Shown: positions 1 through 64,000 of the stretch, piece after piece
How the letters are laid out: each line of letters opens with the position of its first letter
How positions within the stretch are numbered: the first letter of the stretch is position 1
From: an uncultured bacterium
GTDB taxonomy: Bacteria; Patescibacteriota; Patescibacteriia; Magasanikbacterales; GWA2-37-8
Assembly (NCBI GenBank): GCA_937903605.1
Contig: CALCZC010000007.1
Coordinates: 37,982-101,981 of the forward strand
DNA: 64,000 nucleotides
Direction of reading: 5' to 3'
Translations under genes and position numbers: made by a program
The notes under the pieces: generated by a model
Told to the model about the DNA's origin: nothing
Databases searched by the model: none
What the model saw: the letters and a program-made list of their open reading frames with translations, nothing else

Positions 1-53
1 TTCTCCCAGCTTCCAATATTCCTCCATAATAAACAATAATCAATAAACAATAA

Positions 54-1382
54 TTATCTAACTGTTGTACTAACTTTATTTGTAGTATTAGTCACTGCTG
101 ACATTGTTGTTGTTACGATTATCTCCGTCGTACTCGCCGGTGTGCTTGTAACTATTACTTTTACATCGGTTGTTGTTGTGACACTTTGTCCGGATTCAGT
201 TTTTTCTTTGACAATAGTGACTACCGGTGGCAAAGCCAATTGAACACTACCGACCGCTGTATCAATAATTTTTTCCACTACTTTATTTACCTCATTTACT
301 TCCTTTATTATATTGAGAACTCCAGTCAGATCGTCACTGTCTAACATTGATTGTAATTCATCGGTTTTTTTATCAGAATCTTTTATCACTTCTTGGGTTT
401 GCAGTGCCGCTTGTTTGGTAGTACTAGCGATATTTTCAATTTGTTGTGCCAAATCGGCAGAGCTAGATGCAGAAAATGCTGTAGAAGTGACGCTGTCAAG
501 AACTTTGATTTCTGTTTTAACAGCCTCTACAATATTATTCACACCAATCAAGTTTTCGGTTTTTTGCAAAGTTTCATTAACTGTATTTTTTACAGTGTCA
601 TCTAACATCTTTTTTACTTCTTCTTTAGTGATGGTATTATCACCTTCTAAGTGTTTAATAACTACGACTTCTACAGTTTTCATAGCCACATCTTTGGCTA
701 TATCTTTGGCTTGAGAAATCTCTTCAACTACACTTTTATCAATCGTATTGGTAGCTGTCATAGACAAATCTTCTTTGATTTCACTCAAAACGGTTTTGAT
801 AGATTCGGTATTCTTTTGTACTTCTTTGAGAGTGTTGGCGGCAATACTTACTTGATTTTCATTTTCCAATTTATTGGTTAGATTGTTCATTTCGTTTTTC
901 AAATCTTGTACAGTCTCGGTAACTTTTTCCGCTTTTTTCGGATCTTGACTTGCAGCCACTTTTTTTATTTCATTGGCGCGACGTTTGGCAAACTCAGAAT
1001 GAAGTTTGGTTTCGGTAGTTTTATTTCCCATTACAGAAGCAGTAGTAATCTGGGTTTTTTCTATCACTCTTTTGGCACTATATAATATATCTCCGGGCAA
1101 ACTTTCATAAGCAGCGTCTACTGTCGCAATCCAACCGGAAGTTCCGACCATCGCCACAATCAAAAGAATAGATAATGGTTTAACTACATTTAACATCACT
1201 TTTTCTCCAAAAAACACAGACATTCCAATCCAAAAATTTTCATAAGGGCTATTACTTGAAGTTTTGGCGTTATTTTTAATTTGGGATAACAAAACCTCGC
1301 GGTTTTGCTTTAACCACGCATCATTTGGAGTAACGTCTTTGTGTTTGAGATTTTTGAGTTGTGAAATTAAATTCTTTGACAT
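54..1382 (-). CDS. Membrane-anchored coiled-coil protein with a single TM after a ~60-aa N-terminus and a Ser/Thr-rich C-terminus; putative anti-sigma factor partner of the upstream ECF sigma
   Basis: ORF lies immediately downstream of the ECF sigma gene on the same strand. Hydrophobic TM segment LSILLIVAMVGTSGWIA followed by long heptad-like charged repeats. No recognisable catalytic motifs. Confidence 0.4.
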   Translation of the reverse strand: MSKNLISQLKNLKHKDVTPNDAWLKQNREVLLSQIKNNAKTSSNSPYENFWIGMSVFFGEKVMLNVVKPLSILLIVAMVGTSGWIATVDAAYESLPGDILYSAKRVIEKTQITTASVMGNKTTETKLHSEFAKRRANEIKKVAASQDPKKAEKVTETVQDLKNEMNNLTNKLENENQVSIAANTLKEVQKNTESIKTVLSEIKEDLSMTATNTIDKSVVEEISQAKDIAKDVAMKTVEVVVIKHLEGDNTITKEEVKKMLDDTVKNTVNETLQKTENLIGVNNIVEAVKTEIKVLDSVTSTAFSASSSADLAQQIENIASTTKQAALQTQEVIKDSDKKTDELQSMLDSDDLTGVLNIIKEVNEVNKVVEKIIDTAVGSVQLALPPVVTIVKEKTESGQSVTTTTDVKVIVTSTPASTTEIIVTTTMSAVTNTTNKVSTTVR

Positions 1383-1429
1383 AAACGTTTTTTTGTCATT
1401 CCTGCTTTCGCAGAGATGACATCCACAAT

Positions 1430-1987
1430 TTATTCCGATCCTGATAATTTTTTTAATTTTTTCAAAGCGCGATGAAGAGTGACACGAACTGAGATATTTC
1501 CTTTACCGGTAATTTCCGCGATTTCTTCTATCTGTAATTCATCCACATAACGTAAAGTCAAAACTTCTTGGTATTCTAATTTCAGTTTTTTGATAACCTT
1601 GATCAAATCTTCCGCTTCTAGTTGTGTGTGTAAACCGCCAACAGTTTTTCCACTGTCACCTATTTCCAACCCTTCAGGTAAAGAAGAAATGAGAATTGTC
1701 TCGGCCTTACCAGCCTTATGGCGGTAAAGATCTATCACACAATTTCTAGCTATTTTGTAAAGAAGTCCACTAAAGCTTTCTACTTCTTTGTCGTCGTTGA
1801 TATAGTTCCAAGCTTTTAAAAACACTTCGGAAGTAATATCCTCGGCCTCTTCGTGCGAGCTGACTTTAAAGTACACGAAACGATAAATTCGTTTCACATA
1901 AATATCATAAAGAGCCGCAAAGGCCTCAGGATCTTTGTAAGCTTTGAGTTTATATAACAGTATATTTTCAGAAATACTACTCAACAT
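1430..1987 (-). CDS. RNA polymerase sigma-70 family ECF sigma factor
   Basis: Sigma-70 region 2 (FAALYDIYVKRIYRFVYFKV...EDITSEVFLKAW) and region 4 HTH (LTLRYVDELQIEEIAEITGKGNISVRVTLHRALKKLKK). Size 185 aa, typical of ECF sigma factors. Confidence 0.85.
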   Translation of the reverse strand: MLSSISENILLYKLKAYKDPEAFAALYDIYVKRIYRFVYFKVSSHEEAEDITSEVFLKAWNYINDDKEVESFSGLLYKIARNCVIDLYRHKAGKAETILISSLPEGLEIGDSGKTVGGLHTQLEAEDLIKVIKKLKLEYQEVLTLRYVDELQIEEIAEITGKGNISVRVTLHRALKKLKKLSGSE

Positions 1988-2337
1988 CTTAGTAGACGTA
2001 AATAATGAAGAAATGTTACACTAGATTCTCCCTCTCCCTCCTAACCTCCCTCTCTGGCAGAGGGAGGAACTTCCCCCTCCTTTTATTTAAGAGGAGGGGC
2101 GGGGTGGAGTCTTGAATACAAATTGTATTCAATTTTATTTAATTATAGCAAAAAATTATAGCCGAAACAATCGTCTTTATCAGCCTTTCTAATGCTTAAA
2201 ATAATACCATAAAAACCATTTGTACGTCAATGCGAAAAGGTGTATAATAACCGAGTCTAAAAGTCAAAGGCCCTTAAAGTCCGTTAAGTCGTGACTTTAT
2301 AAACTTTATAGACTTTATAGACTTTATAGACCTTTTT

Positions 2338-4047
2338 ATGAAAATAACTAAATTTTTTAAAAAATACTTTGAAAACAAATATTCTAGTATCTACAAACAT
2401 GCCAAAAAACTATTTGTTTTTGACATAATTTTGCTAATTTTAGCTATTTTTTTATTTGGAAGCGCAATTTTTTGGTTTTTTTGGCAACCAAGCATCTCCA
2501 GTCAAGTTGAGATAAATTTTGCTTATTCTAGCGAAAAAATCATTAGTGGAGAAGATTTGGATATTTTTATCACTTATAAAAATAATAGTAAATTTGATCT
2601 TGAAGAAACTACACTTTCTCTGCATCTTCCAGCTGGTTTTGTGCTAAATAAAGCTAAAAATGATCAACTTTCAGACTCCAATTCTATCAATTTAGGACAA
2701 ATTAAACCTGGTGGAAACGATAAAATAACCATTTCCGGTCAATTGGTCGGCGATGCTACCCAATCTGATAAAATTTTGGCTATATTAAGCTACAAAATAG
2801 GAAAAACTAACAAAATTGACCAGAAAAAGGAACTTGAATTGATAAATTATGATAAAACAGAAATAATGTCTGAAATAAATTTTGAAAAAACCACTTTTCC
2901 AGATAAAGAAGTGCCTTTTTCAATAAAAATATCTAATATTAGCCAAAAAACTATAGAAGGTGTGGATTTAGAGCTTCCGAACTTTTTAAATTTGGAGCAA
3001 CAATCTCCCAATGTTTTATTGCCAAAGCAAGAAATTATTTTGCAAGGTTTAGCCAAAATACCAAAAACTTTGGGTCAACTCCCTTTTTCTTATTCTCTAG
3101 TTCGCAAATTTAACAACCATAATTTCATTCAACAAAAAGAAAATTTGTTTTTTGAAGTGCGCTCTCCGGATATCGGTTTAACCCTTGAACCGCAAACCGT
3201 CTATGCTTATCTAAATTCCGGTGACACTTTGAAGATCCGGGTGGAATTTGATAATTTATCAGGCAATTTGCTACAAGATCAAAAATTGGTTTTGTTTGAT
3301 AAAAATAATGTTCTGGATTTGGAAAACACCGCCAAAATTAATAATCTTAAAATTGATGGCCAAAATCTGATTATTGATCGCTTTACCCGAAATATTTTTC
3401 AGTCCGGCTCTGCGATAAAATCTGACGAGTTTATTTTGACTTTAAAAATAAAAGATGATGCTGGGTCTTTTGCTTCAGCTTTATTTTTGGAGCCGATTTT
3501 TAGCGCCAATCTTTTTGACAGTGAAATTGGTTTTGTTACCAAAGAAAAAGCAATAGAAATTCCACTAGCCAGTCTTTTGCAAACAAAAATTCAGGCTCGC
3601 TATTATACTATAAGTCAAGATCAGATAGGACGCGGTCCCCTACCACCACAAGTAGGACAACCTACTAAATATTGGATTTATTTAGATATTCAAAATGGTG
3701 CCAACGAATTGAAAAATTTCAAATTTATCGCTAACCCCGGTAAAAATGTCATTTTTACCGGCAAACAAAGTGTAAACTACGGTTATGAAATGACCTTTGA
3801 AAACCAAGAAGCAATCTGGAAAAAAGATTCTGTTTTTGCTTCAACTTCTTTTGGTTTATATTTTGAAGTAGAAGTTACTCCGGATCAAAATGATTTGGGT
3901 GATAATTTACAACTACTTAAAAATGCAAAGATTATAGCTGTCGATGCTATGACCGGAAAAAATTATGAAATCAATTTGGGAGAGGTAAATAATAAATTAC
4001 AAGAGAATGATGAGGGAAGTAAGTTTGGGAGCGAAGTAATAAAATAA
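2338..4047 (+). CDS. Hypothetical N-terminally membrane-anchored extracytoplasmic protein
   Basis: N-terminal TM (FVFDIILLILAIFLFGSAIFWFFW), remainder hydrophilic with beta-rich repeats. Preceded by a 4x direct repeat ACTTTATAG. No family recognised. Confidence 0.45.
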   Translation: MKITKFFKKYFENKYSSIYKHAKKLFVFDIILLILAIFLFGSAIFWFFWQPSISSQVEINFAYSSEKIISGEDLDIFITYKNNSKFDLEETTLSLHLPAGFVLNKAKNDQLSDSNSINLGQIKPGGNDKITISGQLVGDATQSDKILAILSYKIGKTNKIDQKKELELINYDKTEIMSEINFEKTTFPDKEVPFSIKISNISQKTIEGVDLELPNFLNLEQQSPNVLLPKQEIILQGLAKIPKTLGQLPFSYSLVRKFNNHNFIQQKENLFFEVRSPDIGLTLEPQTVYAYLNSGDTLKIRVEFDNLSGNLLQDQKLVLFDKNNVLDLENTAKINNLKIDGQNLIIDRFTRNIFQSGSAIKSDEFILTLKIKDDAGSFASALFLEPIFSANLFDSEIGFVTKEKAIEIPLASLLQTKIQARYYTISQDQIGRGPLPPQVGQPTKYWIYLDIQNGANELKNFKFIANPGKNVIFTGKQSVNYGYEMTFENQEAIWKKDSVFASTSFGLYFEVEVTPDQNDLGDNLQLLKNAKIIAVDAMTGKNYEINLGEVNNKLQENDEGSKFGSEVIK

Positions 4048-4110
4048 AAAATAATATTAAAATATTTTAATATTATAATATTAAAAAAAACGGACTTTCG
4101 TCCGTTTTTT

Positions 4111-5286
4111 TTAAAACATTTTGACTACACTATAAATCGCCGTGATACTAAACACTATAAACACCGGAACAATAAATATCCAATAATTTTTCATTCCATA
4201 TCTATCTGCCGGTAAATCCCCTTTTCTCTTGGCAGCGGTATAAATCAAAACCAATAAAATAGATTCTACACTAACAAACAACCCACCGACAATTTCCAAA
4301 ACCCCGATAAATGAACGAGCTCCGAGCGCAAAAATAAGAATCGGCACCAAAATAACGGCAATATCCGCCAAATATTTGTTTATTTTATGATCCCAGATAA
4401 GAGTTTGCTTAAGTGCAGTACCAAAACCCATAAAACAAGTTCCCATAGCAATAGCGGCAAAAATATTCACTAAAAAGGCAAAAAACGGTCCAAATTGAAG
4501 ACTTAGACCAACAGTAGCCACTTCAGTCACGCTTTGCCCATTCATCCCAACTACAGCCAAAACAAACAAAGCATAGACAATCATTGGGATAAGAGAGCCG
4601 ATAATAATGGCTTTTTTGAAATGCTTTTGACTACCCGGTAATAAGGCATGGGCCTCAACTATCGCCGGAGTGGCGTGAAGCGCAAAAAGGACTACACCAA
4701 ACGGCAAGAAAATATTGGCCGGATTAACATAAGACAAGGTTTCAACATTAAATTTTTTAAACAAGAAAAAAGATAAACCGATAATAATAGAGATTACTAT
4801 AAAACTGAGGTATTTTTGAACTTTTTTGAGTACCCCCAAACCAAGCCAAATTACCAAACTGCCAAAAAACCAAAATAAAACACTCCAAAATTCTGGTAAT
4901 CCGCCAAATAAAGCCGATAATACTTCTCCCTCACCAATAACATAGGCTAGGAGCACCCCATAACCGCTAAAGATAATAATAAATGACATGAGGGCCTTGG
5001 CCCAACCGCCTAAATATTTTCCAGCAAACCCCGGCAATTGCAATTCTTGGTTGGTACGAATAGCTATTTCACCGACCATCAAATTCAAAAACATCATTAC
5101 CGTGCCCAAAACCGCAATATAAAATAACCCCGGAATAAGTCCGGACTGAGACACAACATAAGGAATACCTAAAACCCCAGCACCTATTATCATCCCGGTA
5201 ATCATAAAAATAGCTTCTCCTACAGTAGCTTCATATTTATAAATGCCTTTATGTAAAACTATTTTTTGATCGGGATTTTGGTACAT
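4111..5286 (-). CDS. Aromatic/hydroxy amino acid permease family (TyrP/Mtr-like HAAAP) transporter
   Basis: About 11 predicted TM helices. N-terminal motif ITGMIIGAGVLGIPY resembles the TyrP VAGTTIGAGMLAMP box. LLAYVIGEGEVLSAL is similar to the TyrP LTAAYISGAGELL region. Confidence 0.55.
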   Translation of the reverse strand: MYQNPDQKIVLHKGIYKYEATVGEAIFMITGMIIGAGVLGIPYVVSQSGLIPGLFYIAVLGTVMMFLNLMVGEIAIRTNQELQLPGFAGKYLGGWAKALMSFIIIFSGYGVLLAYVIGEGEVLSALFGGLPEFWSVLFWFFGSLVIWLGLGVLKKVQKYLSFIVISIIIGLSFFLFKKFNVETLSYVNPANIFLPFGVVLFALHATPAIVEAHALLPGSQKHFKKAIIIGSLIPMIVYALFVLAVVGMNGQSVTEVATVGLSLQFGPFFAFLVNIFAAIAMGTCFMGFGTALKQTLIWDHKINKYLADIAVILVPILIFALGARSFIGVLEIVGGLFVSVESILLVLIYTAAKRKGDLPADRYGMKNYWIFIVPVFIVFSITAIYSVVKMF

Positions 5287-5430
5287 ACGATAGTTGAGAG
5301 TTTGTAAAGTTATAATTTTAAAAAAATTATGGGCTTAATTTTTTATATTATACCTTATTTTTTGTTTTTTGACAAAGAGAAACAGACCTTGACTTATCTA
5401 AAAAAATATTTTATAATATCAACCAATAAT

Positions 5431-5504
5431 GCACGCCTAGCTCAGTTGGTTAGAGCATCTCGTTTACACCGAGAGGGTCAGGGGTTCGAATCCCTTGGCG
5501 TGCA
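5431..5504 (+). tRNA. tRNA-Val (anticodon TAC)
   Basis: Cloverleaf readable by eye. Acceptor GCACGCC/GGCGTGC, D-arm GCTC..GAGC, anticodon stem TCTCG/CGAGA with loop TTTACAC, T-arm GGGG TTCGAAT CCCT, discriminator A, no encoded CCA. Confidence 0.85.
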
Positions 5505-5510
5505 CAAACA

Positions 5511-5546
5511 TCCCGCCTTTATAATTCAAGGGCGGGATTTTATTTT
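5511..5546 (+). terminator. Rho-independent terminator after tRNA-Val
   Basis: Hairpin CCCGCC...GGCGGG followed by ATTTTATTTT. Confidence 0.6.
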
Positions 5547-5659
5547 ATAATACAAATACAAAACCTCGCCATTTCTGACGAGGTTTTCGTGTTATTTTTT
5601 AGTCTATCTGCTTACAGGCTTACTTGCTTACAAGCTTACCTGCTTACTTGCTTACCAGC

Positions 5660-6061
5660 TTATTTCAATTCAACTTTACCACCTGCTTCTTCAATTTTCT
5701 TTTTCATTTCTTGAGCTTCTTCTTTTTTCACACCTTCTTTAATAGCTTTTGGAGCTCCGTCAACCAAAGCTTTGGCTTCGGCAAGACCCAAACCAGTAAT
5801 TTCTTTTACCACTTTGATAACATTGATTTTGTTATCTCCTGCAGAAGTCAATTCAACATTGAATTCTGTTTTTTCTTCAGCAGCGGCAGCGCCGGCAGCT
5901 GGAGCGGCAGCCATCATCATAGCTGGAGCAGCGGCAGAAACACCAAATTTTTCTTCCAAAACTTTAACCAATTCGGCTAAGTCCAAAACGGACAATTTTT
6001 CAATTTGTTCCACCAAAGATTTAAACTTTTCCGGAACAACTACGTTTTTTTCTTCTGACAT
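5660..6061 (-). CDS. rplL: 50S ribosomal protein L7/L12
   Basis: Ala/Pro-rich hinge [25 protein letters not shown] and C-terminal domain [53 protein letters not shown]. Confidence 0.9.
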
Positions 6062-6103
6062 AATTTTATTATTAGACTTCAGTTTATAAACTGAAAATTT
6101 TAA

Positions 6104-6628
6104 TTAAGCTTTAGACTCTTTAATATTATTTAAAACATTTACTAAAGAGCGTAAATTTCCGGCCAAGACATTAACGAATCCGGAAACCGGAGCGTTGATA
6201 GAGCCGACCAATTTACCCAAAAGTTCTTGCTTACTTGGTAATGAAGCCAAGTTTTTAACATAATCACTGGCAATAAATTTATTTTCCAAAATTCCGCCAT
6301 AAATAAGAACTTTATCGTTTTGTTTGGCAAAATCTGCAACAACTTTGGCTGGGGCTATTTCATCTTTTTCACTTGTGAAAGTAGCAACACCACCTTCAAA
6401 AGTTTTTGGATTAATATCTCCAAAACCTAGCTCTTCGCAAACTTTACGCAATAAGGTTTTTTTGGCCACCATCACATTTACTCCGACATTGCGACATTTT
6501 TTACGCAAATCTTCGGAATCTTTGACAGTTAAACCTTGGAAGTTGGCAAAGACCACGGCTTTCGCTTTTTTGACGTCGTCACCTAAGCTTTCCACGATTA
6601 CCTTTTTTTGTTGTTTTGTTTTTGGCAT
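6104..6628 (-). CDS. rplJ: 50S ribosomal protein L10
   Basis: N-terminal KKAKAVVFANFQGLTVKDSEDLRKKCRNVGVNVMVAKKTLLRK is typical of L10. Immediately upstream of rplL in the conserved order. Confidence 0.9.
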   Translation of the reverse strand: MPKTKQQKKVIVESLGDDVKKAKAVVFANFQGLTVKDSEDLRKKCRNVGVNVMVAKKTLLRKVCEELGFGDINPKTFEGGVATFTSEKDEIAPAKVVADFAKQNDKVLIYGGILENKFIASDYVKNLASLPSKQELLGKLVGSINAPVSGFVNVLAGNLRSLVNVLNNIKESKA

Positions 6629-6899
6629 AATTTTTTAGTTTTTTACTAACACTCCAAAATTTTGGACGTTAATAAAAAATCTGTGGTTATACCACAGACA
6701 AAACGGTCATCTTCGACCTGATCCCAAAAAATTGGGTGAGATTACCTCGGTAGCGTATTTAACCCCAAAGGGGAGCTACTGTCTATGGTGAAACCATTAT
6801 ATCAAAATTAATTTATTTGTCAAGGGGGCAACATACTTAGTCATCGTACAATAAGTAAAGCCTATATAGGATTAACAAATAAAAAGAGGGGGTCTGTGA

Positions 6900-7775
6900 T
6901 CAGAGCACCCCTCTATAAAGAGAAGTCGCGGAAATAATACTGTCCGGCTCCATTCCCTTGATTATCGCGGGAAGCGGGGTTAAATCTGAGCCCACGCTAT
7001 CAGAGCCGATACTAACAAGCATGTGATTTTTTCGACAAAGACGGTACATGAAAATAATCGTTTCTTTGGGAACATCGGGATAATAAACTTCAACACCATC
7101 TACCCCGACTTTCAGAAATGCATTGAAAGTAGCCAGAAAATTTTCTTTAAAATTGCTTTGCCCGAAATTTTCATGGATACTCCGCCACGGATGTGCCCAA
7201 ATTATCAATGCTCCGGCCGCACGCATGGTTTTGAGTAATTGGTAGACACTACTTACCTTACGAGCACAATAAGCCGGTTTGCCGGGTTCCAAGTAACGAC
7301 GATAGAAATCATCGTTGCCAAAAATTTCTTCTTTCAACAATCTTTCCTGGTTTTCAGGATGGTTGCGAACATTTTCTACTACCAAGCGTCTGCCCAAAAA
7401 CTGTCGCGGGATGTTGTTCAGAGAATCAAAATTCACACGCCAGCCCAATTTTTGCAATCGTGCAACAACCTTCATCGCACGTCGATATTTGGCCTTGGCT
7501 TCTTTCTTGAAAAAACCCCTCACCTTCTGGATGTTTTTAAAATTATACACCAGAAAATGATAGATATTGTTTGCATACCTGGCATTAACCTCCACACCAC
7601 GTAAGCAGTTCAAATCATGCTTTTTACAAGCACCTTCAATTTCTGTGATTCGGTCAACACTTTCTTTGTCAATAATAGACAGGGTTTTGATTCCCGATTT
7701 TTTAACATTTTTCAGCAAATTTTCCAAACTATCTCCACCAATGTGCAGGTGGAGATCTTGTCTACACCTGTACAT
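6900..7775 (-). CDS. PHP (polymerase/histidinol-phosphatase) domain metal-dependent phosphoesterase
   Basis: N-terminal DLHLH metal-binding motif, later IIWAHPW and DGVEVYYPD His/Asp motifs typical of the PHP fold. Confidence 0.6.
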   Translation of the reverse strand: MYRCRQDLHLHIGGDSLENLLKNVKKSGIKTLSIIDKESVDRITEIEGACKKHDLNCLRGVEVNARYANNIYHFLVYNFKNIQKVRGFFKKEAKAKYRRAMKVVARLQKLGWRVNFDSLNNIPRQFLGRRLVVENVRNHPENQERLLKEEIFGNDDFYRRYLEPGKPAYCARKVSSVYQLLKTMRAAGALIIWAHPWRSIHENFGQSNFKENFLATFNAFLKVGVDGVEVYYPDVPKETIIFMYRLCRKNHMLVSIGSDSVGSDLTPLPAIIKGMEPDSIISATSLYRGVL

Positions 7776-7886
7776 GTTTTACCTCTCTTGTAAAAGAACT
7801 TAATAGCTTAAATTAGCATATTTTAAAGATTTTGTCAATGGTCTGCTAAATAAAAATCCCCCGCTTTAAAGCGAGGGATTTTGCAT

Positions 7887-8567
7887 TTATGATATTACCG
7901 TTCCCTTGATTTTTTTACCTTCGATAGCTTTTTTAACTTCTTTTAAATCACTTCCTCTAACAAATAAGACTTTCATTTTATTTTTCCGCGCCAAAGCAGT
8001 GGCGATGGGGTCAAACGGCACATTGGCTCCGGGCACCCATTTGATACCGACGATTTTTTGAAATTTTTCCCAATCTACATTTTCCAATTTTTTAGCATCT
8101 TTGTTTGTTCGCGGATCTTTGTCATAAACATAATCTATATTAGAAAGATTGATAACCGTATCGGCACCGTATTTTTTTGCCAACAAAACCGCATCATAAT
8201 CTGTAGAAAATCCCGGCTTCCAACCGGCAGCCAACATAACTTGAGTCGTCCATTTCTGTTTTTTATAAGGATCAACAACCAATTCATTGTGAGCACTTTT
8301 ATCAAACAAAGCTTGCATCAAACGACCGTTAAGTCGTGTAGAATAAATGCCAATCCAATCCAATTCCTCGGTTTTTATTTTATTTACTTCTTTGGCTGCA
8401 CCCTGATAAAGACGGGTGGTATTTCCTCCACCACAAACCAAAATAAACTTATATTTATTTTTAAAACCGATTATCATCTTAACGAAATTCCGTAAAAATT
8501 TCGGATCAAAACCGGTTTTGGGAATAATAATAGAACCACCAAGTGAAATAACAATTGTTTTTTTCAT
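7887..8567 (-). CDS. pyrH: UMP kinase, archaeal-type (amino acid kinase family)
   Basis: MKKTIVISLGGS...VCGGGN...AAGWKPGFSTDYDAVLLA...NIDYVYDKDP matches the amino-acid-kinase fold and the archaeal UMP kinase size of about 226 aa. Confidence 0.6.
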   Translation of the reverse strand: MKKTIVISLGGSIIIPKTGFDPKFLRNFVKMIIGFKNKYKFILVCGGGNTTRLYQGAAKEVNKIKTEELDWIGIYSTRLNGRLMQALFDKSAHNELVVDPYKKQKWTTQVMLAAGWKPGFSTDYDAVLLAKKYGADTVINLSNIDYVYDKDPRTNKDAKKLENVDWEKFQKIVGIKWVPGANVPFDPIATALARKNKMKVLFVRGSDLKEVKKAIEGKKIKGTVIS

Positions 8568-8574
8568 ATATTAA

Positions 8575-9576
8575 TTATTTCGTACTTTCGTACTTAATTA
8601 AATCTATCAAACCTTTTATCCAGACCATGTTCACTGCCATCGCTTCTTGCAACGGTGTAGCACCGGTGGTTTCTACTGTGATACAATATGGCGTACCCAA
8701 ACGATAAAAAAGATCTGGCAAGGTTCCATCATGACGAATCACAAAACCGTTTTTATCCGATAACATCGCTTCTTCCAGACAATGACTGCGATCTCCATCT
8801 TTATTCACTTCGCAAAAACCCGCATCAATCATCCTGTTTTTATAAAGCGGAACTATTTTTTTTATATTTTTTATAATATCTTTGTAAACTCCAAGCTTAC
8901 CAAAAGAATAGTGGTAAGAGAAAGGCAAAGAAACACTACTGATATAATCCTGGTGCAAATCAAGCAAAGCCCTGACCTGGGTAAGCGGTTCTTTTTTGAG
9001 AATCTTGTGCATGATTTTTGTTTCCAGAGGTAAATTTTTGGTAATTTCTGAAGACCAATACCAAGCTTTGTAATTATTACTTTTTTTAATATCGTCTTTG
9101 AAAGTTCCATCGGCCATTTCATAGCGCAAATAATCATTATTGCCGGTTTCTCCTTCATCATCATCAATATTATATCTGGTCATCTGTGAAAAACCACTGG
9201 GATTACAAAGAGGATAAATAATCAATTTAACTTTATTTTTTCGCGCATAGGAAAAAATTTCTTTAAGCTTGTTTAAAATCGTCAAAGGACCGGCGGTTTC
9301 TTCACCGTGAATACCGGCGGCAATAAACAAAATTTTGTCTTTGGGTTTAATATCCGCAGAAGCTAGACGTAAAAAATAAAATTGACCGTTTTTATATTTC
9401 AATTTATAAGAAGAAAATTTGATTTTTTTTAATTTTTTGGTTTTTTCTTTTAGAGCTTTGATATATTCGTCAATATCATGACTATAATATAAGCTAACTT
9501 TCCCTTTGTTTTTTTTCATAATAATTAAAAGAAGACAAAATCTTGTTATTTTTTGTTCTAGATTTAAGATCGGCAA
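8575..9576 (-). CDS. M14-like zinc carboxypeptidase / succinylglutamate desuccinylase-aspartoacylase (AstE_AspA) family protein
   Basis: Zn-binding HxxE motif AAGIHGEETAG and later LDLHQD. True start is probably the internal MKKNKGKV near 9519. Confidence 0.55.
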   Translation of the reverse strand: MPILNLEQKITRFCLLLIIMKKNKGKVSLYYSHDIDEYIKALKEKTKKLKKIKFSSYKLKYKNGQFYFLRLASADIKPKDKILFIAAGIHGEETAGPLTILNKLKEIFSYARKNKVKLIIYPLCNPSGFSQMTRYNIDDDEGETGNNDYLRYEMADGTFKDDIKKSNNYKAWYWSSEITKNLPLETKIMHKILKKEPLTQVRALLDLHQDYISSVSLPFSYHYSFGKLGVYKDIIKNIKKIVPLYKNRMIDAGFCEVNKDGDRSHCLEEAMLSDKNGFVIRHDGTLPDLFYRLGTPYCITVETTGATPLQEAMAVNMVWIKGLIDLIKYESTK

Positions 9577-9677
9577 AATGTTCCGCTTTGTTGGCTTTGA
9601 ACAAACTAGGTGTGCGGTAAGCTGTTTTGCCTTTTTGCGCCCGGTTGCTAGAATAATTCTTCATACCAAGTTATACC

Positions 9678-10016
9678 CTATTTATTTAATAAAACATTGA
9701 TTATCCAACCGACAACAGTCATACAAAGTGCACCCCAAAACGCCGCAATAAAATTGGCTACATAAAAACCCTCTATCAACCAACCCGTTAACCAAAACAT
9801 CAACGCGTTTATAATGAAAGTAAATAAACCTAAGGTCAATAAATTTATTGGCAATGTCAAAAGCAATACTATCGGACGAATCAGTGTATTTATCAAACCC
9901 AAAACCAAAACTACCAATAGTGCCCTACCGAAACCACTCACACTAATTCCGGGTAAATAGTAAGTTAGACCTATCAAGGCAGCGGAATTTAATATCCAAC
10001 TTAAAATAGTTTTCAT
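9678..10016 (-). CDS. DUF360 / phage holin 4-1 superfamily small membrane protein (YvlD-like)
   Basis: 112 aa with 4 predicted TM helices. Sequence pattern LPGISVSGFGRALLVVLVLGLINTLIRPIV...TLGLFTFIINALMFWLTGWL is characteristic of the family. Confidence 0.55.
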   Translation of the reverse strand: MKTILSWILNSAALIGLTYYLPGISVSGFGRALLVVLVLGLINTLIRPIVLLLTLPINLLTLGLFTFIINALMFWLTGWLIEGFYVANFIAAFWGALCMTVVGWIINVLLNK

Positions 10017-10094
10017 ACTTATAAAATTTATTAATAAAAACTAATTATAAATAATTTTTTAAATTTTACAAAAGATCTAATAACCGCTTGTTTA

Positions 10095-10541
10095 TATCTC
10101 AAATCTCAAAACTCAAAAGTCAAAACTACAGCCTTAAGTGTCAAAACTATCTTTTGTTTTTCAAAGTTAAGAGACTTGATCCAAGCATGTTGGCTATTTG
10201 GTTTAGTTCTTCTGTTAATTCTTTGATTTTAGTATTATCCGCTTCTGTGGCGTCTCGTAGTAATCCAAACCAATATTTGCTTTCATTGGCTGATTTCAAA
10301 GCTATTTCATAAAACTTGATAAAGTCTTTTCTTGATGATGAAGATTTGGCTTCTACTATATTAGCTCCGATAGAAGTAGCTGACCGCAGTAGTTGATCAG
10401 CAATTATCCAGTATACTTTCTTTTCAGGTAATGTTTGAAGGAACTTAATAACTTTTATAGAGAAATAATAGCACCTTACTTTAATATCAGTTTTAAGGTT
10501 TTGAGTTGTAGATTTGAGATTTGACATTTGAGTTTTGAGAT
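10095..10541. mobile_element. MITE-like inverted-repeat element carrying the four-helix-bundle gene
   Basis: Left arm ATCTCAAATCTCAAAACTCAAAAGTCAAAACTACAG (10096-10131). Right arm 10497-10541 is its imperfect reverse complement (CTGTAGATTTGAGATTTGACATTTGAGTTTTGAGAT). The same IR family occurs without cargo at three other sites. Confidence 0.45.
10147..10527 (-). CDS. Four-helix-bundle protein (23S rRNA intervening-sequence protein family)
   Basis: Motifs YYFSIKVIKF...ADQLLRSATSIGANIVEAKSSSSRKDFIKFYEIALKSANESKYWFGLL are diagnostic of the TIGR02436-type family. The gene is flanked by about 40-bp inverted repeats. Confidence 0.8.
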   Translation of the reverse strand: MSNLKSTTQNLKTDIKVRCYYFSIKVIKFLQTLPEKKVYWIIADQLLRSATSIGANIVEAKSSSSRKDFIKFYEIALKSANESKYWFGLLRDATEADNTKIKELTEELNQIANMLGSSLLTLKNKR

Positions 10542-10591
10542 AAGAAAGTAGGACTTAGATATTAAGAAAAATTTATATTTTGAGGAATTAT

Positions 10592-11209
10592 TTAAAATCC
10601 CACTAAAAATCTAACCAGGAATTGAATAATAGGGAAAATCAAATTAAAGAGAAAAAATACAAATATTAACAAAATAACAAAACTGTTTTTTTCCAAAAAA
10701 TAAATTATTTTTTCACTTCCTGTCGGTAGCAGAGCGTATAATATTTTAGAACCATCAAGTGGTGGAATCGGTACCAGATTAAAAACCAATAAAAGAATAT
10801 TGGCGTAAACTATGACATATAAAAATTGTGTCAAATTGCTAAAAGGTGTAAATCTGATAAACATAGCAAAAGAAAAAGCTAATAAAAAATTAGCCATCGG
10901 TCCGGCTATCGCCACTAAAGCCGGTCCCCATTTTTGATTTTTCAAATTATAAGGATTGTATGGTACTGGTTTGGCATAAGCAAACAAAAAATTACCCGCG
11001 CTCAAAACAGATAAGATGATTGGCATAAAAATAGTACCCCAAATATCTATGTGGGCTTTAGGGTTAAGTGTCAAACGCCCGGCATAACGAGCTGTCGGGT
11101 CACCCAATTTATCCGCCATAAAACCATGGGCATATTCATGGATAATAGCCGAAGGAACTATAATCAAAAAATAGAATAGAATTGATGTCCACGGCATAAA
11201 TATTGACAA
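10592..11209 (-). CDS. M50 family (site-2 protease-like) membrane metalloprotease
   Basis: HEYAHG HExxH zinc motif within a TM helix, multi-TM, LDGSKIL (LDG motif) near the C-terminus. Confidence 0.7.
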   Translation of the reverse strand: MSIFMPWTSILFYFLIIVPSAIIHEYAHGFMADKLGDPTARYAGRLTLNPKAHIDIWGTIFMPIILSVLSAGNFLFAYAKPVPYNPYNLKNQKWGPALVAIAGPMANFLLAFSFAMFIRFTPFSNLTQFLYVIVYANILLLVFNLVPIPPLDGSKILYALLPTGSEKIIYFLEKNSFVILLIFVFFLFNLIFPIIQFLVRFLVGF

Positions 11210-11278
11210 AGTTTAATAATTTAGTTATAATATTTTTACTTAATTATAAAGCATTTAACTTATTTTAGCAACAAAAAT

Positions 11279-11446
11279 ATGAGTAGAACTTGCGCTTTGT
11301 GTGGAAAAATAGCTACGCGCGCCAACCATGTTTCTCATGCCAAAAACAAAGTTCCCCGTAAACAGAAACCTAATTTGCAAAATATCAAACTATCTGGGAA
11401 TACTGTCAAAGCTTGCACTACATGTCGCCGTACTATCAAAAAATGA
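11279..11446 (+). CDS. rpmB: 50S ribosomal protein L28 (55 aa; below the ORF-track size cutoff)
   Basis: Translated by hand: MSRTCALCGKIATRANHVSHAKNKVPRKQKPNLQNIKLSGNTVKACTTCRRTIKK. MSRxCxxCGK...GNxVSHAxNK...PNLQ is the L28 signature. Followed by a terminator. Confidence 0.8.
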   Translation: MSRTCALCGKIATRANHVSHAKNKVPRKQKPNLQNIKLSGNTVKACTTCRRTIKK

Positions 11447-11461
11447 ACAAAATAAAAAAAA

Positions 11462-11489
11462 TTCTTCGCCAAAAGCGAAGAATTTTTTT
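11462..11489 (+). terminator. Rho-independent terminator after rpmB
   Basis: TTCTTCGCCAAAAGCGAAGAA hairpin plus TTTTTTT. Confidence 0.6.
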
Positions 11490-11682
11490 AGTTCAACCAA
11501 GGGGTTAAAACATGTCCCTATATGTATAGGTGGTAAGTCACATGTTTAACCCACGGGTCAAACAGATATTGACGAACCTTCACATGTTTTTTGTAGAACA
11601 GTTTCACCCCGTTGGTGGAACGTAGGTATTATACCATAAAACTACCGAAGTCAAAAGTCAAAACTTTTGAGTTTTGGGTTTT

Positions 11683-11712
11683 TAAAAAGCACTCCCGAAG
11701 GAGTGCTTTTTT
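11683..11712. terminator. Bidirectional hairpin terminator between rpmB and ndk
   Basis: AAAAAGCACTCCCGAAGGAGTGCTTTTTTT is a perfect stem flanked by A-run and T-run. Confidence 0.55.
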
Positions 11713-12305
11713 TATTCCAATATTCCGTCCAAGTTCACATCATAAAGAATCTCTTCCGCCAATAATCTATAATTGATAATTTCTTCTTTTTTAAACCAAA
11801 TATCTATCTCTCTTTGGGATTCCGCCGGATTATCGGTACAGTGCACCAAATTGCGCACAGCTCTATCATCTGTCCCGGCTAAATTATAGGAATCAAGTGT
11901 TAAATCTCCGCGAATAGTACCTACATCGGAAGTTGCAGGTTCGGTAGAGCCAACCAGTTTTTTTACCACCCCAACAGCTTCATTACCTTCCCATATCATC
12001 ATCACCACCGGACCACAGGTCATAAACTTTACCAAGGCTTTGATGATATCTTTTCCATATTCAATAGCTAATTTTTCCACCGGCAAACCGGCCTTTTGGC
12101 GATTTTCCAAAATTTTGGCACCTTTACTTTCAAACCAAACATCATCTTTATTATAATGAACCCAACATTGATCCTCTGTTGGCACGGCCATTTTTAAAGC
12201 TACCAGTTTTAAACCGGTTCGCTCGATCCTCTTGATAATTTCTCCTATAAGAGATCTCTGAACTCCGTCTGGTTTAACGATGACGAATGTGCGTTCTTTT
12301 TTCAT
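11712..12305 (-). CDS. ndk: Nucleoside diphosphate kinase (elongated, 197 aa)
   Basis: TFVIVKPDGVQR, GPVVMMIWEGNEAV, GTIRGD and NLVHCTD (Ndk active-site His region). Has an internal insertion and C-terminal extension compared with the canonical ~140 aa. Confidence 0.8.
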   Translation of the reverse strand: MKKERTFVIVKPDGVQRSLIGEIIKRIERTGLKLVALKMAVPTEDQCWVHYNKDDVWFESKGAKILENRQKAGLPVEKLAIEYGKDIIKALVKFMTCGPVVMMIWEGNEAVGVVKKLVGSTEPATSDVGTIRGDLTLDSYNLAGTDDRAVRNLVHCTDNPAESQREIDIWFKKEEIINYRLLAEEILYDVNLDGILE

Positions 12306-12449
12306 AGAATAAAAATTTATTAATTATTATTTATTGTTTATTATTTATATTTTACAAATTTATTTAATTTTAATAAACAATAATCAATAAACAATAATTG
12401 TCTTTTGTTAAAAACTTAGCGCTATTTTATAACAAAAACATGCTTTTTG

Positions 12450-12809
12450 TCAATAAATAACATTAAACATAAACTTCGCCGTTTTTTTTAACTTATTCAC
12501 GTAAACAACCAGGGCCGCAGGTATAAGTGCCACGTCTTCCAACTTATTTTTATAAGCATAAACCCTGATACTTTTCAAAAGTTTTTGAGTTTTTTGATAA
12601 GTGATAGCCGCATTATTGGCCAAATCTATATCAACACGAGTTTTTACTTCTACAAAATAATAATCGCCGCTTTTTTTAGCGACGATATCTATTTCACCCC
12701 AAACAGTGTGGAATTGTCTATCAACAACTTCAAAACCGTGCCTACGTAAAAATTCTACCGCTCTTTCTTCTCCCCAATCTCCCAAGTCTTTATTGTGCCT
12801 ACCCTCCAT
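12450..12809 (-). CDS. YraN family (UPF0102) endonuclease-like protein
   Basis: 119 aa. GEIDIVA...YYFVEVKTR restriction-endonuclease-like core typical of YraN. Confidence 0.7.
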   Translation of the reverse strand: MEGRHNKDLGDWGEERAVEFLRRHGFEVVDRQFHTVWGEIDIVAKKSGDYYFVEVKTRVDIDLANNAAITYQKTQKLLKSIRVYAYKNKLEDVALIPAALVVYVNKLKKTAKFMFNVIY

Positions 12810-12815
12810 AAAAAT

Positions 12816-13217
12816 TTAACGCTTAGGCAAGTATTTTTCTCTCATTTGTTTTTCTTCTTCAAATTTACGAATTTCCGGAATTCTTTTGAGCACATAACGC
12901 ATGGTTTTCAAAGCCGAAGAAACGGCAAAAAACAAAGCCAGTAACCACCAGAATCTCCAAGCCAAAAAAGGGATGTGTTGTTGACGAAGAAAAAACCAAA
13001 AAACCAAAAAAATAGACATTCCCGTCAAAACATTTCCGAAACGACGATATATTTCCGATTTTATTTTATCCATGGTTTTATTTTCCAAAAATTTAAAAAC
13101 CGCCGCCACCACGATCAAAACTAAAATAAAACCCCACCAAAACCATTTGTCACCATCATACAAAATATAGGGCTGAGAAAACCAATACTCTATTTTCAAT
13201 AAATTTAATAAGCTCAT
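12816..13217 (-). CDS. Hypothetical membrane protein
   Basis: Three to four predicted TM helices. No recognisable motifs. Confidence 0.35.
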   Translation of the reverse strand: MSLLNLLKIEYWFSQPYILYDGDKWFWWGFILVLIVVAAVFKFLENKTMDKIKSEIYRRFGNVLTGMSIFLVFWFFLRQQHIPFLAWRFWWLLALFFAVSSALKTMRYVLKRIPEIRKFEEEKQMREKYLPKR

Positions 13218-13226
13218 AAAAATTAA

Positions 13227-13787
13227 TTATTCCTCCGATTCTTTTTTAAAAATTAAACAGAAATGATATTCGCCGGCTGGAAAATTTTCTTGCAAAACAA
13301 ATCCGTATTTTTTCCCTATCGCAGCCGTTTCTTCGGGTTTAACCATTAATTTTTCTTCCGGACCAAGTTTATTTTCAATTTTTTTTGTCCAATCCACTAT
13401 AACCAAAGTGCCACCATCCTTGAGTAAACGTGCAGCTTCAATAAAAGCATTGTCTTTATTTTTTAATTGAAAAAATACATTTACAAAAAAACCAACATCA
13501 ATACTTCCTTCCGGTACTCCGGCCGCACCGACTTTTTCCAAATCAGTCCAAACAGTTAAAATATTATGATATCCTTCGAATTGACTACGGCTCTTGATAT
13601 TTTCTAGAACGTCTTTCAAAATATCCATGGCATAAACAGCGCCTTTATCTCCTACTATTTTTGAAGCGGAAAAAGTAAAAATACCGGTACGACCACAACC
13701 AAACTCAGCAACTTTCATCCCTTCATTCAAGCCTACTTTTTTATAGATTATTTCCGGATTCAAAAGAGCTGTTCCTTCGTAAGACAT
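13227..13787 (-). CDS. Class I SAM-dependent methyltransferase
   Basis: Motif I VAEFGCGRTGIFTFSA, motif post-I AMDIL, motif II/III region LVIVDW. Confidence 0.7.
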   Translation of the reverse strand: MSYEGTALLNPEIIYKKVGLNEGMKVAEFGCGRTGIFTFSASKIVGDKGAVYAMDILKDVLENIKSRSQFEGYHNILTVWTDLEKVGAAGVPEGSIDVGFFVNVFFQLKNKDNAFIEAARLLKDGGTLVIVDWTKKIENKLGPEEKLMVKPEETAAIGKKYGFVLQENFPAGEYHFCLIFKKESEE

Positions 13788-13798
13788 ATATTTAAAAT

Positions 13799-14041
13799 TT
13801 AACGAATAAATATTTTACCCAAGGTGGCCATGAGAAATCCTTCCCACATGCCGGTAATCAAAAGAAAACCGATAAAAATCAAAGCTATCCCGATAAGTTT
13901 ATAGGCCATTCGACTACCACCTTCTACATCTAATTTTTCTTCCGCCCAAGCGATACGTCCAAAATTTTCCATAAACCACTCTGTTTTCCAAATAAAAAAG
14001 AAACCAGCGGTTACAAATAAAATTCCAATAAAATATTTCAT
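13799..14041 (-). CDS. Small hypothetical membrane protein (start trimmed from the ORF-track call)
   Basis: The ORF-track N-terminus (MIFCEFYDEQNHEAV...) reads through a tRNA-3'-end-like repeat. The internal start MKYFIGILFVTAGFFFIW gives an ~80-aa two-TM protein. Confidence 0.35.
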   Translation of the reverse strand: MKYFIGILFVTAGFFFIWKTEWFMENFGRIAWAEEKLDVEGGSRMAYKLIGIALIFIGFLLITGMWEGFLMATLGKIFIR

Positions 14042-14288
14042 AAAAATTATTTTTGTACTCAGAAGGAGTAGTGCGCCCTGTACAAATGGTGGGCGGAAAG
14101 AGACTCGGCTTCGCCTCTCATCGCCTTCCGGCTTACTCGGGCTAGCCACCGCCTCGTGATTTTGCTCGTCATAAAACTCGCAAAATATCACTCCGGCGTT
14201 CTCGTCTCCACGAAATGCACATTAGTGCATTTCTATTGCAAACAAAGAATGATTTAAAATTTTAACATCTTGCAACCTAATACTCTGT

Positions 14289-14395
14289 ACAAATGGTGGG
14301 CGGAAAGAGACTCGAACTCTTAAGGCCTTGCGACCGCTACCACCTCAAGGTAGTGCGTCTACCAACCTGCCTGCCGGCAGGCAGGTTTCGCCACC
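14289..14395 (-). tRNA. Atypical tRNA-Leu(GAG)-like gene / possible pseudo-tRNA
   Basis: 3' two-thirds is a good tRNA: anticodon arm CTACC TTGAGGT GGTAG, long variable arm, T-arm AAGAG TTCGAGT CTCTT, acceptor 3' TCCGCCC-A-CCA. A 20-nt perfect palindrome CCTGCCTGCCGGCAGGCAGG sits in the D-loop. No 5' acceptor strand complementary to TCCGCCC could be found. Confidence 0.35.
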
Positions 14396-14422
14396 TCTTT
14401 CTTTATTCAATGATTATAACTA

Positions 14423-14508
14423 GGTGTCCAGAAGAGGACTCGAACCTCCATGGCCTTGCGGCCGCTACCACCTCAAGGTAGTGCGTCTACCAATTTCGCC
14501 ATCTGGAC
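14423..14508 (-). tRNA. tRNA-Leu (anticodon GAG)
   Basis: Acceptor GTCCAGA/TCTGGAC, D-arm GCG AAATTGGTAGA CGC, anticodon arm CTACC TTGAGGT GGTAG, long variable arm CGGCCGCAAGGCCATG, T-arm GGAGG TTCGAGT CCTCT, discriminator A + CC. Confidence 0.8.
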
Positions 14509-14745
14509 TTTTATGTATTCTTTTCCACAACCAGATTTAAGATATTTTTCTCTTTTTCTTGCTTTAATTCTTGATTCGAATTCTTCTGTAAAAATTATTT
14601 TAAATGGTCTATATGGTTTTGTGGTTTTATTTTTTCCCAAATTATGCTGCGTAAATCTTTTTTCTATACAACTTGTAATACCGACATACACATAATTTCT
14701 ACTTAAGCTTTTAAGAACATAAATGTAATACATACTATACATCAA
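14473..14745 (-). CDS. GIY-YIG nuclease family protein (YhbQ-like)
   Basis: YIYVLKS...NYVYVGIT...RFTQHN are the GIY-YIG core motifs. About 90 aa. The last ~12 codons overlap the 5' end of tRNA-Leu. Confidence 0.65.
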   Translation of the reverse strand: MMYSMYYIYVLKSLSRNYVYVGITSCIEKRFTQHNLGKNKTTKPYRPFKIIFTEEFESRIKARKREKYLKSGCGKEYIKVQMAKLVDALP

Positions 14746-15509
14746 AACATGCGATTTTTCCCAACTATCATTTCTATTTTGCTTTTTGCCAATTTGAGCT
14801 TTAAGTTTATTTCTTTTGTTTGACGTCCATCTGTTTCCACCAAAAAAGCTGTCTCCCCTATTATTTCCATTTCTTCAAACGGGAAAATACTCGGCTCTTC
14901 ATATTTATACCCAAACCAACCGTTTTTTGTCAATGGTCGAAGGAATGCTTCCAACTTACCGTCTTGAGGATGAACAACTCTGATTTCTTTGTCTTTTTTG
15001 TCCTTTTTCCAATAAAAAGGCTGGAAATTACAAACAACCACTTCCATTTTATCACTAGCTGTAACTTTAAATTTACGGTCATAAACAACTTGAACCTTGG
15101 AAGGCATGACATGTAGTTGAGAAACAAAAAAACGATTATTAACCAAGCCGATATCCAGTTTTTCTTTTCTTCTTTTGGCCAAAACTTCCACACTTTCTTC
15201 ATTAACCGGAATACCCAAAACAGACGCTACTGTATTATTTTCCGCTCCTATCGGTAAAAAACCAAAAACACAATCGCTACCCGCTCCACGAGACAACACC
15301 AAGCCAAAAGTTTTATCATTTCCAACAATCACAATATTTTTGGCTCCACGTTTTATTTCATCTTCAATGATCGGTTTAGCGTCAATAAAATTGTTTAAAC
15401 GCAAAATCTTGCCGGAAATACCATAATCCGTCAATCTATTTTCTATCTCTTTTATGATGCTTTTATATTTTTTTTGCTCCAAAAAACTATCGTAAAGATA
15501 AACGTACAT
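14742..15509 (-). CDS. Diacylglycerol kinase catalytic-domain family lipid kinase (YegS/DagK-like)
   Basis: MYVYLYDSF N-terminus, NIVIVGNDKTFGLVLSRGAGSD...GFLPIGAENN matches the DAGK_cat GGDG-like glycine-rich region. Confidence 0.65.
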   Translation of the reverse strand: MYVYLYDSFLEQKKYKSIIKEIENRLTDYGISGKILRLNNFIDAKPIIEDEIKRGAKNIVIVGNDKTFGLVLSRGAGSDCVFGFLPIGAENNTVASVLGIPVNEESVEVLAKRRKEKLDIGLVNNRFFVSQLHVMPSKVQVVYDRKFKVTASDKMEVVVCNFQPFYWKKDKKDKEIRVVHPQDGKLEAFLRPLTKNGWFGYKYEEPSIFPFEEMEIIGETAFLVETDGRQTKEINLKLKLAKSKIEMIVGKNRMF

Positions 15510-15519
15510 AGCCTTTTTA

Positions 15520-15999
15520 TTAACCCAAATATTCCTCCTCTGTTACTTCGCTAACTTCTTCTGTTTTACGACTTCGGCGACCGGATTTTATCTCTACTCC
15601 TTCTATACCCGGCATCACGATTTTGCCAAAAATAACAGCTCCCGGTTCTACGGATAAAACTTTAACTTCAATATCTCCGAGAATTCTGGCGGTTGAAGCC
15701 AATTCCAAAGAATCTTTGATCTTCATATTACCACGAACCTCACCGGCAATAATAGCGCTCCCCGCACGCACATTGGCAATAATCTTGGCCCCGGCTTCCA
15801 CACTCAAAATTTTACTGGTATGGACACTACCATTAACCGTACCCTTAACAATGATATTGCCTTCGGAGCTAAAATCTCCCTCCACATTAACCGACGGACC
15901 GACTACGGTATCAATATTGTCTTGGGTTTCTTGTTCGGTTTCTTCGACATAATTGTCATCCATAGCCACGTCTTGTTTTTTAGATTTTTGAAAAATCAT
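15520..15999 (-). CDS. Bactofilin family cytoskeletal protein
   Basis: Repetitive beta-helix motifs VNVEGDFSSEGNIIVKGTVNGSVHTSKILSVEAGAKIIANVRAGSAIIAGEVRGNMKIKDSLELASTARILGDIEV (DUF583/bactofilin), acidic N-terminus. Confidence 0.8.
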   Translation of the reverse strand: MIFQKSKKQDVAMDDNYVEETEQETQDNIDTVVGPSVNVEGDFSSEGNIIVKGTVNGSVHTSKILSVEAGAKIIANVRAGSAIIAGEVRGNMKIKDSLELASTARILGDIEVKVLSVEPGAVIFGKIVMPGIEGVEIKSGRRSRKTEEVSEVTEEEYLG

Positions 16000-16006
16000 A
16001 TATTTT

Positions 16007-16128
16007 AAAAGTCAAAATTCAAAAGTCAAAAGTCAAAACTTTGGTGTCCCGATAAATCGGGACAATTTTTATTATAAATATCGCGAAGCGATACAATAGT
16101 TTTGAAATTTGCGTTTTGAGATTTGAAA
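16007..16128. mobile_element. Cargo-less MITE-like element of the AAAGTCAAAA inverted-repeat family
   Basis: Left arm AAAAGTCAAAATTCAAAAGTCAAAAGTCAAAAC and right arm GTTTTGAAATTTGCGTTTTGAGATTTGAAA flank about 60 bp containing palindromes GTCCCGATAAATCGGGAC and ATCGCGAAGCGAT. Confidence 0.4.
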
Positions 16129-16206
16129 TAAATTATTATTTATATATTTTACTCTATTTTAGGAAATAACTCAAACTATAAATTTTCTCTTTATTTTCAA
16201 TCAAAC

Positions 16207-17910
16207 TTACATCTCTTCCACAGTATCTATAGATAATATGTTTAAGGCATTTTGTAAAACTATCTTAGTAGCTAAACACAGAGACAAGCGCGCGCAACGT
16301 ATTTTTTCATCATCGGTTTTCAAGATGCTTATTTTGGTATAAAAATCATTAAAAACTTTGGCTGTATCAAAACAATATTTGGTAATCACAGAAGGATTGT
16401 AATTTTCAAAAGATTTTTTTACTTCCGAACCAAAAAACGAAAGGGCCTGAATAAGTTTCTTTTCTTCGAAATTTTTCAGAAACGCATAGTCGGCTTTTTG
16501 CGCCGGGCATTTTTTTCCTTTATTCAACAAACTGTTAATTCTTGCCACCGTATAAAGAACGTAGGGTCCGGTAAAACCATCAAAAGAAATAGCATTGTTT
16601 GGATCCAAGATTATGTTTTTTTGAGCTTCGTGTTTCAATAAATCAAACTTAACAGCCCCCAAAGTTATCTTTTTGGTTGTTTCTTCCAGTTTTTTCTTAG
16701 ACCAATCAGCGTGTCTTTTGATAGTTTCTTGATAAACTTTATTAAAAACTTCGTTATAAATATCTTCATACAAAATAACATTTCCTTCGCGAGAAGACAT
16801 TCGGCCTGTCGGCAAAGAAACTAAACCGTATCCGATATGTGTCATCTTGTATTTATAACCGGCCAACTCCAAAATTTTAAACAATTGTTTAAAATAAAGA
16901 TTTTGTTCTATACCGGTAAGATGTATGCTTTCGTTTACTTTATATTTTTTATTTTTAGCAACCGCCAAACCTAAATCCGAAGTTAAGTACAAACCAGCTC
17001 CGTTGCTTTTTCGCAAAAGCGCGACATCCAAACCATATTTATTCAAATCCACTATTATCGCTCCGCCTTCTCCGACTTGTGCAATACCTTTTTGCAATAA
17101 TTTATCTACCATTTTTTGACCGACAAATTTGGTTTCTTTTTCATAAAAAGTATCTTTATGTTTTACTCCCAAATCTTTAAAAAATTTTTCAAAACCTTCT
17201 ATACTCCATTGCTTGGTTTGTAAATACAAAGACCAAATACTTTTATCTTTAGCTTCCATTTTTTGTTGCATTTGAACAACTTCTTCTTGAGCTTCGGGGT
17301 GCTCTTTCAAATATCGACTGGCCTGCGTATAAATTTCTCCCAACCATTTCTGACGATTGCGAGGAGGTTTTTCTTTATCATGAAATTTTTTCAAACCCCA
17401 AAGACATTTGGCTACATGAGCTCCAAAATCATTGAGATAATTCACTCTGGTAACTTTGAAACCATTATTTTCAAAAAGATTGGCCAAAGAATTTCCTAAA
17501 CAGATATTACGTAAATGACCGACATGAAGCTCTTTGTGTGTATTATTGCTCGGATACTCTATCAAAACTTTTTTATTTTTACCGTCCGTATTTATCCCAA
17601 ATTTTTTATTTTTTTTCAAAATTTCATCCAAAACTATTTTGGCATAAATACCTACTTCAAAATAAAAATTCACATACGGTCCGAAAGCCGCAACTTTTTC
17701 CACCGCTTTGACTGAACCAAGTTTGGTTGCCAATTTTTCCGCCAATTCTTTGGCGACTTCTGCCGGATTTTTATTTTCTTTTTTTGCCAATTCAAAACAG
17801 GCAAAAGCCAAATCCCCCATCTCCGGTTTGGGCGGAACGGAGAAGTTTGTAGTTCCTTTTATTCCCAGCTTCTTAAGCAGATTCATTAATTGTTGTTCGA
17901 CTGTTACCAT
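16207..17910 (-). CDS. argS: Arginine--tRNA ligase
   Basis: Class I HIGH motif PSNNTHKELHVGHLRN, ArgRS N-terminal add-1 region, C-terminal DALR anticodon-binding region. 567 aa. Confidence 0.9.
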   Translation of the reverse strand: MVTVEQQLMNLLKKLGIKGTTNFSVPPKPEMGDLAFACFELAKKENKNPAEVAKELAEKLATKLGSVKAVEKVAAFGPYVNFYFEVGIYAKIVLDEILKKNKKFGINTDGKNKKVLIEYPSNNTHKELHVGHLRNICLGNSLANLFENNGFKVTRVNYLNDFGAHVAKCLWGLKKFHDKEKPPRNRQKWLGEIYTQASRYLKEHPEAQEEVVQMQQKMEAKDKSIWSLYLQTKQWSIEGFEKFFKDLGVKHKDTFYEKETKFVGQKMVDKLLQKGIAQVGEGGAIIVDLNKYGLDVALLRKSNGAGLYLTSDLGLAVAKNKKYKVNESIHLTGIEQNLYFKQLFKILELAGYKYKMTHIGYGLVSLPTGRMSSREGNVILYEDIYNEVFNKVYQETIKRHADWSKKKLEETTKKITLGAVKFDLLKHEAQKNIILDPNNAISFDGFTGPYVLYTVARINSLLNKGKKCPAQKADYAFLKNFEEKKLIQALSFFGSEVKKSFENYNPSVITKYCFDTAKVFNDFYTKISILKTDDEKIRCARLSLCLATKIVLQNALNILSIDTVEEM

Positions 17911-17956
17911 AAACGTGTATTATGTATTATGTAGAATGTAGTAAGTATTTTACGAA

Positions 17957-18331
17957 TTAATTATTTTTATAATTATATTTTTTCAAACCATTTATCAATT
18001 TACTCACAACTACTGTTTGATTGGCAAATAAACTAAATTTTTCCTGATTAATATATCCAATATCTTTAACTATTAATAATTGATTCTGCAATTCAGTTAA
18101 AGATCCTAAGGCCATGCTAAAAAAATTATTTTTATCCTTAGAGGTTGACCGACTGAAACCTTCAGCTATATTAGATGTAACAGAAACAACACAACGTCTC
18201 ATTTGACTTACTAAACCAAAGATTTCCTTATCCGGAAAATTTCCAGTTTCTTTATAAATTAATAATACTAATTTATGACCTTCTTTCCAAGCATTCAAAC
18301 CTGTAAACGATTTTATTTTCTTCCCCTCCAT
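17957..18331 (-). CDS. Four-helix-bundle protein (23S rRNA intervening-sequence protein family), second copy
   Basis: LVSQMRRCVVSVTSNIAEGFSRSTSKDKNNFFSMALGSLTELQNQLL matches the family core (IAEG...F...A.GS..E). Flanked by AT-rich inverted-repeat-like sequence. Confidence 0.8.
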   Translation of the reverse strand: MEGKKIKSFTGLNAWKEGHKLVLLIYKETGNFPDKEIFGLVSQMRRCVVSVTSNIAEGFSRSTSKDKNNFFSMALGSLTELQNQLLIVKDIGYINQEKFSLFANQTVVVSKLINGLKKYNYKNN

Positions 18332-18369
18332 ATTTAATACATAATACTTAATACATTATACATGCTACA

Positions 18370-19557
18370 TTATTTAATCTTTACAAAAAACCTACTTCCC
18401 TTTTGGACGATATCTCCTTTCTTAATTTCTGTTTTGATATCTTCTACTTTGATATCGTTTATTTTGACTCCACCTTGAGCGATATTTTGTCTGGCTTCAG
18501 AGGTGCTTTTACAAATTTTACTTTCAACAAGCACGGTAATAATATCATTTTTACTTGGGAGAAGTTCGGGAATATCTGTTGGAATTTCTTTTTTGGAAAA
18601 AGTGCTTATAAAATATTCTTGAGCTTTTTGCGCTTCTTCTTCACTATGATACATTTTTACCAAACTTTGTCCGAGCTTCATCTTGTAATCTCGCGGATTA
18701 GCGCCATTTTTCATTTCTTCTTTATATTTTTCTATTTCTTCCATCGAAGTATCAGTTGCCAATTCAAAATATTTCAAAATTAAAGAATCCGGAATTGACA
18801 TTATTTTACCAAACATCTCTTCCGATTTATCGGTCAAACCGATAAAATTTCCGTAAGTCTTACTCATCTTTTTTTCACCATCCAAACCTTCCAAAATCGG
18901 TACAGTTATAATATCCTGTTCCTCTTGATCGTATTTTTTTTGCAATTTTCTACCCATTAACAAATTAAATTTTTGGTCCGTACCGCCCAATTCTACATCG
19001 GCCTCCAGAGCCACGCTGTCATATCCTTGCAATAGAGGATACATTATTTCTTGCATGGCAATATCGTTTCCTTCCGCCAACCTTTTTTGGAAATCATCGC
19101 GTTCCAAAATTCTCGCCACGGTAATTTTTGAAGATAATTCCATAAATAAACGGGCGGAGTCAGGCTTTCCAAACCATTCGCTATTGTGTCTCAATTCAAT
19201 ATTATTAATATCGATAACTTTGGAAGCTTGCTGTACATAGGTTTCCATATTTTTTTTAACCTGCTCCGGAGTCAAAGGCGGACGTGTTTCATTGCGACCG
19301 CTAGGATCGCCGATCATCGCCGTATAATCGCCTATAAGCAAAATTACCTGGTGACCGGCTTTCTGAAACTGACGCAATTTTTGCAAAGGCACGGCATGGC
19401 CGATATGCAATTGCGAGCCGGTCGGATCAATACCAAACTTAATCCTTAATTTTTTCCCGGATTCTAATTTTTTTTTCAAACTTTCTTTTTCAATAGCCTC
19501 ACTCACTCCGCGAGTCAAAAGTTCGTTGATTGTTTGTTCATCAATTTTGATTTTCAT
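18370..19557 (-). CDS. tyrS: Tyrosine--tRNA ligase
   Basis: HIGH (GSQLHIGHAVP), KMSKS (KKMSKTYGN), C-terminal S4 domain. 395 aa. Confidence 0.9.
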   Translation of the reverse strand: MKIKIDEQTINELLTRGVSEAIEKESLKKKLESGKKLRIKFGIDPTGSQLHIGHAVPLQKLRQFQKAGHQVILLIGDYTAMIGDPSGRNETRPPLTPEQVKKNMETYVQQASKVIDINNIELRHNSEWFGKPDSARLFMELSSKITVARILERDDFQKRLAEGNDIAMQEIMYPLLQGYDSVALEADVELGGTDQKFNLLMGRKLQKKYDQEEQDIITVPILEGLDGEKKMSKTYGNFIGLTDKSEEMFGKIMSIPDSLILKYFELATDTSMEEIEKYKEEMKNGANPRDYKMKLGQSLVKMYHSEEEAQKAQEYFISTFSKKEIPTDIPELLPSKNDIITVLVESKICKSTSEARQNIAQGGVKINDIKVEDIKTEIKKGDIVQKGSRFFVKIK

Positions 19558-19672
19558 ACTTTATAATTATTAAATAATAAGCAGGGTATAAAGTATCAAG
19601 TATGGAAACTTAATCTTAAATCAAAAGACCAAACCTTCCATACTTAATACTAAATACTATATACTAAATACC

Positions 19673-22324
19673 TCACAATTTTTTTAATTGTCCTTTAAGT
19701 TTATTTAATTTCTCTTGTGCTTCAACAAGTTTAGACTTCTCTTTCTCCACCACTACCACTGGAGCGTGAGCCATAAAATCCTGGTTGGCAAGTTTTGTCT
19801 GTAAAGAAACAAAATATTTTTCCGTTTCTTCAATTTCTTTTTCCAATCTGACTTTTTCTTTTTCCAAATCAACACTCCCGAGCACATCCAAAAATATTTC
19901 TACTCCTCCTTGCACAAAACCGACATAATTTTTTGGTTTTTTGGCTATCTTTTTAATAATCAATTCTTCCAATCTCCCCAGTCCTTTGATGATTTCCGAG
20001 TTCTTAGATAATAATTTCTTTTGCTGCCCGGCAGAAATAACGGCTTTGATTTTTTTGGCCGGTTCTATTTTATTATCCGCACGGGTTGCTCGAATTCCGG
20101 TGATAATATCCTTGATATTGCTAAAACTTTCAGTATTTTCTTTAATTTTCATTTTTGGCCAAGATGCAACCATCAACATTTCATTTTCTCCATAAACCTC
20201 CTGCCAAATAGTTTCTGTCACATATGGCATAAACGGATGCCATAATTTCAAGATAGTATTTAAGATATAATTCAAAATTTCAGATTTATCACCCTCAATT
20301 TTGGCGATTTCCAAATACCAATCCGCAAGTTCTCCCCAGGTAAAATCTCGCAATATTTCTCCACTAAAAGAAAAGTTATATTTTTCCAAATTATCCGTAA
20401 CTTGTGCAACTATTTTGTTCAATTCACTCAAAATCCATTTGTCCGCTATTGTTTTACCTTTTGGTTGTTTGATATCTTTTTGAGATTGCGGAATATTGAG
20501 CAACATAAATCGCGAAATATTCCAAAGCTTGTTGGTAAAATTACGAAAACCGGCAATTTTTTCCTCGGATAATTTCAAATCATTTCCCGGAGTATTTCCG
20601 AGCAAGGTAGACAAACGCGTAGCATCTGTGCCATATTTTTCAATCATGTCTAGCGGATCAATAGAGTTACCGAGTGATTTACTCATCTTACGCCCTTGTT
20701 CATCTCTGACCATACCGTGCAGATAAACTTTTTCAAATGGAATATCTCCCAAGGCGTAGGTGGTCATGAGAATCATGCGCGCTACCCAAAAGAAAATAAT
20801 GTCATAGCCTGTTTCCAAAACACTGGTCGGATGGAAATTTTTGAAATCAGCGGTTTTTTCCGGATAGCCTAAGGTGGAAAAAGTCCAAAGTCCGGAACTA
20901 AACCAGGTGTCCAGAGTGTCAGGATCTTGTGTCCAGCCTTCTTCTTTTGGTGCTTCAATGCCGACTTTGATTTTCTTTCCTTTATACCAAACAGGGATCT
21001 GGTGTCCATACCAAATCTGACGAGAAATACACCAATCGTTTAAATTTTTGATCCAATTGAAATATACTTTTTCAAAACGGTCAGGAATAATCTCTATCTG
21101 TTTTTTTTCTACAACTTTAAGCATCAATTCTTTGAGAGTTACTTCACTTCCAGGTTCTATGCCTTTTATTTTTTTGCCTTTAAATTTGAATTTTTTGTTT
21201 ACCGCCACAAACCATTGATCCGATGGCAATGGTTCAATAGGTGTTTCACAGCGATAACAAACGGATAAATTATTGGGAATATCTTTTTCTTCAATCATCA
21301 AACCCTCGGCAATCAAATTCTCAACCACTTTTTTTCTGGCTTCTTTTACGGTCAAACCCGCATATTCTTTGCCGGCCTGCGCGGTCATCTTGCCGTCTTC
21401 GTCAATAATTTTGATTATCGGCAAATCATTTTTTATTGCCATGTCGTAATCAACTTTGCTATGCGCCGGGGTAACACCAAGCGCGCCGGTACCAAAAGTC
21501 ATATCAACTGACTCATCGGCGATAATTTTTATTTTTAAATCACTGCCTTTGGCAAAACTTTTTACTTCAAAAGTTTGACCGATATATTGTTTATATCTAA
21601 CATCTCCGGGATTAACTGCGATAGCCGTGTCGCCTAGCTTGGTTTCCGGACGGGTTGTGGAAATGGCAATCGGAAAAACGGAAGAATATTTGAAAGTATA
21701 AAATTTGGCGCTTTGTTCTTTGTATTCCACTTCATCATCAGCCAAAGTACTATGACATCTCGGACACCAGTTCACAATTCTATACCCGCGATAAATCAAA
21801 TCATCGTCATACATTTTTTTAAATATGGTTTTTACCGCCAAGTTTCTTTTACTATCCAGTGTGAACGCTTCTCTGCTCCAATCTAAACTCGCGCCCATTT
21901 TTTTACTTTGGGTATTTATCGTATCATGAGATTTTTGCGCAAAATCATTTACTTCCGCCAAAAATTTTTCTCTGCCCAACTCTATTTTCGGATCTTTGAT
22001 TCCTTTTTCCATCAAGATTTTTTCTACTTTGGTTTGAGTAGCAATAGCCGCATGATCGGTTCCGGGCAACCAAAGAGTTTTTTCACCTTTCATCCGGTGA
22101 TAGCGCGTGATAGTGTCTTCTATCGCCAACATGGAAGCATGGCCCATGTGCAAAATACCGGTTACATTTGGCGGGGGCAACACCATAGAAAACGGTTTGG
22201 CATTTTTCTTACAAACGCCTTTTTGTACGCAAACATCAGGATTGAATAGACCACTATCTTCCCATTTTTTATAAATATTATCTTCAAACTGTTTTGGCTC
22301 GTAGGCCTTGTATAGTTCATGCAT
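19673..22324 (-). CDS. valS: Valine--tRNA ligase (start moved to the internal Met MHELYKAY; ORF-track start is 22411)
   Basis: PPPNVTGILHMGHA (HIGH), KMSKSLGN, editing domain, C-terminal coiled coil. 884 aa from the chosen start. Confidence 0.9.
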   Translation of the reverse strand: MHELYKAYEPKQFEDNIYKKWEDSGLFNPDVCVQKGVCKKNAKPFSMVLPPPNVTGILHMGHASMLAIEDTITRYHRMKGEKTLWLPGTDHAAIATQTKVEKILMEKGIKDPKIELGREKFLAEVNDFAQKSHDTINTQSKKMGASLDWSREAFTLDSKRNLAVKTIFKKMYDDDLIYRGYRIVNWCPRCHSTLADDEVEYKEQSAKFYTFKYSSVFPIAISTTRPETKLGDTAIAVNPGDVRYKQYIGQTFEVKSFAKGSDLKIKIIADESVDMTFGTGALGVTPAHSKVDYDMAIKNDLPIIKIIDEDGKMTAQAGKEYAGLTVKEARKKVVENLIAEGLMIEEKDIPNNLSVCYRCETPIEPLPSDQWFVAVNKKFKFKGKKIKGIEPGSEVTLKELMLKVVEKKQIEIIPDRFEKVYFNWIKNLNDWCISRQIWYGHQIPVWYKGKKIKVGIEAPKEEGWTQDPDTLDTWFSSGLWTFSTLGYPEKTADFKNFHPTSVLETGYDIIFFWVARMILMTTYALGDIPFEKVYLHGMVRDEQGRKMSKSLGNSIDPLDMIEKYGTDATRLSTLLGNTPGNDLKLSEEKIAGFRNFTNKLWNISRFMLLNIPQSQKDIKQPKGKTIADKWILSELNKIVAQVTDNLEKYNFSFSGEILRDFTWGELADWYLEIAKIEGDKSEILNYILNTILKLWHPFMPYVTETIWQEVYGENEMLMVASWPKMKIKENTESFSNIKDIITGIRATRADNKIEPAKKIKAVISAGQQKKLLSKNSEIIKGLGRLEELIIKKIAKKPKNYVGFVQGGVEIFLDVLGSVDLEKEKVRLEKEIEETEKYFVSLQTKLANQDFMAHAPVVVVEKEKSKLVEAQEKLNKLKGQLKKL

Positions 22325-22556
22325 AAAATACGAAAAATACACAAAAGATTTCCGAGTTAATATCGGAATCTCTTTTTTTGTAATTTTACAGGAAAAAAAA
22401 GAAATTTGCAAGGCAAATTTCGACTTCGGACTATAGACTACAGACTGTAATTAGACTTCAGTCAATCAGACTACGGACTACATATAGACTGGAGTCTGAA
22501 GACCGTAAATTATTGACGTTTTTTATTTAATATTAGCCAAAAAACAGCTTAGACAC

Positions 22557-22585
22557 TTGACAAAATAGTCAAAATATGCTATCAT
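22557..22585 (+). promoter_or_regulatory. Near-consensus sigma-70-type promoter (TTGACA-17-TATCAT)
   Basis: TTGACA at 22557-22562, 17-nt spacer, TATCAT at 22580-22585. Sits inside a repeat-dense 620-bp intergenic region, about 440 nt upstream of the next ORF. Confidence 0.5.
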
Positions 22586-23029
22586 ATATTGTTTAGTGCC
22601 TGGATTTTCGCTAAAATATGTTTAGACTTCGGACTACGGTCTACGGACTTCTCGGTAAGCAGAAGACTGAAGACAGTAGACTGAAGACCAATATCGCTCT
22701 TTACAATAAATGTGTGTGTTTAACCGGACTTCAGACTACAGGCTACAGACTACAAAATCTGGAGGCTGAAGACTGAAGACCGAAGACTAGTGTTAATTGG
22801 ATGAAGAGAGAAAAGTATGAAATAAGCTAGTAAGCAATAAGCTTGTAAGTCTACCTATCGGTAGACAGGCTGATAAGCTAAGAAGTTGACGAGATACAAA
22901 GCCCATGAAATAAATTTTAAAGAGGGCTGTAGTCAGAAGACTGTAGACTGAAGACCGAATTTACTTTTTTCTTTCCATCCAATTAACATATATTTTAAGC
23001 ATTACAAACAACAATACAAGGAGCGTGTC

Positions 23030-23656
23030 ATGAAGAACACCAAGAAAAACGCCTTCGCTTCCGTTTTCATCTCGTGTATCATTTTTATTACCTTTATCAC
23101 TATCACTTCATGTGGCGGTGAAGAACCGAATCTGCCTGACGACGATCAGGACAATGACGAAATCGCTGTTACCGACGATGAGCCGGTTGACAACGAACAG
23201 CCTGATGATGTAGTGGACGAAGAACCGGTTGACGATGATCAGCAGATTGATTGGTGTGGCCGTCTGGACCAGAACTATCGTCTCAGTGGTGAACCGATTT
23301 GGGAAGACCCGGAATTTCATTATGAATATCCGGTTACAATGACCAACAAAAAAGAGGGCTGTAATGTTATTTCGATGAACGAAGAACACGGCCCCTACAT
23401 TGAGTTCACTACTCAAGCTGAAAGTCTTCCGCTGGAAGGTCCTGACACCGCATATAATAACGGTTGTATCTGGTTCCTTTTCAAGCACGATCCGACTCCT
23501 TTTGGAAAAGATCAAGGACTCCTTTGGAGAAGGATTTGTCCAAAAGAACTTTTTGACAAATGGGAAGTTGAATGCCGAGAATTATCGGAAGATATTCCGG
23601 TAAAATACAAAGACGGAAATTGGTGCGCTGACTGGTGGATGGATGTCTACCGATAA
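23030..23656 (+). CDS. Acidic lipoprotein, paralog A (signal peptide + lipobox Cys, D/E-rich linker, Cys-containing C-terminal domain)
   Basis: MKNTKKNAFASVFISCIIFITFITITSCGGEEPNLPDDDQDNDEIAVTDDEPVDNEQPDDVVDEEPVDDD. Signal peptide with lipobox-like TSCGG. The N-terminal 70 aa are paralogous to the 25354 and 27619 genes. RBS AAGGAG. Confidence 0.6.
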   Translation: MKNTKKNAFASVFISCIIFITFITITSCGGEEPNLPDDDQDNDEIAVTDDEPVDNEQPDDVVDEEPVDDDQQIDWCGRLDQNYRLSGEPIWEDPEFHYEYPVTMTNKKEGCNVISMNEEHGPYIEFTTQAESLPLEGPDTAYNNGCIWFLFKHDPTPFGKDQGLLWRRICPKELFDKWEVECRELSEDIPVKYKDGNWCADWWMDVYR

Positions 23657-23671
23657 GCGTCCAAAAATTCA

Positions 23672-23708
23672 AAGAGCCAAGGCTTTCTGCCGAGGCTCTT
23701 TTTTTATT
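23672..23708 (+). terminator. Rho-independent terminator after lipoprotein A
   Basis: AGAGCCAAGGC...GAGGCTCT hairpin + TTTTTTT. Confidence 0.55.
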
Positions 23709-23761
23709 TATCCTGTGAAATTCTAAATATTTTAATATTGTAATATTTTAATATTTTATTT

Positions 23762-23931
23762 CTATTCAACTATCACACTCCCATTATATAGCACCCAGGC
23801 TTTATTTTGAGTTTGAACACAATCGTTTTGATTTACGGAAATTTCAGCATAACACCCGTTCCCCGTATAATTAGGATTCATACCTGTATCACACCTTCCA
23901 CTACACCACCCCCAATTATCCAACACCTGAA
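23762..23931 (-). pseudogene. Orphan start-less copy of the Cys-rich C-terminal module (QVLDNWGWCSGRC...NGSVIVE) found at the C-terminus of the giant protein
   Basis: 217 bp (23715-23931) are identical except for one synonymous base to 25980-26196. Reading frame gives QVLDNWGWCSGRCDTGMNPNYTGNGCYAEISVNQNDCVQTQNKAWVLYNGSVIVE* but is preceded by an in-frame TAA directly after the ATPase stop. No start or signal peptide. Confidence 0.5.
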
Positions 23932-23935
23932 AATT

Positions 23936-25141
23936 TTATATCTGCCAAGGATAAAATAAATTATTTTTATCAATCTGTTTTTCTTTATCCAAAACAACAT
24001 AATTTAAAGCGATTTGAGGATAGTTTTCCAAAAATAATTTATATTTTTCATCATTATAATTACTACTTTTTGTTTTAACTTCAAAAGCTTGTTTTTCTTC
24101 AACAATAAAGTCTACTTCTTTTTTGTCGCGTGTCCGCCAAAATTTCAAATCTTCAGTGTCATACTTATTTAACAATTGACGAAAAGCCCCATTTTCAAGT
24201 AGTTGTCCCTTATCATCACGTTCATAAAAATTATCGAAATTATTTTTGAAGAAATTACGCATACCAGAATCACCAAAATAACATTTGGGCATTTTGATTA
24301 GTTCTTTGCGTATATTTTTATAAAACGGTCGCATTAAAAAAATATGAAAACTTTTTTGCATAACCTTCAAGTATTTATCAATCGTTATTTTGGTAACTCC
24401 AAGAGTCGCAGAAAGCTCGGAAATATTTACCAGCTCCCCTACTTGCCCGCTCAATATTTTCATCAATCGGAAAAAAGTTTCCTCTTGATTTATGTCGGCT
24501 TCGTAAATATCTTTTTTGATATACGAATACGCCAAATCTTTCAAAACCTCTTGTTTCTCCGGAATACTTTTGGCCAATACTACCCGCGGATAACCCCCAT
24601 AAGTTAGATATTCCAAATATAGCGGCATTATTTTTTCTTGAAGTTGTAACGGTAATTCTTTTGATATATCTGTTTTAGACAAATCATCCTCACCTTTAAA
24701 TTTCAAAAACTCTTCAAAAGACAGAGTTAATAAATACAAAATTTTCTTTCTGCCGGCCAATGAATCTTTGAATTTTTTATCCAAATAAAAAGCAGAGGAA
24801 CCGGAAGCGATGATTTTTATTTTCCCTTTATATTCATCATAAAAATATTTCAAAAAATTAGAGGGGTCTTTTAAATATTGAATCTCATCAACAAAAAGAT
24901 AGTTCCTTTTTTCTTTATCAAAAGGAATAATATTAAATAAATTTTTCGGAGAATCATTTAAAAGACGCAAAAAATCAGGATCTTCTAAATTTAAAAAATG
25001 GCATGTATTTCCATTTTGTTTTAAATATTCAAGAGCTTGGCGCATACTGGTAGTTTTGCCAACTTGCCTGGGTCCTATGATCAACACAACTTCGTCGTTT
25101 GATAAATTTTCTTTTATATTAGCCAAAATTTTTCTTTCCAT
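23936..25141 (-). CDS. AAA+ ATPase of the AAA_14/DUF4143 family
   Basis: Walker A LIIGPRQVGKTT, Walker B YLFVDEIQ, C-terminal DUF4143-like region (YFGDSGMRN, WRTRDKKEVDFIVE). Confidence 0.75.
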   Translation of the reverse strand: MERKILANIKENLSNDEVVLIIGPRQVGKTTSMRQALEYLKQNGNTCHFLNLEDPDFLRLLNDSPKNLFNIIPFDKEKRNYLFVDEIQYLKDPSNFLKYFYDEYKGKIKIIASGSSAFYLDKKFKDSLAGRKKILYLLTLSFEEFLKFKGEDDLSKTDISKELPLQLQEKIMPLYLEYLTYGGYPRVVLAKSIPEKQEVLKDLAYSYIKKDIYEADINQEETFFRLMKILSGQVGELVNISELSATLGVTKITIDKYLKVMQKSFHIFLMRPFYKNIRKELIKMPKCYFGDSGMRNFFKNNFDNFYERDDKGQLLENGAFRQLLNKYDTEDLKFWRTRDKKEVDFIVEEKQAFEVKTKSSNYNDEKYKLFLENYPQIALNYVVLDKEKQIDKNNLFYPWQI

Positions 25142-25223
25142 ATAGTTATTTTAGATAATTTATATACTACAATATATAATATATCAGACTATTTATATTT
25201 TGTCAATATAAAAAAGATATTTT

Positions 25224-25370
25224 TCTCTTGACAATCCCTCTGTTTTATGTCAATATACGTTGTTTAGTCTCAATATCTGCGCTAAAATAAAAAATATAAA
25301 TAGCTCTTTAATAATTTTTTAATGTGTTATAAACTTTTTGCAAGGAGAGTGTCATGAAAAAGAACGCTTT
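25224..25370 (+). repeat. About 147-bp promoter/leader repeat (copy 1), identical to 27489-27635
   Basis: TCTCTTGACAATCCCTCTGTTTTATGTCAATATACGTTG...TTTTTGCAAGGAGAGTGTCATGAAAAAGAAC is shared verbatim upstream of lipoprotein genes B and C and includes a TTGACA box. Confidence 0.7.
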
Positions 25371-25851
25371 CACGGTCACGGTTGTGGCCATCGCCTTTGC
25401 CTTCATTTTCATCGCCTGTGGCGGTGAGGAACCGGAACATCCGGATGACGATCAGAACAATGACGAGATTGCTGTTACCGACGATGAGCCGGACAACGAA
25501 CAGCCCGATGATGTTATCGATGAAGAAAATCCTGATGAAGATCAAGTAGTTATCGCAAATTGCGAAAAATTACTTGACATTGTCGGAGATTGGACTAGTA
25601 TCAATATTGAAGGGTATGATATTACGGTAACAGTCACACCCAAAGAAAAAAATTGTGAAGTAGCAGTGGAATGGACCAAAGGATATTCCGGAGTACAAAA
25701 ATGGTATGGATTAGAGCTCCCCCTGACTTATTGGGAAGAGGAAGCTTATAGAAACTACACCCTGAAAAAAACCGGAGAAAATCTGGTTCGAGAAGATACT
25801 CTTAAAACTGGAGGATTTGATAATGAGTGGGTCTTCAAAAAAATTCAGTAA
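25354..25851 (+). CDS. Acidic lipoprotein, paralog B
   Basis: MKKNAFTVTVVAIAFAFIFIACGGEEPEHPDDDQNNDEIAVTDDEPDNEQPDDVIDEENPDEDQ. Lipobox FIACGG. C-terminal ~90-aa domain with 2 Cys, similar to paralog C. Confidence 0.6.
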   Translation: MKKNAFTVTVVAIAFAFIFIACGGEEPEHPDDDQNNDEIAVTDDEPDNEQPDDVIDEENPDEDQVVIANCEKLLDIVGDWTSINIEGYDITVTVTPKEKNCEVAVEWTKGYSGVQKWYGLELPLTYWEEEAYRNYTLKKTGENLVREDTLKTGGFDNEWVFKKIQ

Positions 25852-25918
25852 TTCGGATACAGGAGTCCGAATTCTGAATTTAGAGGGTAGGAAAAAAAAC
25901 ACACCCTCAAAACTTCAA

Positions 25919-25946
25919 AGCCCAGGCATTGCCTGGGCTCTTTTTT
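25919..25946 (+). terminator. Rho-independent terminator after lipoprotein B
   Basis: AGCCCAGGC ATT GCCTGGGCT + TTTTTT. Confidence 0.6.
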
Positions 25947-26026
25947 ATCCAATTTTTCTTTTCTTAATATCTTCACCCCGTGAAATTCTAAATATTTTAA
26001 TATTGTAATATTTTAATATTTTATTT

Positions 26027-26263
26027 CTATTCTACTATCACACTCCCATTATATAGCACCCAGGCTTTATTTTGAGTTTGAACACAATCGTTTTGATTTA
26101 CGGAAATTTCAGCATAACACCCGTTCCCCGTATAATTAGGATTCATACCTGTATCACACCTTCCACTACACCACCCCCAATTATCCAACACCTGAACTCG
26201 CGGGAATCTGGCGTTAATAGGACCTGAATAATAAATACTTAAATAAAATATAATATTCTTCAC
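26027..26263 (-). CDS. Orphan Cys-rich C-terminal module ORF (78 aa, no signal peptide), paralogous to the giant-protein C-terminus
   Basis: MKNIIFYLSIYYSGPINARFPRVQVLDNWGWCSGRCDTGMNPNYTGNGCYAEISVNQNDCVQTQNKAWVLYNGSVIVE. The 3' 217 bp is identical to 23715-23931. Lies directly downstream of the ATPase gene. Confidence 0.45.
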   Translation of the reverse strand: MKNIIFYLSIYYSGPINARFPRVQVLDNWGWCSGRCDTGMNPNYTGNGCYAEISVNQNDCVQTQNKAWVLYNGSVIVE

Positions 26264-26271
26264 TACAAACT

Positions 26272-27396
26272 TTAAACCAAAAACTCTAAATAATTTTCTC
26301 TATTGATCACTTTGTATTCACTCTCTGAATATGTTTTTTTCCAGTCTTTTGGTGCGTCTTTTTTAAAATTTTGCGACCATTTTATTTCAAAGGCTCGAAG
26401 CTGTCCGTCTTTATCCTCAATCAAATCTATTTCTTGTCCGGCATATGTTCGCCAAAAATAAAGATTACCATAACTTTCTTTATATTCATCTTTTTTTATT
26501 TTTTCCATTACTACAAAATTTTCAAATAATCTTCCGACATCATCTCTATCATTTAAATCATTAAATTGTGAAATTACTGCATTTCTGATACCGTTGTCTA
26601 AAAAATAATATTTAGCTTTAGTCGTAATTTCTTGGCGTAAATTGCGAGAAAAACCACCCATCCTTTTTATTACAAAACCTTTTTCCAAAATATCCAGATA
26701 TTTAGCCACCGTTTTTACATCCATTTTTATCTGCGTTGCCAATTCACTCAAAGAAACCTCATTACCAACTTGAAAAGCCAATAACTTTAACAAATTTAAA
26801 AGCTGAAAAGAGCCACGAATTTTTTCAATATTCAAAACATCTTTTAATAAATAAGAAGATACCAATTCATTGAGTATCGCAATCTTTTCTTTTTTTGTTT
26901 TTGCTAAAAATACTTCTGGATAAGAGCCAAAAATCAAAAACTCTGTAAGCTTTTCTTGTAACTCTTGTTTATTATAAACATTCAATAACTCAATTTGAGA
27001 AAAAGGATATAAAATCAAAGTTTTCTTTCTTCCGGTAAGTGGTTCCCCTATTTTTTGTTCTAAATCAAAAGAAGACGACCCTGTAACCACCACATAAATC
27101 CCTGGAATTTGGTCAACTAAAATTTTCAACGCCATACCAATGTTTGGAATATTTTGTGCTTCGTCTATGGTAATCAATTCATACCCCTCTGCATAGGCTA
27201 AAATTTTGGAAAAATCTTGAGAAGCCAGTATTTCTTGGGTTTTGATATTATCCCCAGAATCAATTTTATATTTTAATTCAGTTTTAGCCAAAAAATCGTT
27301 TAAAAGAGTTGTTTTCCCTACTCTTCTAGGCCCATAAACAACTAAAACTTTGTTTTTTTGTTTAATATTAGCCAAATTATAATATCTTGGTAACAT
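26272..27396 (-). CDS. AAA+ ATPase of the AAA_14/DUF4143 family (divergent paralog of 23936-25141)
   Basis: Walker A VVYGPRRVGKTT, Walker B LITIDEAQ, C-terminal DUF4143-like region (YFLDNGIRN, WRTYAGQEIDLIE). Confidence 0.75.
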   Translation of the reverse strand: MLPRYYNLANIKQKNKVLVVYGPRRVGKTTLLNDFLAKTELKYKIDSGDNIKTQEILASQDFSKILAYAEGYELITIDEAQNIPNIGMALKILVDQIPGIYVVVTGSSSFDLEQKIGEPLTGRKKTLILYPFSQIELLNVYNKQELQEKLTEFLIFGSYPEVFLAKTKKEKIAILNELVSSYLLKDVLNIEKIRGSFQLLNLLKLLAFQVGNEVSLSELATQIKMDVKTVAKYLDILEKGFVIKRMGGFSRNLRQEITTKAKYYFLDNGIRNAVISQFNDLNDRDDVGRLFENFVVMEKIKKDEYKESYGNLYFWRTYAGQEIDLIEDKDGQLRAFEIKWSQNFKKDAPKDWKKTYSESEYKVINRENYLEFLV

Positions 27397-27488
27397 ATAT
27401 AATCATTACTTTTTAATTAAATATAAGGATTTCTATTCCTTATATTTATTATAAAATAAAGGAATAGAAATGTCAAGAGAGAAAAATG

Positions 27489-27635
27489 TCTCTTGACAAT
27501 CCCTCTGTTTTATGTCAATATACGTTGTTTAGTCTCAATATCTGCGCTAAAATAAAAAATATAAATAGCTCTTTAATAATTTTTTAATGTGTTATAAACT
27601 TTTTGCAAGGAGAGTGTCATGAAAAAGAACATCTT
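27489..27635 (+). repeat. About 147-bp promoter/leader repeat (copy 2)
   Basis: Identical to 25224-25370. Confidence 0.7.
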
Positions 27636-28143
27636 TTCGGTCACGGTTGTAACCATTGCCTTTACCTTCATTTTCATCGCCTGTGGCGGTGAGGAACCGA
27701 ACCTTCCTGATGATGATCAAGACAACGATGAAATCGTTGTTGTCGACGATGAGCCGGACAATGAACAACCCGATGATATCGTGGACGAAGAGCCGGTTGA
27801 CGATGACCAGCTTCCGCTGGAGGAAGTTTGCAAGAATTTCCTTGACTATGCCGGAAATTGGACTATCGTTGATATGAGTTTTACCGGTGATTTCAGTGTG
27901 ACCCTCTCAGTTGAAGGAGAGGAATGCAAGATATCTGTTGTTGGCACAACGGAATTGGCATGGATTTTTGCCTGGAAAGGGAAAGAGATGCCTCTTGCAT
28001 GCGCTGAATTTGCGCCTATGACTTATTTTTTTTACCTTGTGGGGAAAAATGAAGCTGGGAGAATGATCTGGATAAAAGGTTGGGATGAAGAAAGTTGTAA
28101 AGATGCTGAAGCGGCAATGGTTATAACGCTTGAGAAAAAATAG
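27619..28143 (+). CDS. Acidic lipoprotein, paralog C
   Basis: MKKNIFSVTVVTIAFTFIFIACGGEEPNLPDDDQDNDEIVVVDDEPDNEQPDDIVDEEPVDDDQ. C-terminal domain (CKNFLDYAGNWTIVDM...ECKISVVGT) resembles paralog B (CEKLLDIVGDWTSINI...NCEVAVEWT). Confidence 0.6.
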   Translation: MKKNIFSVTVVTIAFTFIFIACGGEEPNLPDDDQDNDEIVVVDDEPDNEQPDDIVDEEPVDDDQLPLEEVCKNFLDYAGNWTIVDMSFTGDFSVTLSVEGEECKISVVGTTELAWIFAWKGKEMPLACAEFAPMTYFFYLVGKNEAGRMIWIKGWDEESCKDAEAAMVITLEKK

Positions 28144-28177
28144 CAGGAGGTAAAAATGCACACAAATACAAGCTAAA

Positions 28178-28206
28178 AGCCAGGGTAAAACCCTGGCTCT
28201 TTTTTA
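28178..28206 (+). terminator. Rho-independent terminator after lipoprotein C
   Basis: AGCCAGGG TAAAA CCCTGGCT + TTTTTTT. Confidence 0.6.
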
Positions 28207-28256
28207 TTCTTTATATCAACTTTATATACTTAATACTAAATACTTAATACTTTATA

Positions 28257-31200
28257 CTATTCTACTATTACATTTCCATTATATTCTATCCAGGGATACA
28301 TTGGAGAAGCAGGATTACCATTTTCAGGTACACAATCGCTTGCCGCACCATCTGCATAACACCCATAATTCCTTGTTCCATAAGGATTATTCGTAGTGCA
28401 TCTCCCACTACACCACCCCCAATTATCCAAAACCTGGACTCGCGGAGTACTAGTACTTGGAGTACTGGTATAAGTAAAGTGAAATTCGTATGGCGTGTTT
28501 TTGCAACCAGTACCATCTGTACCGCTCTTATTTCCAAAACTTCCCGGATCATTGTCTCCTTCTACAAAAGTAACACAGCGAGATGTTTGAACTGTCATCT
28601 TACCTCCAGCTTTCTTTTTTGCATCATAAAATACACAGTCTTCAGCTTTGTTACAAGGAATTTGATATTGATAGTTTGCTGGTTCATATTCACACCATCC
28701 AACGTGAGTACAAAGCGGTTTGCGGTTAGCAATACTGCGAGCTTCCAAAACTATTGCGGGGTCTTCGGTTTTTGTTTGATACATTATCCGACGTACCGGC
28801 ATTTGTGCCGGGTCAGCCCAAGCATAAAATTCCAGAGCCACATCGGAATTAGGACTTACGGTACAATTACCACCACTTAACAATTCATCACTACAATTTG
28901 ACTTATTAACCACTACTGTATTTAAAGCAAATGTTTTACAATCAGGTTTTCCACCTGCGGCTTTATAAGCCTCGCAATCCGCAGATCCGGGAGATAGTTG
29001 TATAGGCGCAGCAATCACTGGTGGTTTGATATTAACGTCACAACTCGAAGCCCTTTCAGGACTGGCACAATCTATTGGGGATTTAAAAGTTAATTTGGTT
29101 GGCTCCTTGAATTCATTTACCGAGCTGGTTGGGAAGACCCTGACAAACATATTTTTTAACATTTCCCCATATTTAAGGTCTTCTAAACTATAAATTCCAA
29201 ATCTAGGAAAACTAATTTCTGTTTCTATGTCATTTCTATTTTCATAAGAAATCAAGGGACTACGTACACGTTCACGTTCATCCAAATAAAAACCAAATTC
29301 ATTTGTTTTTCCCCCATAATATGTAGTCAAGAAAGGATTTGTCAAATCGGGAAAGGTAAAGTAGCCTGTCATATCCAACTTCGGTTCCTTGATGCCCTGA
29401 AAATAAGATCTATTTAAAGTATACGAATTGGTAGCAAAACGAGTGCTAGCCGTTTCATCTTTTGGAATATTGTAAACCGTATATGTTTGATCAGGATATA
29501 GCGTATCACCCATATTGGTTTTTCCTTTGATTAATCTCCAAGTAACTGGTTTGGCGTCAATGGCAATTTCAGCTGCTTGGGCACTTGCCCCTGGAGGACG
29601 ACTATTTTTTGAAACTTTGGCAAACTCTGTACAAGAACCATCAGAAAAATGTATGACAAAGAAAAAATTAATACCTGCTGTATGACCAGCATTATCATGT
29701 AAATCCAGTTGCGCACCGAGTAATTGATCATCGCTCCCCCAAATAATCCTTGCACCAAAACCATCAAAATCGGTTTCATATGAATTAGCTTCAAATTTTG
29801 TAGGACTTGTCGGCAAACCAAAAGTATCTTCTGTTTCGCTATAAAAAAACATTTTTTTCTTGTCCTTTGATTCAAAATAATCATACTCCTCACCTTCTCC
29901 TTTATTAGCCATAACCTTAACTTCCCAAATAGTTTTTCCATCCTTCTTGTAAGTACTTTTTCTTATTAATTGTTCTCTGTTATTACCATCTTTTAGCGGT
30001 ACTCCGAGTTTAGATTGCTTAATACAAACATCTTCCAAATCGTTTTCGCAATCATAACTTTTTTTATCGGTCGAATTTTTTTCTTTGGGCGAACAATCTA
30101 CTCCCTCTGTCAAATAACAACCGGTAATCTCTTTATTTTCAAAAGTAATAATGTTGTTGTTGAAAAATTGTTCTGTTGCTATTGGATTATCTGTACCATT
30201 CGCGACTATCCAGCCGGGAGACTCTCCTATACCAAAAAAATTAACCACGCCCTTTTTCTTCAATTCTTGGTAAGTTTTCCCCAAAACTAAATCTATTTTG
30301 ACCACATCTGTTTTCTTGATTTTTCCATTATTGTAAAAAGACGGTTCTGTAGCAGGAGTAAAAACACCAGTGAGTCTATCTTGAAATTCGCTGACTTTAT
30401 TATTATCAAGACTTAATGGACAATATACTCGAGTGTTATCTTTTTTTAGACTTTCAATAACTCCTTGTCTTAGAACAGGAAAAACCTTATTATCCATATC
30501 ATTGAAACATTTCAGTATATGAGCATTCGGTGGTAAATTATAAACCATGGCCGAAGAAACGTAGTTATGGTATGTAATCGTCTGAGAAGCTTGAACCATC
30601 CAATCAACTACCACACCTAGAGCTGCCACCCAACCGAATATAGAACTTACCGAAGCTGCAACAGCTGCCGCAATAGAGGCTGCAACCGCTCCGCCTATGG
30701 CTCCCGCTATACCTGTAATAAGGGCTGTCGTTCCAGCTACCATGCCAAAAGTTAAGGGGAACGAGCCACCATCAACCCAAGCAACACCTACGGCCGCATA
30801 TTTTTCCTCGTTGTTTATTGCTAATGCAGCATCTGTCATTTCTTGTGTTGAAGTAGAAAAACAAACATATTCTTCATCAATCTCATCTACGAGATATACT
30901 TCGCCAATCTTTCCTCCTGGTGTAGTTGTACAATACCCAGCATCACTCATTTGTTGAGTACATTTCAATGTATCCACTTGCATGTATGGCTTTGTACATC
31001 CTCCCCTAGTTAAATAAGCTGTTTCACACACACATCCTTTTTCCCATACCACCTGTTTGCTTGTAAAAAACTTATCACTTTTTACCATATTTATAGAAAA
31101 AGCATTGGCACCAGCTCCACCCAGATCAACGCAATTATCATTATCACCACCTAGATCACAATATTTGAAAACATCCACAGTGGTTGTCCTGCTTTCAACT

Positions 31201-34200
31201 TCTACATTTTTGGCATTATCGATCTCTCCTGCGCTAACAGGGTTACCTGCGTTAAAATAAAATTCTAAATTTGGCAAGGGTTTCAATTTTAACGGCTGAT
31301 TGGCAATACACATATATCTATCCTTGGTATCATTTCCTTCATAAGCGGCTTTTTTATCAATTATCCAAATATCCGGCGCACCAGGAGGAACCTCCACCGG
31401 CCACCAAGTCAAACAAGGATTTTGTTCTGGTTCCCCATAAAGCTTATACTTGGGATTTTTTTCTACACAATAACCTTGCCAACCTCTAACCTCGTTTACA
31501 CTTTTTTTATTAGCGCAAATTCCTCCTCCACATTGTTCGCTATTAACACACGGTGTTCCTTCGGTTTCAAGCGAACCGCCAATACAAATACTTTGGGATT
31601 CCCTTTCTGTCCCTAAAGGAAAATAAACAAACTGGTTATTATATTCTACTTTTTTATAACTACAATCACAGGAATCCTCTTTATTTACAGTGGTACAAAT
31701 TTCTAAAGCCTTATTTTTAACAAGATATGCGTAAGCACTCCTAGAAACAGGTGTCACTCCTTCGATTGTTTCAATAATACCCCATGGATCAAATGGACTG
31801 TTTTCTTCCGGATAACCACGACAAGAAAGTTCACCGGAAGTCCTGAGTTTGCCACGATTTCTTATCATATTATTTTCTATTCCACCGGTAATAGGATATA
31901 TACACTCTCCACCTAAACACAAACCTTCTTTATTTAAACCACAAGACTTTGTCATGGTATTATCAAACTTGTTACATTCCTGAACATTTCCTTGACCAGG
32001 GACAAAAATATTTCCACTATTTTCCCAATGGACCAAGCGCGGTTCAAAATAAACACCTTCTTCTCCACTACTTTGCACCAAATTACCCACATTATATGGT
32101 TCAACATCGTTCATACGAATATACCTTACTCCCAAAGACGGAATCTGATAAGAATTGTGTAAAGTATAACCACTTAATTCCGGATCTGCCCAATTAACAC
32201 CTCTGCTTCTATAATTACTGGTGGTTATTTTTGAATTTCTCCAAGCCCAGCTATCCAAAGTAACATTTTGATCGCAATTTCCTTCTGAAAACATACCTGG
32301 GAGAGATTTACTACACAAACCAAAGCTATAGCATCTGGCTTTATCATCTTCTACTTGATAATTGTTACAATACATCCAAAGATTGCATTCGCGATCACGG
32401 GCAACTTTTACCAAAATATTGGCGTCTCTAGTCTCTGTTTCTACCGGTGGCACCGGAGCTCCTTTGACCGCGTTGGAAGCCTCATAAGTAGCTTCTGTGT
32501 TATATTTTTTATTTGGATTATTTACTTGATCAAGTAATACACAACCATAATTCACACTCGCGCCATTGGGACATTCTTCGTTTATTTTTTCACTCAATTT
32601 CCCATTATCAATGAGATAGTAAGAATTGGCAGCCGGAATACAAGTATCCCCTTGTTGAGAGCTGCAATCTTTATCGTATTCACATTTCATCCCTGATATG
32701 CTGCATTTTTTAACCGAAACATCGTTATGATCGTCAAATCTAGAACAACCATCTTGAGAAGAAGGGCACTCGCCTACATAGCCTCTGTAGCTTGTCGTAT
32801 TACCAAACGGTGGCAAAGAAATGCCAAGACCGGTAGCACAAACCTGTGTTTCATCATCTTTTAACACCCATTTACCGATTTTGGAATTACCAACGGTTTC
32901 CTCTTTATAAACACAAACTTTTTTACCAATGTTTTCCGGATCTTTAAAATAATAATTTCCTGAACCGGAACGCCAAACATCACACCCTTCAGCTTCTTTG
33001 GTACAGAGAATTCCACGATTATTACTACCTGACGATTCATAGCGAGTAGGATCGTTGATAATATAGGCATCTTCAAAAACGTATGTATTGGTGACATTTT
33101 TATATCCTTTACCCATCAAAGTACAGCCAACATTGTCTTTGTTACAAAAATTATTTACATTATCATTTTTTCTAATTGTCAAATAAATAGGCGAACTTGT
33201 TGGAGAAGTCTGTTTATAAACCAAAACCGTTGAAGTGGTAAACGCAGCACCGGTTAAAGAGCTTTGTCCGATACCGGAAGCATTTACATAACAACCGCCT
33301 TCGCCATCGGGCACAATACAATCATAATTTATACCGTTGATTTGAATAGTTGGTTTATTGCCAACCTCCGGTTTTTGTAAACCTAGATTAAATATCTGCC
33401 AAGTGGTGCTGGCGATATTACTACCTTTATTGTAAGTATCAACCAAACGAGTACAACCAATAGCCCCATCTCTGCAAAGATAACTGAAATTGTGTAAATA
33501 AATATTATCTTTACTAAGCGGAGATTTGTAAGCACGACAACCCAAGGCAGAACCTGGGAGGTTATCTTTTTGATCAAGATCGCATGATGCAGGAACCGAA
33601 AGTTTATCTTTTACCAGATAAACTGTGTCGTCTATACTTTTTAACGAAACATTATCCAAGAAGATAACTCCTCCAGCTCTATTATAATCTAAAAATATTA
33701 TATGAGCCCCTTCACCAGATGGCACACTCCCGCTAATAGCGGGATTACTTATTACGAATTCATAACGACGCCAATTGTCTGTCAAATTAACAGTTCCAAC
33801 ATTGTAGGTAAAGCCATTACCCAAAGTGATATCCCATCTTTTTGTACCTTTGGCTAAGAAAGAAAGTGAATAAACTCCGGTATTTTTTATATCCGTATTA
33901 TAATGTCTAAAACCTCGAGTAGCAGTACCGCTATTTGCCGCCACTGTAACTTTCAAAGATTTACCAAAATTGGATAACGTTTCTTCTGACAAAGAGATGG
34001 TAGTACCATTGTCAGCACTTTCGCTTGTCTTCCACCAGCCCCTTTTTGTATTGGAAACCATATTAGTCAAACCGATACCAGAGTCAAAACTATATGTAGG
34101 GAAAATATCTCTTATATTATTACCAGTGTTACCTTGATATTTGCGACATGATACTTTGTCTTGAGAACAAATTTTACTTTCAGCCCCACCAGCAACCACA

Positions 34201-37187
34201 ATATTTTGAGGTAAACCGTTGTAAATACAAAAACCTGTTGCCGTATCATAAAAAACAACATTGTCATTGCTGGCTGCGTTTTTCAAACCATCAAAACCAC
34301 CTAGACAATTTGTTTTGTTGCCGGAAATATCATAAAATTCAGATTTTACCGCTCTATACGGCGTACATTTATCCGATACTACCACTGTCTTGCTAAAATA
34401 AGCGTGATAAACTATACCTTGATCATCACGAAAAGCCCGACAATCTCCGGAAATGTCTGTTGCAGCAGTAGTAGAATTACAAGGAGCCATACCTGATTTT
34501 TCCGCTGGATCACGAAAATATTGAGCCGGCTGTTCACCGTTTTTGAGCAAAGTATAACTCTTGAGTTTATAACCTCCCCCTTCTCTTCCTTCGTAAGTAT
34601 AAAAATTCTTTTGTCTATTTTGATCCGGAGTCATGCACAGCCGCAAATCGCTGTAATATTCTGTCTGCACATTGCCGCCGGCAGTCACATTGAGATTTAC
34701 AAAAGCACTACAACCCTCTTCCTCCGAATCACATGTTGCTTCAACTTTGGGAATAATATAAACCAAGTCGTTGCCGTTACTATATTTGGTTTTCATTTCT
34801 TTATAAGAATTGTACCCTTCGCAAACAGATGGACATTCATCGTTCATAACAATTCCCCCGCTAACGTTTGCACGTCTAATAAACTTACCAACTATAGTTT
34901 CTTCTTTTGAACCTTCAAAAACAGCTAGAGGTAACTTGGTATACTGATTACAGCCTTCTTCTTCCGGTAAACAAATTCCGGCGTAATTAGCACATTCTGC
35001 CGGATTAACCGGTTTGATTTGATTAAGTTCTGATAAAGTTCTCGGCCATTGGATACCATTGTCCGGATTACTGTCTTTATCATAACAGCGTAAATAGTCC
35101 GGGGCTTTTTTGATAAATAATTCCTGACCAATTTCTTTGGTATTGGAAGCGTTGGTAATAACTGAAAATACTCGACTACAGCCGGCATTCTCGGCTTTGC
35201 ATGTCAAAACTTGATTATTAAAAAAATAAGAATAATTATTGCGAAAAGCACCGATTCCATCGGGAGTAGTGCTTGACAAAGCAGTAATATTTATTGTTGG
35301 AGAATATTTTTCTTGCCATTGTCCTACATTATTTTTATAAGCGGTGAAAAAGGTACAGCCAGCATTTTGTTCACTACACCAAGTATTGTCCAAGGTCTTC
35401 TGTAAATAAGTGACATTTTTACCTTTGGAAGAAGTAAATGATTTGCATGTATCATATTGACTGTCGCAATAATCAGCATTAAAGCGCCAAATATTTTTTT
35501 CTTCTAAACAATAACCATAAGCATTACAATTTCCTTTACTGTCATAGCCTACGCAACTCTGTAAATCCGCGCATTCTTCTTGTCTTATGGATATATCATC
35601 GTCAATTGTTCGTCCAGTATAAACAATCGCTTTACATCTAGTTTTTGGCATTTTCAATATCCAGTTGGGATTTACCATTTTATAATACTTAGAAGATGGA
35701 TTGTGAAAACCAGCCAAAACCTCAGAAAGTTTTGGTGGTGTTCCGGTTGCAGTTGCGGCTAAAATTTCCATACCTAACGGCCAGACTCTGGCTTTGCGCA
35801 ATACTTTGATATTGTCATAACAATAGGCTGATTCATAACATCTATCCCCTTTTGAAGCTATGCTTTCATCGGTTTGAAGACCTATTATTTGATGATCATC
35901 TATTTTTTCATATTGCAACGCTTCAGCAATTGTTAGAGGTCGCCCGTTCATATCAACCTCGCGTAAATAATCAGCAAATTTTTCATCCAAAATACAATTT
36001 TCCGCTGTATCACTACTATCATGATTACAAGTTCTAAAAAGAGCGAGTAAATCGTAATTATCATCGGATTTATTTTTAGCAATCAAAAGATCAGCAAAAA
36101 TCATTGCTGCTTCTTGTCGGAAAGTAGAAGCTCTAGCATCTTCATAATATCCTTCGGCAGTATATTTACTCTCTACACAAGTATCTATAGCTAGACCACC
36201 TATTTTCAAATAACTCGGGACACATTTGATTTTTCCTAAACCAAACGGGAACATCCCTTTATTAACAAAATTATCCACCATGGTACCGGCAAAAGTATTG
36301 ATGAAAGTGGCTGCAGCATTTTTCAGAACCTGGATACTTCCTTTTGTCAAAGCCGCTCCCATATAGACAGCGGTAGTTTGTTTTTCCGATTCGGCTTTTG
36401 CCGCCGGACCCGAACCGCGCAGTGTATCTCTATTAACTTCTGCCGGAGTCAAAACATCTTTGGAAATCAAAGAACTGAGAGCCTTGGTTCCTCCGTCTGA
36501 AGTACGCTCAGCTTTGGCTGCTTCCTCGGCTTTGAGAGTATAATCATCAATTTTACCTTTAGCTGCCAATCCTATACCCATATCAGTATCTGTAATATCC
36601 AAAGAAGCATTAAAAGTTTTGGAAAAATTTTCTCCATTGGCTCCCCAATATTTACTCTTGATGCCTTCAGCACTATAATTATCACGTAATTGTTGCCAGG
36701 TACAAGACGGTTTTTCTAAATCTGAATAACCCAAGTGCAAACCCATTTTCAAAGCCAAATCTAACTTCACATCCGGTAAGGCGCAAAGATTGAAGCCTAT
36801 ACCCTGTCCAAAACTATCTAATGCCGTTCCCAAAGCATCGCTGGCCACACCGGCAAAATAATTTCCTACGCTTTTCCTGTGAAACAACGGTGATTGCCCC
36901 CAATTTCCCGAAGCCAAAGAAACCGCCAAATCATAAGAAACTTTATTCAACATATAATCAACTCCTTTTACCACACCCAGCATTACCGCATCTAGAAGAT
37001 TATTCTTTATTTTGGTTAAGTTTTTTTCCAATTGTTCTCTGATAGTTTGTCCGGCTTGTTGGCTTTCAACCCCAGGAGCCGCGACCGTAAGCTGAGCTTT
37101 GGCTGAAGAAAAAGGTATAAGAGAAAAACAAAAAATAAGCAGAAGAAAAATTGCTATCAGCTTATTTATATTATTAAAAAATTTCAT
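28257..37187 (-). CDS. Giant secreted Cys-rich surface protein (2976 aa) with an internal Gly/Ala-rich two-TM hairpin and the conserved C-terminal NWGWC module
   Basis: Signal peptide MKFFNNINKLIAIFLLLIFCFSLIPFSSAKA. Many Cys throughout. Hydrophobic GSFPLTFGMVAGTTALITGIAGAIGGAVAASIAAAVAASVSSIFGWVAALGVVVDW (about nt 30600-30770). C-terminus PRVQVLDNWGWCSGRCTTNNPYGTRNYGCYADGAASDCVPENGNPASPMYPWIEYNGNVIVE. Confidence 0.7.
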   Translation of the reverse strand: MKFFNNINKLIAIFLLLIFCFSLIPFSSAKAQLTVAAPGVESQQAGQTIREQLEKNLTKIKNNLLDAVMLGVVKGVDYMLNKVSYDLAVSLASGNWGQSPLFHRKSVGNYFAGVASDALGTALDSFGQGIGFNLCALPDVKLDLALKMGLHLGYSDLEKPSCTWQQLRDNYSAEGIKSKYWGANGENFSKTFNASLDITDTDMGIGLAAKGKIDDYTLKAEEAAKAERTSDGGTKALSSLISKDVLTPAEVNRDTLRGSGPAAKAESEKQTTAVYMGAALTKGSIQVLKNAAATFINTFAGTMVDNFVNKGMFPFGLGKIKCVPSYLKIGGLAIDTCVESKYTAEGYYEDARASTFRQEAAMIFADLLIAKNKSDDNYDLLALFRTCNHDSSDTAENCILDEKFADYLREVDMNGRPLTIAEALQYEKIDDHQIIGLQTDESIASKGDRCYESAYCYDNIKVLRKARVWPLGMEILAATATGTPPKLSEVLAGFHNPSSKYYKMVNPNWILKMPKTRCKAIVYTGRTIDDDISIRQEECADLQSCVGYDSKGNCNAYGYCLEEKNIWRFNADYCDSQYDTCKSFTSSKGKNVTYLQKTLDNTWCSEQNAGCTFFTAYKNNVGQWQEKYSPTINITALSSTTPDGIGAFRNNYSYFFNNQVLTCKAENAGCSRVFSVITNASNTKEIGQELFIKKAPDYLRCYDKDSNPDNGIQWPRTLSELNQIKPVNPAECANYAGICLPEEEGCNQYTKLPLAVFEGSKEETIVGKFIRRANVSGGIVMNDECPSVCEGYNSYKEMKTKYSNGNDLVYIIPKVEATCDSEEEGCSAFVNLNVTAGGNVQTEYYSDLRLCMTPDQNRQKNFYTYEGREGGGYKLKSYTLLKNGEQPAQYFRDPAEKSGMAPCNSTTAATDISGDCRAFRDDQGIVYHAYFSKTVVVSDKCTPYRAVKSEFYDISGNKTNCLGGFDGLKNAASNDNVVFYDTATGFCIYNGLPQNIVVAGGAESKICSQDKVSCRKYQGNTGNNIRDIFPTYSFDSGIGLTNMVSNTKRGWWKTSESADNGTTISLSEETLSNFGKSLKVTVAANSGTATRGFRHYNTDIKNTGVYSLSFLAKGTKRWDITLGNGFTYNVGTVNLTDNWRRYEFVISNPAISGSVPSGEGAHIIFLDYNRAGGVIFLDNVSLKSIDDTVYLVKDKLSVPASCDLDQKDNLPGSALGCRAYKSPLSKDNIYLHNFSYLCRDGAIGCTRLVDTYNKGSNIASTTWQIFNLGLQKPEVGNKPTIQINGINYDCIVPDGEGGCYVNASGIGQSSLTGAAFTTSTVLVYKQTSPTSSPIYLTIRKNDNVNNFCNKDNVGCTLMGKGYKNVTNTYVFEDAYIINDPTRYESSGSNNRGILCTKEAEGCDVWRSGSGNYYFKDPENIGKKVCVYKEETVGNSKIGKWVLKDDETQVCATGLGISLPPFGNTTSYRGYVGECPSSQDGCSRFDDHNDVSVKKCSISGMKCEYDKDCSSQQGDTCIPAANSYYLIDNGKLSEKINEECPNGASVNYGCVLLDQVNNPNKKYNTEATYEASNAVKGAPVPPVETETRDANILVKVARDRECNLWMYCNNYQVEDDKARCYSFGLCSKSLPGMFSEGNCDQNVTLDSWAWRNSKITTSNYRSRGVNWADPELSGYTLHNSYQIPSLGVRYIRMNDVEPYNVGNLVQSSGEEGVYFEPRLVHWENSGNIFVPGQGNVQECNKFDNTMTKSCGLNKEGLCLGGECIYPITGGIENNMIRNRGKLRTSGELSCRGYPEENSPFDPWGIIETIEGVTPVSRSAYAYLVKNKALEICTTVNKEDSCDCSYKKVEYNNQFVYFPLGTERESQSICIGGSLETEGTPCVNSEQCGGGICANKKSVNEVRGWQGYCVEKNPKYKLYGEPEQNPCLTWWPVEVPPGAPDIWIIDKKAAYEGNDTKDRYMCIANQPLKLKPLPNLEFYFNAGNPVSAGEIDNAKNVEVESRTTTVDVFKYCDLGGDNDNCVDLGGAGANAFSINMVKSDKFFTSKQVVWEKGCVCETAYLTRGGCTKPYMQVDTLKCTQQMSDAGYCTTTPGGKIGEVYLVDEIDEEYVCFSTSTQEMTDAALAINNEEKYAAVGVAWVDGGSFPLTFGMVAGTTALITGIAGAIGGAVAASIAAAVAASVSSIFGWVAALGVVVDWMVQASQTITYHNYVSSAMVYNLPPNAHILKCFNDMDNKVFPVLRQGVIESLKKDNTRVYCPLSLDNNKVSEFQDRLTGVFTPATEPSFYNNGKIKKTDVVKIDLVLGKTYQELKKKGVVNFFGIGESPGWIVANGTDNPIATEQFFNNNIITFENKEITGCYLTEGVDCSPKEKNSTDKKSYDCENDLEDVCIKQSKLGVPLKDGNNREQLIRKSTYKKDGKTIWEVKVMANKGEGEEYDYFESKDKKKMFFYSETEDTFGLPTSPTKFEANSYETDFDGFGARIIWGSDDQLLGAQLDLHDNAGHTAGINFFFVIHFSDGSCTEFAKVSKNSRPPGASAQAAEIAIDAKPVTWRLIKGKTNMGDTLYPDQTYTVYNIPKDETASTRFATNSYTLNRSYFQGIKEPKLDMTGYFTFPDLTNPFLTTYYGGKTNEFGFYLDERERVRSPLISYENRNDIETEISFPRFGIYSLEDLKYGEMLKNMFVRVFPTSSVNEFKEPTKLTFKSPIDCASPERASSCDVNIKPPVIAAPIQLSPGSADCEAYKAAGGKPDCKTFALNTVVVNKSNCSDELLSGGNCTVSPNSDVALEFYAWADPAQMPVRRIMYQTKTEDPAIVLEARSIANRKPLCTHVGWCEYEPANYQYQIPCNKAEDCVFYDAKKKAGGKMTVQTSRCVTFVEGDNDPGSFGNKSGTDGTGCKNTPYEFHFTYTSTPSTSTPRVQVLDNWGWCSGRCTTNNPYGTRNYGCYADGAASDCVPENGNPASPMYPWIEYNGNVIVE

Positions 37188-37284
37188 ACTTTAAAGCAGA
37201 ACGAATTATTAATTATTGTTTATTGTTTATTAAAAAACTTTTATGTTTTTAAAAAATAAACAATAATCAATACGCAATAATTTT

Positions 37285-38268
37285 TTATATTCCCCATTCA
37301 AACTTCTCCGTCGCTTCATTGTAATAATACAGTTCTTTGATTTTGGAATCTCCATATTTATCCGCGGTTTTTTCTAATACTTCAAAGACGCCTTCTGTGT
37401 CTATAATCTCACCTGTTTCATCTTTGGGAAAAAATTGAAGTATTTTGGATTTGATTTCAGAGTAAGATGGTGGGTTTTGAGTCATAGGTTTTGTCTCAGT
37501 TTTCGGAAGGTTGTTTTCCGACTTTTTTTCAATTTTTGGTTTTATTTTTTTTATCAACGGATCGATTTTTTCTTGAAGTAAAATATGATATTCTTCTACG
37601 GTTTTTAAACTATCGGCAACTTCCGGGTGAAACGCTTTGTCCAACTCTTTGAGCACCATCTCTTTTTCCACGGTCAAAATATTTTTGATAAATATTATAT
37701 AATTTTGTAAAATTTTATCTCTATCAAAAACATAATATTTATCCAAAAGTTCAATGTCGGGACAGAAAATAACAGGCTTGAGTAAAATTTTCAACCCCTC
37801 TACATCGCTTTCATTTTTGATTTTATCTTTACAAATATCCAAAATATCGGAAAAAAAATAGTTTTTACTTCCCATCTTGGCAATTATGGCTTTGGAGTCT
37901 CGTAGCGCTTGTTTGGTTTTTTCATATACTTCTACTTTTTCTATCAAATCATAAACCGGAGAAGATAAAAACATCAATAAATCAAACCATGTATCATTAC
38001 CGAGAAGCAAAGCGATATGGAAATGGTTAGAAAAAATCTTTATAAACTCCTCTGTTTTATAACCACCGAGTTTTTGCCAAACCAAAAAAGTATACCAACG
38101 TTGATAACTGGCCAAATCTTCAAATTGCGTTTGCGCGTCAACTTGCACCTTCCCCAACATTGTTTCCAAGAAAATTTCCTTATCTTCAGGGTTATTCAAA
38201 AATTCGTCGAATTTTTTCTCAATCTCCGCAATACCTTCTTCAGTTAATTTGTTTGGATCGTCAATCAT
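37285..38268 (-). CDS. Hypothetical soluble protein (327 aa), co-oriented between the multi-TM protein and the giant protein
   Basis: Uninterrupted ORF with no TM and no recognisable motifs. The 17-nt gap to the upstream gene suggests an operon. Confidence 0.45.
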   Translation of the reverse strand: MIDDPNKLTEEGIAEIEKKFDEFLNNPEDKEIFLETMLGKVQVDAQTQFEDLASYQRWYTFLVWQKLGGYKTEEFIKIFSNHFHIALLLGNDTWFDLLMFLSSPVYDLIEKVEVYEKTKQALRDSKAIIAKMGSKNYFFSDILDICKDKIKNESDVEGLKILLKPVIFCPDIELLDKYYVFDRDKILQNYIIFIKNILTVEKEMVLKELDKAFHPEVADSLKTVEEYHILLQEKIDPLIKKIKPKIEKKSENNLPKTETKPMTQNPPSYSEIKSKILQFFPKDETGEIIDTEGVFEVLEKTADKYGDSKIKELYYYNEATEKFEWGI

Positions 38269-38285
38269 AAAAATAGTTAGAAAAA

Positions 38286-41200
38286 TTATGATCTTTTAGC
38301 TTTATCTATTTTGTCTGTCAAGATTTTAATTCTTTGTTCTAGGACCTTTTTACCATCGCCTTCTTTTACTGATTTTAAGAGAGTATTAACGAGTTTTTCA
38401 AATTGATTAACATTACTTTTATTGACAGCGGCTTCGTTTATAGAGGCAAAGATAGTGGTAAAATCTTTATTACCCAGAGCCTGACCACTTTTTCCTTTAA
38501 ATATAGAATCTACATATTTTAAAACTTCATCCCCTATACCACACATTATACCGTCTGCATTTACACTCCCCAACGTAGTTAATTTATCGGCTTTTCCTCT
38601 TTCTATAGCGTAAGAAAAATCATTACTCGGTTTTTCTCGCCAAGCATATATAAGTTTACCGGTGGCTCTATCAATTTCCTCTGATATTAAACCAACACCG
38701 GTAAAATCACCGCTCATAGAGGCCTTTTTAAAATTATTAGCAAGTGTACCCAAAAAAGATTGGTATTCTCCTTCGCTAGAAAATCTATCTCTCAGCTTAT
38801 CTTTTCCTTCTTCTTCCTTACCTTTCTCAACATAGCTTCCTAACAGTTGTGTGAGTACTGCCCTATCCCTGTTTTCCATATTTATTTCTCCTTCTTTCGC
38901 AAAAAACCCGGTTTCATTTAAACAGGCCACTCTAGTATCACGAGAATTTTCTCCACCAACACTGGCATTATATGAAGCCAAAGCTGCCTTTCCTCTGTAT
39001 AATTTAGCAAGCTCCTTTTTTAAATCTTTATAGCCTTGAGTGTTAATATCTGTCGCTTTACTTATCGCCATTTCAACTTTTGCTATCGCTTTAACTTGTC
39101 CTTTTTCTGCTGCTTCTAGTTGTTTAGGGGTCAGGTTACTTAAAATTTCAGCATCTTTTTTAATAGCAAGATTATTAGCTGACGCTTCCATGGCATCCCC
39201 ACGAACTGGGTCTCCTGAACGTCTATAAGCGTCTCCTGTGTCCTTAAGAGCAATTTGTTGCTTCTTTATTTCTTCGTCGCTTAATTCTATACCTTTACCC
39301 GCTATATCTCTTATCCTGGCAAATTCTTTATCTCCTGCAGCAATATCTTTATCCACTTTTTCCTTCCCTTCAATTCTAACATTTCCGGCTTGGGCTTTAA
39401 GACTTTCTATTTCGACTTCCAATTTTTCAGCTCCTTCTATTTTATCTATAGATAATTTTTCTAACCCTTTTAATTCGTCTTTATAATCTCTTAAAAAACC
39501 TTCACTCATTGCTCTACCTTCGTCGGTTATGGTAGGATCTTTTAAAAAATCTTCTAACTCTTTAATTTGCTCTTTCTTTTTTCCTATCTGATTGTCAATA
39601 TTATTATATTCTTCTTGGACACCGGACAATTCTCCTTCTTTTTTTCCTGCTTCCTCCTCGAGTCTTTTGGCTTCTTTTTCTATTGGAACCATTCCTTCGG
39701 TTCTTTGTTTTTCTATTCCTTCTCTCCACTTTTTTTCTGACTCGTCTTGTTCGCCTTTGACTAACTGTTCTCGCTGTTTGTTGATTTGATTCGCCTCACG
39801 TTGTTTGGTGTTTAATTCATCAATAATTATTTTATGAGCATCATTTTGTCTAAATTTACCTTCAACTTCTTGAAGGATAGCCGGCATACCGGCTTCTTTT
39901 AATTTTTCTCTTTGCTGTAAATTATATTTTAGCAATTCTGTTTCTTTTTTAGCTTCAAAAGTAGCTAGAGTACCGACTTGACTATCAAAAATTCCTTTTC
40001 TTGTGTCTAATTGTTTTTTTCTAGCCGCTCTCAATTTTTCACGTTCCATATATTTATCCGCTCTATTGGCCCAGAAACCTTTCTCGCCTGTTAATTTTTC
40101 TTTATCGTAACTTCTTTCCAAAAAAGCCAGTCCCCTTAGTTGAGCCATATCTTTTAGATCACCCCCTATATTAACGGCTTCGTTTTTGATTCCGCCCCAA
40201 GTTTTTTTAACTCCCCAACCAAGAGCAGCAACGCCGGACGCTGTCATCGCTACTTTCTTGGCAGTGCTCATCGCCGAGCTCAAAGCTCCGGCACCACGTA
40301 CGCCAAGTTGTTGAGTTTTTTCAACACCAACCATGAGTAAAGCTATGGCAATAGCAAAGGAAGCCATAGTCGGCCATTCTAACATTTCATTGATGCCAGA
40401 GCTAGCTCCCTCAACAGAAAAAACTTGTGTTACAGCACCTTCGTCTCTGGTAAAATTTTTATTTTCAAATTCTTCATTATATATTTCTCCGCTACCGGCG
40501 ACAGCAAACGATAACCAAAAGAAAAAAGCTAAAATCGGCCCGGCTAAAACGTGGTTGTTAAATTCTTTCCACCACTCAGTAGCATATTTTTGGGTTGCTG
40601 GTAAAACACTACTGATAAAAGCTACAGGAGATAATATGATAAGCACCCACAATACCACCACCCTGTACAACATGATAACCATATAGGCTCCCAAAACAAA
40701 AAAACTGATAACACTAAAAAATACAGTTGCTACTGCAGCTATCAAATAACTGATATCATTTATTTTTTCAGCTTCAGCTTGTGTTGATAACAACCAACCT
40801 TTTTGCAATTTCAAGGCATTTATAACATTACCTCCAGCAGTAGCCGCAAAACCATTGACAAAAGTCATGGTAAAAACCTGAGCCGCATCTATAATTACCC
40901 CGCAAATCAAGCGGCTAAAATTTACCAATACGGCAGCAAAAACTAATTTAACTAAAAGTTTTTTCCATTCATATTGTTCCAAACCAAGTACTGTGCCAAA
41001 AGCAATAACCAATAAAATCAAAACAAAAAACATATTTACCACATCACGCACTAATACCCATCCTAAAATAACTGTTTTTGAATTTATAAAATCATTATAA
41101 CTGGCAATAGTAATAAAAAAATTGGTAGCAAATATAGTCAAGCCGATAAACAGCTTGGCCATAGCCCAACAAATCAAAGTGATAAGCGAACCAATTCCCG

Positions 41201-41363
41201 CCGCAACCGTATCTGTTACCCAACCAAAAGCAGCGCTAGCTTCATTAGTGTTGATTACAAAAAATAATAAAAAGAATAACAAAAACAATGAGAGAAACTT
41301 TCTTCTATCCCCTCTTGTTTTAAAATTCAAAATATTCTTAATTTTTCCCAAAAAAGACGACAT
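38286..41363 (-). CDS. Multi-pass membrane protein (signal peptide + about 6-7 TM) with an about 700-aa charged coiled-coil C-terminal region. VirB6/TrbL-like architecture (hypothesis only)
   Basis: N-terminal hydrophobic helices (GIGSLITLICWAMAKLFIGLTIFATNFFITIA, FVLILLVIAFGTVLGL, LVFAAVLVNFSRLICGVIIDAAQVF, YLIAAVATVFFSVISFFVLGAYMVIMLYRVVVLWVLIILSPVAFI, GPILAFFFWLSFAVAG). Then E/K/R-rich heptad repeats to the C-terminus. Confidence 0.55.
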   Translation of the reverse strand: MSSFLGKIKNILNFKTRGDRRKFLSLFLLFFLLFFVINTNEASAAFGWVTDTVAAGIGSLITLICWAMAKLFIGLTIFATNFFITIASYNDFINSKTVILGWVLVRDVVNMFFVLILLVIAFGTVLGLEQYEWKKLLVKLVFAAVLVNFSRLICGVIIDAAQVFTMTFVNGFAATAGGNVINALKLQKGWLLSTQAEAEKINDISYLIAAVATVFFSVISFFVLGAYMVIMLYRVVVLWVLIILSPVAFISSVLPATQKYATEWWKEFNNHVLAGPILAFFFWLSFAVAGSGEIYNEEFENKNFTRDEGAVTQVFSVEGASSGINEMLEWPTMASFAIAIALLMVGVEKTQQLGVRGAGALSSAMSTAKKVAMTASGVAALGWGVKKTWGGIKNEAVNIGGDLKDMAQLRGLAFLERSYDKEKLTGEKGFWANRADKYMEREKLRAARKKQLDTRKGIFDSQVGTLATFEAKKETELLKYNLQQREKLKEAGMPAILQEVEGKFRQNDAHKIIIDELNTKQREANQINKQREQLVKGEQDESEKKWREGIEKQRTEGMVPIEKEAKRLEEEAGKKEGELSGVQEEYNNIDNQIGKKKEQIKELEDFLKDPTITDEGRAMSEGFLRDYKDELKGLEKLSIDKIEGAEKLEVEIESLKAQAGNVRIEGKEKVDKDIAAGDKEFARIRDIAGKGIELSDEEIKKQQIALKDTGDAYRRSGDPVRGDAMEASANNLAIKKDAEILSNLTPKQLEAAEKGQVKAIAKVEMAISKATDINTQGYKDLKKELAKLYRGKAALASYNASVGGENSRDTRVACLNETGFFAKEGEINMENRDRAVLTQLLGSYVEKGKEEEGKDKLRDRFSSEGEYQSFLGTLANNFKKASMSGDFTGVGLISEEIDRATGKLIYAWREKPSNDFSYAIERGKADKLTTLGSVNADGIMCGIGDEVLKYVDSIFKGKSGQALGNKDFTTIFASINEAAVNKSNVNQFEKLVNTLLKSVKEGDGKKVLEQRIKILTDKIDKAKRS

Positions 41364-41645
41364 GGTATATGAAAATTAGTCGCCTAAACCACTTCCAAAA
41401 ACAAAATTTTGAAAGTCATTTTGGACAAATATATTATAACACCTTTTGGCTAAAATTACAAAATAAAAACTATCCACAGGGCACTAGAAGCTTCGCTTGC
41501 GTACCCTGCAGGCAGGCCATAAATTATTATAATAGTTAGAAAATAAAAAAATTACAGAGATTTAAATTTATTTAAAAATCAAAATAGCAAAATTAATACT
41601 ACTTAATACAAGATATTTTTGGCTAATATCAGCAAAAATAGACTA

Positions 41646-41674
41646 TTGACAAAAATGACGAAATATGATATAAT
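41646..41674 (+). promoter_or_regulatory. Consensus sigma-70-type promoter TTGACA-17-TATAAT
   Basis: TTGACA 41646-41651, 17-nt spacer, TATAAT 41669-41674, then AAGGAG RBS and ATG at 41708. Confidence 0.6.
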
Positions 41675-41707
41675 ACTTTGTTCTTTAACAATTTAAAGGA
41701 GTTTAAC

Positions 41708-42154
41708 ATGGTAGCCGAGTTTATTAATAAAACCAGGATAGTGATTCTCAGACACAAAGAAGTATTTGAAACAAATCAAACCTATTTGGATATAACCAAA
41801 AGATTTGATGAGTTGGTTGATTTGTATTATACAAAGGACCAGAAAAAAGCCGTGTCAGACGCAAAACTGGAAGAAATGGCTAGAGAATTGCTTATGGAAT
41901 ATTATGCCTTTGAGTCTAACCACAGAAAGAATCGCTTTTTGTTGAGACAAAAAATGAAAAAGGAAGAAATAAAGAAAAAAGCCAGTTATATAGAAAATGT
42001 TGGCAATGCAAAAGCCAAGAGTAACCAAATTACCCTCTTCGTTGCAATTTTTGTCATTCTGGGTTTAATTTCAATATTTTCAGTTTCTTCTCCGTGGTTT
42101 TTTGGTATACTTTTTATAGTTGGTATTTATATCTTTTATAATGAAACACTTTGA
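41708..42154 (+). CDS. Small membrane protein with an ~85-aa soluble N-domain and C-terminal TM, paralog 1 (start trimmed to the MVAEF after the RBS)
   Basis: VAEFINKTRIVILRHKEVFETNQTYLDITKRFDELVDLYYTKDQKKAVSDAKLEEMARELLMEYYAFES is paralogous to the N-terminus of the next gene. C-terminal TM LFVAIFVILGLISIF. Confidence 0.5.
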   Translation: MVAEFINKTRIVILRHKEVFETNQTYLDITKRFDELVDLYYTKDQKKAVSDAKLEEMARELLMEYYAFESNHRKNRFLLRQKMKKEEIKKKASYIENVGNAKAKSNQITLFVAIFVILGLISIFSVSSPWFFGILFIVGIYIFYNETL

Positions 42155-42172
42155 ACTTAAGAGGAGGCTGAC

Positions 42173-42799
42173 ATGGTAGCACAATTACTCTCTGAAGCCA
42201 GAGAAATAATCACCAAGCACCAGAAGGTGTTTGAAAACAATGAGGAATATTACGAAATAGTGGAAGAATTTGACAGGCTGGTTGATTTATATTATCACGA
42301 CAACCCGATGAAAGAGGTTTCCGAAGAAGAACTAAAAAAAATGACCTCAGCGCTAATAAACAAATATTTTAGCTTTGAGTCAAAATATGCTTATGCAAAA
42401 TTTTCTTCGGACAAGAAAGACTTTGCTTTATTGGCCAGAACACTTTCCTATATCGCTGTTATTGTGAGTATTATCCTGGCTTTTCTCGCTGACTTCTTTA
42501 TCATTTTTGCACTAAGCACAGTGACCGTTTTCTTGATCTTGCGCGAATGCAGGTTTGACGAAAGATTCTTTTTCGTTCCACGCAACATAAATTCCTATCC
42601 TTTCGGTTATATAGAATATTCTATAGTCGCCGGAGCGATTACTATCTTCTGTTTCATTTACCTGCTTTTGCAAAACCATGTCGCTGTTGGCTGGATATTT
42701 TTGGCGATGATGGCGGTAGAGATTTCAATCCTATTAGCCTATCAAAGAGAGATCAATGAATTAAAGCTTAGACAAAAATATCCTAAACCGAAGAAATAA
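42173..42799 (+). CDS. Small membrane protein, paralog 2 (shared N-domain plus 3-4 TM)
   Basis: VAQLLSEAREIITKHQKVFENNEEYYEIVEEFDRLVDLYYHDNPMKEVSEEELKKMTSALINKYFSFES. RBS GAGGAGG. 19-nt gap from the previous gene. Confidence 0.5.
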   Translation: MVAQLLSEAREIITKHQKVFENNEEYYEIVEEFDRLVDLYYHDNPMKEVSEEELKKMTSALINKYFSFESKYAYAKFSSDKKDFALLARTLSYIAVIVSIILAFLADFFIIFALSTVTVFLILRECRFDERFFFVPRNINSYPFGYIEYSIVAGAITIFCFIYLLLQNHVAVGWIFLAMMAVEISILLAYQREINELKLRQKYPKPKK

Positions 42800-42812
42800 C
42801 AAAAGGGGGTGA

Positions 42813-43067
42813 TTGATGAAAATAGAAAAGATATCCCAGCCTCCCCAAAAAGGAGATAATGATAAAGAAGAGATTAAAAATCGAGAATCTTTGATCGCGG
42901 AACAAAAGACAAAGAAACAAGCTGTCATTCTCTTGATCATTTTGGTAATAGCCTGGATTTTGATGGCTGTAATTATTCTTACCGTTCCCGCTTTGACTGA
43001 TATTATCAAATTTTTCAGTATCGTCGTGGCAATTTTTTTTGTGGACACGATAAAAAAACTCCTTTAG
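42813..43067 (+). CDS. Small single-TM protein (84 aa)
   Basis: RBS GGGGGTG, charged N-terminus, TM AVILLIILVIAWILMAVIILTV. Followed by a terminator. Confidence 0.4.
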   Translation: MMKIEKISQPPQKGDNDKEEIKNRESLIAEQKTKKQAVILLIILVIAWILMAVIILTVPALTDIIKFFSIVVAIFFVDTIKKLL

Positions 43068-43075
43068 ACAGTATT

Positions 43076-43102
43076 ACAAGGCTCTACGGAGCCTTGTTTT
43101 TT
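43076..43102 (+). terminator. Rho-independent terminator
   Basis: CAAGGCTC TACG GAGCCTTG + TTTTTT. Confidence 0.6.
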
Positions 43103-43216
43103 ATTATTTTTTAACTTAATTTCAAACAGACTTCTTACACTTGACCAAATCTAAAAATTGGGATAATCTAACATGATTGGTTCATTGACAATAAACACAA
43201 CATAAAGGAGATTATC

Positions 43217-44434
43217 ATGGAAGATTGGCAAAAAAACGGAATGATCAAATGGGATGCTTGGCAGTACATGTTTGTAGGCGACGCTTTGAAGCTACAGACT
43301 AGTACTATGAACGAATCATTGAACAAACATCGTGAACTGGTTTGTCGGGAATATTTACGCAACACCGACCGACTCATTGCCAGCCAGGAAACTATTTACG
43401 AAATCATTGACGGGATCGTAGAAAAAATTTCAAAAAAACAGAACCCCTCAACTGTCGTTGTAGCCGACAATAGTAATTTATTGTCGGAATCATTTATCCG
43501 AGGCACCAGTCAAGTTTTATCAAGTCTGTCCTATCTGCAAGCAGATATCAACGCTGGATTTAACGATATCAATGAAAAGCTCGAGGATATCACTGAAGCA
43601 ATTGATAATTTGGGAGCTTCGTTCAATTGGGGCGTAGATAGGCTGGTCTGGCACTTAAATGACATCAAAAATGTTATTCAAATGCCGATTGACAACAAAG
43701 CACTGAACTATCGCATGCGCGGTATCAACGCTTATCAAAATGGTTGGTTTGAAGAAGCTCTTAAAGAATTTACCCATGCCAACTCTTTTTATGAGTACGA
43801 TTTTATTACTCATCAGTACTTGGGAGATCTTTATCTTTATTACAAAAAGGATTTGAGCAAAGCTCTTGAACATTTTAGTCGCGCCGCGAAGTATTCAATG
43901 GTGCGAAACGCTTCAAAAGAACACAAAAAAATAAGCAGTTGGGCGGAATTACATGTCGGTCTTGTGTTCTACAAAAGAAATAGTTTTGAAGAAGCGGCCC
44001 AAGCCGCTTATCGTGCCTCAACCAAAAATCCGAGTCCTGAAGCCATGTATCAGCTAGGGCATTATCTTTCCTTAACCAAAAAGAGAGATGAGAGATTGAA
44101 GCAAATTATCAGTGCCTTTGAACAGGCTATTCGTGAAGATCCGGTTTATTTTCTAAAAATAGATATGGACCATAATCTTTTTGAAAGGGATCTTCATGTA
44201 GTAAAAAATGAGATGCGGGCACTGAAAGAATCTCTTTTTGCAGAAGAGAAAGAAAAAGCTCGTCGGAAAATATCCGCACTAAAAAAACTTTTTGAATCAA
44301 ACAACTGGCACTACAACTACAACACCAAAAGTAAAATAGAAAAGTTCCGAGAAGACTTGAATTTGGTAGAAAAAATGTATAAAGAACGTCAAAGTTATTT
44401 GGATTTTCGAATCATCCAAGAGATATGCGGTTGA
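43217..44434 (+). CDS. Hypothetical protein with a TPR-like helical repeat C-terminal half
   Basis: NAYQNGWFEEALKEFTHANSFYEYDFITHQYLGDLYLYYKKDLSKALEHFSRAAKY and AYRASTKNPSPEAMYQLGHYL fit TPR consensus positions. Own promoter (TTGACC-17-TAATCT) and terminator. Confidence 0.45.
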   Translation: MEDWQKNGMIKWDAWQYMFVGDALKLQTSTMNESLNKHRELVCREYLRNTDRLIASQETIYEIIDGIVEKISKKQNPSTVVVADNSNLLSESFIRGTSQVLSSLSYLQADINAGFNDINEKLEDITEAIDNLGASFNWGVDRLVWHLNDIKNVIQMPIDNKALNYRMRGINAYQNGWFEEALKEFTHANSFYEYDFITHQYLGDLYLYYKKDLSKALEHFSRAAKYSMVRNASKEHKKISSWAELHVGLVFYKRNSFEEAAQAAYRASTKNPSPEAMYQLGHYLSLTKKRDERLKQIISAFEQAIREDPVYFLKIDMDHNLFERDLHVVKNEMRALKESLFAEEKEKARRKISALKKLFESNNWHYNYNTKSKIEKFREDLNLVEKMYKERQSYLDFRIIQEICG

Positions 44435-44474
44435 TATTATTAAAATCTATTTGAAATGTTGTGTAATCTTATCA

Positions 44475-44500
44475 AGCGGACTAACTAGTCCGCTTTTTTA
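44475..44500 (+). terminator. Rho-independent terminator
   Basis: AGCGGACT AACT AGTCCGCT + TTTTTT. Confidence 0.6.
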
Positions 44501-44598
44501 TTTGATATTTTATTATTCTTTACTCTTGACTAAATTTGAAATTTAAGTTAATCTAATATGATTAGTTATTTAACAATTTAAACAAGAGGAGAAGAAAA

Positions 44599-45219
44599 AT
44601 GAAAAAACCGGAAAGTCTTTCTGATCAACTTGAAAAACTCACAAAATTATCAGACGCTGAACGCGAAGAAGACAAAAAACGAGCTTTAGAGAGAGAAAAA
44701 AAGGCCAAAGAAGAAGAGGCGGCTCGAAAACTAGCCAGGGAAAGAGAGGACCAACGAAAACAAAAAATGATTCGGGACAAACAGGAGGAAGAAAGAAGAG
44801 AAAGAGAGCGTGAACAATGGAAAAAAGAAGAAAAGAAGAGAGAGAAAGAAAGAGAGAGAGAAATAGAGAGAGCGGAAGAAGAAAGGCGGTTAAAAGAAGA
44901 AATAGAAACGACTTTATTATTTAGAAATATTATTGCGATTATTTTAACCATATTGGCAATAATTGTAGCTCTGGTAAACGCAGAAATTAGTAATAATAAA
45001 GAGTTGGAAGAAGCGCTTAGTATGGTAGTCGTAGGAGGTCTTATCTCTTTATTTTTTCCTCCAACTATATTCTTCGTGGGAGTCGGTATAATTATTCTTT
45101 TAGACTCCTTTATTGCGATAGTTATACCGGTCGCTGTTTGTACGGTCGTTATCGTCTTTGTTTTATCGGAAATATTTCTACGATTAGTTTATGGTTTTAA
45201 CTTTCGTGACAAAATTTGA
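44599..45219 (+). CDS. Membrane protein with a highly charged E/R/K-repeat N-terminal half and 2-3 C-terminal TM helices
   Basis: REREREQWKKEEKKREKEREREIERAEEERR low-complexity charged region, then IIAIILTILAIIVALV and GVGIIILLDSFIAIVIPVAVCTVVIVFVL. Confidence 0.45.
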   Translation: MKKPESLSDQLEKLTKLSDAEREEDKKRALEREKKAKEEEAARKLAREREDQRKQKMIRDKQEEERREREREQWKKEEKKREKEREREIERAEEERRLKEEIETTLLFRNIIAIILTILAIIVALVNAEISNNKELEEALSMVVVGGLISLFFPPTIFFVGVGIIILLDSFIAIVIPVAVCTVVIVFVLSEIFLRLVYGFNFRDKI

Positions 45220-45239
45220 TCTTTCCAAAACCCCAACAA

Positions 45240-45265
45240 ACGAGTCTAATGACTCGTTTTTTTTA
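45240..45265 (+). terminator. Rho-independent terminator
   Basis: ACGAGTC TAAT GACTCGT + TTTTTTTT. Confidence 0.6.
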
Positions 45266-45289
45266 TCTAGATAGTAATGTTTTCCTCTC

Positions 45290-45318
45290 TTGACACGATT
45301 TTACAAATATAATATAAT
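45290..45318 (+). promoter_or_regulatory. Consensus promoter TTGACA-17-TATAAT for the DHH-like gene
   Basis: TTGACA 45290-45295, TATAAT 45313-45318. Same architecture as the promoters at 43141 and 44526. Confidence 0.55.
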
Positions 45319-45364
45319 GATTGGTTCCTGGATAAACGGAGAGAGACAGGGCGAAACGAACGAT

Positions 45365-46495
45365 ATGCTCAATACTTACGAACAATTTAAAAAGCTAATA
45401 GATAACAGCAAAAGCGTGCTGGTTATTTTTGCTAACAAAAATAACGAAGATTGCGCCGCCGGAGCGTTGGCTTTGAAAAAATACATCAAAAAAATGAATA
45501 AGTTTGCTGAGGTTGTGGCTGAAGATTTTCAAGCGCCGCGACAATTGGGTTTTTTGAGTGAATTGGAAAAAATAAAACCCGCCATCACCAATTTACAAAA
45601 AATGATCATCAAAGTTGATATTTCTCGCACCAAGTTGGAAACTATTTCCTATGATGTCAAAGACAGCACATTATCTATTTTCCTAACACCCAAAGAAGGT
45701 TTTATCACCAAAAATGATTTGCGTACCGCTCAGTCAACTTATAAATATGATTTGATAATTACTGTCGGGGTGGCTGATTTGGAATCTCTTGGTTCTGTTT
45801 TTTTCAACAACACCGATCTATTTTATCGCACTCCGATAGTTAATTTTGATTATCATGCGGGAAATGAAAATTTCGGCCAATTAAATTTCAACGAAGTTAC
45901 CGCCACTTCCAATTGCGAACTTATTTTTACCACTTTGACAAAAATAAACGAACCTTTGATAGACAAAGATATTGCCACCGCTTTGCTCACAGGGATGATT
46001 TCTCAAACCAAAAGTTTCAAAACTCAAAATGTCACCCCGCATACTCTCAATCTGGCCAGTAAATTGATGAATTTGGGAGCTGATCGCGAGCTCATAGTTC
46101 AAAATCTTTATCGCACCAAAACCATAGCGGTTTTGAAGCTCTGGGGTAAAGCTCTGACTAATTTACAAAATGATATTAATGCCGGTCTTTTTTGGACAAC
46201 CATAACTTCGGAAGATTTTGCCAAAACCGGTGCGCAAGAAGAAGAACTCAAAGATATTATTAATGAGCTTATCGGCAACTCTCCCGAGGCCAAAGCCGTA
46301 CTCTTGCTTTATGAAACAAAAAATAAAAGCATTCAGGGGATTTTAAATGCGGAAAAAGAATTTGACGCCATGCATTTGTTAAATAAATTTTCTCCTGTTG
46401 GCAATCGTAAACAAGCGATTTTCAAAATAACAAACAAAAATTTAAAACAGGCGGAGGAAGAAGTGATAAGCGAGTTGAAAATAAAAATGAGATAA
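45365..46495 (+). CDS. DHH-family phosphoesterase-like protein (NrnA-like fold; catalytic DHH replaced by DYH, possibly inactive). Start trimmed to downstream of the promoter
   Basis: VLVIFANKNNEDCAAGALAL (compare the DHH motif I-II region), LIITVGVADLESLG (motif III), NFDYHAGNENFG (motif IV, DHH changed to DYH). No clear GGGH DHHA1 motif. Confidence 0.45.
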   Translation: MLNTYEQFKKLIDNSKSVLVIFANKNNEDCAAGALALKKYIKKMNKFAEVVAEDFQAPRQLGFLSELEKIKPAITNLQKMIIKVDISRTKLETISYDVKDSTLSIFLTPKEGFITKNDLRTAQSTYKYDLIITVGVADLESLGSVFFNNTDLFYRTPIVNFDYHAGNENFGQLNFNEVTATSNCELIFTTLTKINEPLIDKDIATALLTGMISQTKSFKTQNVTPHTLNLASKLMNLGADRELIVQNLYRTKTIAVLKLWGKALTNLQNDINAGLFWTTITSEDFAKTGAQEEELKDIINELIGNSPEAKAVLLLYETKNKSIQGILNAEKEFDAMHLLNKFSPVGNRKQAIFKITNKNLKQAEEEVISELKIKMR

Positions 46496-46622
46496 ACAGT
46501 AAAAAGTTGAAAGTTAAAAGTTGTAAAGTTATAAGTCAAAAAATTCACCCGAGAGTGAATTTTTTTTATTATTAATATTTTAATCCGATACTTTCTACTT
46601 TTAACTTTTCACTTTTAACTTA
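46496..46622. mobile_element. Cargo-less MITE-like element of the AAAGTYAAAA inverted-repeat family (contains the terminator of the upstream gene)
   Basis: Left arm AAAAGTTGAAAGTTAAAAGTTGTAAAGTTATAAGTCAAAA. Right arm CTTTCTACTTTTAACTTTTCACTTTTAACTT is its imperfect reverse complement. Internal hairpin AATTCACCCGAGAGTGAATTTTTTTT. Confidence 0.4.
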
Positions 46623-48215
46623 TATCAGACTTCTCCCATTCATCTCTTCCGGTTGCGACAATCCCAACAAAGCCAGCACTGTCGGCGCTACATCAGCCAG
46701 CATGCCAACCGGTGAAAGCAGACTTAAATCCCCTTCCGGCGGATCTCCGGCCGGACCGGCTTGACCCAAGAAATCATTACTGACTATGTAAAGCGGCACC
46801 GGATTGGTAGAATGTTCTTTGTCCATCCCGCCGGTTTGCAAATTAAAAACTTCCTCGGCGTTACCATGATCGGCAGTCATCACCAAAACTCCGTTTTTCA
46901 ATAAAATTTTATCTACGATACTACCTAGACATTTATCAATGGTTTCCACGGCTTTTATGGTGGCTTCCAAATTACCGGTATGTCCAACCATATCGCCATT
47001 GGCAAAATTTACCGCAATAAAATCATGTTTTCCTTCATCTATCACTTCTAAAATCTTTTTAGTAATTTCATAAGCCGCCATTTCCGGTACATCCTCAAAC
47101 GAAGAAACTTTGGGAGACGGAGCGATAAACCTATCTTCCCCAGGATAGGGTTCTTCCACCATTCCGTTTAGAAAAAAGGTGATGTGAGCATATTTTGTTG
47201 TTTCTGCAATATGATATTGTTTTAGACCAGCTCGACTGACCACTTCCGCCAAGACATTACGCAATACTATCGGTTTATAAGCTATTTCTACTGGTAGTTC
47301 TTTTTCATATTCGGTCATGGTCGCAAAAAACAAATTATTTATTTTTTTTCTGGGAAATTTATCAAAACTCGGCAGAACAAAAGCTTTGGTCAATTGTCTG
47401 GCTCGGTCAGGACGAAAATTATAAAAAATGACTGCATCGTTATCTTCTATCAACGCTACTGGTTTTTCTTTTTCTGTAATCAAAGTAGGAATAAATTCTT
47501 CATCGTAATTTTTTTCAACATAAGAAGATTCAATTGCTTCAAGCGGATCTTTGTTTTTCCTTTGGGCCACACCCTCAACCAGCATCTTATAAGTTTTTTC
47601 AGTTCTATCCCATTGATTATCTCTATCCATAGCATAATAGCGACCGCTCAAACTGGCGATTTTACCTATTTTAAATTCTTTTATTTTTTCTTGCAATTGT
47701 TGTGTAAAAACCTTGCCGGAATTATAGATAGAATCTCGCCCGTCCAAAAAAGTTTGAATAAAGACATTATTTTTCAAGCCGTTTTCTTTTGCCATTTTCA
47801 AAAGAGCATATAAATGATCCGGACTACTATGGGTTTTACCGCCAATGAGCCCCATCAAATGCAGTTTTGAATTATGTTTTTTCACATGTTCTATCGCTTG
47901 TAAAAAAACCGGATTTTGAAAAAACCTGCCGCTCTCTATCTCATTATCAATACGCGGCAAAGTTTGATAATAAACTCGACCAGCTCCAATATTTAAATGT
48001 CCAACCTCGGAATTTCCCATTTCACCAAAACTCAAACCAACATCCGTGCCGGAGGCTTGTAAAGTAGAAACGGGATATGATTTGCAAAGTTGATCTAGAG
48101 TTGGAGTTTTGGCCAAAGCAATAGCATTACCCGGACCCTTCGGCGCCACTCCCCAGCCGTCTAATATCACTAATACTACTGGTCGATATTTATACATAGA
48201 AAATTTAAAATTCAA
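46620..48215 (-). CDS. gpmI: 2,3-bisphosphoglycerate-independent phosphoglycerate mutase (copy 1)
   Basis: VVLVILDGWG, catalytic-Ser region MGNSEVGHLNIGAGRV, ADHGN metal site, size about 525 aa. Start probably the internal MYKYRPVV. Confidence 0.85.
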   Translation of the reverse strand: MNFKFSMYKYRPVVLVILDGWGVAPKGPGNAIALAKTPTLDQLCKSYPVSTLQASGTDVGLSFGEMGNSEVGHLNIGAGRVYYQTLPRIDNEIESGRFFQNPVFLQAIEHVKKHNSKLHLMGLIGGKTHSSPDHLYALLKMAKENGLKNNVFIQTFLDGRDSIYNSGKVFTQQLQEKIKEFKIGKIASLSGRYYAMDRDNQWDRTEKTYKMLVEGVAQRKNKDPLEAIESSYVEKNYDEEFIPTLITEKEKPVALIEDNDAVIFYNFRPDRARQLTKAFVLPSFDKFPRKKINNLFFATMTEYEKELPVEIAYKPIVLRNVLAEVVSRAGLKQYHIAETTKYAHITFFLNGMVEEPYPGEDRFIAPSPKVSSFEDVPEMAAYEITKKILEVIDEGKHDFIAVNFANGDMVGHTGNLEATIKAVETIDKCLGSIVDKILLKNGVLVMTADHGNAEEVFNLQTGGMDKEHSTNPVPLYIVSNDFLGQAGPAGDPPEGDLSLLSPVGMLADVAPTVLALLGLSQPEEMNGRSLI

Positions 48216-48225
48216 AATTCAAAAT

Positions 48226-49788
48226 TTATAACAGACTTTTTCCTGTCATTTCTTTGGGTTTTTTGAGACCCATCAATTTCAAAATTGTTGGAGCAACATC
48301 AGCCAATTTACCTTTTGATAATCTTTTTTTCTTTTTATAATATTCTTTTCCGGCAATGATAAATGGTACGGGATTGTTGGAATGCTCTGTATCAATTTCT
48401 CCGGTTTTGATATTTATCATTTCTTCCACATTACCGTGATCGGCGGTGATCAAAACAGTTATTTTATTTTTTTCCGCCGCTTTTAATAATCTGTTTACTT
48501 CTTCGTCAATATTTTTAACCGCCAAAATTCCAGCCTGTAAATCCCCAGTATGGGCCACCATGTCTGGATTGGGATAATTGACACAAATAAAATTATATTC
48601 TTTTTTTTCTATTTCTTTGATTATAACGTCGGTCATTTCTTTGGAGCTCATTTGAGGACAAGTGGCATAATTATCCACTACCTTACTTTCTATTTTGATC
48701 CAACGTTCATCACAAAAATGTCTGGCATAACCGCCATTAAAAAAATAAGTAACATGAGCATATTTTTCAGTCTCGGAAATATATAGTTGTTTGAGCGGAC
48801 ACAAAACCTGCGGTAAACTATTTATCACATCGCGAGACGGAAAAGCGGTCAAAACTCCTGGTAGATCCGGCCCAAAATCAGACATAGCCACAAAACGAAT
48901 ATTTTTGGGAATTCTGGTACGACGAAAAGCGTTGGGGTTTATTTTTTCAAAATCAGGTTGGACGAAAGCTTTAGTCAGTTGTCGCGCCCTATCACTTCTC
49001 AAATTAAAAAAGAAGATGGCATCATTATCATTAATTTTGGCAATGGGTTTACCTTTTTCTAAAATCACGGTCGGTTTAATAAATTCGTCGGTTTCTCCGG
49101 AATTATAAGCCTGGGTCAGTGCATCTGTAGGTGAATTTGCTGTTCGACAACTTCGACATTCTACCAAAGCATCGTAGGCCTTTTTGATTCTCTCCCAATT
49201 TTTACCTCTATCCATGCCATAAAAACGACCGAGAATAGTGGCAATTTTTTCATTTCCATGAAATCTTTCTTTCAAAAGTTTTAGGTGTTGAGGGGCGTTA
49301 TGTTGTCCAGAATCGCGCCCATCAGTAAAAAGGTGTAAATAAACTTTTTGAATTTTTTCTTGATGAAAATAATCAAGCAATGCATATAAATGTTCGGGAC
49401 AAGAATGAGCGCTGTTATGATTGGAAAGTAAACCGACAAGGTGAACAGCAGTATTATATTTTCTGACATGATGTAGGACTTGGTCAAAAGCCGGATTTTT
49501 GAAAAAGGTACCGTCATCAATAGCGTCACTGATATAGACCGCGTCTTGTTTTACTACTCGACCGGCACCCAAATTCATGTGTCCGGCTTCACTGTTCCCG
49601 TCTTCATTTTTAAAAAGACCCACAGCTTCTCCACTAGCTTCAAGTTTTGTATTTGGATAATCTTTTAACCAACGAAAATAATTCGGGGCATTCTCAGGCG
49701 TCACCGGATTTCCTTTGTTTTTTAATTCGGCAATTCCCCATCCATCCATTATAACCAACATTACCGAATTTTTATTATTCTTTTGCAT
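48226..49788 (-). CDS. gpmI: 2,3-bisphosphoglycerate-independent phosphoglycerate mutase (copy 2, tandem paralog)
   Basis: [32 protein letters not shown]. 520 aa. About 35-40% identical to copy 1 by eye. Confidence 0.85.
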
Positions 49789-51043
49789 ACTTCTTCAAAT
49801 TTTTTAACTCACTCTCTATCTCCATCAATCTGTTATATTTTTCAACCCTTTCCGAACGCGATAATGACCCGGTCTTTATTCCGTTGGCGTTTACCGCTAC
49901 TGCCAAATCCGCTATGAAAGTATCCGCAGTCTCGCCGCTGCGATGGGAAATTATCGTTTTATAACCGGCGTCTTTGGCCATTTGTATTGTTTTCATGGTT
50001 TCGGAAAGAGTTCCAATTTGATTAACTTTTATCAAAATACTGTTGGCCACTCCTTGTCTGATACCTTCGGAGAAAATTTCCGGATTGGTGACAAAAATAT
50101 CATCTCCGACCAAAGCCATTTTTTCGTCAAATTTAACGGTTAAAACTTTCCAACCTTGCCAATCTTTTTCGCTCAAACCGTCTTCTATCAATCTTAAAGC
50201 CGGATATTTTCTAATCCAAGTTTCATAAACTTTTATCATTTGGTCGGAATTTAAGGTTTTGCCTTTTTCAAAATAATATTTATCATTTTCAAAAAATTCC
50301 GAAGCGGCCACATCCATACCCAAATAAACATCCTCCCCCGGTTTGTATCCGGATTTTTTGACAGCTTCCAAAATTATTTTTAAAGCCGCTTCATTATTTG
50401 GCAACTGCGGAGCAAATCCGCCTTCATCTCCTACCGAAGTAACATATTTTTTTTCTTTGAGTATTTTCTTCAATGTATGGAATATTTCCGCACCCATTCT
50501 GACAGTCTCGCTAAATCTTTTATTCTTCGGCCCGATCATAAATTCTTGAATAGACAAACCGCTGTCCGCGTGGGCTCCGCCGTTGATTATATTCATTATC
50601 GGCTGAGGCATAATAAAATTTTGCTCTGTAATTTTGTATATTTTACGCAAATATTTATAAAGCGGCATTTTGGCATTTAAAGCTCCGGCCCTAGCGCAAG
50701 CCAAAGAAACCGACAAAATAGCGTTGGCCCCAAGACGACTTTTGTTTTTGGTTCCATCAAGCTTAATCATCTTGGCATCTATTTCTTGAATTTTATCAAT
50801 TTCCATTCCGACAACCGCTTTGGCAATTTTTTCATTAACGTTTTTTACAGCCTTGAGAACACCCTTACCTGCGTATCGTTTACCACCATCACGCAGTTCC
50901 AAAGCCTCCCGAGTACCTGTAGAAGCACCGGATGGAACCGCTGCCACAGCTTCTAAACCGTTTTGTAAAATAACTTTGGTTTCCACAGTTGGGTTGCCGC
51001 GAGAATCCAAGATTTCTCTAGCTATAATTTTTTTAATTTTCAT
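49775..51043 (-). CDS. eno: Enolase
   Basis: [27 protein letters not shown]-equivalent [26 protein letters not shown]. 422 aa. Confidence 0.9.
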
Positions 51044-51229
51044 AATTTCTAGGTATGAATAAAGAAATAAAATGTATTTTATTTTTTATGAAGTCTGACG
51101 AATTTTCAAGCTTTGCTTACAAAAATATTCAATATTTAATACTCAATATTAACCTATCAATTATACCACATTTTTACCAAAATAAAAGACCTCCGCTTTT
51201 TACGGAGATCTTTTTTATTTTTAATTTTT

Positions 51230-52123
51230 TTATCTCACTATTTCGTAAGTTACATTTACATTCATAACCACATCTTTACTACCACCAGCAGTAACTTCCG
51301 GTGCGTAGCCACCACCGATTCCACCGCCTTCAGCTCCCATGAAACTGCGAGAATAATAGGCATCATTGGTTGCTTCGTATTCGCTATAATACATTACACT
51401 ACCCAATTTTAATCCTAAATTATTGGCTAAAATTTGAGCTTTTTCTTTAGCATCGCTCAAAGCTTTTTCTCTGGCTTCTTTCTTGAGATTTTCAGGATCA
51501 TCAATGGTAAAGTTCAAACCACTTACTTCATTAGCGCCATATTTACCGGCTAAATTTAAAACTTCATTTACTTTGGATAAATCGCGAATTTTAACGGTAA
51601 TATTATGAGTCACTTTATAACCTTTTAGTACAGAGCCTTTATCTTGAGTATAATTATATTCAGGATAAATCATGTAATTACTTTGTAAATCTTTGTCTTC
51701 GATACCCAGCTGATTTAAATCGGCCATTACTTTGTCCATTACTTTTTTATTTTCACTTTGGGCAATACTGACTTCTTTGTCGGTATTACTAAAACCGATA
51801 GTGGTCACGGCGATATCGTTGCGACCGGTAACTTTACCATAACCATTGATAGAAATACTACGTTCATTTTGCGGAGCTTTACCGATAAATTGATAAGATT
51901 TAAAGGTGTTGCGACTAAGCGCTCCAACATAAAAAATACCGTAAAGTAAAAAGACGGCCAAAAAAATCATAATGATTTTTTTACCATATACATACCCGCA
52001 AGATTTGCAGGAATACGAACAATCCGCTCCGCAGCCGGCTTTTTTGATTGCAAGCGCGACCGGTGTCGTAATCTTTGGGTTAATAGGCATAAAACCTCCT
52101 ATTTTCTTTTTATCGGGCGACAA
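51230..52123 (-). CDS. SIMPL domain (DUF541) secreted protein
   Basis: ISINGYGKVTG...GYKVTHNITVKIRDLSKVNEVLN...GLNFTIDDPENLKKEAREKALSDAKEKAQILA is the typical SIMPL/DUF541 pattern. N-terminal TM or signal anchor. Confidence 0.7.
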   Translation of the reverse strand: MSPDKKKIGGFMPINPKITTPVALAIKKAGCGADCSYSCKSCGYVYGKKIIMIFLAVFLLYGIFYVGALSRNTFKSYQFIGKAPQNERSISINGYGKVTGRNDIAVTTIGFSNTDKEVSIAQSENKKVMDKVMADLNQLGIEDKDLQSNYMIYPEYNYTQDKGSVLKGYKVTHNITVKIRDLSKVNEVLNLAGKYGANEVSGLNFTIDDPENLKKEAREKALSDAKEKAQILANNLGLKLGSVMYYSEYEATNDAYYSRSFMGAEGGGIGGGYAPEVTAGGSKDVVMNVNVTYEIVR

Positions 52124-52208
52124 AAAGAAAAATAAATTAAATAAATTATTTATGTTTTAATTATAACACTATTTTATTTTTTTGTCATCAAGGTTCGGGT
52201 AATAATCT

Positions 52209-54320
52209 TTATTTAGACTCTTTCAAAAACTCCACTTCTCCAACTTTTTCCCAATTTTTCTCGTCATATACCGTAATCTTTTCATCGCTGATAATATAAA
52301 GATAATCTTCCAAGTATATAGCTCTTTTCACATTTGTCGCACTAAGAGACTTTTTTAGAACCAAATTATTGTTTTCGTAGCTAAAGACATAACCACCTTT
52401 TGAAGCCGGGATAAAGAATATTTTATGTTTATCATCTTGCAAGAAAGCACGGTGGTTATTTAGAGCTTCCGACCAATATTCGTTTAACGTATATTTGGAA
52501 ACTTCTGTGGGATTTTCAGGACTACTGGCATCAAAAATAGAAATTTTAACTTTACTGTCTTCACGACCTATACCCAAAACTTTGTGATTACCAAGCGGAT
52601 GTAAATAAGATGAATATCCTGGAATCTTCAATTCTCCCTTTAAAGCCGGGTTCCTGGGGTCAGCCAAATTTAACACATAAAAAGGATCAGTTTCGCGAAA
52701 GGTTACTACATATCCCCTGTCTTCTACAAAACGAACTGAATAAATTCTTTCTGTTTCGCCTAAATCTTTTACAGATCCTTGGACTTTCAAATTTTCATCC
52801 AAAACATAAACATCACTGACGGTTTTGGTGCTGTTTCTAAAACCGGCAAACCATTGTTCTCCGATGGTTGTCGCTATCCTCAAACTTCCTTTATATTCGT
52901 CCATGGAAAATTGATTTAACGGATGTCCGGCCACCACACCGGTTTTTGCTACAAAATCTTTTAAACCTATTTTAACTATACCGGTCTTATCAAATTCACG
53001 ACGATTTTTCAAATAATACTTTTCCGCTCTATTACCAACTTCGTTCTCAAAAGTTAAAGCTTCGTCTTTGGATAAAGATTCCATAAATTTTGTAGCCAAA
53101 TAACTAAGCTCGGTTGTTTTGGCAGATTGACTCAGGTCATATCCGCGAACTTTTTCCAATTTTTCAATCAACCAAGTCGGTGCCAAATCTTTATTTTCCA
53201 TGATAAAATCAAAGGCCATTTCAAAATAATCAAGAGGTATTCTATAAGTCAAATACATAGCGTTCTCTGACATATAAAAAACAGAATCACTCGAAGAACC
53301 AACAAAAGAAGTTTTCTTTTCAACTTTACCTGTCGCAGTATCCAAAACTACAAAATTGAACACTGTGTCTGATGAATCAGAAACTGTAGGATAATAAATA
53401 TCGGTACAATTTATTATTACTTCTTCTTGACCGACAGTTAACGGCTTGATTGGACAAGGAGTGTTACGTGAAACATAATTATTGGTAATGAGATATATTT
53501 TACCATTCAACAACCTGGCGTCTTTAAATTGTTCATCCTCTGATAGTTTGGCTTGCCACTTTTCTTTGGGATTTGTCTTATCAGAAACGTCATAGGCGGT
53601 TATCAAACTATAACCACGCCAATCCCAATATTTTTCTTCCGGATAGGAAAAAACTATCAAAGTATTGTTGGTCAAAAGTAGGTCTCCATTCTTATTAATT
53701 TTAGAATCATTTTTTAGATTATTCAAAGGAAAAGCGTTTACTAAAAAAGTGCCGCCAGAAACTCTATACGACATATCACGATAAAAACCGGCATCTGCAT
53801 CCCAAACATTGTTATAGGCATAGGAACCTTCTTTTGAAAAAAATATTTCTTTTCCATCGGTTTTTACAATATCCGGTTCATCAATGCCCGCAACCTGCAC
53901 ATTTGTTTCTGAAAAACGCCCGGCGGACTGACTGCTTTCTGAAGAAGACAATCCTGTTTTTTCACTCAAACCCAAAGCATCTGATGCTCCGCCCATATCC
54001 ATAGCGGCCGTTGGCATAAAACTCTCATTTCTTGAACCAAAACTAATTCCGCCATAATAACTTTGATTTTCTTGTTGTTTGGTCAAATATTGTTTGAATT
54101 CTTCCGCTGAAGCGAATTTTTTAATCTCGGCTTTTTCAGATATTTTAGTATTTTCCGTTTGTTCTATCTGTTTTGTTTTTTTATTTTCTTCGGTTATTTT
54201 TTCATCAACCGGTCTAAATTTTGTTGTGTATAACAAAACGAGACTACCTGCGATACAAACGGTAGTTATAACTCCCAAAATTATAAAGCCGGTCTTGAGA
54301 CTTATATCTTTTTGAAACAT
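52209..54320 (-). CDS. Secreted beta-propeller domain protein (N-terminal TM anchor)
   Basis: N-terminal TM GFIILGVITTVCIAGSLVLLY. Long beta-rich body with recurring aromatic/Gly motifs. Architecture matches the Beta_propel-type family. No catalytic motif recognised. Confidence 0.5.
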   Translation of the reverse strand: MFQKDISLKTGFIILGVITTVCIAGSLVLLYTTKFRPVDEKITEENKKTKQIEQTENTKISEKAEIKKFASAEEFKQYLTKQQENQSYYGGISFGSRNESFMPTAAMDMGGASDALGLSEKTGLSSSESSQSAGRFSETNVQVAGIDEPDIVKTDGKEIFFSKEGSYAYNNVWDADAGFYRDMSYRVSGGTFLVNAFPLNNLKNDSKINKNGDLLLTNNTLIVFSYPEEKYWDWRGYSLITAYDVSDKTNPKEKWQAKLSEDEQFKDARLLNGKIYLITNNYVSRNTPCPIKPLTVGQEEVIINCTDIYYPTVSDSSDTVFNFVVLDTATGKVEKKTSFVGSSSDSVFYMSENAMYLTYRIPLDYFEMAFDFIMENKDLAPTWLIEKLEKVRGYDLSQSAKTTELSYLATKFMESLSKDEALTFENEVGNRAEKYYLKNRREFDKTGIVKIGLKDFVAKTGVVAGHPLNQFSMDEYKGSLRIATTIGEQWFAGFRNSTKTVSDVYVLDENLKVQGSVKDLGETERIYSVRFVEDRGYVVTFRETDPFYVLNLADPRNPALKGELKIPGYSSYLHPLGNHKVLGIGREDSKVKISIFDASSPENPTEVSKYTLNEYWSEALNNHRAFLQDDKHKIFFIPASKGGYVFSYENNNLVLKKSLSATNVKRAIYLEDYLYIISDEKITVYDEKNWEKVGEVEFLKESK

Positions 54321-54334
54321 ATTTTTAAAATTAC

Positions 54335-55540
54335 TTATTTAGTTACGATTTTAACTCCGGGTAATTTTTTACCGCTAAGGTATTCCAACATCGCTCCCCC
54401 GCCGGTGCTGACCAAATCTATATCATCCATTAATTCAAGTTTTTTCAAAACTTCTACAGTTTCTCCCCCGCCACAAACTCCGAAAGCCGGGCCTTTGGAT
54501 TTGGCGGCAAATAAACGAGCCATCGCATAGGTACCATATTCATAAGGATGTTGTTCAAAATATCCCATAGCACCATTCCAGACAAGCGTTTTGGCTTTTT
54601 TGATAATTTGTGCAAAATGACTGACGGTCTTAGGACCAATATCAAAAATGGCTTCTGTTTTTTTAAGTATAATTTTTTTATCAGTATCTACAATACTGCA
54701 TTTTTCTCCCTTATTTGTGCCAACTATAAAATCAAGTGGCATGATAACATTTTTCTTTTTACCATAAAAAAGAGCTTCCTTTTTATGATCTTTGTCAAAA
54801 AGCGAATTGCCAATTTGGGCGCCCTTGGCAAAGTAATACGTATTGGCTATTCCTCCCCCTACCAAGATATAATGCGCAGAACTGCCAAATTGTTTCAAAA
54901 GAGGTATTTTGGTTTCCATCTTTGCCCCACCCAACACAACCACGAAGGGTTTTTTGGGTTTTTTTATAATTCGTTCCAAGCCCGAAACTTCCTCTTCCAT
55001 CAGTAAACCGGCCACAGACGACAAATGTTTGGCAATACCGGTAACAGTCGCTGCGTCACGATGAGCAACGGCAAAACCATCCAAAACAAAAATGTCTCCC
55101 AGAGCGGCAAACTTTTTTGCGACAACTTTATCGTTTTTTTCTTCGCCTTTGACAAAGCGGACATTTTCCAAAACCAGCACTTCGCCGTTTTCCAGCTTAG
55201 CAGTCAAATTTTGCGCTTCCGACCAATAATTTTCCGGGGTTTTTTTGATCTTATTAAAATCGCTAATTTTAACTTCTTTTTTCAAAATTTCTGACAATGC
55301 TTTGGCTACCGGTTTCAAGCTCAGATTTTTATCCACCCCATCCGGACGACCCAAGTGACTTAATAAAATAACTTTAGCACCTTTGTTAATCAAAAAATTT
55401 ATTGTGGGTAAACTTTTTTCTATTTTATACAGTTCTTTGATTTTCCCGTTTTTGATAGGAACGTTAAAATCGGCGCGGACCAAAACGCGCTTGCCTTTGA
55501 AATTTTTGATTGATTTGAGAGTTTTGATTTGCATAGACAA
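54335..55540 (-). CDS. pgk: Phosphoglycerate kinase
   Basis: KRVLVRADFNVP, ILLSHLGRP, C-terminal GGGA...TGGGA nucleotide-binding loops. 401 aa. Confidence 0.9.
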   Translation of the reverse strand: MSMQIKTLKSIKNFKGKRVLVRADFNVPIKNGKIKELYKIEKSLPTINFLINKGAKVILLSHLGRPDGVDKNLSLKPVAKALSEILKKEVKISDFNKIKKTPENYWSEAQNLTAKLENGEVLVLENVRFVKGEEKNDKVVAKKFAALGDIFVLDGFAVAHRDAATVTGIAKHLSSVAGLLMEEEVSGLERIIKKPKKPFVVVLGGAKMETKIPLLKQFGSSAHYILVGGGIANTYYFAKGAQIGNSLFDKDHKKEALFYGKKKNVIMPLDFIVGTNKGEKCSIVDTDKKIILKKTEAIFDIGPKTVSHFAQIIKKAKTLVWNGAMGYFEQHPYEYGTYAMARLFAAKSKGPAFGVCGGGETVEVLKKLELMDDIDLVSTGGGAMLEYLSGKKLPGVKIVTK

Positions 55541-55660
55541 AAATATTGAATATTAAATATTGGATATTACTTTTCTTAAAAAACAATATTCAATATCCAG
55601 TATTCAATATTAAATCAGGCTTTTTAAAAGTATACCACAAATAAACAAACTAGACCAAAG

Positions 55661-56680
55661 TTATCTAATCAATTCAACGTAGCCTTCTTCATCCGGCCAA
55701 AGATAGTTGTCAAAAATCCAATCCGCCAGATCGCGGGCTTCAGAAAACCTAGCCTCACTATTTTGCGCTCCCAAAACTACCACAATAATTTGGTGGTCTT
55801 TTTTATCTGCCAAGCGTACAACAAAATTATAACCGGAATCATAAATAAAACCTGTTTTACCGACAATTTTATCCATTGGAAATTCATTTGGCATCCATTT
55901 GGTCAAAAGCCAATTGGTGCTATATACTTGTCGCGGTTTTTCATTATTGAGCGGCTTGGTGGTGTATTGTCCGATTTGCAGACTTTTCAATATTTTTTCC
56001 GATTTTAGAGCTTCTTTAAGCAACCCCGCCACATCTTTGGCATTACCGACATTACCCGATCCCAAACCAGTCGGTTCAGTAAAAAACAAAGAACTTAGGT
56101 TCAATTCTTTGGCTTTGTTATTCATCATTTCTACAAATTTTTCTGGGGTTACGCCACTGTTTCTAACTAAAGCTTTTATAGCACTGTTGGCAGAACTTAC
56201 CAAAGCCACATTCCAAAGATCGCTTAGTTTTAAATTATCTCCCGGTTTTAACTGGTGAGAAGAAGAATCACAATCTGCATCCAAAATCAGAGTAGAAGAA
56301 TTCCAATCTATCGGCAAATCCAGTAACACCATCATCGTCATCAGTTTGGTAATACTGGCCAAAGACCGAACATTCTGACTGTTTTTTTCAAAAAGTTGTT
56401 TATCACTTTGTACATCAACAATCAAAATTGAAGCTGCCGTACTAGTGCCGGTAAACAAAAGTTCGTTTTTAACCAAAGGCCAAGCCGGCTTACTAAGAGG
56501 AAATTTATCCAGGGATTTTTCTAAAAAATTTGTTTCTTTTCTAATATCAGAAGCGGGAAATAATTTTTTTTCTATATTATTTTCTATTGTAACAGAAAAA
56601 ATAAACAATAAAAAAAGACCGATAAACATCAGACCAAAAGAAAAAAAGAAGTCTATAAATTTTTGTGGTATTTTTATCAC
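55661..56680 (-). CDS. D-alanyl-D-alanine carboxypeptidase (S11 family penicillin-binding protein)
   Basis: SxxK LASITKLMT, SxN SSANSA, KTG GKTGFIYDSG. N-terminal TM anchor. Confidence 0.75.
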   Translation of the reverse strand: MIKIPQKFIDFFFSFGLMFIGLFLLFIFSVTIENNIEKKLFPASDIRKETNFLEKSLDKFPLSKPAWPLVKNELLFTGTSTAASILIVDVQSDKQLFEKNSQNVRSLASITKLMTMMVLLDLPIDWNSSTLILDADCDSSSHQLKPGDNLKLSDLWNVALVSSANSAIKALVRNSGVTPEKFVEMMNNKAKELNLSSLFFTEPTGLGSGNVGNAKDVAGLLKEALKSEKILKSLQIGQYTTKPLNNEKPRQVYSTNWLLTKWMPNEFPMDKIVGKTGFIYDSGYNFVVRLADKKDHQIIVVVLGAQNSEARFSEARDLADWIFDNYLWPDEEGYVELIR

Positions 56681-56719
56681 GATTTTGTATCTTTATTTTT
56701 TACAACGCTACACGTTGTA

Positions 56720-57271
56720 TTAAGCACGTTCGGTTTCTTCGTTGGATAGGGCTTTCAACATATACTCATGATTGTGTAACATTTCAAAATCAGGCAAATC
56801 TCTAATATCGTTTATTCCCAAGTGTCGCAAATATTCTACTGTAACCTCGTATTTTGGTAAAAGTCCGGTGGGGTCTGCGTGTTCTTTGACCAAACCTCGT
56901 ATCAAGAGGTTGCGTAAAATCAAACTGCAATTAACTCCTCTGATTTGTTCGATTTCCGGTTTAGTGAGTGGTCCACGATAAGAAATCACTGTCAGTGTTT
57001 CCAGTTGTGGCCTGGTCAACTCTCCGCCGATTTCCGCTTTAACAAATTTTTCCGCCGCTTCTTTATTTTCTGCATTACTCACCATCTGACAATCGCCGTT
57101 ATTATTGATAATCACCACTCCTGATTCGGGTGTATTATATTTATTAATCAAATTTTCCAAAGCATTTTGCGCTTCTTTTTCATCGCAGTTTAAAACTTTG
57201 GCGATTTTTTTGGCGTTTAATGGTTTACCGGCTACGAATAAAATAGATTCGATTTGAGAAATTATGGACAT
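56720..57271 (-). CDS. scpB: Segregation and condensation protein B
   Basis: ESILFVAGKPLNAKKIAKVL and tandem winged-helix pattern (EIQIRGVN). 183 aa. Directly downstream of scpA. Confidence 0.8.
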   Translation of the reverse strand: MSIISQIESILFVAGKPLNAKKIAKVLNCDEKEAQNALENLINKYNTPESGVVIINNNGDCQMVSNAENKEAAEKFVKAEIGGELTRPQLETLTVISYRGPLTKPEIEQIRGVNCSLILRNLLIRGLVKEHADPTGLLPKYEVTVEYLRHLGINDIRDLPDFEMLHNHEYMLKALSNEETERA

Positions 57272-57272
57272 A

Positions 57273-57962
57273 TTATATTTTGTTTATTTCTATATCTTCA
57301 AAACTGTTATTTTGAGTAATAAAAATTTTTTCCGCTTTTAACAATTCCAAAATAGCTAAAAAATTTACAATAACTTCGGTGCGGGAGCCGGCGGTTTTGA
57401 CTATTTCCGAAAAACTGACTTTTTTGGTGGATTTCAATAAATTATAAATACTATCAATTTGGCGTTTAACCGAAATAGATCTGTCTATTTTGATTTGAGG
57501 CAACGGATCTACCGGTTTCAATCTTTTGAGCAATTGTAAATAAGCTGTTTTCAAATCTTCCAGACCGGCATTTTGAGGTAAAACAAAATCTTTGGGAATT
57601 AATGGTGGTTCAAAGCGACCATAAGCCTGTTTTTCTTCATTCCACATTTTATTTATTTTACCACTGGCTTCCAAAAACATTTTATACAAACGCAATTGAT
57701 CGGCCAAATTCGGACCTTCATCTTCTTCGGGCATCAAATAAGGCAATAGTGTTTTTGATTTGAGATAAACTAAACGTGTAGCCACTACCAAAAAATCCGC
57801 CAATTCTTCCGGACATTTTTCTTCCAATTTATTCAAATAATTAAAAAATTGTTCGGTAACTTGAGAAATGGATATTTCACTAATCTCCATTTTTTCTTCT
57901 TCGATCAAACCCAAGAGTAAATCAAGCGGACCGGTAAATTTTTCAAGAATTACTTCTTTCAT
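57273..57962 (-). CDS. scpA: Segregation and condensation protein A
   Basis: LEKFTGPLDLLLGLIEEEKMEISEISISQVTEQF is the ScpA N-terminal signature. 229 aa. Confidence 0.8.
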   Translation of the reverse strand: MKEVILEKFTGPLDLLLGLIEEEKMEISEISISQVTEQFFNYLNKLEEKCPEELADFLVVATRLVYLKSKTLLPYLMPEEDEGPNLADQLRLYKMFLEASGKINKMWNEEKQAYGRFEPPLIPKDFVLPQNAGLEDLKTAYLQLLKRLKPVDPLPQIKIDRSISVKRQIDSIYNLLKSTKKVSFSEIVKTAGSRTEVIVNFLAILELLKAEKIFITQNNSFEDIEINKI

Positions 57963-59353
57963 TATTTTAATTTTATATTTACCTCTTCCAAAGATTTGGA
58001 AGGCAGTGTTGATGGCGCACCCATCATCAAGTCGCGAGCATCACTAGTTTTTGGAAAAGCCATGACTTCGCGAATATTTTCTTCTCCTTGAAGCAACATT
58101 ACTAATCTATCCAGACCCAAAGCCAAACCACCGTGCGGTGGCGGAGAAAAAGTAAAAGCTTCCAAAATATGTCCGAAACGAGATTCTATCTCTTCTTTGT
58201 TCAAACCTAGTATTTCAAAAATTTTATTTTGCAAGTCACGTTCGTGTATTCTCATGCTACCGCCACCGACTTCAAAGCCGTTGAGGACCAAATCATAAGC
58301 TATAGCTCTGGCCTTTAGGGGGTCTTTTTCCAAAATTTCCAAATCTTCATTTTGCGGACGAGTAAAGGGGTGGTGCACAGCTACCAGCTTTTGTTCTTCT
58401 TCGCTTTTTTCAAACATTGGAAAATCAACAACCCAGGCAAAAGCAAGCTCGTTTTTGTCGTTTTTATCTTTTCTTAAATCTGGTTTATCGTTGCCATATT
58501 TTTCCATCGCCTCTTTATAAGTCAAACGAGGAAAAGGTTTTTGCATTATATTTTTTTCTCCGTATTGTTCTTCCACTAATTTTATCATCGCCTCTTCCAT
58601 TAAATTTAGAATTTCTTCTTGATCAGTAAAAGACATTTCCAAATCAAATTGAGTAAACTCTGGCTGTCTGTCACCACGTTGATCCTCATCACGAAAACAA
58701 CGAACTATCTGAAAATACCTCTCCAATCCGGCAACCATCAAAAGCTGTTTGAATTGTTGCGGAGATTGCGGTAAAACGTAAAATTCACCTTTAAAAAGAC
58801 GAGAGGGAACCAAAAATTCTCGCGCACCCTCGGGTGTGCCTTTGGTCAAATACGGTGTTTCTATTTCTGTAAATCCCTTACCCGAAAAATAATTACGCAA
58901 AAATAAATTTATTTTATGACGATTGATCAAGTTTTTTTTCATTCTTTCGCTACGCAAATCCAAATAGCGATATTTCATGCGAAGCGGTTCAGAAAATTCT
59001 CTGGTATCCCCGCTAACTTCAAAAGGTAGTGCAACTGTTTCGTTGATAACTTTGATTTCTTTGGCTAAAATCTCCACCGTACCGGTTGGCATATCCGGAT
59101 TTATCTGTTTAGCCCCACGAGCTTGGACAACACCACGCAACTCAATCAAATCTTCCAAACGAATTTTTTTGAGTTCTTCGTTGGATTTTTCATCTAATTC
59201 GGAAGGAACACCGACAACTTGCAAAATACCGTCTTTGTCACGCAAATCAAAAAACGCAATCTTACCCATATCACGACGGGCGTTAATCCATCCTTTTAAC
59301 AATACTTCCTCCCCCACTTTATTTACCGTTTCGGTAGAAAAAATTCTATTCAT
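57962..59353 (-). CDS. aspS: Aspartate--tRNA ligase (short form without the GAD insertion domain)
   Basis: N-terminal OB fold. Class II motif 2 FRDED. GGGSMRIHERDLQNKIFEILG and PHGGLALGLDRLVMLLQGEENIREVMAFPKT are near-identical to bacterial AspRS motif 3. Only 463 aa. Confidence 0.85.
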   Translation of the reverse strand: MNRIFSTETVNKVGEEVLLKGWINARRDMGKIAFFDLRDKDGILQVVGVPSELDEKSNEELKKIRLEDLIELRGVVQARGAKQINPDMPTGTVEILAKEIKVINETVALPFEVSGDTREFSEPLRMKYRYLDLRSERMKKNLINRHKINLFLRNYFSGKGFTEIETPYLTKGTPEGAREFLVPSRLFKGEFYVLPQSPQQFKQLLMVAGLERYFQIVRCFRDEDQRGDRQPEFTQFDLEMSFTDQEEILNLMEEAMIKLVEEQYGEKNIMQKPFPRLTYKEAMEKYGNDKPDLRKDKNDKNELAFAWVVDFPMFEKSEEEQKLVAVHHPFTRPQNEDLEILEKDPLKARAIAYDLVLNGFEVGGGSMRIHERDLQNKIFEILGLNKEEIESRFGHILEAFTFSPPPHGGLALGLDRLVMLLQGEENIREVMAFPKTSDARDLMMGAPSTLPSKSLEEVNIKLK

Positions 59354-59357
59354 ATTT

Positions 59358-59636
59358 TTATATTTCTTTTATTGTTATCTCGTATCCATGTCCTTTGTTT
59401 ATTTTTTTAACAACAATCTTTTTATTATTTAATAATATCTGATTTTGTTCACCATCTTGAAGATGTTCAATCCTTTCTTTAATATCTCTTTCTCGACTGG
59501 CTATCATCGCCGGAAGATTTTCTTCCGCCCATGATTTTTTTATTCTTTCCATAATCTCATTTATATCCGAAATAACCTCTGAATCTGCAGAACTATCTTT
59601 TTGAACAAAAGAACCTCCCTTTTCAATAGAATTCAT
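59358..59636 (-). CDS. Hypothetical small protein
   Basis: 92-aa ORF co-oriented with its neighbours. No motifs. Confidence 0.3.
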   Translation of the reverse strand: MNSIEKGGSFVQKDSSADSEVISDINEIMERIKKSWAEENLPAMIASRERDIKERIEHLQDGEQNQILLNNKKIVVKKINKGHGYEITIKEI

Positions 59637-59665
59637 ATGGATTGTTTTAAAAAATTTATTTGATA

Positions 59666-60670
59666 TTATTTACTTGAACCAAACAATTCCGCCATTTCCA
59701 CCAATCGACTAGCATAACCGTATTCATTGTCATACCAAGCTACTATTTTTACCAAATCTCCGCCTACTACATTGGTCAAGTTCAAATCAACAATAGAAGA
59801 ATAAGGATTTCCGATAAAATCAGCGGAGACCAATTCTTCATAAGTGGCGTCAAGAACACCCTCAAATCTATCGGTTTTACTGGCTTTGACAAAAGCCTCA
59901 TTAATTTCTTCTTTGGTGGTTTTCTTTTTTAATACTACGGTAATATCTGATAATGAAACGGTCACCACCGGCACGCGAAGCGCAATACCGTCAAAAATAC
60001 CTTTTACCGCCGGAATAGTTTCTGCCACAGCTTTGGCCGCACCGGTTGTGGTCGGCACAATACTTTCCGCGGCTGCGCGAGCGCGACGAAGATCTTTGTG
60101 CGGTCCGTCTTGAATATTTTGATCTGCAGTATAGGCATGAACTGTACTCATCATCGCTTTTTCAATTCCAAAATTTTCTTCAAGCACCGCCATTACCGGA
60201 GCAATACAATTGGTAGTACAAGAAGCATTACTAATAACCTTTGATTCTTCATCTTTTACTTTGCCGCAATTAACTCCACGTACATAGGTCGGGATATCTC
60301 CACCTTTACCGGGAGCGGAAATAACTACTTTTTTAGCTCCGGCTTTTATATGAAGTTCGGCACCGTCTTTTTTGGTAAAATGTCCGGTGCATTCCAAAAC
60401 AACATCGATTTCCATATCTTTCCAGGGTAGCGCGGAAGGATCTTTTTCCGCAAAAACCGGAATCTTTACTCCGTCAACAATAATATTTTTTTCATCATAA
60501 CCGATTTCTTTATCATAGGTCGGATAAGCAGTGTCATATTTGAGCAGATGTGCCAAAGTCTTGGTATCGGTCAAATCATTGATAGCGACGATATTAAAAT
60601 TTTTCCTCCCAAAACCAGCCTTGAAAGAATGGCGGCCGATACGGCCAAAACCGTTGATTGCAATACGCAT
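59666..60670 (-). CDS. gap: Glyceraldehyde-3-phosphate dehydrogenase
   Basis: MRIAINGFGRIGR (NAD-binding), active site SNASCTTNC, WYDNEYGY C-terminal motif. Confidence 0.9.
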   Translation of the reverse strand: MRIAINGFGRIGRHSFKAGFGRKNFNIVAINDLTDTKTLAHLLKYDTAYPTYDKEIGYDEKNIIVDGVKIPVFAEKDPSALPWKDMEIDVVLECTGHFTKKDGAELHIKAGAKKVVISAPGKGGDIPTYVRGVNCGKVKDEESKVISNASCTTNCIAPVMAVLEENFGIEKAMMSTVHAYTADQNIQDGPHKDLRRARAAAESIVPTTTGAAKAVAETIPAVKGIFDGIALRVPVVTVSLSDITVVLKKKTTKEEINEAFVKASKTDRFEGVLDATYEELVSADFIGNPYSSIVDLNLTNVVGGDLVKIVAWYDNEYGYASRLVEMAELFGSSK

Positions 60671-60678
60671 AAAATAAA

Positions 60679-61008
60679 TTATTTTAAATTAATTATTGAT
60701 AAAATTAGTAAGAAAAAAATAAAAGCCGCAGCAAACCAAAATACAGTATAGCCTAAAAATGCTAGTGCTTCTTTTTTTTGATTATCCAAGTACAATTGTA
60801 TCGGACGACCGAAAAACAAAATAGCCATAATCGCAGCCGATAATACGAGTAACATCAATGCGATGACTGGTGAGAAAAAATTATCCGCTTTGCCCAAGAG
60901 AAACTCGGCGACTTGAAAAAAGGCAGCAACACAAAAAATATATATAGTTGCTAAAAAAACATGTAAAAATGATTGTTTTAATAATTTTTTATCCATATTA
61001 TTGTTCAC
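60679..61008 (-). CDS. Hypothetical membrane protein (3 TM)
   Basis: Hydrophobic helices only. Confidence 0.3.
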   Translation of the reverse strand: MNNNMDKKLLKQSFLHVFLATIYIFCVAAFFQVAEFLLGKADNFFSPVIALMLLVLSAAIMAILFFGRPIQLYLDNQKKEALAFLGYTVFWFAAAFIFFLLILSIINLK

Positions 61009-61315
61009 TTTTATATCCTTGTTTAATAAAATCTGCAGACTCGCCTTTTAGAAAAAATCTGGCCTGACCGACTTTAAAACTAAACATATTTTCTTTTTCA
61101 TCATATTTCAAAGAATGAATGATGACATTTTGTTTTTGATCGGATACTTTTTCAAACTCATCTTTATTTCTGGTAGAAAAAGTAACTGCAGGTAATTCTT
61201 TACCTCCCGCCCAATCTTTCAAAAAATCTTGTATTGAATCCCCGTATTTTTGAAGCAACTCATAAGACTCTTTTTCCATTTCCGCCTCAGGATTAAATTG
61301 GTTGTGTTCTGACAT
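60998..61315 (-). CDS. Hypothetical small protein
   Basis: 105 aa. No motifs. Confidence 0.3.
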   Translation of the reverse strand: MSEHNQFNPEAEMEKESYELLQKYGDSIQDFLKDWAGGKELPAVTFSTRNKDEFEKVSDQKQNVIIHSLKYDEKENMFSFKVGQARFFLKGESADFIKQGYKSEQ

Positions 61316-61374
61316 ATAAATTAAGCTTAAATTTCTTTATTTATTTGCTTTAAGCGTAAATTATCATACCATTT

Positions 61375-62559
61375 TTAAGTCACTTTCGCAAATATTACTT
61401 TGAGATATTCCCCTTCTGTATAAGAAGCCAGTTCCGGATGATCAAGACCATGAGTAAAAGTTTCCAAAATTTGTAAATTTCTACCTACTCGACCGGCAGA
61501 ATTGGCTAACATATGGCGAAAATCGTTCAAACTCAGATGGGCTGAGCAAGAAGCGCTCACCAAAATACCGCCCTGAGGTAAAATTTTCATCGCCGCTTCG
61601 TTTATCCTTTTATAACCAACCAAACCCTCTTTTATTTTGTGACGATTTTTGATAAAAGCCGGGGGGTCTAAAATGATAACATCAAATTTTTCCATCACGA
61701 CTTCACTGCGAACCAAAAACTCCTTGACATCACCGACTTCAAATTCGTTTTTTTTTAAATCCAATTTATTTAATTTGAAATTTTCTTTTGCCAATTCAAT
61801 AGCTCCTTGCGAGGCGTCCACACTGACTGTTTTTTTTGCTCCGGCAACGGCTGCATAAACACTAAATCCTCCGGTGTATGAAAAACAATTCAAAACTTTT
61901 TTATCTTTGACATATTTTTGCAAAGCTAGTCTTTTGTCACGCTGATCCAGGAAAAAACCAGTTTTTTGGCCAGTCATAATATCCACCCAAAACTTCAAGC
62001 CGTTTTCTTTTATTTCCACTTTTTCCGGTACTTTGCCATATAGTAAACCACTCTTACTTTCGGCGCCCTCAATCCCACGGGCTTTCATATCCGAACGTTC
62101 ATAAACACCTTTTGGTTTGATAATTTTCACCAAAGCGGAAATTATCTGCTCTTTCCAAAACTCAATTCCGCGATTATGAAATTGTATAGATAAATAATCG
62201 GCATATTTATCAACTATCAAACCCGGTAAAAAATCGTTTTCACCGTAAACCAAACGACAAGAATCGGTATTTTTACTGAGTACAAATTGTTCGCGAATTT
62301 CCAAAGCATTTTTAATCCTATTGTCAAAAAACTTCTGATCAACTATTTCTGTTTCATCAAAACCCCAAAGACGAACCGCGATTTGCGAATAAGAATTGAA
62401 GTAACCCTGTGCAATAAAACGATTATTTTCATCATAAATAGCTACCGGCATACCACAATCCAAACCCTCCGGGATTTGTTTAAAAGCACCGGAAAAAATC
62501 CAAGGATGGCGTGCCAAAACCGGTCCCAAACGCTTTGTATTGATAGTCAATTTGATCAT
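61375..62559 (-). CDS. rlmI: 23S rRNA (cytosine-C5)-methyltransferase RlmI-like (PUA + class I SAM MTase)
   Basis: N-terminal PUA-like region LARHPWIFSGAF, SAM motif I VLNCFSYTGGFS, DPPAF motif IV. 394 aa. Confidence 0.7.
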   Translation of the reverse strand: MIKLTINTKRLGPVLARHPWIFSGAFKQIPEGLDCGMPVAIYDENNRFIAQGYFNSYSQIAVRLWGFDETEIVDQKFFDNRIKNALEIREQFVLSKNTDSCRLVYGENDFLPGLIVDKYADYLSIQFHNRGIEFWKEQIISALVKIIKPKGVYERSDMKARGIEGAESKSGLLYGKVPEKVEIKENGLKFWVDIMTGQKTGFFLDQRDKRLALQKYVKDKKVLNCFSYTGGFSVYAAVAGAKKTVSVDASQGAIELAKENFKLNKLDLKKNEFEVGDVKEFLVRSEVVMEKFDVIILDPPAFIKNRHKIKEGLVGYKRINEAAMKILPQGGILVSASCSAHLSLNDFRHMLANSAGRVGRNLQILETFTHGLDHPELASYTEGEYLKVIFAKVT

Positions 62560-62646
62560 AAAAAATTATAGTTTAAGTCCCTTTATTTTAAAGCAAAAAC
62601 AAAATAAAAACAACCCCGGATAAAATAGGGGCTGTTTTTAAAAAAC

Positions 62647-63171
62647 TTATTTATTTAAAATTCCCAATATGACCTCATCACACCATTTTCCTTCAAACTT
62701 TATCGCTTCTTTTTTAATACCTTCAATAGTAAAACCCAATTTCTTACATAATTTTATAGATGCAATATTTTTACTATTAATTTCTAATGTTAAACGTCTT
62801 AATTTCATTTTTTTGAAAGCATGTTCTATTATTTTATGCGATGCTTCCAAACCATATCCTTGTCTCCAAAATTTTTTACTAATTATAATTAAAAATTCCG
62901 CACTTTTATATTCACGATTAATACTGTAGAGGTTAACTTCGCCTATTGGCTGTTCTTTATTTTCCAAAACAACCGCAAGATGTACTGATTCTCCATTTTT
63001 CATCTTTTTTTTAAATTTTCTAAAAATTTTTTTATATTGTTCAAAGCTTATTTTTCCGCCAAACCATTTATTTATTTCGGGTTCGCAATATATTTTATAT
63101 AACGCTTTTAAATCCTTATACACAATAGCCTTTAAATATACTTTATTCTTATTGTTTTGATTTTTTAACAT
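62647..63171 (-). CDS. GNAT family N-acetyltransferase
   Basis: Acetyl-CoA binding motif A RQGYGLEASHKIIEHAF and the surrounding GNAT fold pattern. Confidence 0.75.
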   Translation of the reverse strand: MLKNQNNKNKVYLKAIVYKDLKALYKIYCEPEINKWFGGKISFEQYKKIFRKFKKKMKNGESVHLAVVLENKEQPIGEVNLYSINREYKSAEFLIIISKKFWRQGYGLEASHKIIEHAFKKMKLRRLTLEINSKNIASIKLCKKLGFTIEGIKKEAIKFEGKWCDEVILGILNK

Positions 63172-63267
63172 AAGATTAAAAAATATAATAATATAAATAT
63201 TATAACAGAAAAAAATATTTTACAAAAAAATCGCCTTTAAAGGCGATTTTTTATTCTTCATAAAAAC

Positions 63268-64000
63268 TTATTTATTCATTTGCTCCGCTACTTCCGCGGC
63301 AAAATCATTTGATTTTTTAGCCAATCCTTCGCCCAATTCAAAACGAACAAATTTTTCCACTTTTATATCAGCGCCTTTTTCCGCCAAATAAGCAGTAACA
63401 GATTTTTCTTCATCTTTGATAAAAGGTTGTTCCAACAAACAAACTTCACTATAAAATTTATCCATTTTTCCTTTGAGAATGTTTTCAATGATATTTTCCG
63501 GTTTTCCTTGAGCGCGTAATTGTTCGGCATAAATCTCTCTTTCTTTATCAAGTGTCCCGCTATCAACCATTTCACGATTCAAAAATTTTGGATTAGCGGC
63601 CGCCACTTGCATGGAAATATCACGAGCCAAAGATTCGTCGTTAGTATTGTTCAAAAGAGTAAGTACGGAGATTTTTCCACCCATATGCAAATATGGTCCA
63701 AAAACATCGCTATCTTTTTTCTCCAAAATTTCAAAACGACGTAAGGATATTTTTTCTCCGATAGTTGCAGATTTGTTAACAATATAATCGTTCAAAACAA
63801 CATCTCCGATTTTTTCCGCCAAAGCATTTTCCAAAGAAGACGGTTTTTTATCAAGTAAAAAATTGGCAATTTCATCAACCATTTTCTTAAATTCTTCATT
63901 TTTGGCGACAAAGTCAGTTTCGGAATTAACTTCCAAAACTACACCAAAATTTCCAACTGTTTTTACTTCGGTCAAACCCTCAGCTGCAATTTTATTTTCA
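63268..64000 (-). CDS. tsf: Elongation factor Ts (N-terminus lies beyond the window end)
   Basis: VVLEVNSETDFVAKNEEF is the EF-Ts signature. The reading frame remains open to the window edge, so the UBA-like N-terminus is missing from this window. Confidence 0.8.
   Translation of the reverse strand, partial: ENKIAAEGLTEVKTVGNFGVVLEVNSETDFVAKNEEFKKMVDEIANFLLDKKPSSLENALAEKIGDVVLNDYIVNKSATIGEKISLRRFEILEKKDSDVFGPYLHMGGKISVLTLLNNTNDESLARDISMQVAAANPKFLNREMVDSGTLDKEREIYAEQLRAQGKPENIIENILKGKMDKFYSEVCLLEQPFIKDEEKSVTAYLAEKGADIKVEKFVRFELGEGLAKKSNDFAAEVAEQMNK

Follow-up and report, generated by a model that had tools for sequence, protein, structure and literature searches.

Heptamer-built hairpins in the valS–lipoprotein spacer of a Magasanikbacterales bacterium: probable strain-variable insertions around a conserved promoter

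The DNA between valS and the first gene of a three-copy lipoprotein cassette locus in an uncultured member of the Magasanikbacterales is crowded with short words built on AGACT, and the question it raises is whether these words form a regulatory device for the gene downstream or are DNA that has accumulated there for other reasons. Throughout, the window denotes the whole 64-kb stretch that was analyzed. The repetition is real and far above chance: in 22412-23029, AGACT occurs 14 times on the plus strand and twice on the minus strand against an expectation of 0.31 per 618 nt, and in the window, with at most one mismatch, there are 9 matches to GACTGAAGAC (2.1 expected; all inside 22454-22955) and 10 to GACTACRGACT (0.48 expected; all inside 22422-22751). 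As valS starts at 22324, the true spacer is 22325-23029, and within the window the AGACT word family is confined to it. The preliminary description had these words recurring on both strands. The recurrence stands, but the words resolve into about two dozen plus-strand heptamers, set in phase in 7-nt tandem arrays, (GACTWCR)~4 and (YGWAGAC)~4, with each of the two classes being the imperfect reverse complement of the other. The classes pair to form three imperfect hairpins (A, B and C), and a further module, D, is a right arm alone. These modules, and the longer inverted repeat I2 that lies among them, are as follows:

22422/29/36, 22469/76, 22625/32/39 and 22727/34/41/48, plus strand: GACTWCR heptamers
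22661/68/75/82, 22767/74/81 and 22928/35/42/49, plus strand: YGWAGAC heptamers
22422-22505, plus strand: hairpin A, upstream of the promoter (GACTTCG GACTATA GACTACA GACTGTA, inner segment, GACTACG GACTACA ... TGAAGAC)
22625-22689, plus strand: hairpin B (GACTTCG GACTACG GTCTACG GACTTCT, loop, AGAAGAC TGAAGAC AGTAGAC TGAAGAC)
22727-22787, plus strand: hairpin C (GACTTCA GACTACA GGCTACA GACTACA, loop AAAATC, TGGAGGC TGAAGAC TGAAGAC CGAAGAC)
22791-22817, plus strand: left arm of I2, a 27-nt inverted repeat (TGTTAATTGGATGAAGAGAGAAAAGTA)
22821-22849, plus strand: array of 8-nt period within I2 (ATAAGCTA GTAAGCAA TAAGCTT GTAAG), detected by TRF
22849-22866, plus strand: perfect 7-bp hairpin GTCTACC-TATC-GGTAGAC within I2, read from the sequence and present in the leader fold
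22928-22957, plus strand: module D, a lone right-arm array (TGTAGTC AGAAGAC TGTAGAC TGAAGAC CG; TRF array 22927-59)
22962-22988, plus strand: right arm of I2 (TACTTTTTTCTTTCCATCCAATTAACA)

The predicted folds of the hairpins have z-scores of -3.2 to -6.6 and are alike on both strands. Hairpin A reaches -25.4 kcal/mol on the plus strand (z = -3.2) and -26.7 kcal/mol on the minus strand (z = -3.5), B reaches -25.2 kcal/mol (z = -4.3; period-7 arrays at 22625-49 and 22662-88 by TRF) and C -24.7 kcal/mol (z = -6.6; arrays at 22727-54 and 22766-88). Each heptamer of the stems contains one or two mismatches. For the left arm of C (22725-54), D (22928-57) offers an alternative, long-range partner, the two being 83% complementary over 30 nt (pairing I1), and the arms of I2, which are 89% complementary and 144 nt apart, form the dominant stem of the leader fold. 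An array of the GTAAGC word is also found 3' of rplL (5608-5662, sense orientation).

How these modules relate to the gene depends on where the promoter and the edges of the spacer lie:

22383-22411, minus strand: promoter-like site for valS, TTGCAA-17-TAAAAT (consensus scan, 9/12 positions)
22401-22421, no strand assigned: 9-bp palindrome GAAATTTGC-AAG-GCAAATTTC at the left edge of the variable region, terminator-like on the minus strand
22519-22545, minus strand: remnant of the 5' end of an AAA_14/DUF4143 ATPase gene (..LANIK..), with 22/23 nt identity to the ATPase gene start at 27354-27376
22557-22585, plus strand: probable sigma-70-type promoter, TTGACA-17-(TGc)TATCAT (11/12 consensus positions, TGn extension)
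22589-22618, plus strand: conserved leader 5' block (TTGTTTAGT...CGCTAAAATA), aligning with the leaders of the genes at 25354 and 27619
22690-22726, plus strand: ancestral leader block (AATATCGCTCTTTACAATAAATGTGTGTGTTTAACC) between B and C
22989-23029, plus strand: conserved leader 3' block with the Shine-Dalgarno sequence AAGGAG at 23018-23023, aligning with the 3' end of the paralogous leaders
23030-23656, plus strand: lipoprotein gene 1 (ORF of 208 aa; signal peptide to ..ITSC, acidic linker)

A consensus scan places TTGACA at 22557-22562 and TATCAT at 22580-22585, with a 17-nt spacer. The -35 element, the -10 element with its TGn extension and the initial ~30 nt of the transcript are common to the paralogues at 25354 and 27619 and to sister strains, the promoter being kept also in strains L028 (as TACCAT) and L026. 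The TTGACA-17-TATCAT element of the preliminary description is thus borne out, and from its sequence and conservation the promoter at 22557 is probably real, with a transcription start predicted near 22592. The ATG at 23030 lies 445 nt past the -10 element, in agreement with the distance of ~440 nt first given. As for the 620-bp leader originally drawn over 22412-23029, it holds for 22592-23029 and fails for 22412-22556, which lies upstream of the promoter and includes hairpin A. The predicted leader of ~438 nt folds to -137.6 kcal/mol (z = -6.8), and its 3' block (22989-23029) is largely unpaired in the minimum-free-energy fold. The placement of the ATPase-gene remnant with respect to the promoter is repeated in cassettes 2 and 3. 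On the other side, the valS promoter-like site is 59 nt upstream of the valS ATG (22324), in a stretch kept in L026-L028. The lipoprotein itself belongs to no Pfam or NCBIfam family; its N-terminus is common to the genes at 25354 and 27619, and a terminator-like hairpin with a T-run follows the gene at ~23671-23706.

Comparison with the paralogues and with sister strains separates the conserved frame of this leader from what has been added to it. The leaders of the lipoprotein genes at 25354 and 27619 are only ~100 nt long, share with gene 1 the promoter and both leader ends, and were found to have nothing of the hairpin part; hence the hairpins represent ~360 nt of extra DNA, with B, C, I2 and D making up the addition between the leader ends and A standing upstream of the promoter. 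The short leaders found in L026 and in the paralogues contain a counterpart of the block at 22690-22726, AGCTCTTTA(C)AAT..GTGTGTT(T)ATAAAC. In the sister strains L026, L027 and L028, valS is 96-97% identical to that of the window, and the flanks of the hairpin part are 96-100% identical. In L026 and L027 the whole variable region is absent and homology is lost exactly at 22413; since it ends at 22413-22416, within the palindrome, the right half of the palindrome came with the variable DNA. L028 retains the left arm of hairpin A, with a strongly diverged interior and right arm between identical flanks, and has an unrelated GTCATTGCGA palindrome in place of hairpin B. Its I2 interior holds a 9-nt array (CATAAAGTC)n instead of the 8-nt-period array and lacks the GTCTACC-TATC-GGTAGAC hairpin, its module D is one heptamer shorter, and it has an additional palindrome at ~22994. 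Hairpin C and both I2 arms are 100% identical in L028 and the window, which could reflect constraint rather than recent common ancestry. Four independent assemblies are identical over the region, so that assembly chimerism is unlikely here. The preliminary description had named the absence of the repeats from the orthologous region of related genomes as what would speak against its proposals, and such absence is what L026 and L027 display in full and L028 in part.

The AGACT hairpins are also one instance of a much wider class. The window contains 12 period-7 arrays against 0.0 in shuffled sequences, with periods 5, 6 and 9-12 giving 0-1 arrays, and all of the period-7 arrays lie at gene ends or in spacers. 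At a looser threshold, 25 arrays are counted per 100 kb here and 50 for the same species, as opposed to none over 25 kb from sister species and an average of 1.1 per 100 kb over other CPR loci totalling 612 kb. Most of the period-7 arrays of this genome form hairpins, and they group into multi-copy families whose arms are conserved and whose loops differ, including near-identical dispersed copies such as the 26 identical nt at 28-53 and 12372-12397. Many other intergenic spacers, among them those between housekeeping genes (valS-tyrS, pgk), show the same hairpin architecture built of quite different heptamers.

A lead on the origin of this class comes from the genes next to which such arrays are found. 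Intervening sequences in the 23S rRNA of Coxiella, Leptospira and Salmonella carry an ORF for the S23p/IVP protein (PF05635, TIGR02436), a pentameric four-helix-bundle protein homologous to Avd. Three loci in the window pertain to it:

10090-10545, minus strand: second PF05635-type gene with inverted heptamer arrays CTCAAAA / TTTTGAG (TIGR02436 9.8e-28)
17911-18368, minus strand: PF05635 gene (17957-18331) with inverted heptamer arrays TGTATTA / TAATACA (Pfam 1.3e-33, TIGR02436)
19586-19672, minus strand: ORF-less heptamer hairpin in the valS-tyrS spacer, a deletion derivative of a PF05635 element

Both genes in the window, and nearly all the others examined in CPR bacteria, Nostoc and Riemerella, stand beside tandem short-period arrays, which are heptameric in most cases, usually inverted and usually on both sides; in the gene at 10090-10545 the start codon lies within the array. 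The ends of the ORF-less hairpin at 19586-19672 align to those of a full element in L028 (43/53, and 14/14 + 13/18 nt), and the alignment takes in the initial codons, ATGGA(A/G)GG; the ORF itself is missing. ORF-less heptamer hairpins can thus be deletion derivatives of PF05635 elements. In the lipoprotein spacer, the arms of B and C are 28 nt long, which falls within the terminal stem of at least ~25 bp expected of an S23p/IVP element, and their duplex energies are similar to what the ORF-less hairpins give, lying toward the weaker side of the range for PF05635 arms. The arms of the spacer hairpins comprise 3-4 heptamers as against 2.1-5.6 (mostly 3.6-5.6) in nine PF05635 elements. A comparison of G.U with A.C pairs between strands yielded 24 versus 17 G.U pairs in nine IVP elements and none for B or C, giving no sign of selection at the RNA level. 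There is no PF05635 ORF in 22325-23029, and an HMM built from 121 homologues finds PF05635 matches in the window only at 17960-18355 and 10150-10554. A search of ~0.9 Mb of fetched DNA turned up no PF05635 gene whose arms are of the GACTWCR type, so that the connection of this family to IVP is one of architecture and co-occurrence only. The window has no genes for RNase III, transposases or recombinases and no rRNA, the insertion site being between valS and the lipoprotein gene; no RAYT (Y1 transposase) was found among window ORFs of at least 150 aa (nearly all of which were scanned against Pfam), and searches of phages, plasmids and viral contigs returned no match. In unrelated MAGs, hairpins of the AGACT type occur in frame in RF1, PolA, UvrD, LeuRS and other housekeeping ORFs; in the window all copies are non-coding.

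Since the hairpins vary from one near-identical strain to another and form part of a class found genome-wide, they do not constitute a locus-specific regulator site. We consider it probable that the locus is not one designed element, and that small palindromic elements without an ORF, of an IVS-like or REP-like kind, have accumulated around its conserved promoter in a cluster that varies between strains. The AGACT hairpins would be ORF-less members or derivatives of the IVS-like class, with in-place growth by slippage and template switching as a conceivable alternative origin, and would persist through doing little harm in spacers. Transcription from 22557 would present B, C and I2 as imperfect double-stranded RNA stems of 25-30 bp, and by analogy with 23S rRNA intervening sequences and the heptamer hairpin of the Haemophilus hmw 5'UTR such stems would probably be cut by RNase III. 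What remained would be a short leader whose Shine-Dalgarno sequence is free; the mismatches in the heptamers may make the stems poor substrates. By this route the insertions would modulate the level of lipoprotein-1 mRNA between strains, as opposed to switching it through a dedicated sensor.

The preliminary description had instead offered a long structured 5' leader or sRNA, or else an array of binding sites for a regulator of the cassette locus. The first of these survives to the extent that the leader is strongly structured and its promoter is probably real. That it serves as a dedicated cis-regulatory RNA (a riboswitch, thermometer or attenuator), in which the left arm of C would pair with its own right arm or with D in competition with I2, seems to us most improbable: I1 and I2 are indeed mutually exclusive, with a pseudoknot-like topology, and a U-rich tract lies 3' of D, but nothing in Rfam matches at gathering score (the best at E <= 10 has 21 bits against thresholds of 36-195), no plus-strand terminator-like site was found inside the leader, the Shine-Dalgarno sequence is free in the predicted fold, and the modules are missing from the paralogues, exchanged in L028 for unrelated sequence (B and the I2 interior) and, with the whole region, lacking from L026 and L027. 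Equally hard to credit is an operator array serving a cassette-locus regulator, or else an sRNA gene in 22412-22556, for which one might adduce the density of a single word family around the promoter and the terminator-like hairpin at 22421-22401 on the minus strand. The 7-bp phasing would set successive sites on different faces of the helix, such words are absent at the other two cassette promoters, and the same architecture recurs genome-wide with unrelated heptamers, while AGACT hairpins are also found within housekeeping ORFs of unrelated MAGs; the binding-site array is accordingly not supported. The sRNA fares no better, with no Rfam match, hairpin A outside the transcription unit and without a minus-strand promoter, the hairpin part absent or replaced in near-identical strains, and half of the supposed terminator hairpin missing in L026 and L027.

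Several narrower candidates were also set aside. An invertible segment bounded by I2 would leave the promoter outside, with no recombinase in the window and one orientation shared by the window, L001-L004 and L028, and an invertible DNA switch in general is at odds with the constant orientation in all five assemblies compared. A replication origin with iterons is countered by the lack of DnaA boxes and an unchanged sign of GC skew, and a minus-strand sRNA over A ending at 22421-22401 by the lack of a minus-strand promoter and of half the hairpin in L026 and L027. A 52-codon ORF (22618-22776), considered as a leader peptide, has no Shine-Dalgarno sequence and runs through B, which is replaced in L028, and the left arm of C. 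The sense-strand orientation shared by all in-ORF AGACT hairpins of other MAGs was rejected as evidence of RNA function, as filtering at the protein level explains this bias, the reverse orientation giving TAG/TGA stops and hydrophobic peptides. It is likewise unsafe to take the sharing of AGACT heptamers across phyla as evidence of one mobile family: heptamer-rich genomes carry many different heptamers, so that a fixed pattern samples some of them.

Two further accounts turn on how the arrays vary and arise. One is a contingency switch resembling phase variation, in which gain or loss of array units or replacement of modules adjusts, by way of 5'UTR structure and RNase III, how strongly a surface lipoprotein is expressed, the variability itself being useful. 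It gains from the nature of the gene, a surface lipoprotein in a three-copy cassette locus, from the variation of modules between strains with near-identical flanks, including the one-heptamer change in D, and from a tested precedent, the heptamer hairpin in the 5'UTR of the adhesin gene hmw1A of Haemophilus influenzae, which is an RNase III substrate (PMC12721329). We nonetheless judge it unlikely. The arrays have only 3-4 imperfect units, and are therefore poorly prone to slippage, where hmw needs at least 11 perfect ones; the four independent assemblies are identical and a single-unit difference was seen just once, against L028; hairpin A would not be transcribed with the lipoprotein gene; and since such hairpins also occur in the valS-tyrS spacer and at pgk, there is no special link to surface genes. 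The other account, which we regard as similarly improbable, invokes purely local simple-sequence repeats, with slippage making the arrays and quasi-palindrome template switching copying the other arm, with neither relation to S23p/IVP nor function. Heptamers are the commonest and most over-represented of the bacterial long simple-sequence repeats, which are attributed to polymerase slippage (PMC4692102, PMC4679880); the AGACT family is limited to one spacer in 64 kb, its IVP parent was not found in ~0.9 Mb of fetched DNA, and the left junction forms a palindrome with the flank (22401-22421), as expected of template switching. Against this, other array families in the window are dispersed in near-identical copies (28-53, 12372-12397) and tied to PF05635 genes in nearly every case examined, one ORF-less hairpin (19586-19672) is demonstrably a deletion derivative, and array density follows lineage, not base composition. 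Going beyond the cluster of insertions that we favor, the heptamer hairpins, AGACT modules included, might be the cis-acting ends of an unrecognized kind of genetic element around S23p/IVP. The protein would recognize ~4-5 heptamers per arm, and elements of this kind would enter transcribed spacers, displace one another there and decay into 'mini-IVS' hairpins that have lost the ORF. We put this forward as a doubtful but conceivable extension.

Among known systems, the S23p/IVP intervening sequences share with these hairpins terminal inverted repeats with a stem of ~28 bp or more, tandem heptamers in the stem (detected here by TRF) in strain-variable number, and insertion in transcribed, non-coding RNA, and full PF05635 elements with heptamer arms lie between aaRS genes a few kb away in this genome. 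In the 23S IVS of Coxiella a 28-bp terminal stem is cut by RNase III and contains the heptamer GACAGAT two to three times, varying between strains (PMC4990558). The AGACT hairpins differ in having no ORF and no ORF-bearing parent found with these arms, in lying in an mRNA leader and the promoter-upstream spacer instead of helix 25 or 45 of 23S rRNA, and in being stacked several at one site, with cleavage by RNase III only predicted. With hmw1A/hmw2A they share a heptamer array, forming a long hairpin, between the promoter (here predicted) and the start codon of a surface protein; RNase III processing of that hairpin, which sets expression in hmw (PMC12721329), is for our locus a prediction by analogy. 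The hmw array is, however, one long perfect run of at least 11 units that pairs with a G-rich arm and is highly slippage-prone, whereas here short imperfect arrays of 3-4 units occupy both arms of three hairpins and vary mostly by replacement of whole modules. REP, BIME and REPIN sequences are likewise short imperfect extragenic palindromes, which occupy intergenic and intercistronic spacers, in many cases directly 3' of a gene, occur in clusters, vary between strains and are thought to affect mRNA stability. Here, in contrast, the arms are 7-nt periodic, a genome holds many sequence families rather than a single many-copy consensus (AGACT occurring in only one spacer within 64 kb), and the associated gene encodes a four-helix-bundle protein, not a Y1 transposase, with no RAYT seen among the scanned window ORFs. 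Closer in unit length are the STRRs and heptanucleotide repeats of Calothrix, Nostoc, Xanthomonas (GGGAATC) and Beggiatoaceae (TAACTGA), which are intergenic tandem heptamers, strongly over-represented, sporadic in phylogenetic distribution and sometimes in inverted pairs; the intergenic period-7 arrays here (12 against 0.0 in shuffles) agree with this, and differ in that the inverted, hairpin arrangement is the rule, the arrays are short and a physical link to PF05635 is evident. Rickettsia palindromic elements are small and tolerated both in spacers and in frame in housekeeping genes, and the in-frame AGACT-type hairpins of other MAGs are comparable, with those of the window all being non-coding. 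The Rickettsia elements are 100-150 bp long, not heptamer-periodic and not known outside Rickettsia.

As regards the locus itself, this means that the repeats are strain-variable insertions, not an operator array or riboswitch, and, as they differ between strains, it is the conserved promoter together with the short leader of ancestral type from which regulation of the lipoprotein cassettes is to be predicted. On a broader view, S23p/IVP genes occur with tandem short-period arrays in almost all the cases examined from CPR bacteria, cyanobacteria and Bacteroidota, and according to published data in Coxiella too, a link of which we found no statement in the searchable literature, STRR papers included. 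If it is general, the dominance of heptamers among bacterial long repeats, the nature of STRRs and the role of S23p become one question. Should the heptamer hairpins indeed be the ends of an S23p-centered element, both what S23p does and why bacteria have the long-noted surplus of heptamer repeats (STRRs) would be accounted for, and in this leader such elements would impose an RNase III-dependent, strain-variable control on a surface lipoprotein.

The window (G+C about 36%) encodes aminoacyl-tRNA synthetases, lower-glycolysis enzymes, a 2976-aa ORF, AAA_14/DUF4143 ATPases, two members of the PF05635/TIGR02436 family (S23p/IVP, the four-helix-bundle protein of 23S rRNA intervening sequences, IVS) and three paralogous lipoproteins (+ strand; genes at 23030, 25354 and 27619). 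The PF05635 protein of a strain with a 96% identical ValRS is labelled Candidatus Magasanikbacteria at NCBI, which places the organism among the CPR/Patescibacteria. The spacer upstream of the first lipoprotein gene is as dense in AGACT words as the preliminary description had it, with 14 on the + strand and 2 on the - strand against 0.3 expected. All matches to GACTGAAGAC-like words (9 found, 2.1 expected) and to GACTACRGACT-like words (10 found, 0.48 expected) lie inside 22422-22955. Each word belongs to a tandem array with a 7-nt period (TRF), and on one strand the arrays fall into two classes, GACTWCR and YGWAGAC. As the classes are imperfect reverse complements of each other, a GACTWCR array followed by a YGWAGAC array yields a hairpin with 1-2 mismatches per heptamer. 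The resulting features are:

22325-23029, 705 bp: target spacer, between valS (- strand, ATG at 22324) and lipoprotein gene 1 (+ strand, 23030)
22422-22505: hairpin A, less regular than B and C
22625-22689: hairpin B, clean, 4 + 4 units
22727-22787: hairpin C, clean, 4 + 4 units
22791-22817 with 22962-22988: I2, a non-periodic 27-nt inverted repeat, 89% complementary, enclosing 144 nt
22928-22957: module D, a right arm alone, without partner arm

Between the I2 arms lie a GTAAGC array of 8-nt period, a 7-bp hairpin without mismatches and module D, which is able to pair with the left arm of hairpin C (83% over 30 nt). The folds of hairpins A, B and C are significantly more stable than those of shuffled sequence, both strands alike (z = -3.2 to -6.6), and the predicted 5'UTR of lipoprotein gene 1 reaches -137.6 kcal/mol (z = -6.8) with its Shine-Dalgarno sequence unpaired.

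The promoter reported at 22557 is borne out at the sequence level and is probably real: TTGACA-17-TATCAT (22557-22585) agrees with the consensus at 11/12 positions, carries a TGn extension, and is conserved upstream of the other two paralogues. There, the -35, the TGn-extended -10, the next ~30 nt (TTGTTTAGT...CGCTAAAATA) and the ~45 nt that immediately precede the ATG are all shared, in leaders of only ~100 nt. Since its ends and the block between hairpins B and C (22690-22726) match these short leaders, the gene 1 leader consists of the ancestral leader plus hairpin B and a C/I2/D block, these additions amounting to ~360 nt of extra DNA. Hairpin A lies outside the transcription unit, in the place that an ATPase gene takes upstream of the promoter in the other cassettes; a remnant of that gene's 5' end persists at 22519-22545. 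Heptamer-armed palindromes have thus been inserted both around and within a conserved promoter-leader.

Comparison with relatives shows that these inserted palindromes vary between strains. The same strain is represented by four independent assemblies, which are identical over 22300-23100, and a ValRS-based scan of metagenomes recovered three same-species loci (L026, L027 and L028) whose valS genes show 96-97% nucleotide identity. In L026 and L027 homology to the window stops exactly at 22413-22416, beyond which lie a different ~260-nt spacer and a 25354-like gene with a short leader devoid of hairpins. L028 has flanks ~100% identical to the window and retains the promoter, with hairpin C and both I2 arms 100% identical. 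Hairpin A has strongly diverged there, both in its interior and along its right arm; a palindrome of unrelated sequence (GTCATTGCGA...TCGCGATGAC) stands in place of hairpin B; the I2 interior holds a 9-nt array as opposed to the 8-nt array of the window; module D is one heptamer shorter; and a second GTCATTGCGA element occurs at ~22994. The target spacer is a hot spot of insertion and replacement. The palindrome GTCATTGCGA...GAAGCAATCC...TGGGATCGCCAC...TCGCGATGAC has three copies in 10 kb of L028 (1-89, 2508-2600, 2841-2944) and none in the window; other small palindromes are present in a window spacer (GTCATTCCTGC...GCAGAGATGAC, 1383-1429) and in L026 intergenic DNA (GTCATACTGAA...TTCAGGATGAC).

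These observations bear on what the repeats were earlier proposed to be. A conserved regulatory RNA does not hold up against modules that are lost, replaced or resized in L026-L028. The suggested array of regulator sites likewise finds no support, given the turnover in these loci and the occurrence of such hairpins inside housekeeping genes of other genomes. Nor is an sRNA supported by the Rfam structure search, which returned zero matches for the target, or by the sole - strand promoter-like site (22411-22383), which is directed toward valS. What survives of the earlier interpretation is the promoter with a long structured leader, on the + strand of which no internal terminator was found. Searches likewise found no gene for a recombinase or transposase in the window, no DnaA box for the target, and no phage, plasmid or viral matches.

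The wider distribution of the hairpins was traced with the pattern GACTWCRGNCTWC + gap + GAAGACNGWAGAC, for which ~2 chance matches are expected in the 596 Gb searched. It recovered 21 loci (L005-L025), all in MAGs from many phyla. In at least 13 of the 21, the hairpin forms part of a housekeeping gene, read in frame and in sense orientation (e.g. L012 469-522; L014 3177-3239; L024 3520-3577; L017 177-232), the hosts including RF1, PolA, UvrD, MnmA, TrmD, TsaD, LeuRS and prepilins. In RF1 it occupies the identical site in two CPR genomes, and in PolA it lies just 5' of the QVHDE motif. These in-frame hairpins, translated as ..TTDYRLQTT..KTEDRRPKT.., are reminiscent of Rickettsia palindromic elements. 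The sense-strand bias was ruled out as a sign of RNA function, as it is explained by the stop codons and hydrophobicity that the reverse orientation gives. The distribution shows that AGACT-type hairpins are not lipoprotein-specific signals; as genomes with them also carry many other heptamers, the common motif need not denote a single family.

Heptamer arrays in general are highly over-represented in the window, with 12 of period 7 against 0.0 in shuffles and 4 of period 8 against 0, the remaining periods numbering ~0-1. Nearly all period-7 arrays lie in spacers, often just 3' of stop codons, and most pair up in inverted orientation as hairpins that each have a heptamer of their own (e.g. 16007/16101, 12315/12372, 37204/37255, 46503/46597, 55542/55584, 19600/19640). 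Array families recur with conserved arms and differing loops, as in the 26 identical nt at 28-53 and 12372-12397. At one set threshold, period-7 density is lineage-specific: per 100 kb, the window has 25 arrays, the same species 50 and other CPR loci (612 kb in total) 1.1, with none seen in 25 kb from sister species. The excess fits the published dominance of heptamers among long bacterial simple-sequence repeats, which are sporadically distributed and of unknown function (PMC4692102, PMC4679880). An 8-nt-period array GCTTACNN (GTAAGCNN in rplL sense) lies directly 3' of the rplL stop (5608-5662) and a 9-nt array (GACTTTATA)x4 (2293-2331) immediately 5' of the gene at 2338; both word families recur inside I2, the 8-mers in the window and the 9-mers in L028. 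Further, 3' of rpmB and a terminator lies a ~150-nt structured-looking spacer (11460-11640), followed by a heptamer hairpin (11648-11680) and a second terminator; it has no Rfam match at gathering score and may represent a so far unannotated small RNA.

In nearly every case examined, S23p/IVP genes abut tandem short-period arrays, mostly heptamers, usually inverted and on both sides. None of the papers open to searching was found to state it as a rule. The elements concerned include:

17957-18331 (with arrays, 17911-18368): PF05635 gene 1 of the window, inverted heptamer arrays
about 10150-10535 (with arrays, 10090-10545): PF05635 gene 2 of the window, inverted heptamer arrays
L014 4680-5140, L028 7250-7730 and L106-L117: further PF05635 elements

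Inverted heptamer arrays also flank the PF05635 gene of L027/L028/L109, that of L014, five more homologues (Moran-, Kuenen-, Wildermuth- and Taylorbacteria, and one without label), and those on finished plasmids of Nostoc PCC 7120, N. punctiforme and Riemerella. The Calothrix homologue has an array only 3', that of Pseudanabaena direct arrays and that of Picosynechococcus period-8 arms. By one fixed threshold a period-7 array abuts a gene end in 11/12 PF05635 genes. An arm comprises 2.1-5.6 (mostly 3.6-5.6) heptamers, and each clade has its own heptamer. The same picture of heptamers and terminal stem is seen in the Coxiella 23S IVS, in which two or three strain-variable GACAGAT heptamers precede the S23p ORF and a 28-bp terminal stem is cut by RNase III (PMC4990558).

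These elements also turn over. The ORF-less valS-tyrS hairpin at 19586-19672 (- strand) matches the complete L028 element (7255-7715) at either end, first codons included, and is a deletion derivative that lost its ORF; another genome, L111, has a full element (2001-2375) at this position. In the tyrS-argS spacer, the PF05635 element of the window is not the one found in a sister strain (64% protein identity, different arms), with flanking genes 96-99% identical, which implies replacement or mobility. As GACTWCR arms accompanied no PF05635 gene in about 0.9 Mb of DNA examined, we infer from architecture and co-occurrence that the AGACT hairpins belong to this S23p/IVP-linked class.

Hairpins B, C and I2 are probably transcribed within a predicted ~438-nt 5'UTR, where they would form imperfect double-stranded RNA stems of 25-30 bp. 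By analogy with rRNA IVS and with the Haemophilus hmw1A 5'UTR, where a hairpin of heptamer repeats is processed by RNase III and controls adhesin expression (PMC12721329), RNase III would be the expected processing enzyme, its cut leaving a short, paralogue-like leader. The insertions would then be tolerated, at most tuning the mRNA level. A G.U/A.C asymmetry test neither supported nor contradicted selection at the RNA level.

Downstream of the 2976-aa gene (28257-37187) lie two orphan copies of its last ~60 codons (23740-23935 and 26005-26215, - strand; ..VQVLDNWGWCSGRC...YNGSVIVE*). Each belongs to a repeated cassette that also includes an AAA_14/DUF4143 ATPase gene and a lipoprotein gene of convergent orientation, and a short-period array follows each copy. 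They look like C-terminal replacement cassettes, as in polymorphic toxins or antigenic variation. Of two tandem tRNA-Leu(GAG) genes (14294-14376 and 14423-14508), ARAGORN predicts both and Rfam only one at gathering score; a third, partial tRNA 3' end (..TGTACAAATGGTGGGCGGAAAGAGACTCG.., about 14030-14075), ~250 nt away, may be an integration or duplication remnant.

Finally, the target appears to combine elements of known kinds, namely IVS-like or REP-like palindromes, heptamer repeats and an hmw-like 5'UTR hairpin. We regard the general association of S23p genes with heptamer arms as a more valuable lead than the AGACT locus itself.

Follow-up and report, generated by a model that had tools for sequence, protein, structure and literature searches.

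Promoter-less copies of a giant secreted protein's C-terminal tail, set among lipoprotein and ATPase genes in a Magasanikbacteria-group bacterium

Genes and repeats at the locus

The window, by which we mean the whole stretch of 64,000 nucleotides analyzed here, contains three minus-strand units of the type tail, convergent lipoprotein gene and AAA_14/DUF4143 ATPase gene (Table 1). Along the minus strand, the order is the giant gene ending in its own tail (tail3), lipo3 (convergent), ATPase2, orphan tail copy 2 (tail2), lipo2 (convergent), ATPase1, orphan tail copy 1 (tail1), lipo1 (convergent), and ValRS.

Table 1. Features of the array and of the adjoining giant gene, by position in the window
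Feature	Position	Strand	Remarks
Lipoprotein lipo1, 208 aa	23030..23656	+	Convergent with tail copy 1
Hairpin and T-run in the gap between lipo1 and tail copy 1	23674..23706	.	
Orphan tail copy 1	23712..23931	-	BLASTN self-comparison, base-by-base comparison, reading frame
2265-bp unit: ATPase1, lipo2, and one repeat	23932..26196	.	Bracketed by the two repeats
ATPase1, 401 aa	23936..25141	-	AAA_14 + DUF4143 (Pfam); PADLOC PDC-S01, E=3.6e-93
Promoter-like site of ATPase1	25178-25206		
Lipoprotein lipo2, 165 aa	25354..25851	+	Convergent with tail copy 2
Further hairpins	25919-25939, 28175-28201		Homologous to 23674..23706 but diverged
Orphan tail copy 2	25977..26270	-	Near-identical tract, 25977-26196
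ATPase2, 374 aa	26272..27396	-	AAA_14 + DUF4143 (Pfam); PADLOC PDC-S01, E=7.7e-141
Perfect -35/-10 consensus of ATPase2	27448-27476		
Lipoprotein lipo3, 174 aa	27619..28143	+	Convergent with the giant gene's own tail
Third, diverged tail copy	28257-28445	-	Last ~63 codons of the giant gene
Giant secreted protein gene, 2976 aa	28257..37187	-	Signal peptide, Cys-rich; expression site

The giant protein belongs to a family of Candidatus Magasanikbacteria, within the candidate phyla radiation (CPR). Its homologues, which come from CPR bacteria in every case, carry the motif VQV[LK]DNWGWC near the end, followed by a variable tail. The plan of this tail is a conserved VQVLDNWGWCxGxC box, a variable part of ~35-40 aa with four Cys, a conserved final strand, and part of the 3' UTR; when tails were compared, the box and the YNGxVIVE* ending were conserved and the middle was variable. 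For the C-terminal 197 aa, a structure model predicted a beta domain with weak Ig/PKD-like matches. Searches of the giant protein against Pfam and NCBIfam, and of the 58-aa tail alone against NCBIfam, gave nothing significant, and a literature search for "DNWGWC" returned no paper.

The BLASTN self-comparison that the sequence-only reading had proposed, run on positions 22400-28600, recovered the repeat pair (copy 1 and the near-identical tract of copy 2) over 220 nt with 2 mismatches (E=3e-110). Base by base, these mismatches fall at 23714 (T/C) and 23768 (A/T), which bears out the earlier claim that 23715-23931 and 25980-26196 are identical save for one synonymous A/T difference: the change at 23768 is GTT versus GTA (Val) in the minus-strand ending ...SVIVE*. 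The longest exact stretch common to both repeats, the core, runs from 23769 to 23931 (163 nt). On the right, identity stops sharply where it had been said to, at ...CAACACCTGAA (23931/26196), and beyond there all bases differ. The two strongest repeat families of the self-comparison lie at equal offsets of 2265 nt, which we took for a coincidence because the ATPase genes differ by 81 nt in length. No known RNA family was found in 22000-29000 at E<=0.1.

The minus strand of each repeat codes for QVLDNWGWCSGRC...YNGSVIVE* followed by 47 nt of 3' UTR, a variant of the C-terminal tail encoded by the last ~55 codons of the adjoining gene. Apart from the repeats, the window matches the box only at the 3' end of the giant open reading frame (ORF), and no match is expected by chance. 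Over the 47-nt box, tail2 and the giant gene differ at 4 positions, all synonymous, with 26 nt as the longest exact stretch. The repeats are thus 5'-truncated, promoter-less copies of the giant gene's 3' end, in tandem array downstream of it. The sequence-only reading mentions neither this origin, nor the third, expressed and diverged, copy, nor the recurrence of the cassette array.

The open frames of the orphan tails, 23762-23926 and 26027-26263, have no start context of their own. Copy 1 consists of 54 codons (VLDNWGWCSGRC...YNGSVIVE*), with a GTG at 23926, a TAG stop at 23762-23764, and ~47 nt of 3' UTR; its 5' edge directly adjoins the ATPase1 stop, with no homology upstream of the box. 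An in-frame TAA had been said to prevent copy 1 from being translated from its own start. The point behind this, the lack of a start context proper to copy 1, is reasonable, but the TAA (23936-23938, two codons upstream of QVLDNWGWC) is the stop codon of ATPase1 itself. In copy 2, homology to the giant gene goes on past the tract, via CCGCGAG (PRV), to ~26203, and from there to the ATPase2 stop the sequence is degenerate and AT-enriched; its open frame has 78 codons and a GTG start.

The three lipoproteins have in common a signal peptide, a lipobox, and an acidic linker, while their C-terminal domains are ~20% identical; searches of all three against Pfam/NCBIfam gave nothing significant. Lipo1 shares 93% identity with the gene next after the giant gene in contig L001, and the C-terminal domain of lipo2 is of the type found in L005, L081, and L131. 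We read the three hairpins as shared bidirectional terminators of the convergent pairs. The two ATPases, said earlier to be only ~30% identical, share 32% of their protein sequence, and both match the PDC-S01 profile (AAA ATPase plus PD-(D/E)XK) over its full length; DUF4143 is listed under the PD-(D/E)XK superfamily. Both genes have consensus promoters of their own, with no terminator ahead of the orphan tail. ATPase2 and ~100 nt upstream are ~93% identical to L114, in which both flanks are unrelated. A PDB sequence search with ATPase2 returned nothing.

The array in related genomes and the pairing of tails with lipoproteins

In the close relatives L002 and L005, the giant gene is followed by one convergent lipoprotein gene and ValRS-TyrRS, with neither ATPase nor orphan tail. 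L131, 86% identical over ValRS-ArgRS, has another ATPase, another orphan tail, and a lipoprotein of the lipo2 type at its end, and L205 has the order AbiE, orphan, lipoprotein; ATPase, orphan, lipoprotein; orphan, lipoprotein. The unit also recurs in L114, L134, L135, L132, L127, L128, L113, L136, L164, and L199, the last with a fresh, perfect 1229-bp tandem duplication of tail plus lipoprotein gene. In other metagenomes, an ATPase, AbiE, or toxin-antitoxin gene precedes a 5'-truncated tail and then a lipoprotein gene. The same ATPase orthologues adjoin different orphan tails in L114 and L134, so units reassort. Junction positions vary between loci, and integrase-driven insertion or an integron-like cassette system was rejected, no recombinase being found among the ORFs at 16-55 kb. 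A literature search on the cassette or on hypervariable surface genes in CPR bacteria found nothing describing this locus; the array, recurrent in related genomes, is previously undescribed.

A convergent lipoprotein-like ORF lies downstream of 93 of 162 tail ORFs, versus 7 of 241 control ORFs. Similarity among tails correlated with similarity among lipoproteins (Mantel r=0.32, p=0.009), and more strongly when the tail1/lipo1 pair of the window was left out (r=0.59, p=0.0002). Tail type tracks lipoprotein type, and copy 1 of the window is the exception: the lipo1-type lipoproteins of L001 and L127 are paired with a different tail class, and the tail2 class is paired with lipo2-type lipoproteins in L081, L126, and L132. 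Physical linkage alone could account for the correlation.

Origin of the near-identity

The near-identical tract is set in old flanks, as the ATPases, the C-terminal domains of the lipoproteins, and the homologous terminator hairpins are all diverged. Outside the tract, copy 1 regains orthology with the lipo1 flank of L001. Since lipo1-type lipoproteins go elsewhere with another tail class, and the tail2 class with lipo2-type lipoproteins, copy 1 appears to be the overwritten copy. We propose a recent gene-conversion tract of ~220 bp, in which tail2 would have been copied over the tail originally beside lipo1; the tract begins where the box begins and reaches 47 nt beyond the stop codon. The earlier claim that only the module underwent a recent gene conversion or copy-paste event, within old diverged units, is supported, and we infer, on fairly good grounds, that conversion went from copy 2 to copy 1.

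The repeats also mark the points at which sister assemblies depart from the window. Two of their low-coverage contigs differ in the 2265-bp unit, which is missing from L218 (order ATPase2, core, left part of copy 1, lipo1) and permuted in a circle- or tandem-like way in L210 (lipo2, left part of copy 2, core, ATPase1). The 163-nt exact core behaves as a recombination or assembly branch point. It would be long enough for RecA-type homologous recombination, so that the segment with ATPase1 and lipo2 could loop out, be lost, or amplify, as these two contigs suggest. They could also come from an assembler pairing the exits of a two-in/two-out repeat node differently.

Taken further, the tandem order might itself be an assembly artefact, the true chromosome running lipo1-repeat-ATPase2, with ATPase1 and lipo2 looped in via the repeat from another molecule or strain. 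L218 and L210 show exactly the alternative pairing, Logan contig L220 is unbroken from ATPase2 through the core, and assemblers can walk through simple loops by default, a traversal that could thread in the segment. However, six long contigs (0.05-1 Mb; one shown, five listed as similar places) from independent assemblies all have the tandem order, while low-coverage assemblies are broken at the repeat. Moreover, the copies differ at 2 of 220 positions, hence no double walk of one graph node; related contiguous multi-unit arrays have no identical repeats (L205, L131); and a 2.27-kb element without replication functions would not last at chromosome-like coverage (within one sample, L210 had a k-mer coverage of 4.9 and the lipo1 contig one of 3.5). 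We consider the artefact very improbable. The identity might instead date from a single-crossover (Campbell-type) or homology-guided insertion of tail, lipo2, and ATPase1 into a strain that already had ATPase2, tail, and lipo1. This alone would give identical flanking repeats with no need of conversion between paralogues, and it agrees with repeats that bracket exactly one 2265-bp unit, the unit-less arrangement of L218 and the circular or tandem junction of L210, the absence of homology upstream of the box in copy 1 next to the ATPase1 stop, and the reassortment of units (L114, L134). Yet the unit-less ancestor would need a tail2-class tail beside lipo1, against the pairing seen elsewhere, and the 2.27-kb circle would have no replication or integration gene. 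At 23714 and 23768, the L218 junction shows the bases of copy 1, which a deletion from the tandem form would leave, although these are equally compatible with an ancestral state. On balance, we regard insertion as unlikely. A diversity-generating retroelement, with the repeat as template repeat and the giant tail as variable repeat, has practically no chance of being right. CPR bacteria are known for such elements, and the variable region here is the C-terminus of a large surface protein in one of them, but the mismatch pattern refutes it: orphan and expressed tails differ at all four bases, not at adenines alone, and by indels, both orphans are coding sequences that each have a stop codon, and the ORFs scanned (16 to 55 kb) yielded no reverse transcriptase.

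Possible role of the orphan tails and likeness to known systems

Beyond the conversion itself, the orphan tails, each with its own lipoprotein gene, may form a store of alternative tail/lipoprotein pairs. Recombination at the conserved box, in one strain or from strain to strain, would bring such pairs into the expression site or take them out of it. Genes of the defence type would ride in the gaps between units: PDC-S01 ATPases in the window, AbiE and toxin-antitoxin pairs at other loci. A spare-tail array with tail2-to-tail1 conversion, a 163-nt recombination core, and a tail/lipoprotein store is the explanation that we prefer as a whole, with a probability of roughly 0.6. Its weakest step is the putative reservoir role of the array in tail switching. 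An open frame of ~53 codons with the canonical ending is kept in 24 of 25 orphan tails, as if these were either preserved or of recent origin; over the three plus-strand frames of the window, stop codons make up 4.9% of codons. Tail classes that some genomes express stand as orphans in others, at most an indirect sign of transfer into the expression site. On the other hand, the window holds one alternative tail sequence only (tail1 = tail2) and is a poor reservoir. Exchange with the expression site would be rare, since expressed and orphan tails share only short homology. No contig or read with the tail1/2 variant on a giant gene was found, and a metagenome scan with the tail2-specific peptide NPNYTGNGCYAE gave zero matches.

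The orphan tails might also be inert by-products, left where the giant gene's 3' region, or the space between tandem duplicates of tail plus lipoprotein gene, has repeatedly received defence or toxin-antitoxin genes, and persisting only through youth or gene-conversion refreshing. We hold this to be a real possibility, if not the one we favor. Truncation at the 5' end is varied (5, 38, ~60-100, and ~130-190 codons upstream of the DNWGWC box), copy 2 has decayed upstream of the box, the canonical ending is lost in the orphan of L182, orphans lack a start context, and simple duplication does happen, as in L199. Against this, 24 of 25 orphan tails are intact over ~53 codons in AT-rich DNA, box differences are synonymous throughout, every orphan keeps a full-length lipoprotein gene that has its own promoter region, and tail classes occupy both expressed and orphan positions in different genomes. 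Bolder than the store that we prefer is a programmed swapping of giant-protein tails in Magasanikbacteria-group CPR, with silent cassettes bringing matched lipoproteins, PD-(D/E)XK ATPases directly upstream of each cassette helping to start or spread the exchange in the manner of homing nucleases instead of being passengers, and the exchanged Cys-bounded loop contacting the lipoprotein partner, a host cell, or a phage; this we judge distinctly improbable.

The prevailing view is that CPR (Patescibacteria) bacteria live attached to other cells; to our knowledge little is known of how their surface proteins vary, apart from diversity-generating retroelements. The locus shows a conserved family of giant secreted proteins, in which a VQVLDNWGWC box precedes a variable disulfide tail, together with a convergent lipoprotein gene co-varying with the tail, arrays of truncated spare tails with spare lipoprotein genes, and candidate defence genes lodged among the units. 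Should the cell make use of the spare copies, this would be recombination-based surface variation in a major uncultured lineage, and tail and lipoprotein would make a concrete pair for a binding test. Even if they are unused, the array is a defined hot spot of defence-gene accumulation and a natural example of a 163-nt repeat that would control whether a PDC-S01 gene is gained or lost.

Likeness to PDC-S01, a PADLOC candidate single-gene defence whose defence function is itself unvalidated (PMC12988326), covers the passenger ATPase genes only, which match its profiles full-length and each have their own promoter, and does not extend to the repeats. In the accessible part of that article, there is no mention of PDC-S01 fixed directly upstream of a truncated surface-protein tail. 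For the repeats, the closest known systems include those of silent-cassette gene conversion, namely, Neisseria pilE/pilS, the Mycoplasma genitalium MgPa repeats, and Borrelia vlsE/vls. As in them, one full-length expressed gene has partial copies close by that are promoter-less and 5'-truncated, a variable segment lies between conserved ones in a layout that allows segmental exchange, and there are signs of concerted evolution between copies; the variable part, like the C-terminal disulfide loop of pilin, forms a loop bounded by Cys where a surface protein ends. Unlike in these animal pathogens, the host is an environmental CPR bacterium, the silent copies are only two and identical to each other, each comes with a convergent lipoprotein gene, defence-type genes lie in between, and transfer into the expression site is putative. 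The orphan C-terminal toxin/immunity modules of contact-dependent inhibition (cdiA-CT/cdiI), Rhs, and MafB loci differ in having a co-oriented cytoplasmic immunity gene directly downstream, where here a convergent lipoprotein gene that has a promoter of its own takes this place, and in their motifs (VENN or PxxxxDPxGL, here VQVLDNWGWC). The variable part here is ~35-40 aa without a toxin-domain match, and a toxin domain was rejected for the tail as too short and without domain match. What the locus does have in common with them is that units stand in tandem downstream of a gene for a very large secreted protein; a unit joins a 5'-truncated C-terminal fragment, which starts close to a conserved motif, to a small and variable partner gene, with co-variation of C-terminus and partner and with accessory and mobile genes interspersed.

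The repeat pair and the end of the giant gene

Self-comparison of 22400-28600 recovered a repeat pair of 220 nt with 2 mismatches (23712-23931 versus 25977-26196; E=3e-110), which a base-by-base check placed at 23714 (T/C) and 23768 (A/T). The sequence-only reading had described 23715-23931 and 25980-26196 as identical apart from one synonymous A/T difference, and within that span this is what we found. The longest exact stretch, hereafter the core, covers 163 nt (23769-23931). Identity ends as abruptly as had been claimed, since from 23932/26197 onward on the high-coordinate side the copies differ at every base; mismatches are frequent below 23712. Both copies translate on the minus strand as QVLDNWGWCSGRCDTGMNPNYTGNGCYAEISVNQNDCVQTQNKAWVLYNGSVIVE up to the stop codon, with GTT/GTA (Val) as the sole coding difference. 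The neighboring ATPases are indeed strongly diverged (32% identical in protein).

The conserved stretch around DNWGWC (the box) has one more copy in the window, at 28411-28433 (minus strand), with none expected by chance. This site is the end of a 2,976-aa ORF (28257-37187, minus strand), the final residues of which are ...PRVQVLDNWGWCSGRCTTNNPYGTRNYGCYADGAASDCVPENGNPASPMYPWIEYNGNVIVE before the stop. In an alignment of the three copies, the 5' box and the end (YNG[NS]VIVE and stop) are conserved, the middle varies, and the 3' UTRs are related. Both repeats are thus 5'-truncated copies (orphan tails) of the giant gene's 3' end. Tail2 and the giant gene differ at 4 of the 47 nt of the box, all four synonymously, and the longest exact stretch shared by an orphan tail and the expressed copy is 26 nt. 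Upstream of its box, copy 2 retains PRV and, farther upstream, a decayed AT-rich stretch. Copy 1 starts two codons past the ATPase1 TAA (23936-23938), which is in frame with the tail (23926; YPWQI*NFQVLDNWGWC), so that read-through would yield an ATPase-tail fusion; this is probably a coincidence, because the frames of ATPase2 and tail2 differ.

Features of the array, listed in minus-strand order
Order	Feature	Position	Strand	Remark
1	Giant gene with tail3	28257-37187	-	
2	lipo3	27619-28143	+	convergent lipoprotein gene
3	ATPase2	26272-27396	-	
4	tail2	25977-26196	-	repeat
5	lipo2	25354-25851	+	
6	ATPase1	23936-25141	-	
7	tail1	23712-23931	-	repeat
8	lipo1	23030-23656	+	
9	ValRS	19673-22411	-	

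The three lipoproteins have a near-identical signal peptide, lipobox, and acidic linker, and diverged C-terminal domains. Both ATPases contain AAA_14 and DUF4143 and match the PADLOC candidate defense gene PDC-S01 over their full length (ATPase1, E=3.6e-93; ATPase2, E=7.7e-141), so by profile match they are members of PDC-S01. DUF4143 belongs to the PD-(D/E)XK nuclease superfamily list (PMC3424549), and PDC-S01 is described as common in a source that speaks of experimental validation as pending for most such candidates (PMC12988326). A consensus promoter lies ahead of each ATPase, with no terminator between ATPase and orphan tail. Each tail is separated by a hairpin terminator from the lipoprotein gene that converges on it; the hairpins of the three units are homologous but diverged. 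ATPase transcription thus probably extends into the orphan tails, which would form the 3' UTR of these mRNAs.

Several further repeats were seen in the region. Short heptamer arrays (GACTACG, GAAGACT, and GACTACA; 22420-22990) and a 27-nt inverted repeat (22791-22817/22962-22988, 89% complementary) make up an additional block of ca. 370 nt that lies between a promoter block of lipoprotein type (22557-22618) and the lipo1 ATG and is lacking in lipo2 and lipo3; in the related contig L205, stretches resembling the promoter-side part (22521-22722) were found upstream of lipoprotein genes. The two strongest repeat families share an offset of exactly 2265 nt (23712 to 25977 and 25224 to 27489), despite the different segments covered and an 81-nt difference in ATPase length. 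A near-palindrome with 37-nt arms (27393-27473, 76% complementary) is found between the start of ATPase2 and the consensus promoter of that gene and is also kept in contig L114. Farther away are a gene of the 23S_rRNA_IVP family, a four-helix bundle protein (17957-18331), and, near a small GIY-YIG gene that lies downstream of the tRNA-synthetase cluster, a pair of short repeats with 90% similarity (14305-14493).

The giant protein family and recurrence of the tail-lipoprotein unit

The giant protein is Cys-rich, carries a signal peptide, and had no match in Pfam or NCBIfam. Eight homologues are clear, all of them from CPR bacteria or unnamed metagenome contigs, and one bears the name Candidatus Magasanikbacteria. 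Seven have VQV[LK]DNWGWC, or a sequence close to it, near the end and then a variable tail, the eighth being cut off by the contig end; in a ninth, weak match the motif is the related DNWEFC. When one genome per species was scanned, at least 118 loci had the box, usually 30 to 80 codons ahead of the stop in a long ORF. Most are labeled Patescibacteria, Magasanik-, Falkow-, Buchanan-, or Parcubacteria, and the label "uncultured Gammaproteobacteria" on many others is taken to be a mislabeling. The literature searched yielded no paper on the DNWGWC family or on tail-lipoprotein arrays. In two more distant homologues (L003 and L004) the giant gene adjoins not ValRS but a PrgI and TraC-like (type IV secretion-like) cluster, a hint of the machinery with which the protein may work. 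In an unrelated genome bin (L046; CAYMID010000001.1, 4823-5004), a run of N directly follows the box, and the box is duplicated, with one copy either side of the gap. This indicates a difficult assembly of the tail, as would be expected of a population in which tails vary.

Related genomes had been proposed as the place to look for the cassette in other copy numbers or positions. L002 and L005 have the giant gene, one convergent lipoprotein gene (ca. 190 aa), and ValRS-TyrRS, without ATPase or orphan tail. In L001, whose giant protein is the nearest homologue (59%), the giant gene is followed by a gene 93% identical to lipo1 and the contig end. Other contigs carry arrays resembling that of the window. 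L205 has AbiEi/AbiEii, a 201-aa orphan, and a lipoprotein, then an ATPase with a 178-aa orphan and lipoprotein, and then a 170-aa orphan with its lipoprotein. L131, 86% identical to the window across 7.8 kb of housekeeping genes, carries before ValRS an ATPase of a third type, another orphan tail, and a lipoprotein of lipo2 type. In L134 and L135, yet other tails follow each of the orthologues of ATPase1 (90% aa) and ATPase2 (88% aa), and ATPase2 of L114 keeps ca. 93% DNA identity from ca. 100 nt upstream of the gene to the stop codon, past which lies a longer and different giant-gene fragment. AbiE or toxin-antitoxin-like ORFs occupy the ATPase position in L113, L125, and L136, those of L136 resembling by eye HicAB and MNT/HEPN pairs, and L199 has tail plus lipoprotein in a perfect 1229-bp tandem duplication.

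Across all fetched loci, a convergent lipoprotein-like ORF followed 93 of 162 tail ORFs versus 7 of 241 control ORFs. An open frame of ca. 53 codons with the canonical ending was kept in 24 of 25 orphan-like tails, against a stop frequency of 4.9% per codon in the window's three plus-strand frames. Many orphan fragments of L131, L132, L134, L135, and L136 start at ...DPxGFGNxxGxGC[KR]..., ca. 45 aa before the box, whatever the type of the preceding ATPase or toxin-antitoxin genes, which suggests a preferred crossover or insertion point.

Near-identity of the copies and the tandem order

Within the close clade, the variable part of the tail correlates in similarity with the C-domain of the adjacent lipoprotein (Mantel r=0.32, p=0.009). 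Tail1/lipo1 of the window is an outlier, and r=0.59 (p=0.0002) when this pair is left out. Lipo1-type genes adjoin tails of the NGYxYGCY...WIEY class in L001 and L127, and lipo2-type genes adjoin tails like tail1/2 in L081, L126, and L132. Beyond the repeat, copy 1 is again orthologous to the lipo1 flank of L001. These patterns are most simply read as a recent conversion tract of ca. 220 bp that passed from copy 2 into copy 1 within an old array. The sequence-only reading had proposed recent gene conversion or copy-paste of this segment alone; its finding is real and its interpretation sound, given the mismatched tail1/lipo1 pair, the L001-like flank, and the diverged hairpins. A similar near-identical patch occurs between two orphan fragments of L134 and L135, from one sample. 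In L215 (ERZ724086 NODE_37907), the lipo1-side contig of a sister sample, the copy-1 base is retained at 23714 and the contig end shows an apparent copy-2 base (T) at the equivalent of 23768; therefore, the tract boundary may differ between samples.

For the tandem order, an assembly artefact was also considered. The window lies in ENA ERZ724087 NODE_28 (301 kb, coverage 14.8), and contigs of sister assemblies with low coverage end at the repeat (L214 at 23769, L215 at ca. 23767, and L216 at 23744). Two contigs pair the exits of the repeat the other way: in L218 (ERZ724083, 7150 nt), the giant gene is followed by lipo3, ATPase2, the core, the left part of copy 1, and lipo1, and the 2265-bp ATPase1+lipo2 unit is absent, whereas L210 (ERZ724086, 2233 nt) contains lipo2, the left part of copy 2, the core, and ATPase1. 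They match both reciprocal products of one crossover in the core, a deletion (L218) plus a circle or tandem copy (L210), and equally well an assembler's alternative pairing of a two-in/two-out repeat node. However, a pure artefact is unlikely for the order in the window, because the copies differ at two positions, six long contigs of separate assemblies concur on the gene order (one shown, five listed as similar places), and relatives have contiguous arrays without identical repeats.

Proposed working of the array and known systems

The anatomy of the array, the recurrence of its unit, the tail-lipoprotein link, the intact state of the orphans, and the mosaic identity of the copies are observed. 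From these we infer that copy 2 converted copy 1, that recombination at the core may add or remove the ATPase1+lipo2 unit, and that defense-type genes would ride between units. The array would store alternative tail/lipoprotein pairs, exchangeable through the conserved box with the expression site (the giant gene's own tail) within or between strains. Storage and exchange are the least supported step, since no expression-site variant was found, the metagenome scan for tail2-specific sequence was empty, and the window holds one alternative tail only.

Seen more widely, the repeats are part of an array of cassettes in CPR bacteria, made up of truncated tails of the giant gene and matched lipoprotein genes, with candidate defense genes interleaved. 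A diversity-generating retroelement was rejected for this locus. The working mode would be closest to silent-cassette systems (pilE/pilS, MgPa repeats, and vls), and a similar layout is seen in the orphan C-terminal modules of CDI, Rhs, and MafB loci. Unlike the latter modules, the tails in the window have no toxin domain, and their partner gene is a convergent lipoprotein. For these reasons, and with transfer to the expression site proposed rather than observed, the array is a member of none of these systems.

Follow-up and report, generated by a model that had tools for sequence, protein, structure and literature searches.

The two AAA_14-DUF4143 ATPase genes of the window (the whole 64-kb stretch of DNA analysed here) are probably selfish or defence cargo of a recombining array of gene ends and lipoprotein genes, whose junction slots they occupy, and not a recombinase or loader serving this array. 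Each ATPase is predicted to be an autoregulated, ATP-dependent DNA-binding nuclease, which would act alone in defence or as a selfish gene of the addiction type. The repeats flanking its slot (to one side the promoter and 5' end of a lipoprotein gene, to the other the cassette and terminator) would allow homologous recombination, by which the intervening gene may be moved, swapped, deleted and re-inserted between strains. The ATPases would be passengers of the cassette array, possibly stabilising it. The features concerned are collected in Table 1.

Table 1. Features of the ATPase-cassette region, with positions counted from the first nucleotide of the window.
Feature	Position	Strand	Description	Basis
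Lipoprotein gene 1	23030..23656	+	convergent on orphan 1; lipobox, acidic linker, variable C-terminal domain	
Terminator-like element	23671..23706		GC-rich hairpin and T runs between the convergent orphan 1 and lipoprotein gene 1	sequence
Orphan cassette 1	23762..23931	-	copy of the C-terminal module of the giant gene, truncated at its 5' end	sequence comparison
ATPase1	23936..25141	-	401 aa, AAA_14 + DUF4143, PADLOC PDC-S01	Pfam, PADLOC
ATPase1 leader	25142..25234	-	own predicted promoter, travels with the gene	TTGACA-17-TATATT, homology limits
Direct repeat D1	25210..25509, partner 27475-27774		90% identity; lipoprotein promoter with signal-peptide and linker region	
Lipoprotein gene 2	25354..25851	+	convergent on orphan 2, divergent from ATPase1	
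Direct repeat D2	25962..26196, partner 23697-23931		97% identity; cassette and terminator	
Orphan cassette 2	26027..26263	-	78-codon ORF	sequence comparison
ATPase2	26272..27396	-	374 aa, AAA_14 + DUF4143, PADLOC PDC-S01	Pfam, PADLOC, AlphaFold2 model
ATPase2 leader	27397..27476	-	consensus promoter overlapped by a palindrome	
Lipoprotein gene 3	27619..28143	+	convergent on the giant gene	
Giant gene	28257..37187	-	2976-aa secreted protein	ORF, homologs
Expressed NWGWC module	28257-28445	-	last ~60 codons of the giant gene	

The first-pass annotation described two AAA_14/DUF4143 ATPases with Walker A and B motifs, and this description holds. Both ORFs are full-length, and Pfam recognises AAA_14 (gathering cut-off 27) in ATPase1 (E 5.9e-31, 107.6 bits) and ATPase2 (E 4.4e-27, 95.1 bits), as well as DUF4143 (gathering cut-off 28.1; E 2.1e-32, 112.5 bits and E 6.5e-39, 133.7 bits, respectively), while the Walker A motifs read GPRQVGKTT and GPRRVGKTT and the Walker B motifs VDEIQ and IDEAQ. 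The family keeps its nuclease-type residues E-x-D...E-x-K invariant, and E322, D324 and E337 inside this motif do not vary across 35 sequences; DUF4143 is counted among the PD-(D/E)XK families (PMC3424549). Apart from carrying both Pfam domains, the two proteins give full-length matches to the PDC-S01 models (PADLOC PDLC04789, 375 positions: residues 2-384 of ATPase1 on profile 3-366, E 3.6e-93; residues 8-373 of ATPase2 on profile 10-373, E 7.7e-141). They are the sole members of the family in the whole window and share 35% (MAFFT) or 32% (BLAST) identity, and their sequences assign them to two AAA_14-DUF4143 subfamilies (COG1373, “predicted AAA+ ATPase”; PDC-S01). The low dN/dS of ATPase1 (0.05-0.15 against 88-95% identical orthologs of related strains) and of ATPase2 (0.03 against L094) indicates that both genes are under strong purifying selection, and hence functional.

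In PDC-S01, as described, a PD-(D/E)XK domain is fused to an ATPase; it ranks as the fourth most common predicted defence system, validation of which is pending, and is a single-gene system, widely spread by horizontal transfer and common in small-genome, host-dependent bacteria (PMC12988326). The earlier characterisation of the family as poorly studied and linked to defence and mobile islands agrees with its listing in PADLOC and with this source. At the protein level there is no difference between PDC-S01 and the two ATPases, and the unusual feature here is only the context, since they are nested among orphaned 3' pieces of the gene for a giant surface protein. A role as a defence or addiction nuclease is suggested for this putative candidate family by its domains, its distribution and guilt by association.

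The AlphaFold2 model of ATPase2 (pLDDT 67, moderate confidence) consists of an AAA+ domain, a lid, a winged helix and an alpha-beta-beta-beta nuclease-like end, the latter placed with moderate confidence at residues 287-340. No sequence match to any PDB chain is detectable, and the closest PDB folds found by Foldseek are Cdc6/ORC, SSO1545, RuvB and MuB, with E values of 2e-7 to 6e-7 for the ORC/Cdc6-type matches and a TM score of 0.45 to SSO1545 (PDB 2FNA). The ORC/Cdc6-type proteins and this archaeal ATPase are the best structural matches through the AAA+ domain, lid and winged helix, but they lack the C-terminal PD-(D/E)xK module, and the likeness is one of fold only. The domains of each protein are, in order, an ORC/Cdc6-like AAA+ ATPase, a DNA-binding winged helix and, at the C-terminus, a PD-(D/E)xK nuclease.

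Both genes are preceded by predicted promoters. That of ATPase1 (25206-25178) matches the consensus at 11 of 12 positions and has a TG extension, and that of ATPase2 (27476-27448, TTGACA-17-TATAAT) matches it at all 12. The palindrome in the ATPase2 leader (arms 27429-27449 and 27451-27471, inverted repeats I3 and I6; DNA fold z = -4.0) is probably an autoregulatory operator; the leaders of homologs belonging to other phyla have similar conserved palindromes, which overlap the -35/-10 boxes. Homology of ATPase1 with the ATP1-type cassettes of L023, L149 and L155 extends from 25234-25289 to the stop codon, and in ATP1- and ATP2-type copies placed in differing contexts the shared homology likewise breaks off within 5 nt of the stop codon. 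These limits indicate that each ATPase gene is a self-contained cassette, with its own sigma-70-type promoter and an end at the stop codon.

The array into which these cassettes are set is built of units comprising a 5'-truncated C-terminal module of the giant gene and a convergent variable lipoprotein gene, and the same gene arrangement is seen in several independent assemblies. Giant-gene homologs of 2600-3260 aa, ending with LDNWGWC, occur on many metagenome contigs. NWGWC is coded exactly three times in the window, i.e., at the 3' end of the giant gene and in the two orphans, and the invariant pattern of alignment A4 is LDNWGWC.G.C...GCY...C...W..G. Orphan 1 (QVLDNWGWC...YNGSVIVE*) has no credible start codon of its own, while in orphan 2 the homology to the giant gene continues for ~25 codons upstream of LDNWGWC; the two are 97% identical over 235 nt. 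The terminator-like hairpin is kept in all three units (alignment A2), and neither the cassette tip nor the lipoproteins match a Pfam domain. Although the adjoining tips of orphans 1 and 2 are identical, lipoproteins 1 and 2 are only ~45% identical. The repeats D1 and D2 are the conserved left and right flanks, respectively, of each ATPase slot.

The identical 2265-nt spacing of both repeat families and the like gene order of both units would suit a tandem duplication of a 2265-nt unit, from which the ATPases descend as paralogs diverged in place. This origin is extremely improbable since the flanks are 90-97% identical in DNA while the ATPases share merely 32-35% of their residues, and since each ATPase has 60-70% identical homologs in other phyla and 88-96% identical orthologs at different array positions of other strains. 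ATP2 shares 57-70% identity with proteins of Chloroflexota, Ignavibacteria, Planctomycetota and other Patescibacteria, and ATP1 shares 56-62% with those of Kuenen-, Pace- and Parcubacteria; the family was also found on 540 plasmid records. Mutual identity being so far below the roughly 56-70% shared with homologs in other phyla, the ATPases were therefore acquired separately, and their sequences point to two horizontal acquisitions.

The statement that each orphan copy lies directly 3' of an ATPase stands, the two being a few bases apart. Of the gaps given for them, that of 8 nt is exact (ATPase2 stop at 26272-26274, orphan 2 ORF from 26263), while that of 0 nt is approximate because after the ATPase1 stop (23936-23938) the near-identity with orphan 2 starts 4 nt on, at 23931, and the first possible start codon of orphan 1, a GTG at 23926, is 9 nt away; this junction runs in one reading frame (..PWQI*NFQVLDNWGWC). 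The two pairings in the window are not independent cases because both lie within the 2265-nt repeat structure. Within the clade, an ATPase stop codon and homology to the giant gene are 0-25 nt apart at ~10 nucleotide-distinct junctions, and the ATPases abutting orphans belong to four subfamilies, 29-47% identical to one another. The pairing is not a matter of chance.

A functional link, such as recombination or loading, had been proposed on the grounds of this pairing, and its most explicit form would be a dedicated factor moving orphan sequence into the giant gene, in the manner of antigenic-variation switching. Such a role would fit the DNA-binding, ATPase and nuclease domains, the adjacency of each of the two family members in the window to an orphan, the recurrence of the pairing in the clade, and the exchange of cassette tails between strains, as in L005, where the same ATP2 stands beside a different tail. 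Complete absence of the adjacency elsewhere had been named as the sign against a link, and this is not what was found because the adjacency recurs, though solely in one narrow lineage and at the same chromosomal locus. Outside the clade, NWGWC was present at 0 of the 54 loci of the closest ATPase2 homologs in other genomes, and such an ATPase at 0 of the 29 other loci of the giant gene where 3 kb or more of sequence follows it. Moreover, orphan modules occur without any ATPase in L029, L046, L047 and L050, unrelated toxin-antitoxin genes can take the place of the ATPase in the slot, the four slot subfamilies are each nearer to homologs from unrelated contexts than to one another, and the half-site of the putative ATP2 operator, the only sequence testable as a recognition site, is absent from the cassettes. 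With the separate acquisition of the ATPases and their own promoters, these data do not support the functional link, and a recombination or loading factor is very improbable. A dedicated cassette-recombination system was also considered as a class and rejected, the co-occurrence of enzyme and cassette being confined to one clade instead of extending across independent lineages.

The slot itself is variable. In strains with 93-97% identical ValRS and ArgRS, the equivalent slot holds a 404-aa ATPase, 38% identical to ATP1 and 29% to ATP2. In other lineages, the place upstream of the orphan is occupied by AbiEii (L016; Pfam 9.7e-19), HEPN and nucleotidyltransferase (L039 and L028) or MNT/HepT (L087), with HicB also among the toxin-antitoxin and abortive-infection genes of equivalent slots, while in L046 it is empty; the tight junction of stop codon and orphan recurs with AbiEii, HepT and the nucleotidyltransferase. 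Module order differs in L149, alternative joins occur in L002 and L004, and L004 is a variant that lacks one unit, apparently through deletion between the 97% identical orphan repeats. Gene content thus compared indicates that the ATPase slot is interchangeable with toxin-antitoxin and Abi genes, and that modules are reassorted between strains.

Toxin-antitoxin cassettes stabilise chromosomal integron arrays, and by analogy the ATPases may be kept as addiction-type or toxic nuclease genes which, lying between direct repeats, penalise the loss of a unit. The bona fide AbiEii, MNT/HepT, HEPN/nucleotidyltransferase and HicB genes of equivalent slots, the apparent deletion in L004 and the palindromic operator, suggestive of tight autoregulation, are all in keeping with such stabilisers. 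However, PDC-S01 consists of one gene, for which no antitoxin partner is recognisable, and a variant lacking one unit, L004, exists; retention for this purpose is improbable.

As for the tight junctions, erosion may have produced them: in a streamlined genome, non-functional 5' DNA of the orphan would be deleted up to the nearest selected gene. The orphan is truncated at -130, about -45, -37 and -3 codons beside ATP1-type genes and at -95, -42 and -25 codons beside ATP2-type genes, always at the ATPase stop. The truncations are grouped around two conserved motifs, WADPAQMP and DPxxFGNT; such clustering counts against the erosion idea, which predicts none. Some ten tight junctions are also many for passive hitch-hiking with erosion, and count against the passenger reading.

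Another origin of the junctions is suggested by homologs in unrelated phyla. Direct repeats of 14-141 nt flank 9 of the 47 ATP2-subfamily genes there, against 2 of the 172 controls (Fisher p = 1.9e-5). They are ends of host genes; in L100 the repeat is made of the final 40 nt of the gene upstream, in L108 of the initial 54 nt of the gene downstream, and in L121 of the secA promoter and 5' end. Such repeats of host DNA hint at active insertion with target duplication, a possible source of orphans, and weigh against the passenger reading. Accordingly, the ATPase cassette might be a one-gene mobile element whose insertion duplicated the giant-gene 3' end together with the lipoprotein gene, in which case the ATPases would have created the orphan modules and therefore would drive the diversification of the array. 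Consistent cassette limits in other phyla (a 70-140-nt leader with palindrome and a 13-125-nt trailer), the presence of MuB among the fold relatives, and the meeting of one ATPase type with the orphan at differing truncation points speak for this origin. Nevertheless, it is unlikely: the duplication needed is ~1 kb, ten times the repeats found elsewhere; the flanking copies are mosaic, with 97% identity in the cassette and ~45% between lipoproteins 1 and 2; in L046 an exact tandem duplication of cassette and lipoprotein has no gene at its junction; and the tight junction is shared by AbiE and MNT/HepT. No terminal inverted repeats or conserved ends are present in the leaders or trailers of the homologs compared, no transposase or integrase domain occurs in the ATPases or their neighbours examined, and we know of no prokaryotic transposition mechanism that yields long, variable duplications.

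In its general form, in which PDC-S01 genes are autonomous one-gene mobile elements with long variable target duplications, generating and reshuffling the orphan units of this Patescibacteria lineage, the idea is quite unlikely. If true, a selfish nuclease (promoter/operator, ATPase, winged helix, nuclease) would be the engine of surface-protein diversification, and PDC-S01 genes rank among the most abundant prokaryotic “defence candidates”.

The favoured reading, i.e., cargo in the slots of a recombining array, may be compared with two known kinds of arrays. In polymorphic toxin loci (Rhs, CdiA), arrays of orphan C-terminal modules are interspersed with mobile genes. The locus studied shares several features with them: the C-terminal tip of the main gene varies beyond an invariant motif (VQVLDNWGWCSG); the orphans downstream are 5'-truncated and retain some of the conserved region; each orphan is followed by a partner gene, small and variable; selfish genes are interleaved; and modules are exchanged between strains. 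The tip, however, is just ~40 residues long, cysteine-rich and devoid of a toxin domain recognisable by Pfam, the partner is a convergent lipoprotein gene and not a co-directional, tip-specific immunity gene, and identical cassettes stand beside different lipoproteins; in the toxin domain and the immunity gene the locus thus departs from the Rhs/CdiA type. Chromosomal integron arrays contain toxin-antitoxin cassettes among their other cassettes. Unlike in integrons, the neighbouring genes examined here include no integrase, and exchange appears to proceed via long homologous flanks instead of site-specific recombination. What both have in common are addiction or defence genes among promoterless silent cassettes in a repeat-rich array, the sister-lineage slots holding AbiE, MNT/HepT and HEPN/nucleotidyltransferase pairs.

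The best-supported reading of this locus is that its two AAA_14/DUF4143 genes, ATPase1 and ATPase2, are autonomous genes, of defence type or selfish, that occupy the junction slots of a recombining array of "gene-end + lipoprotein" units. The first-pass annotation described two such ATPases interleaved with copies of the NWGWC module that ends a giant gene, and this arrangement is confirmed, the order in the window being ATPase2–orphan2, ATPase1–orphan1, where each orphan is a 5'-truncated copy of that module. The NWGWC coding sequence occurs exactly three times in the whole window, which holds no AAA_14/DUF4143 members beyond these two. The ATPase genes are bracketed by two families of direct repeats, both at a spacing of 2265 nt, and no DNA similarity is detectable between the two genes themselves.

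Features of the locus (window coordinates)
Feature	Position	Strand	Remarks
Giant gene	37187-28257	minus	2976 aa, end ...PRVQVLDNWGWCSGRC...YNGNVIVE(stop)
Lipoprotein gene 3	27619-28143	plus	convergent
ATPase2 promoter	27476-27448		perfect TTGACA-17-TATAAT
Palindrome over ATPase2 promoter	27429-27471		arms 27429-27449 and 27451-27471
ATPase2	27396-26272	minus	
Orphan cassette 2	26263-26027	minus	
Lipoprotein gene 2	25354-25851	plus	convergent
ATPase1 promoter	25206-25178		TTGACA-17-TATATT, TG extension
ATPase1	25141-23936	minus	
Orphan cassette 1	about 23931-23762	minus	
Lipoprotein gene 1	23030-23656	plus	convergent
Microrepeat spacer, then ValRS	22412-23029 (spacer)		beyond lipoprotein gene 1
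Direct repeat, cassette + terminator	23697-23931 and 25962-26196		97% identity
Direct repeat, lipoprotein promoter + 5' end	25210-25509 and 27475-27774		90% identity
TyrRS	18370-19557		
124-aa ORF	17957-18331	minus	23S_rRNA_IVP / bAvd-like

The spacing is identical in both repeat families despite an 81-nt length difference between the ATPase genes and several indels, which is either a coincidence or a length constraint lacking explanation. The spacer between ValRS and lipoprotein gene 1 is dense in degenerate 7-nt microrepeats (GAAGACT, GACTACG), and the same spacer precedes the ATPase genes at the comparison loci L008, L021 and L149. A search of Rfam over 22000-28600 at E ≤ 0.1 found no RNA families.

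The assignment of both proteins to AAA_14/DUF4143 was correct: they pass the Pfam thresholds for both domains and match over their full length the PADLOC candidate phage-defence family PDC-S01 (E 3.6e-93 for ATPase1 and 7.7e-141 for ATPase2). Walker A, Walker B and an E-x-D...E-x-K motif are conserved. The AlphaFold2 model of ATPase2, of moderate confidence (pLDDT 67), combines an AAA+ core and helical lid with a winged helix (residues 196-265) and, at the C-terminus, an alpha-beta-beta-beta unit bearing the invariant acidic residues; among PDB folds it comes closest to Cdc6/ORC subunits, archaeal ATPase SSO1545 (2FNA), RuvB and MuB. Sequence searches gave zero matches to PDB chains for the ATPases and zero NCBIfam matches for the ATPases, lipoproteins and upstream genes. 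Since dN/dS across strains is 0.03-0.15 for both the ATPase1 and ATPase2 types, the genes are functional. DUF4143 has been listed among the PD-(D/E)XK families, with function unknown (PMC3424549), and PDC-S01, an ATPase fused to a PD-(D/E)XK domain, is reported as the fourth commonest predicted defence system in prokaryotes, experimentally unvalidated (PMC12988326; PMC13356809). The literature searched on DUF4143, COG1373, PF13173 and AAA_14 yielded catalogue-level mentions and no functional study. As proteins, the two are unremarkable additions to a family that is known but uncharacterised, and the earlier description of that family as poorly characterised, with a flavour of defence or mobile islands, was apt. 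Their domains, the palindromic leader and the family associations would fit an autoregulated, ATP-dependent DNA-binding nuclease.

The pairing of ATPase and orphan recurs, but only within one narrow lineage. The cassette family, with the invariant core VQVLDNWGWCSG.C...GCY...C...W..G, is small by sequence search (9 matches). In the giant gene, the conserved cassette block covers 28399-28445. In relatives, the syntenic loci beside ValRS, TyrRS and ArgRS (ValRS 94.5% and ArgRS 93-97% identical) carry a 404-aa AAA_14/DUF4143 gene, only 38% identical to ATPase1 and 29% to ATPase2. There is a 13-nt overlap between this gene and a 99- or 104-codon orphan, and a convergent lipoprotein gene comes after the orphan. 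A fourth ATPase type is present on contigs L018 and L020, and additional contexts of the ATPase1 and ATPase2 types on L023, L024, L094 and L149-L156. In total, about ten nucleotide-distinct junctions of the NWGWC lineage place the ATPase stop codon 0-25 nt from homology to the giant gene. The orphans are truncated about 130, 95, 55, 45, 42, 37, 25 and 3 codons 5' of LDNWGWC, several of these points being grouped at the conserved peptide motifs WADPAQMP and DPxxFGNT.

A dedicated role of the ATPases in recombination or loading of the cassettes, as was proposed from their adjacency, fails the test of co-occurrence in both directions. A scan of metagenomes for the LDNWGWC pattern gave 79 loci, in most of which the module is the C-terminus of a 2600-3260-aa protein. 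Downstream sequence of at least 3 kb was available at 29 of these loci. An AAA_14/DUF4143 gene was absent within 8 kb at all 29, orphan modules were present at two, and at 23 a convergent lipobox ORF lay no more than 1.6 kb away; therefore, the conserved core consists of the giant gene and the convergent lipoprotein. Conversely, when 55 genome loci of the closest ATPase2 relatives were checked for NWGWC, the only positive was L094, which is 96% identical and comes from the same population, so that with this locus excluded the count is 0 of 54. The LDNWGWC-ended protein is itself conserved and secreted, occurring in many metagenome contigs (L015-L093, e.g., L030, L033, L049 and L080), and the lipoprotein that follows it (23/29) has an acidic or Ser/Asp-rich linker.

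The slots of other lineages hold different genes or none. At L016, the slot holds an AbiEi-like gene and AbiEii (Pfam 9.7e-19), with a stop codon about 6 nt before orphan homology, which starts at ..FYAWADPSQMP; HEPN and nucleotidyltransferase genes occupy the slots of L039 and L028; L087 has MNT and HepT, with a stop codon about 1 nt before the orphan; HicB and MntA/HepT lie near the orphan at L029; and L046 has an exact tandem duplication of cassette and lipoprotein with an empty junction. Since the tight stop-to-orphan junction is formed with non-ATPase genes as well, it is a property of the array and not of the ATPase. Elsewhere at L029 (12024-12329), part of the conserved region of the giant gene (..FGSTADTGCK..) and a HEPN-like ORF form an in-frame fusion, which looks like an orphan broken by insertion of a toxin–antitoxin pair. 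At L058 (434-1553), a pair of IS3-family-like transposase genes directly 3' of the giant gene's C-terminal module is another kind of mobile gene at this position.

Each ATPase gene is a self-contained cassette, acquired separately. Local tandem duplication was rejected as their source: the proteins share 32-35% identity, compared with 90-97% for the flanking DNA, and proteins of other phyla resemble each of them more closely, so the genes are not local duplicates. For ATPase2, homologs at E < 1e-30 number about 8000, and its identity to proteins of Chloroflexota, Ignavibacteria, Planctomycetota, Kiritimatiellota, Spirochaetes and several Patescibacteria classes is 57-70%. Close relatives, one of them labelled Candidatus Magasanikbacteria, have counterparts of ATPase1 at 88-95% identity; with proteins of Kuenen-, Pace- and Parcubacteria the figure is 56-62%. 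Plasmid and phage collections contain distant relatives only (50% identity or less). The cassette limits were read by comparing window DNA with ATPase1-type (L023, L149, L155) and ATPase2-type (L024, L094) copies: homology begins 90-200 nt 5' of the ATG, in or beside the lipoprotein promoter, and ends within 5 nt of the stop codon.

In homologs of the ATPase2 subfamily, conserved leader palindromes overlap the -35/-10 boxes (e.g., ACTCCATAAATTT..AAATTTATGGAGT); their DNA-fold z-scores reach -9.5, and such a palindrome is probably an autoregulatory operator for the winged helix of the ATPase. Palindromes over a sigma-70-like promoter occur in the window and at L108:7937-7972, L121:788-820 and L100:7909-7950, and their sequence is alike across phyla (..CCATAAATTT..AAATTTATGG..). 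The putative ATPase2 operator half-site is not enriched (13 matches vs. 7.6 ± 2.5 expected), and it is absent from the cassettes, the palindrome itself being the only nearby place that carries it, which may also speak against a functional coupling of ATPase and cassette.

Direct repeats of host DNA flank 9 of the 47 ATPase2-subfamily genes and 2 of the 172 other long genes used as controls (Fisher one-sided p = 1.9e-5; 54 genome loci of other organisms from unrelated phyla). The upstream copy lies 70-180 nt 5' of the ATG and the downstream copy 13-125 nt 3' of the stop; examples are L100:7817-9145, L108:7863-9199, L121:419-2218, the L103:10190-11576 region and L120. The repeats, 14-141 nt long (L095-L148), are terminal segments of adjacent host genes: at L100 the final 40 nt of the upstream gene, at L108 the first 54 nt of the downstream gene, and at L121 the promoter and 5' end of secA. 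This excess fits insertion with a long, variable target duplication, by which the ATPase cassettes could themselves have produced the duplications of orphan cassette and lipoprotein. However, about 1 kb would have to be duplicated at the NWGWC locus, the copies flanking the ATPases are mosaic in identity, the L046 duplication contains no gene at its junction, and toxin–antitoxin genes have the same tight junctions. Under the preferred reading of genes lodged in a recombining array, the conserved repeats flanking each slot would permit homologous exchange, loss and reinsertion of the intervening DNA, and genome streamlining would trim the non-functional 5' part of the orphan back to the nearest selected gene.

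Rearranged forms of the array occur in other contigs. L149 has the order giant gene, lipoprotein 1-like, ATPase1, orphan, lipoprotein 2-like, whereas in the window ATPase1 lies between lipoproteins 2 and 1. At L005, the same ATPase2 (99.4% nt) adjoins a cassette with a replaced 3' half, the breakpoint falling within the cassette at window position 26114. In L004, ATPase2–orphan is joined to lipoprotein 1 with one unit missing, and in L002, ATPase1–orphan is joined to lipoprotein 2; this is suggestive of reciprocal recombination between the 97% identical orphan repeats, one product being a deletion and the other a circle or extra unit, but at 5-6x coverage these contigs could equally be assembly chimeras across the 217-nt repeat. 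Orphan1 (23762-23931) and orphan2 (26027-26196) encode an identical 54-residue C-terminal module, and the lipoproteins after them share only about 45% identity; a given cassette tip is therefore not strictly matched to a given lipoprotein. As for expression of the orphans, read-through of the ATPase stop codon follows no consistent pattern because some pairs are in frame (ATPase1/orphan1, L018, L020) and others are not (ATPase2/orphan2, L007-type). Independent translation was rejected as well, a Shine-Dalgarno-like sequence being absent; the "start" of orphan1 is a GTG within conserved QVLD codons.

Two observations concern the neighbouring genes. Identity of the TyrRS to the L007 copy is 99.7%, against only 56.5% to those of L011 and L012, and the ValRS and ArgRS on either side match at 93-97% in all three; this pattern suggests that a foreign copy has replaced tyrS among close relatives. 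The 124-aa ORF carries the Pfam label 23S_rRNA_IVP / bAvd-like in the source contig and its relatives. Diversity-generating retroelements use bAvd as their accessory protein; the neighbouring genes that were examined include no reverse transcriptase.

The region 3' of the conserved ~3000-aa surface protein is a hotspot in these small-genome bacteria, where surface-tip variants, lipoprotein variants and defence genes reassort jointly. Adjacency within such a repeat array should not be taken as functional coupling, and the interest of the locus rests on its context and on the flanking-repeat lead. PDC-S01 is reported to be among the commonest predicted defence genes of bacteria and archaea, with its activity unknown (PMC12988326), and the locus provides it with an unusually informative natural context in which the boundaries of the cassettes are resolved to single nucleotides. 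In closely related strains, the same slots between silent copies of the surface-protein tip hold four ATPase subfamilies or toxin–antitoxin genes, which argues that the PDC-S01 gene acts as an exchangeable selfish or defence cassette. The probable palindromic operators and the excess of flanking repeats represent testable handles on the regulation and spread of the PDC-S01 family.
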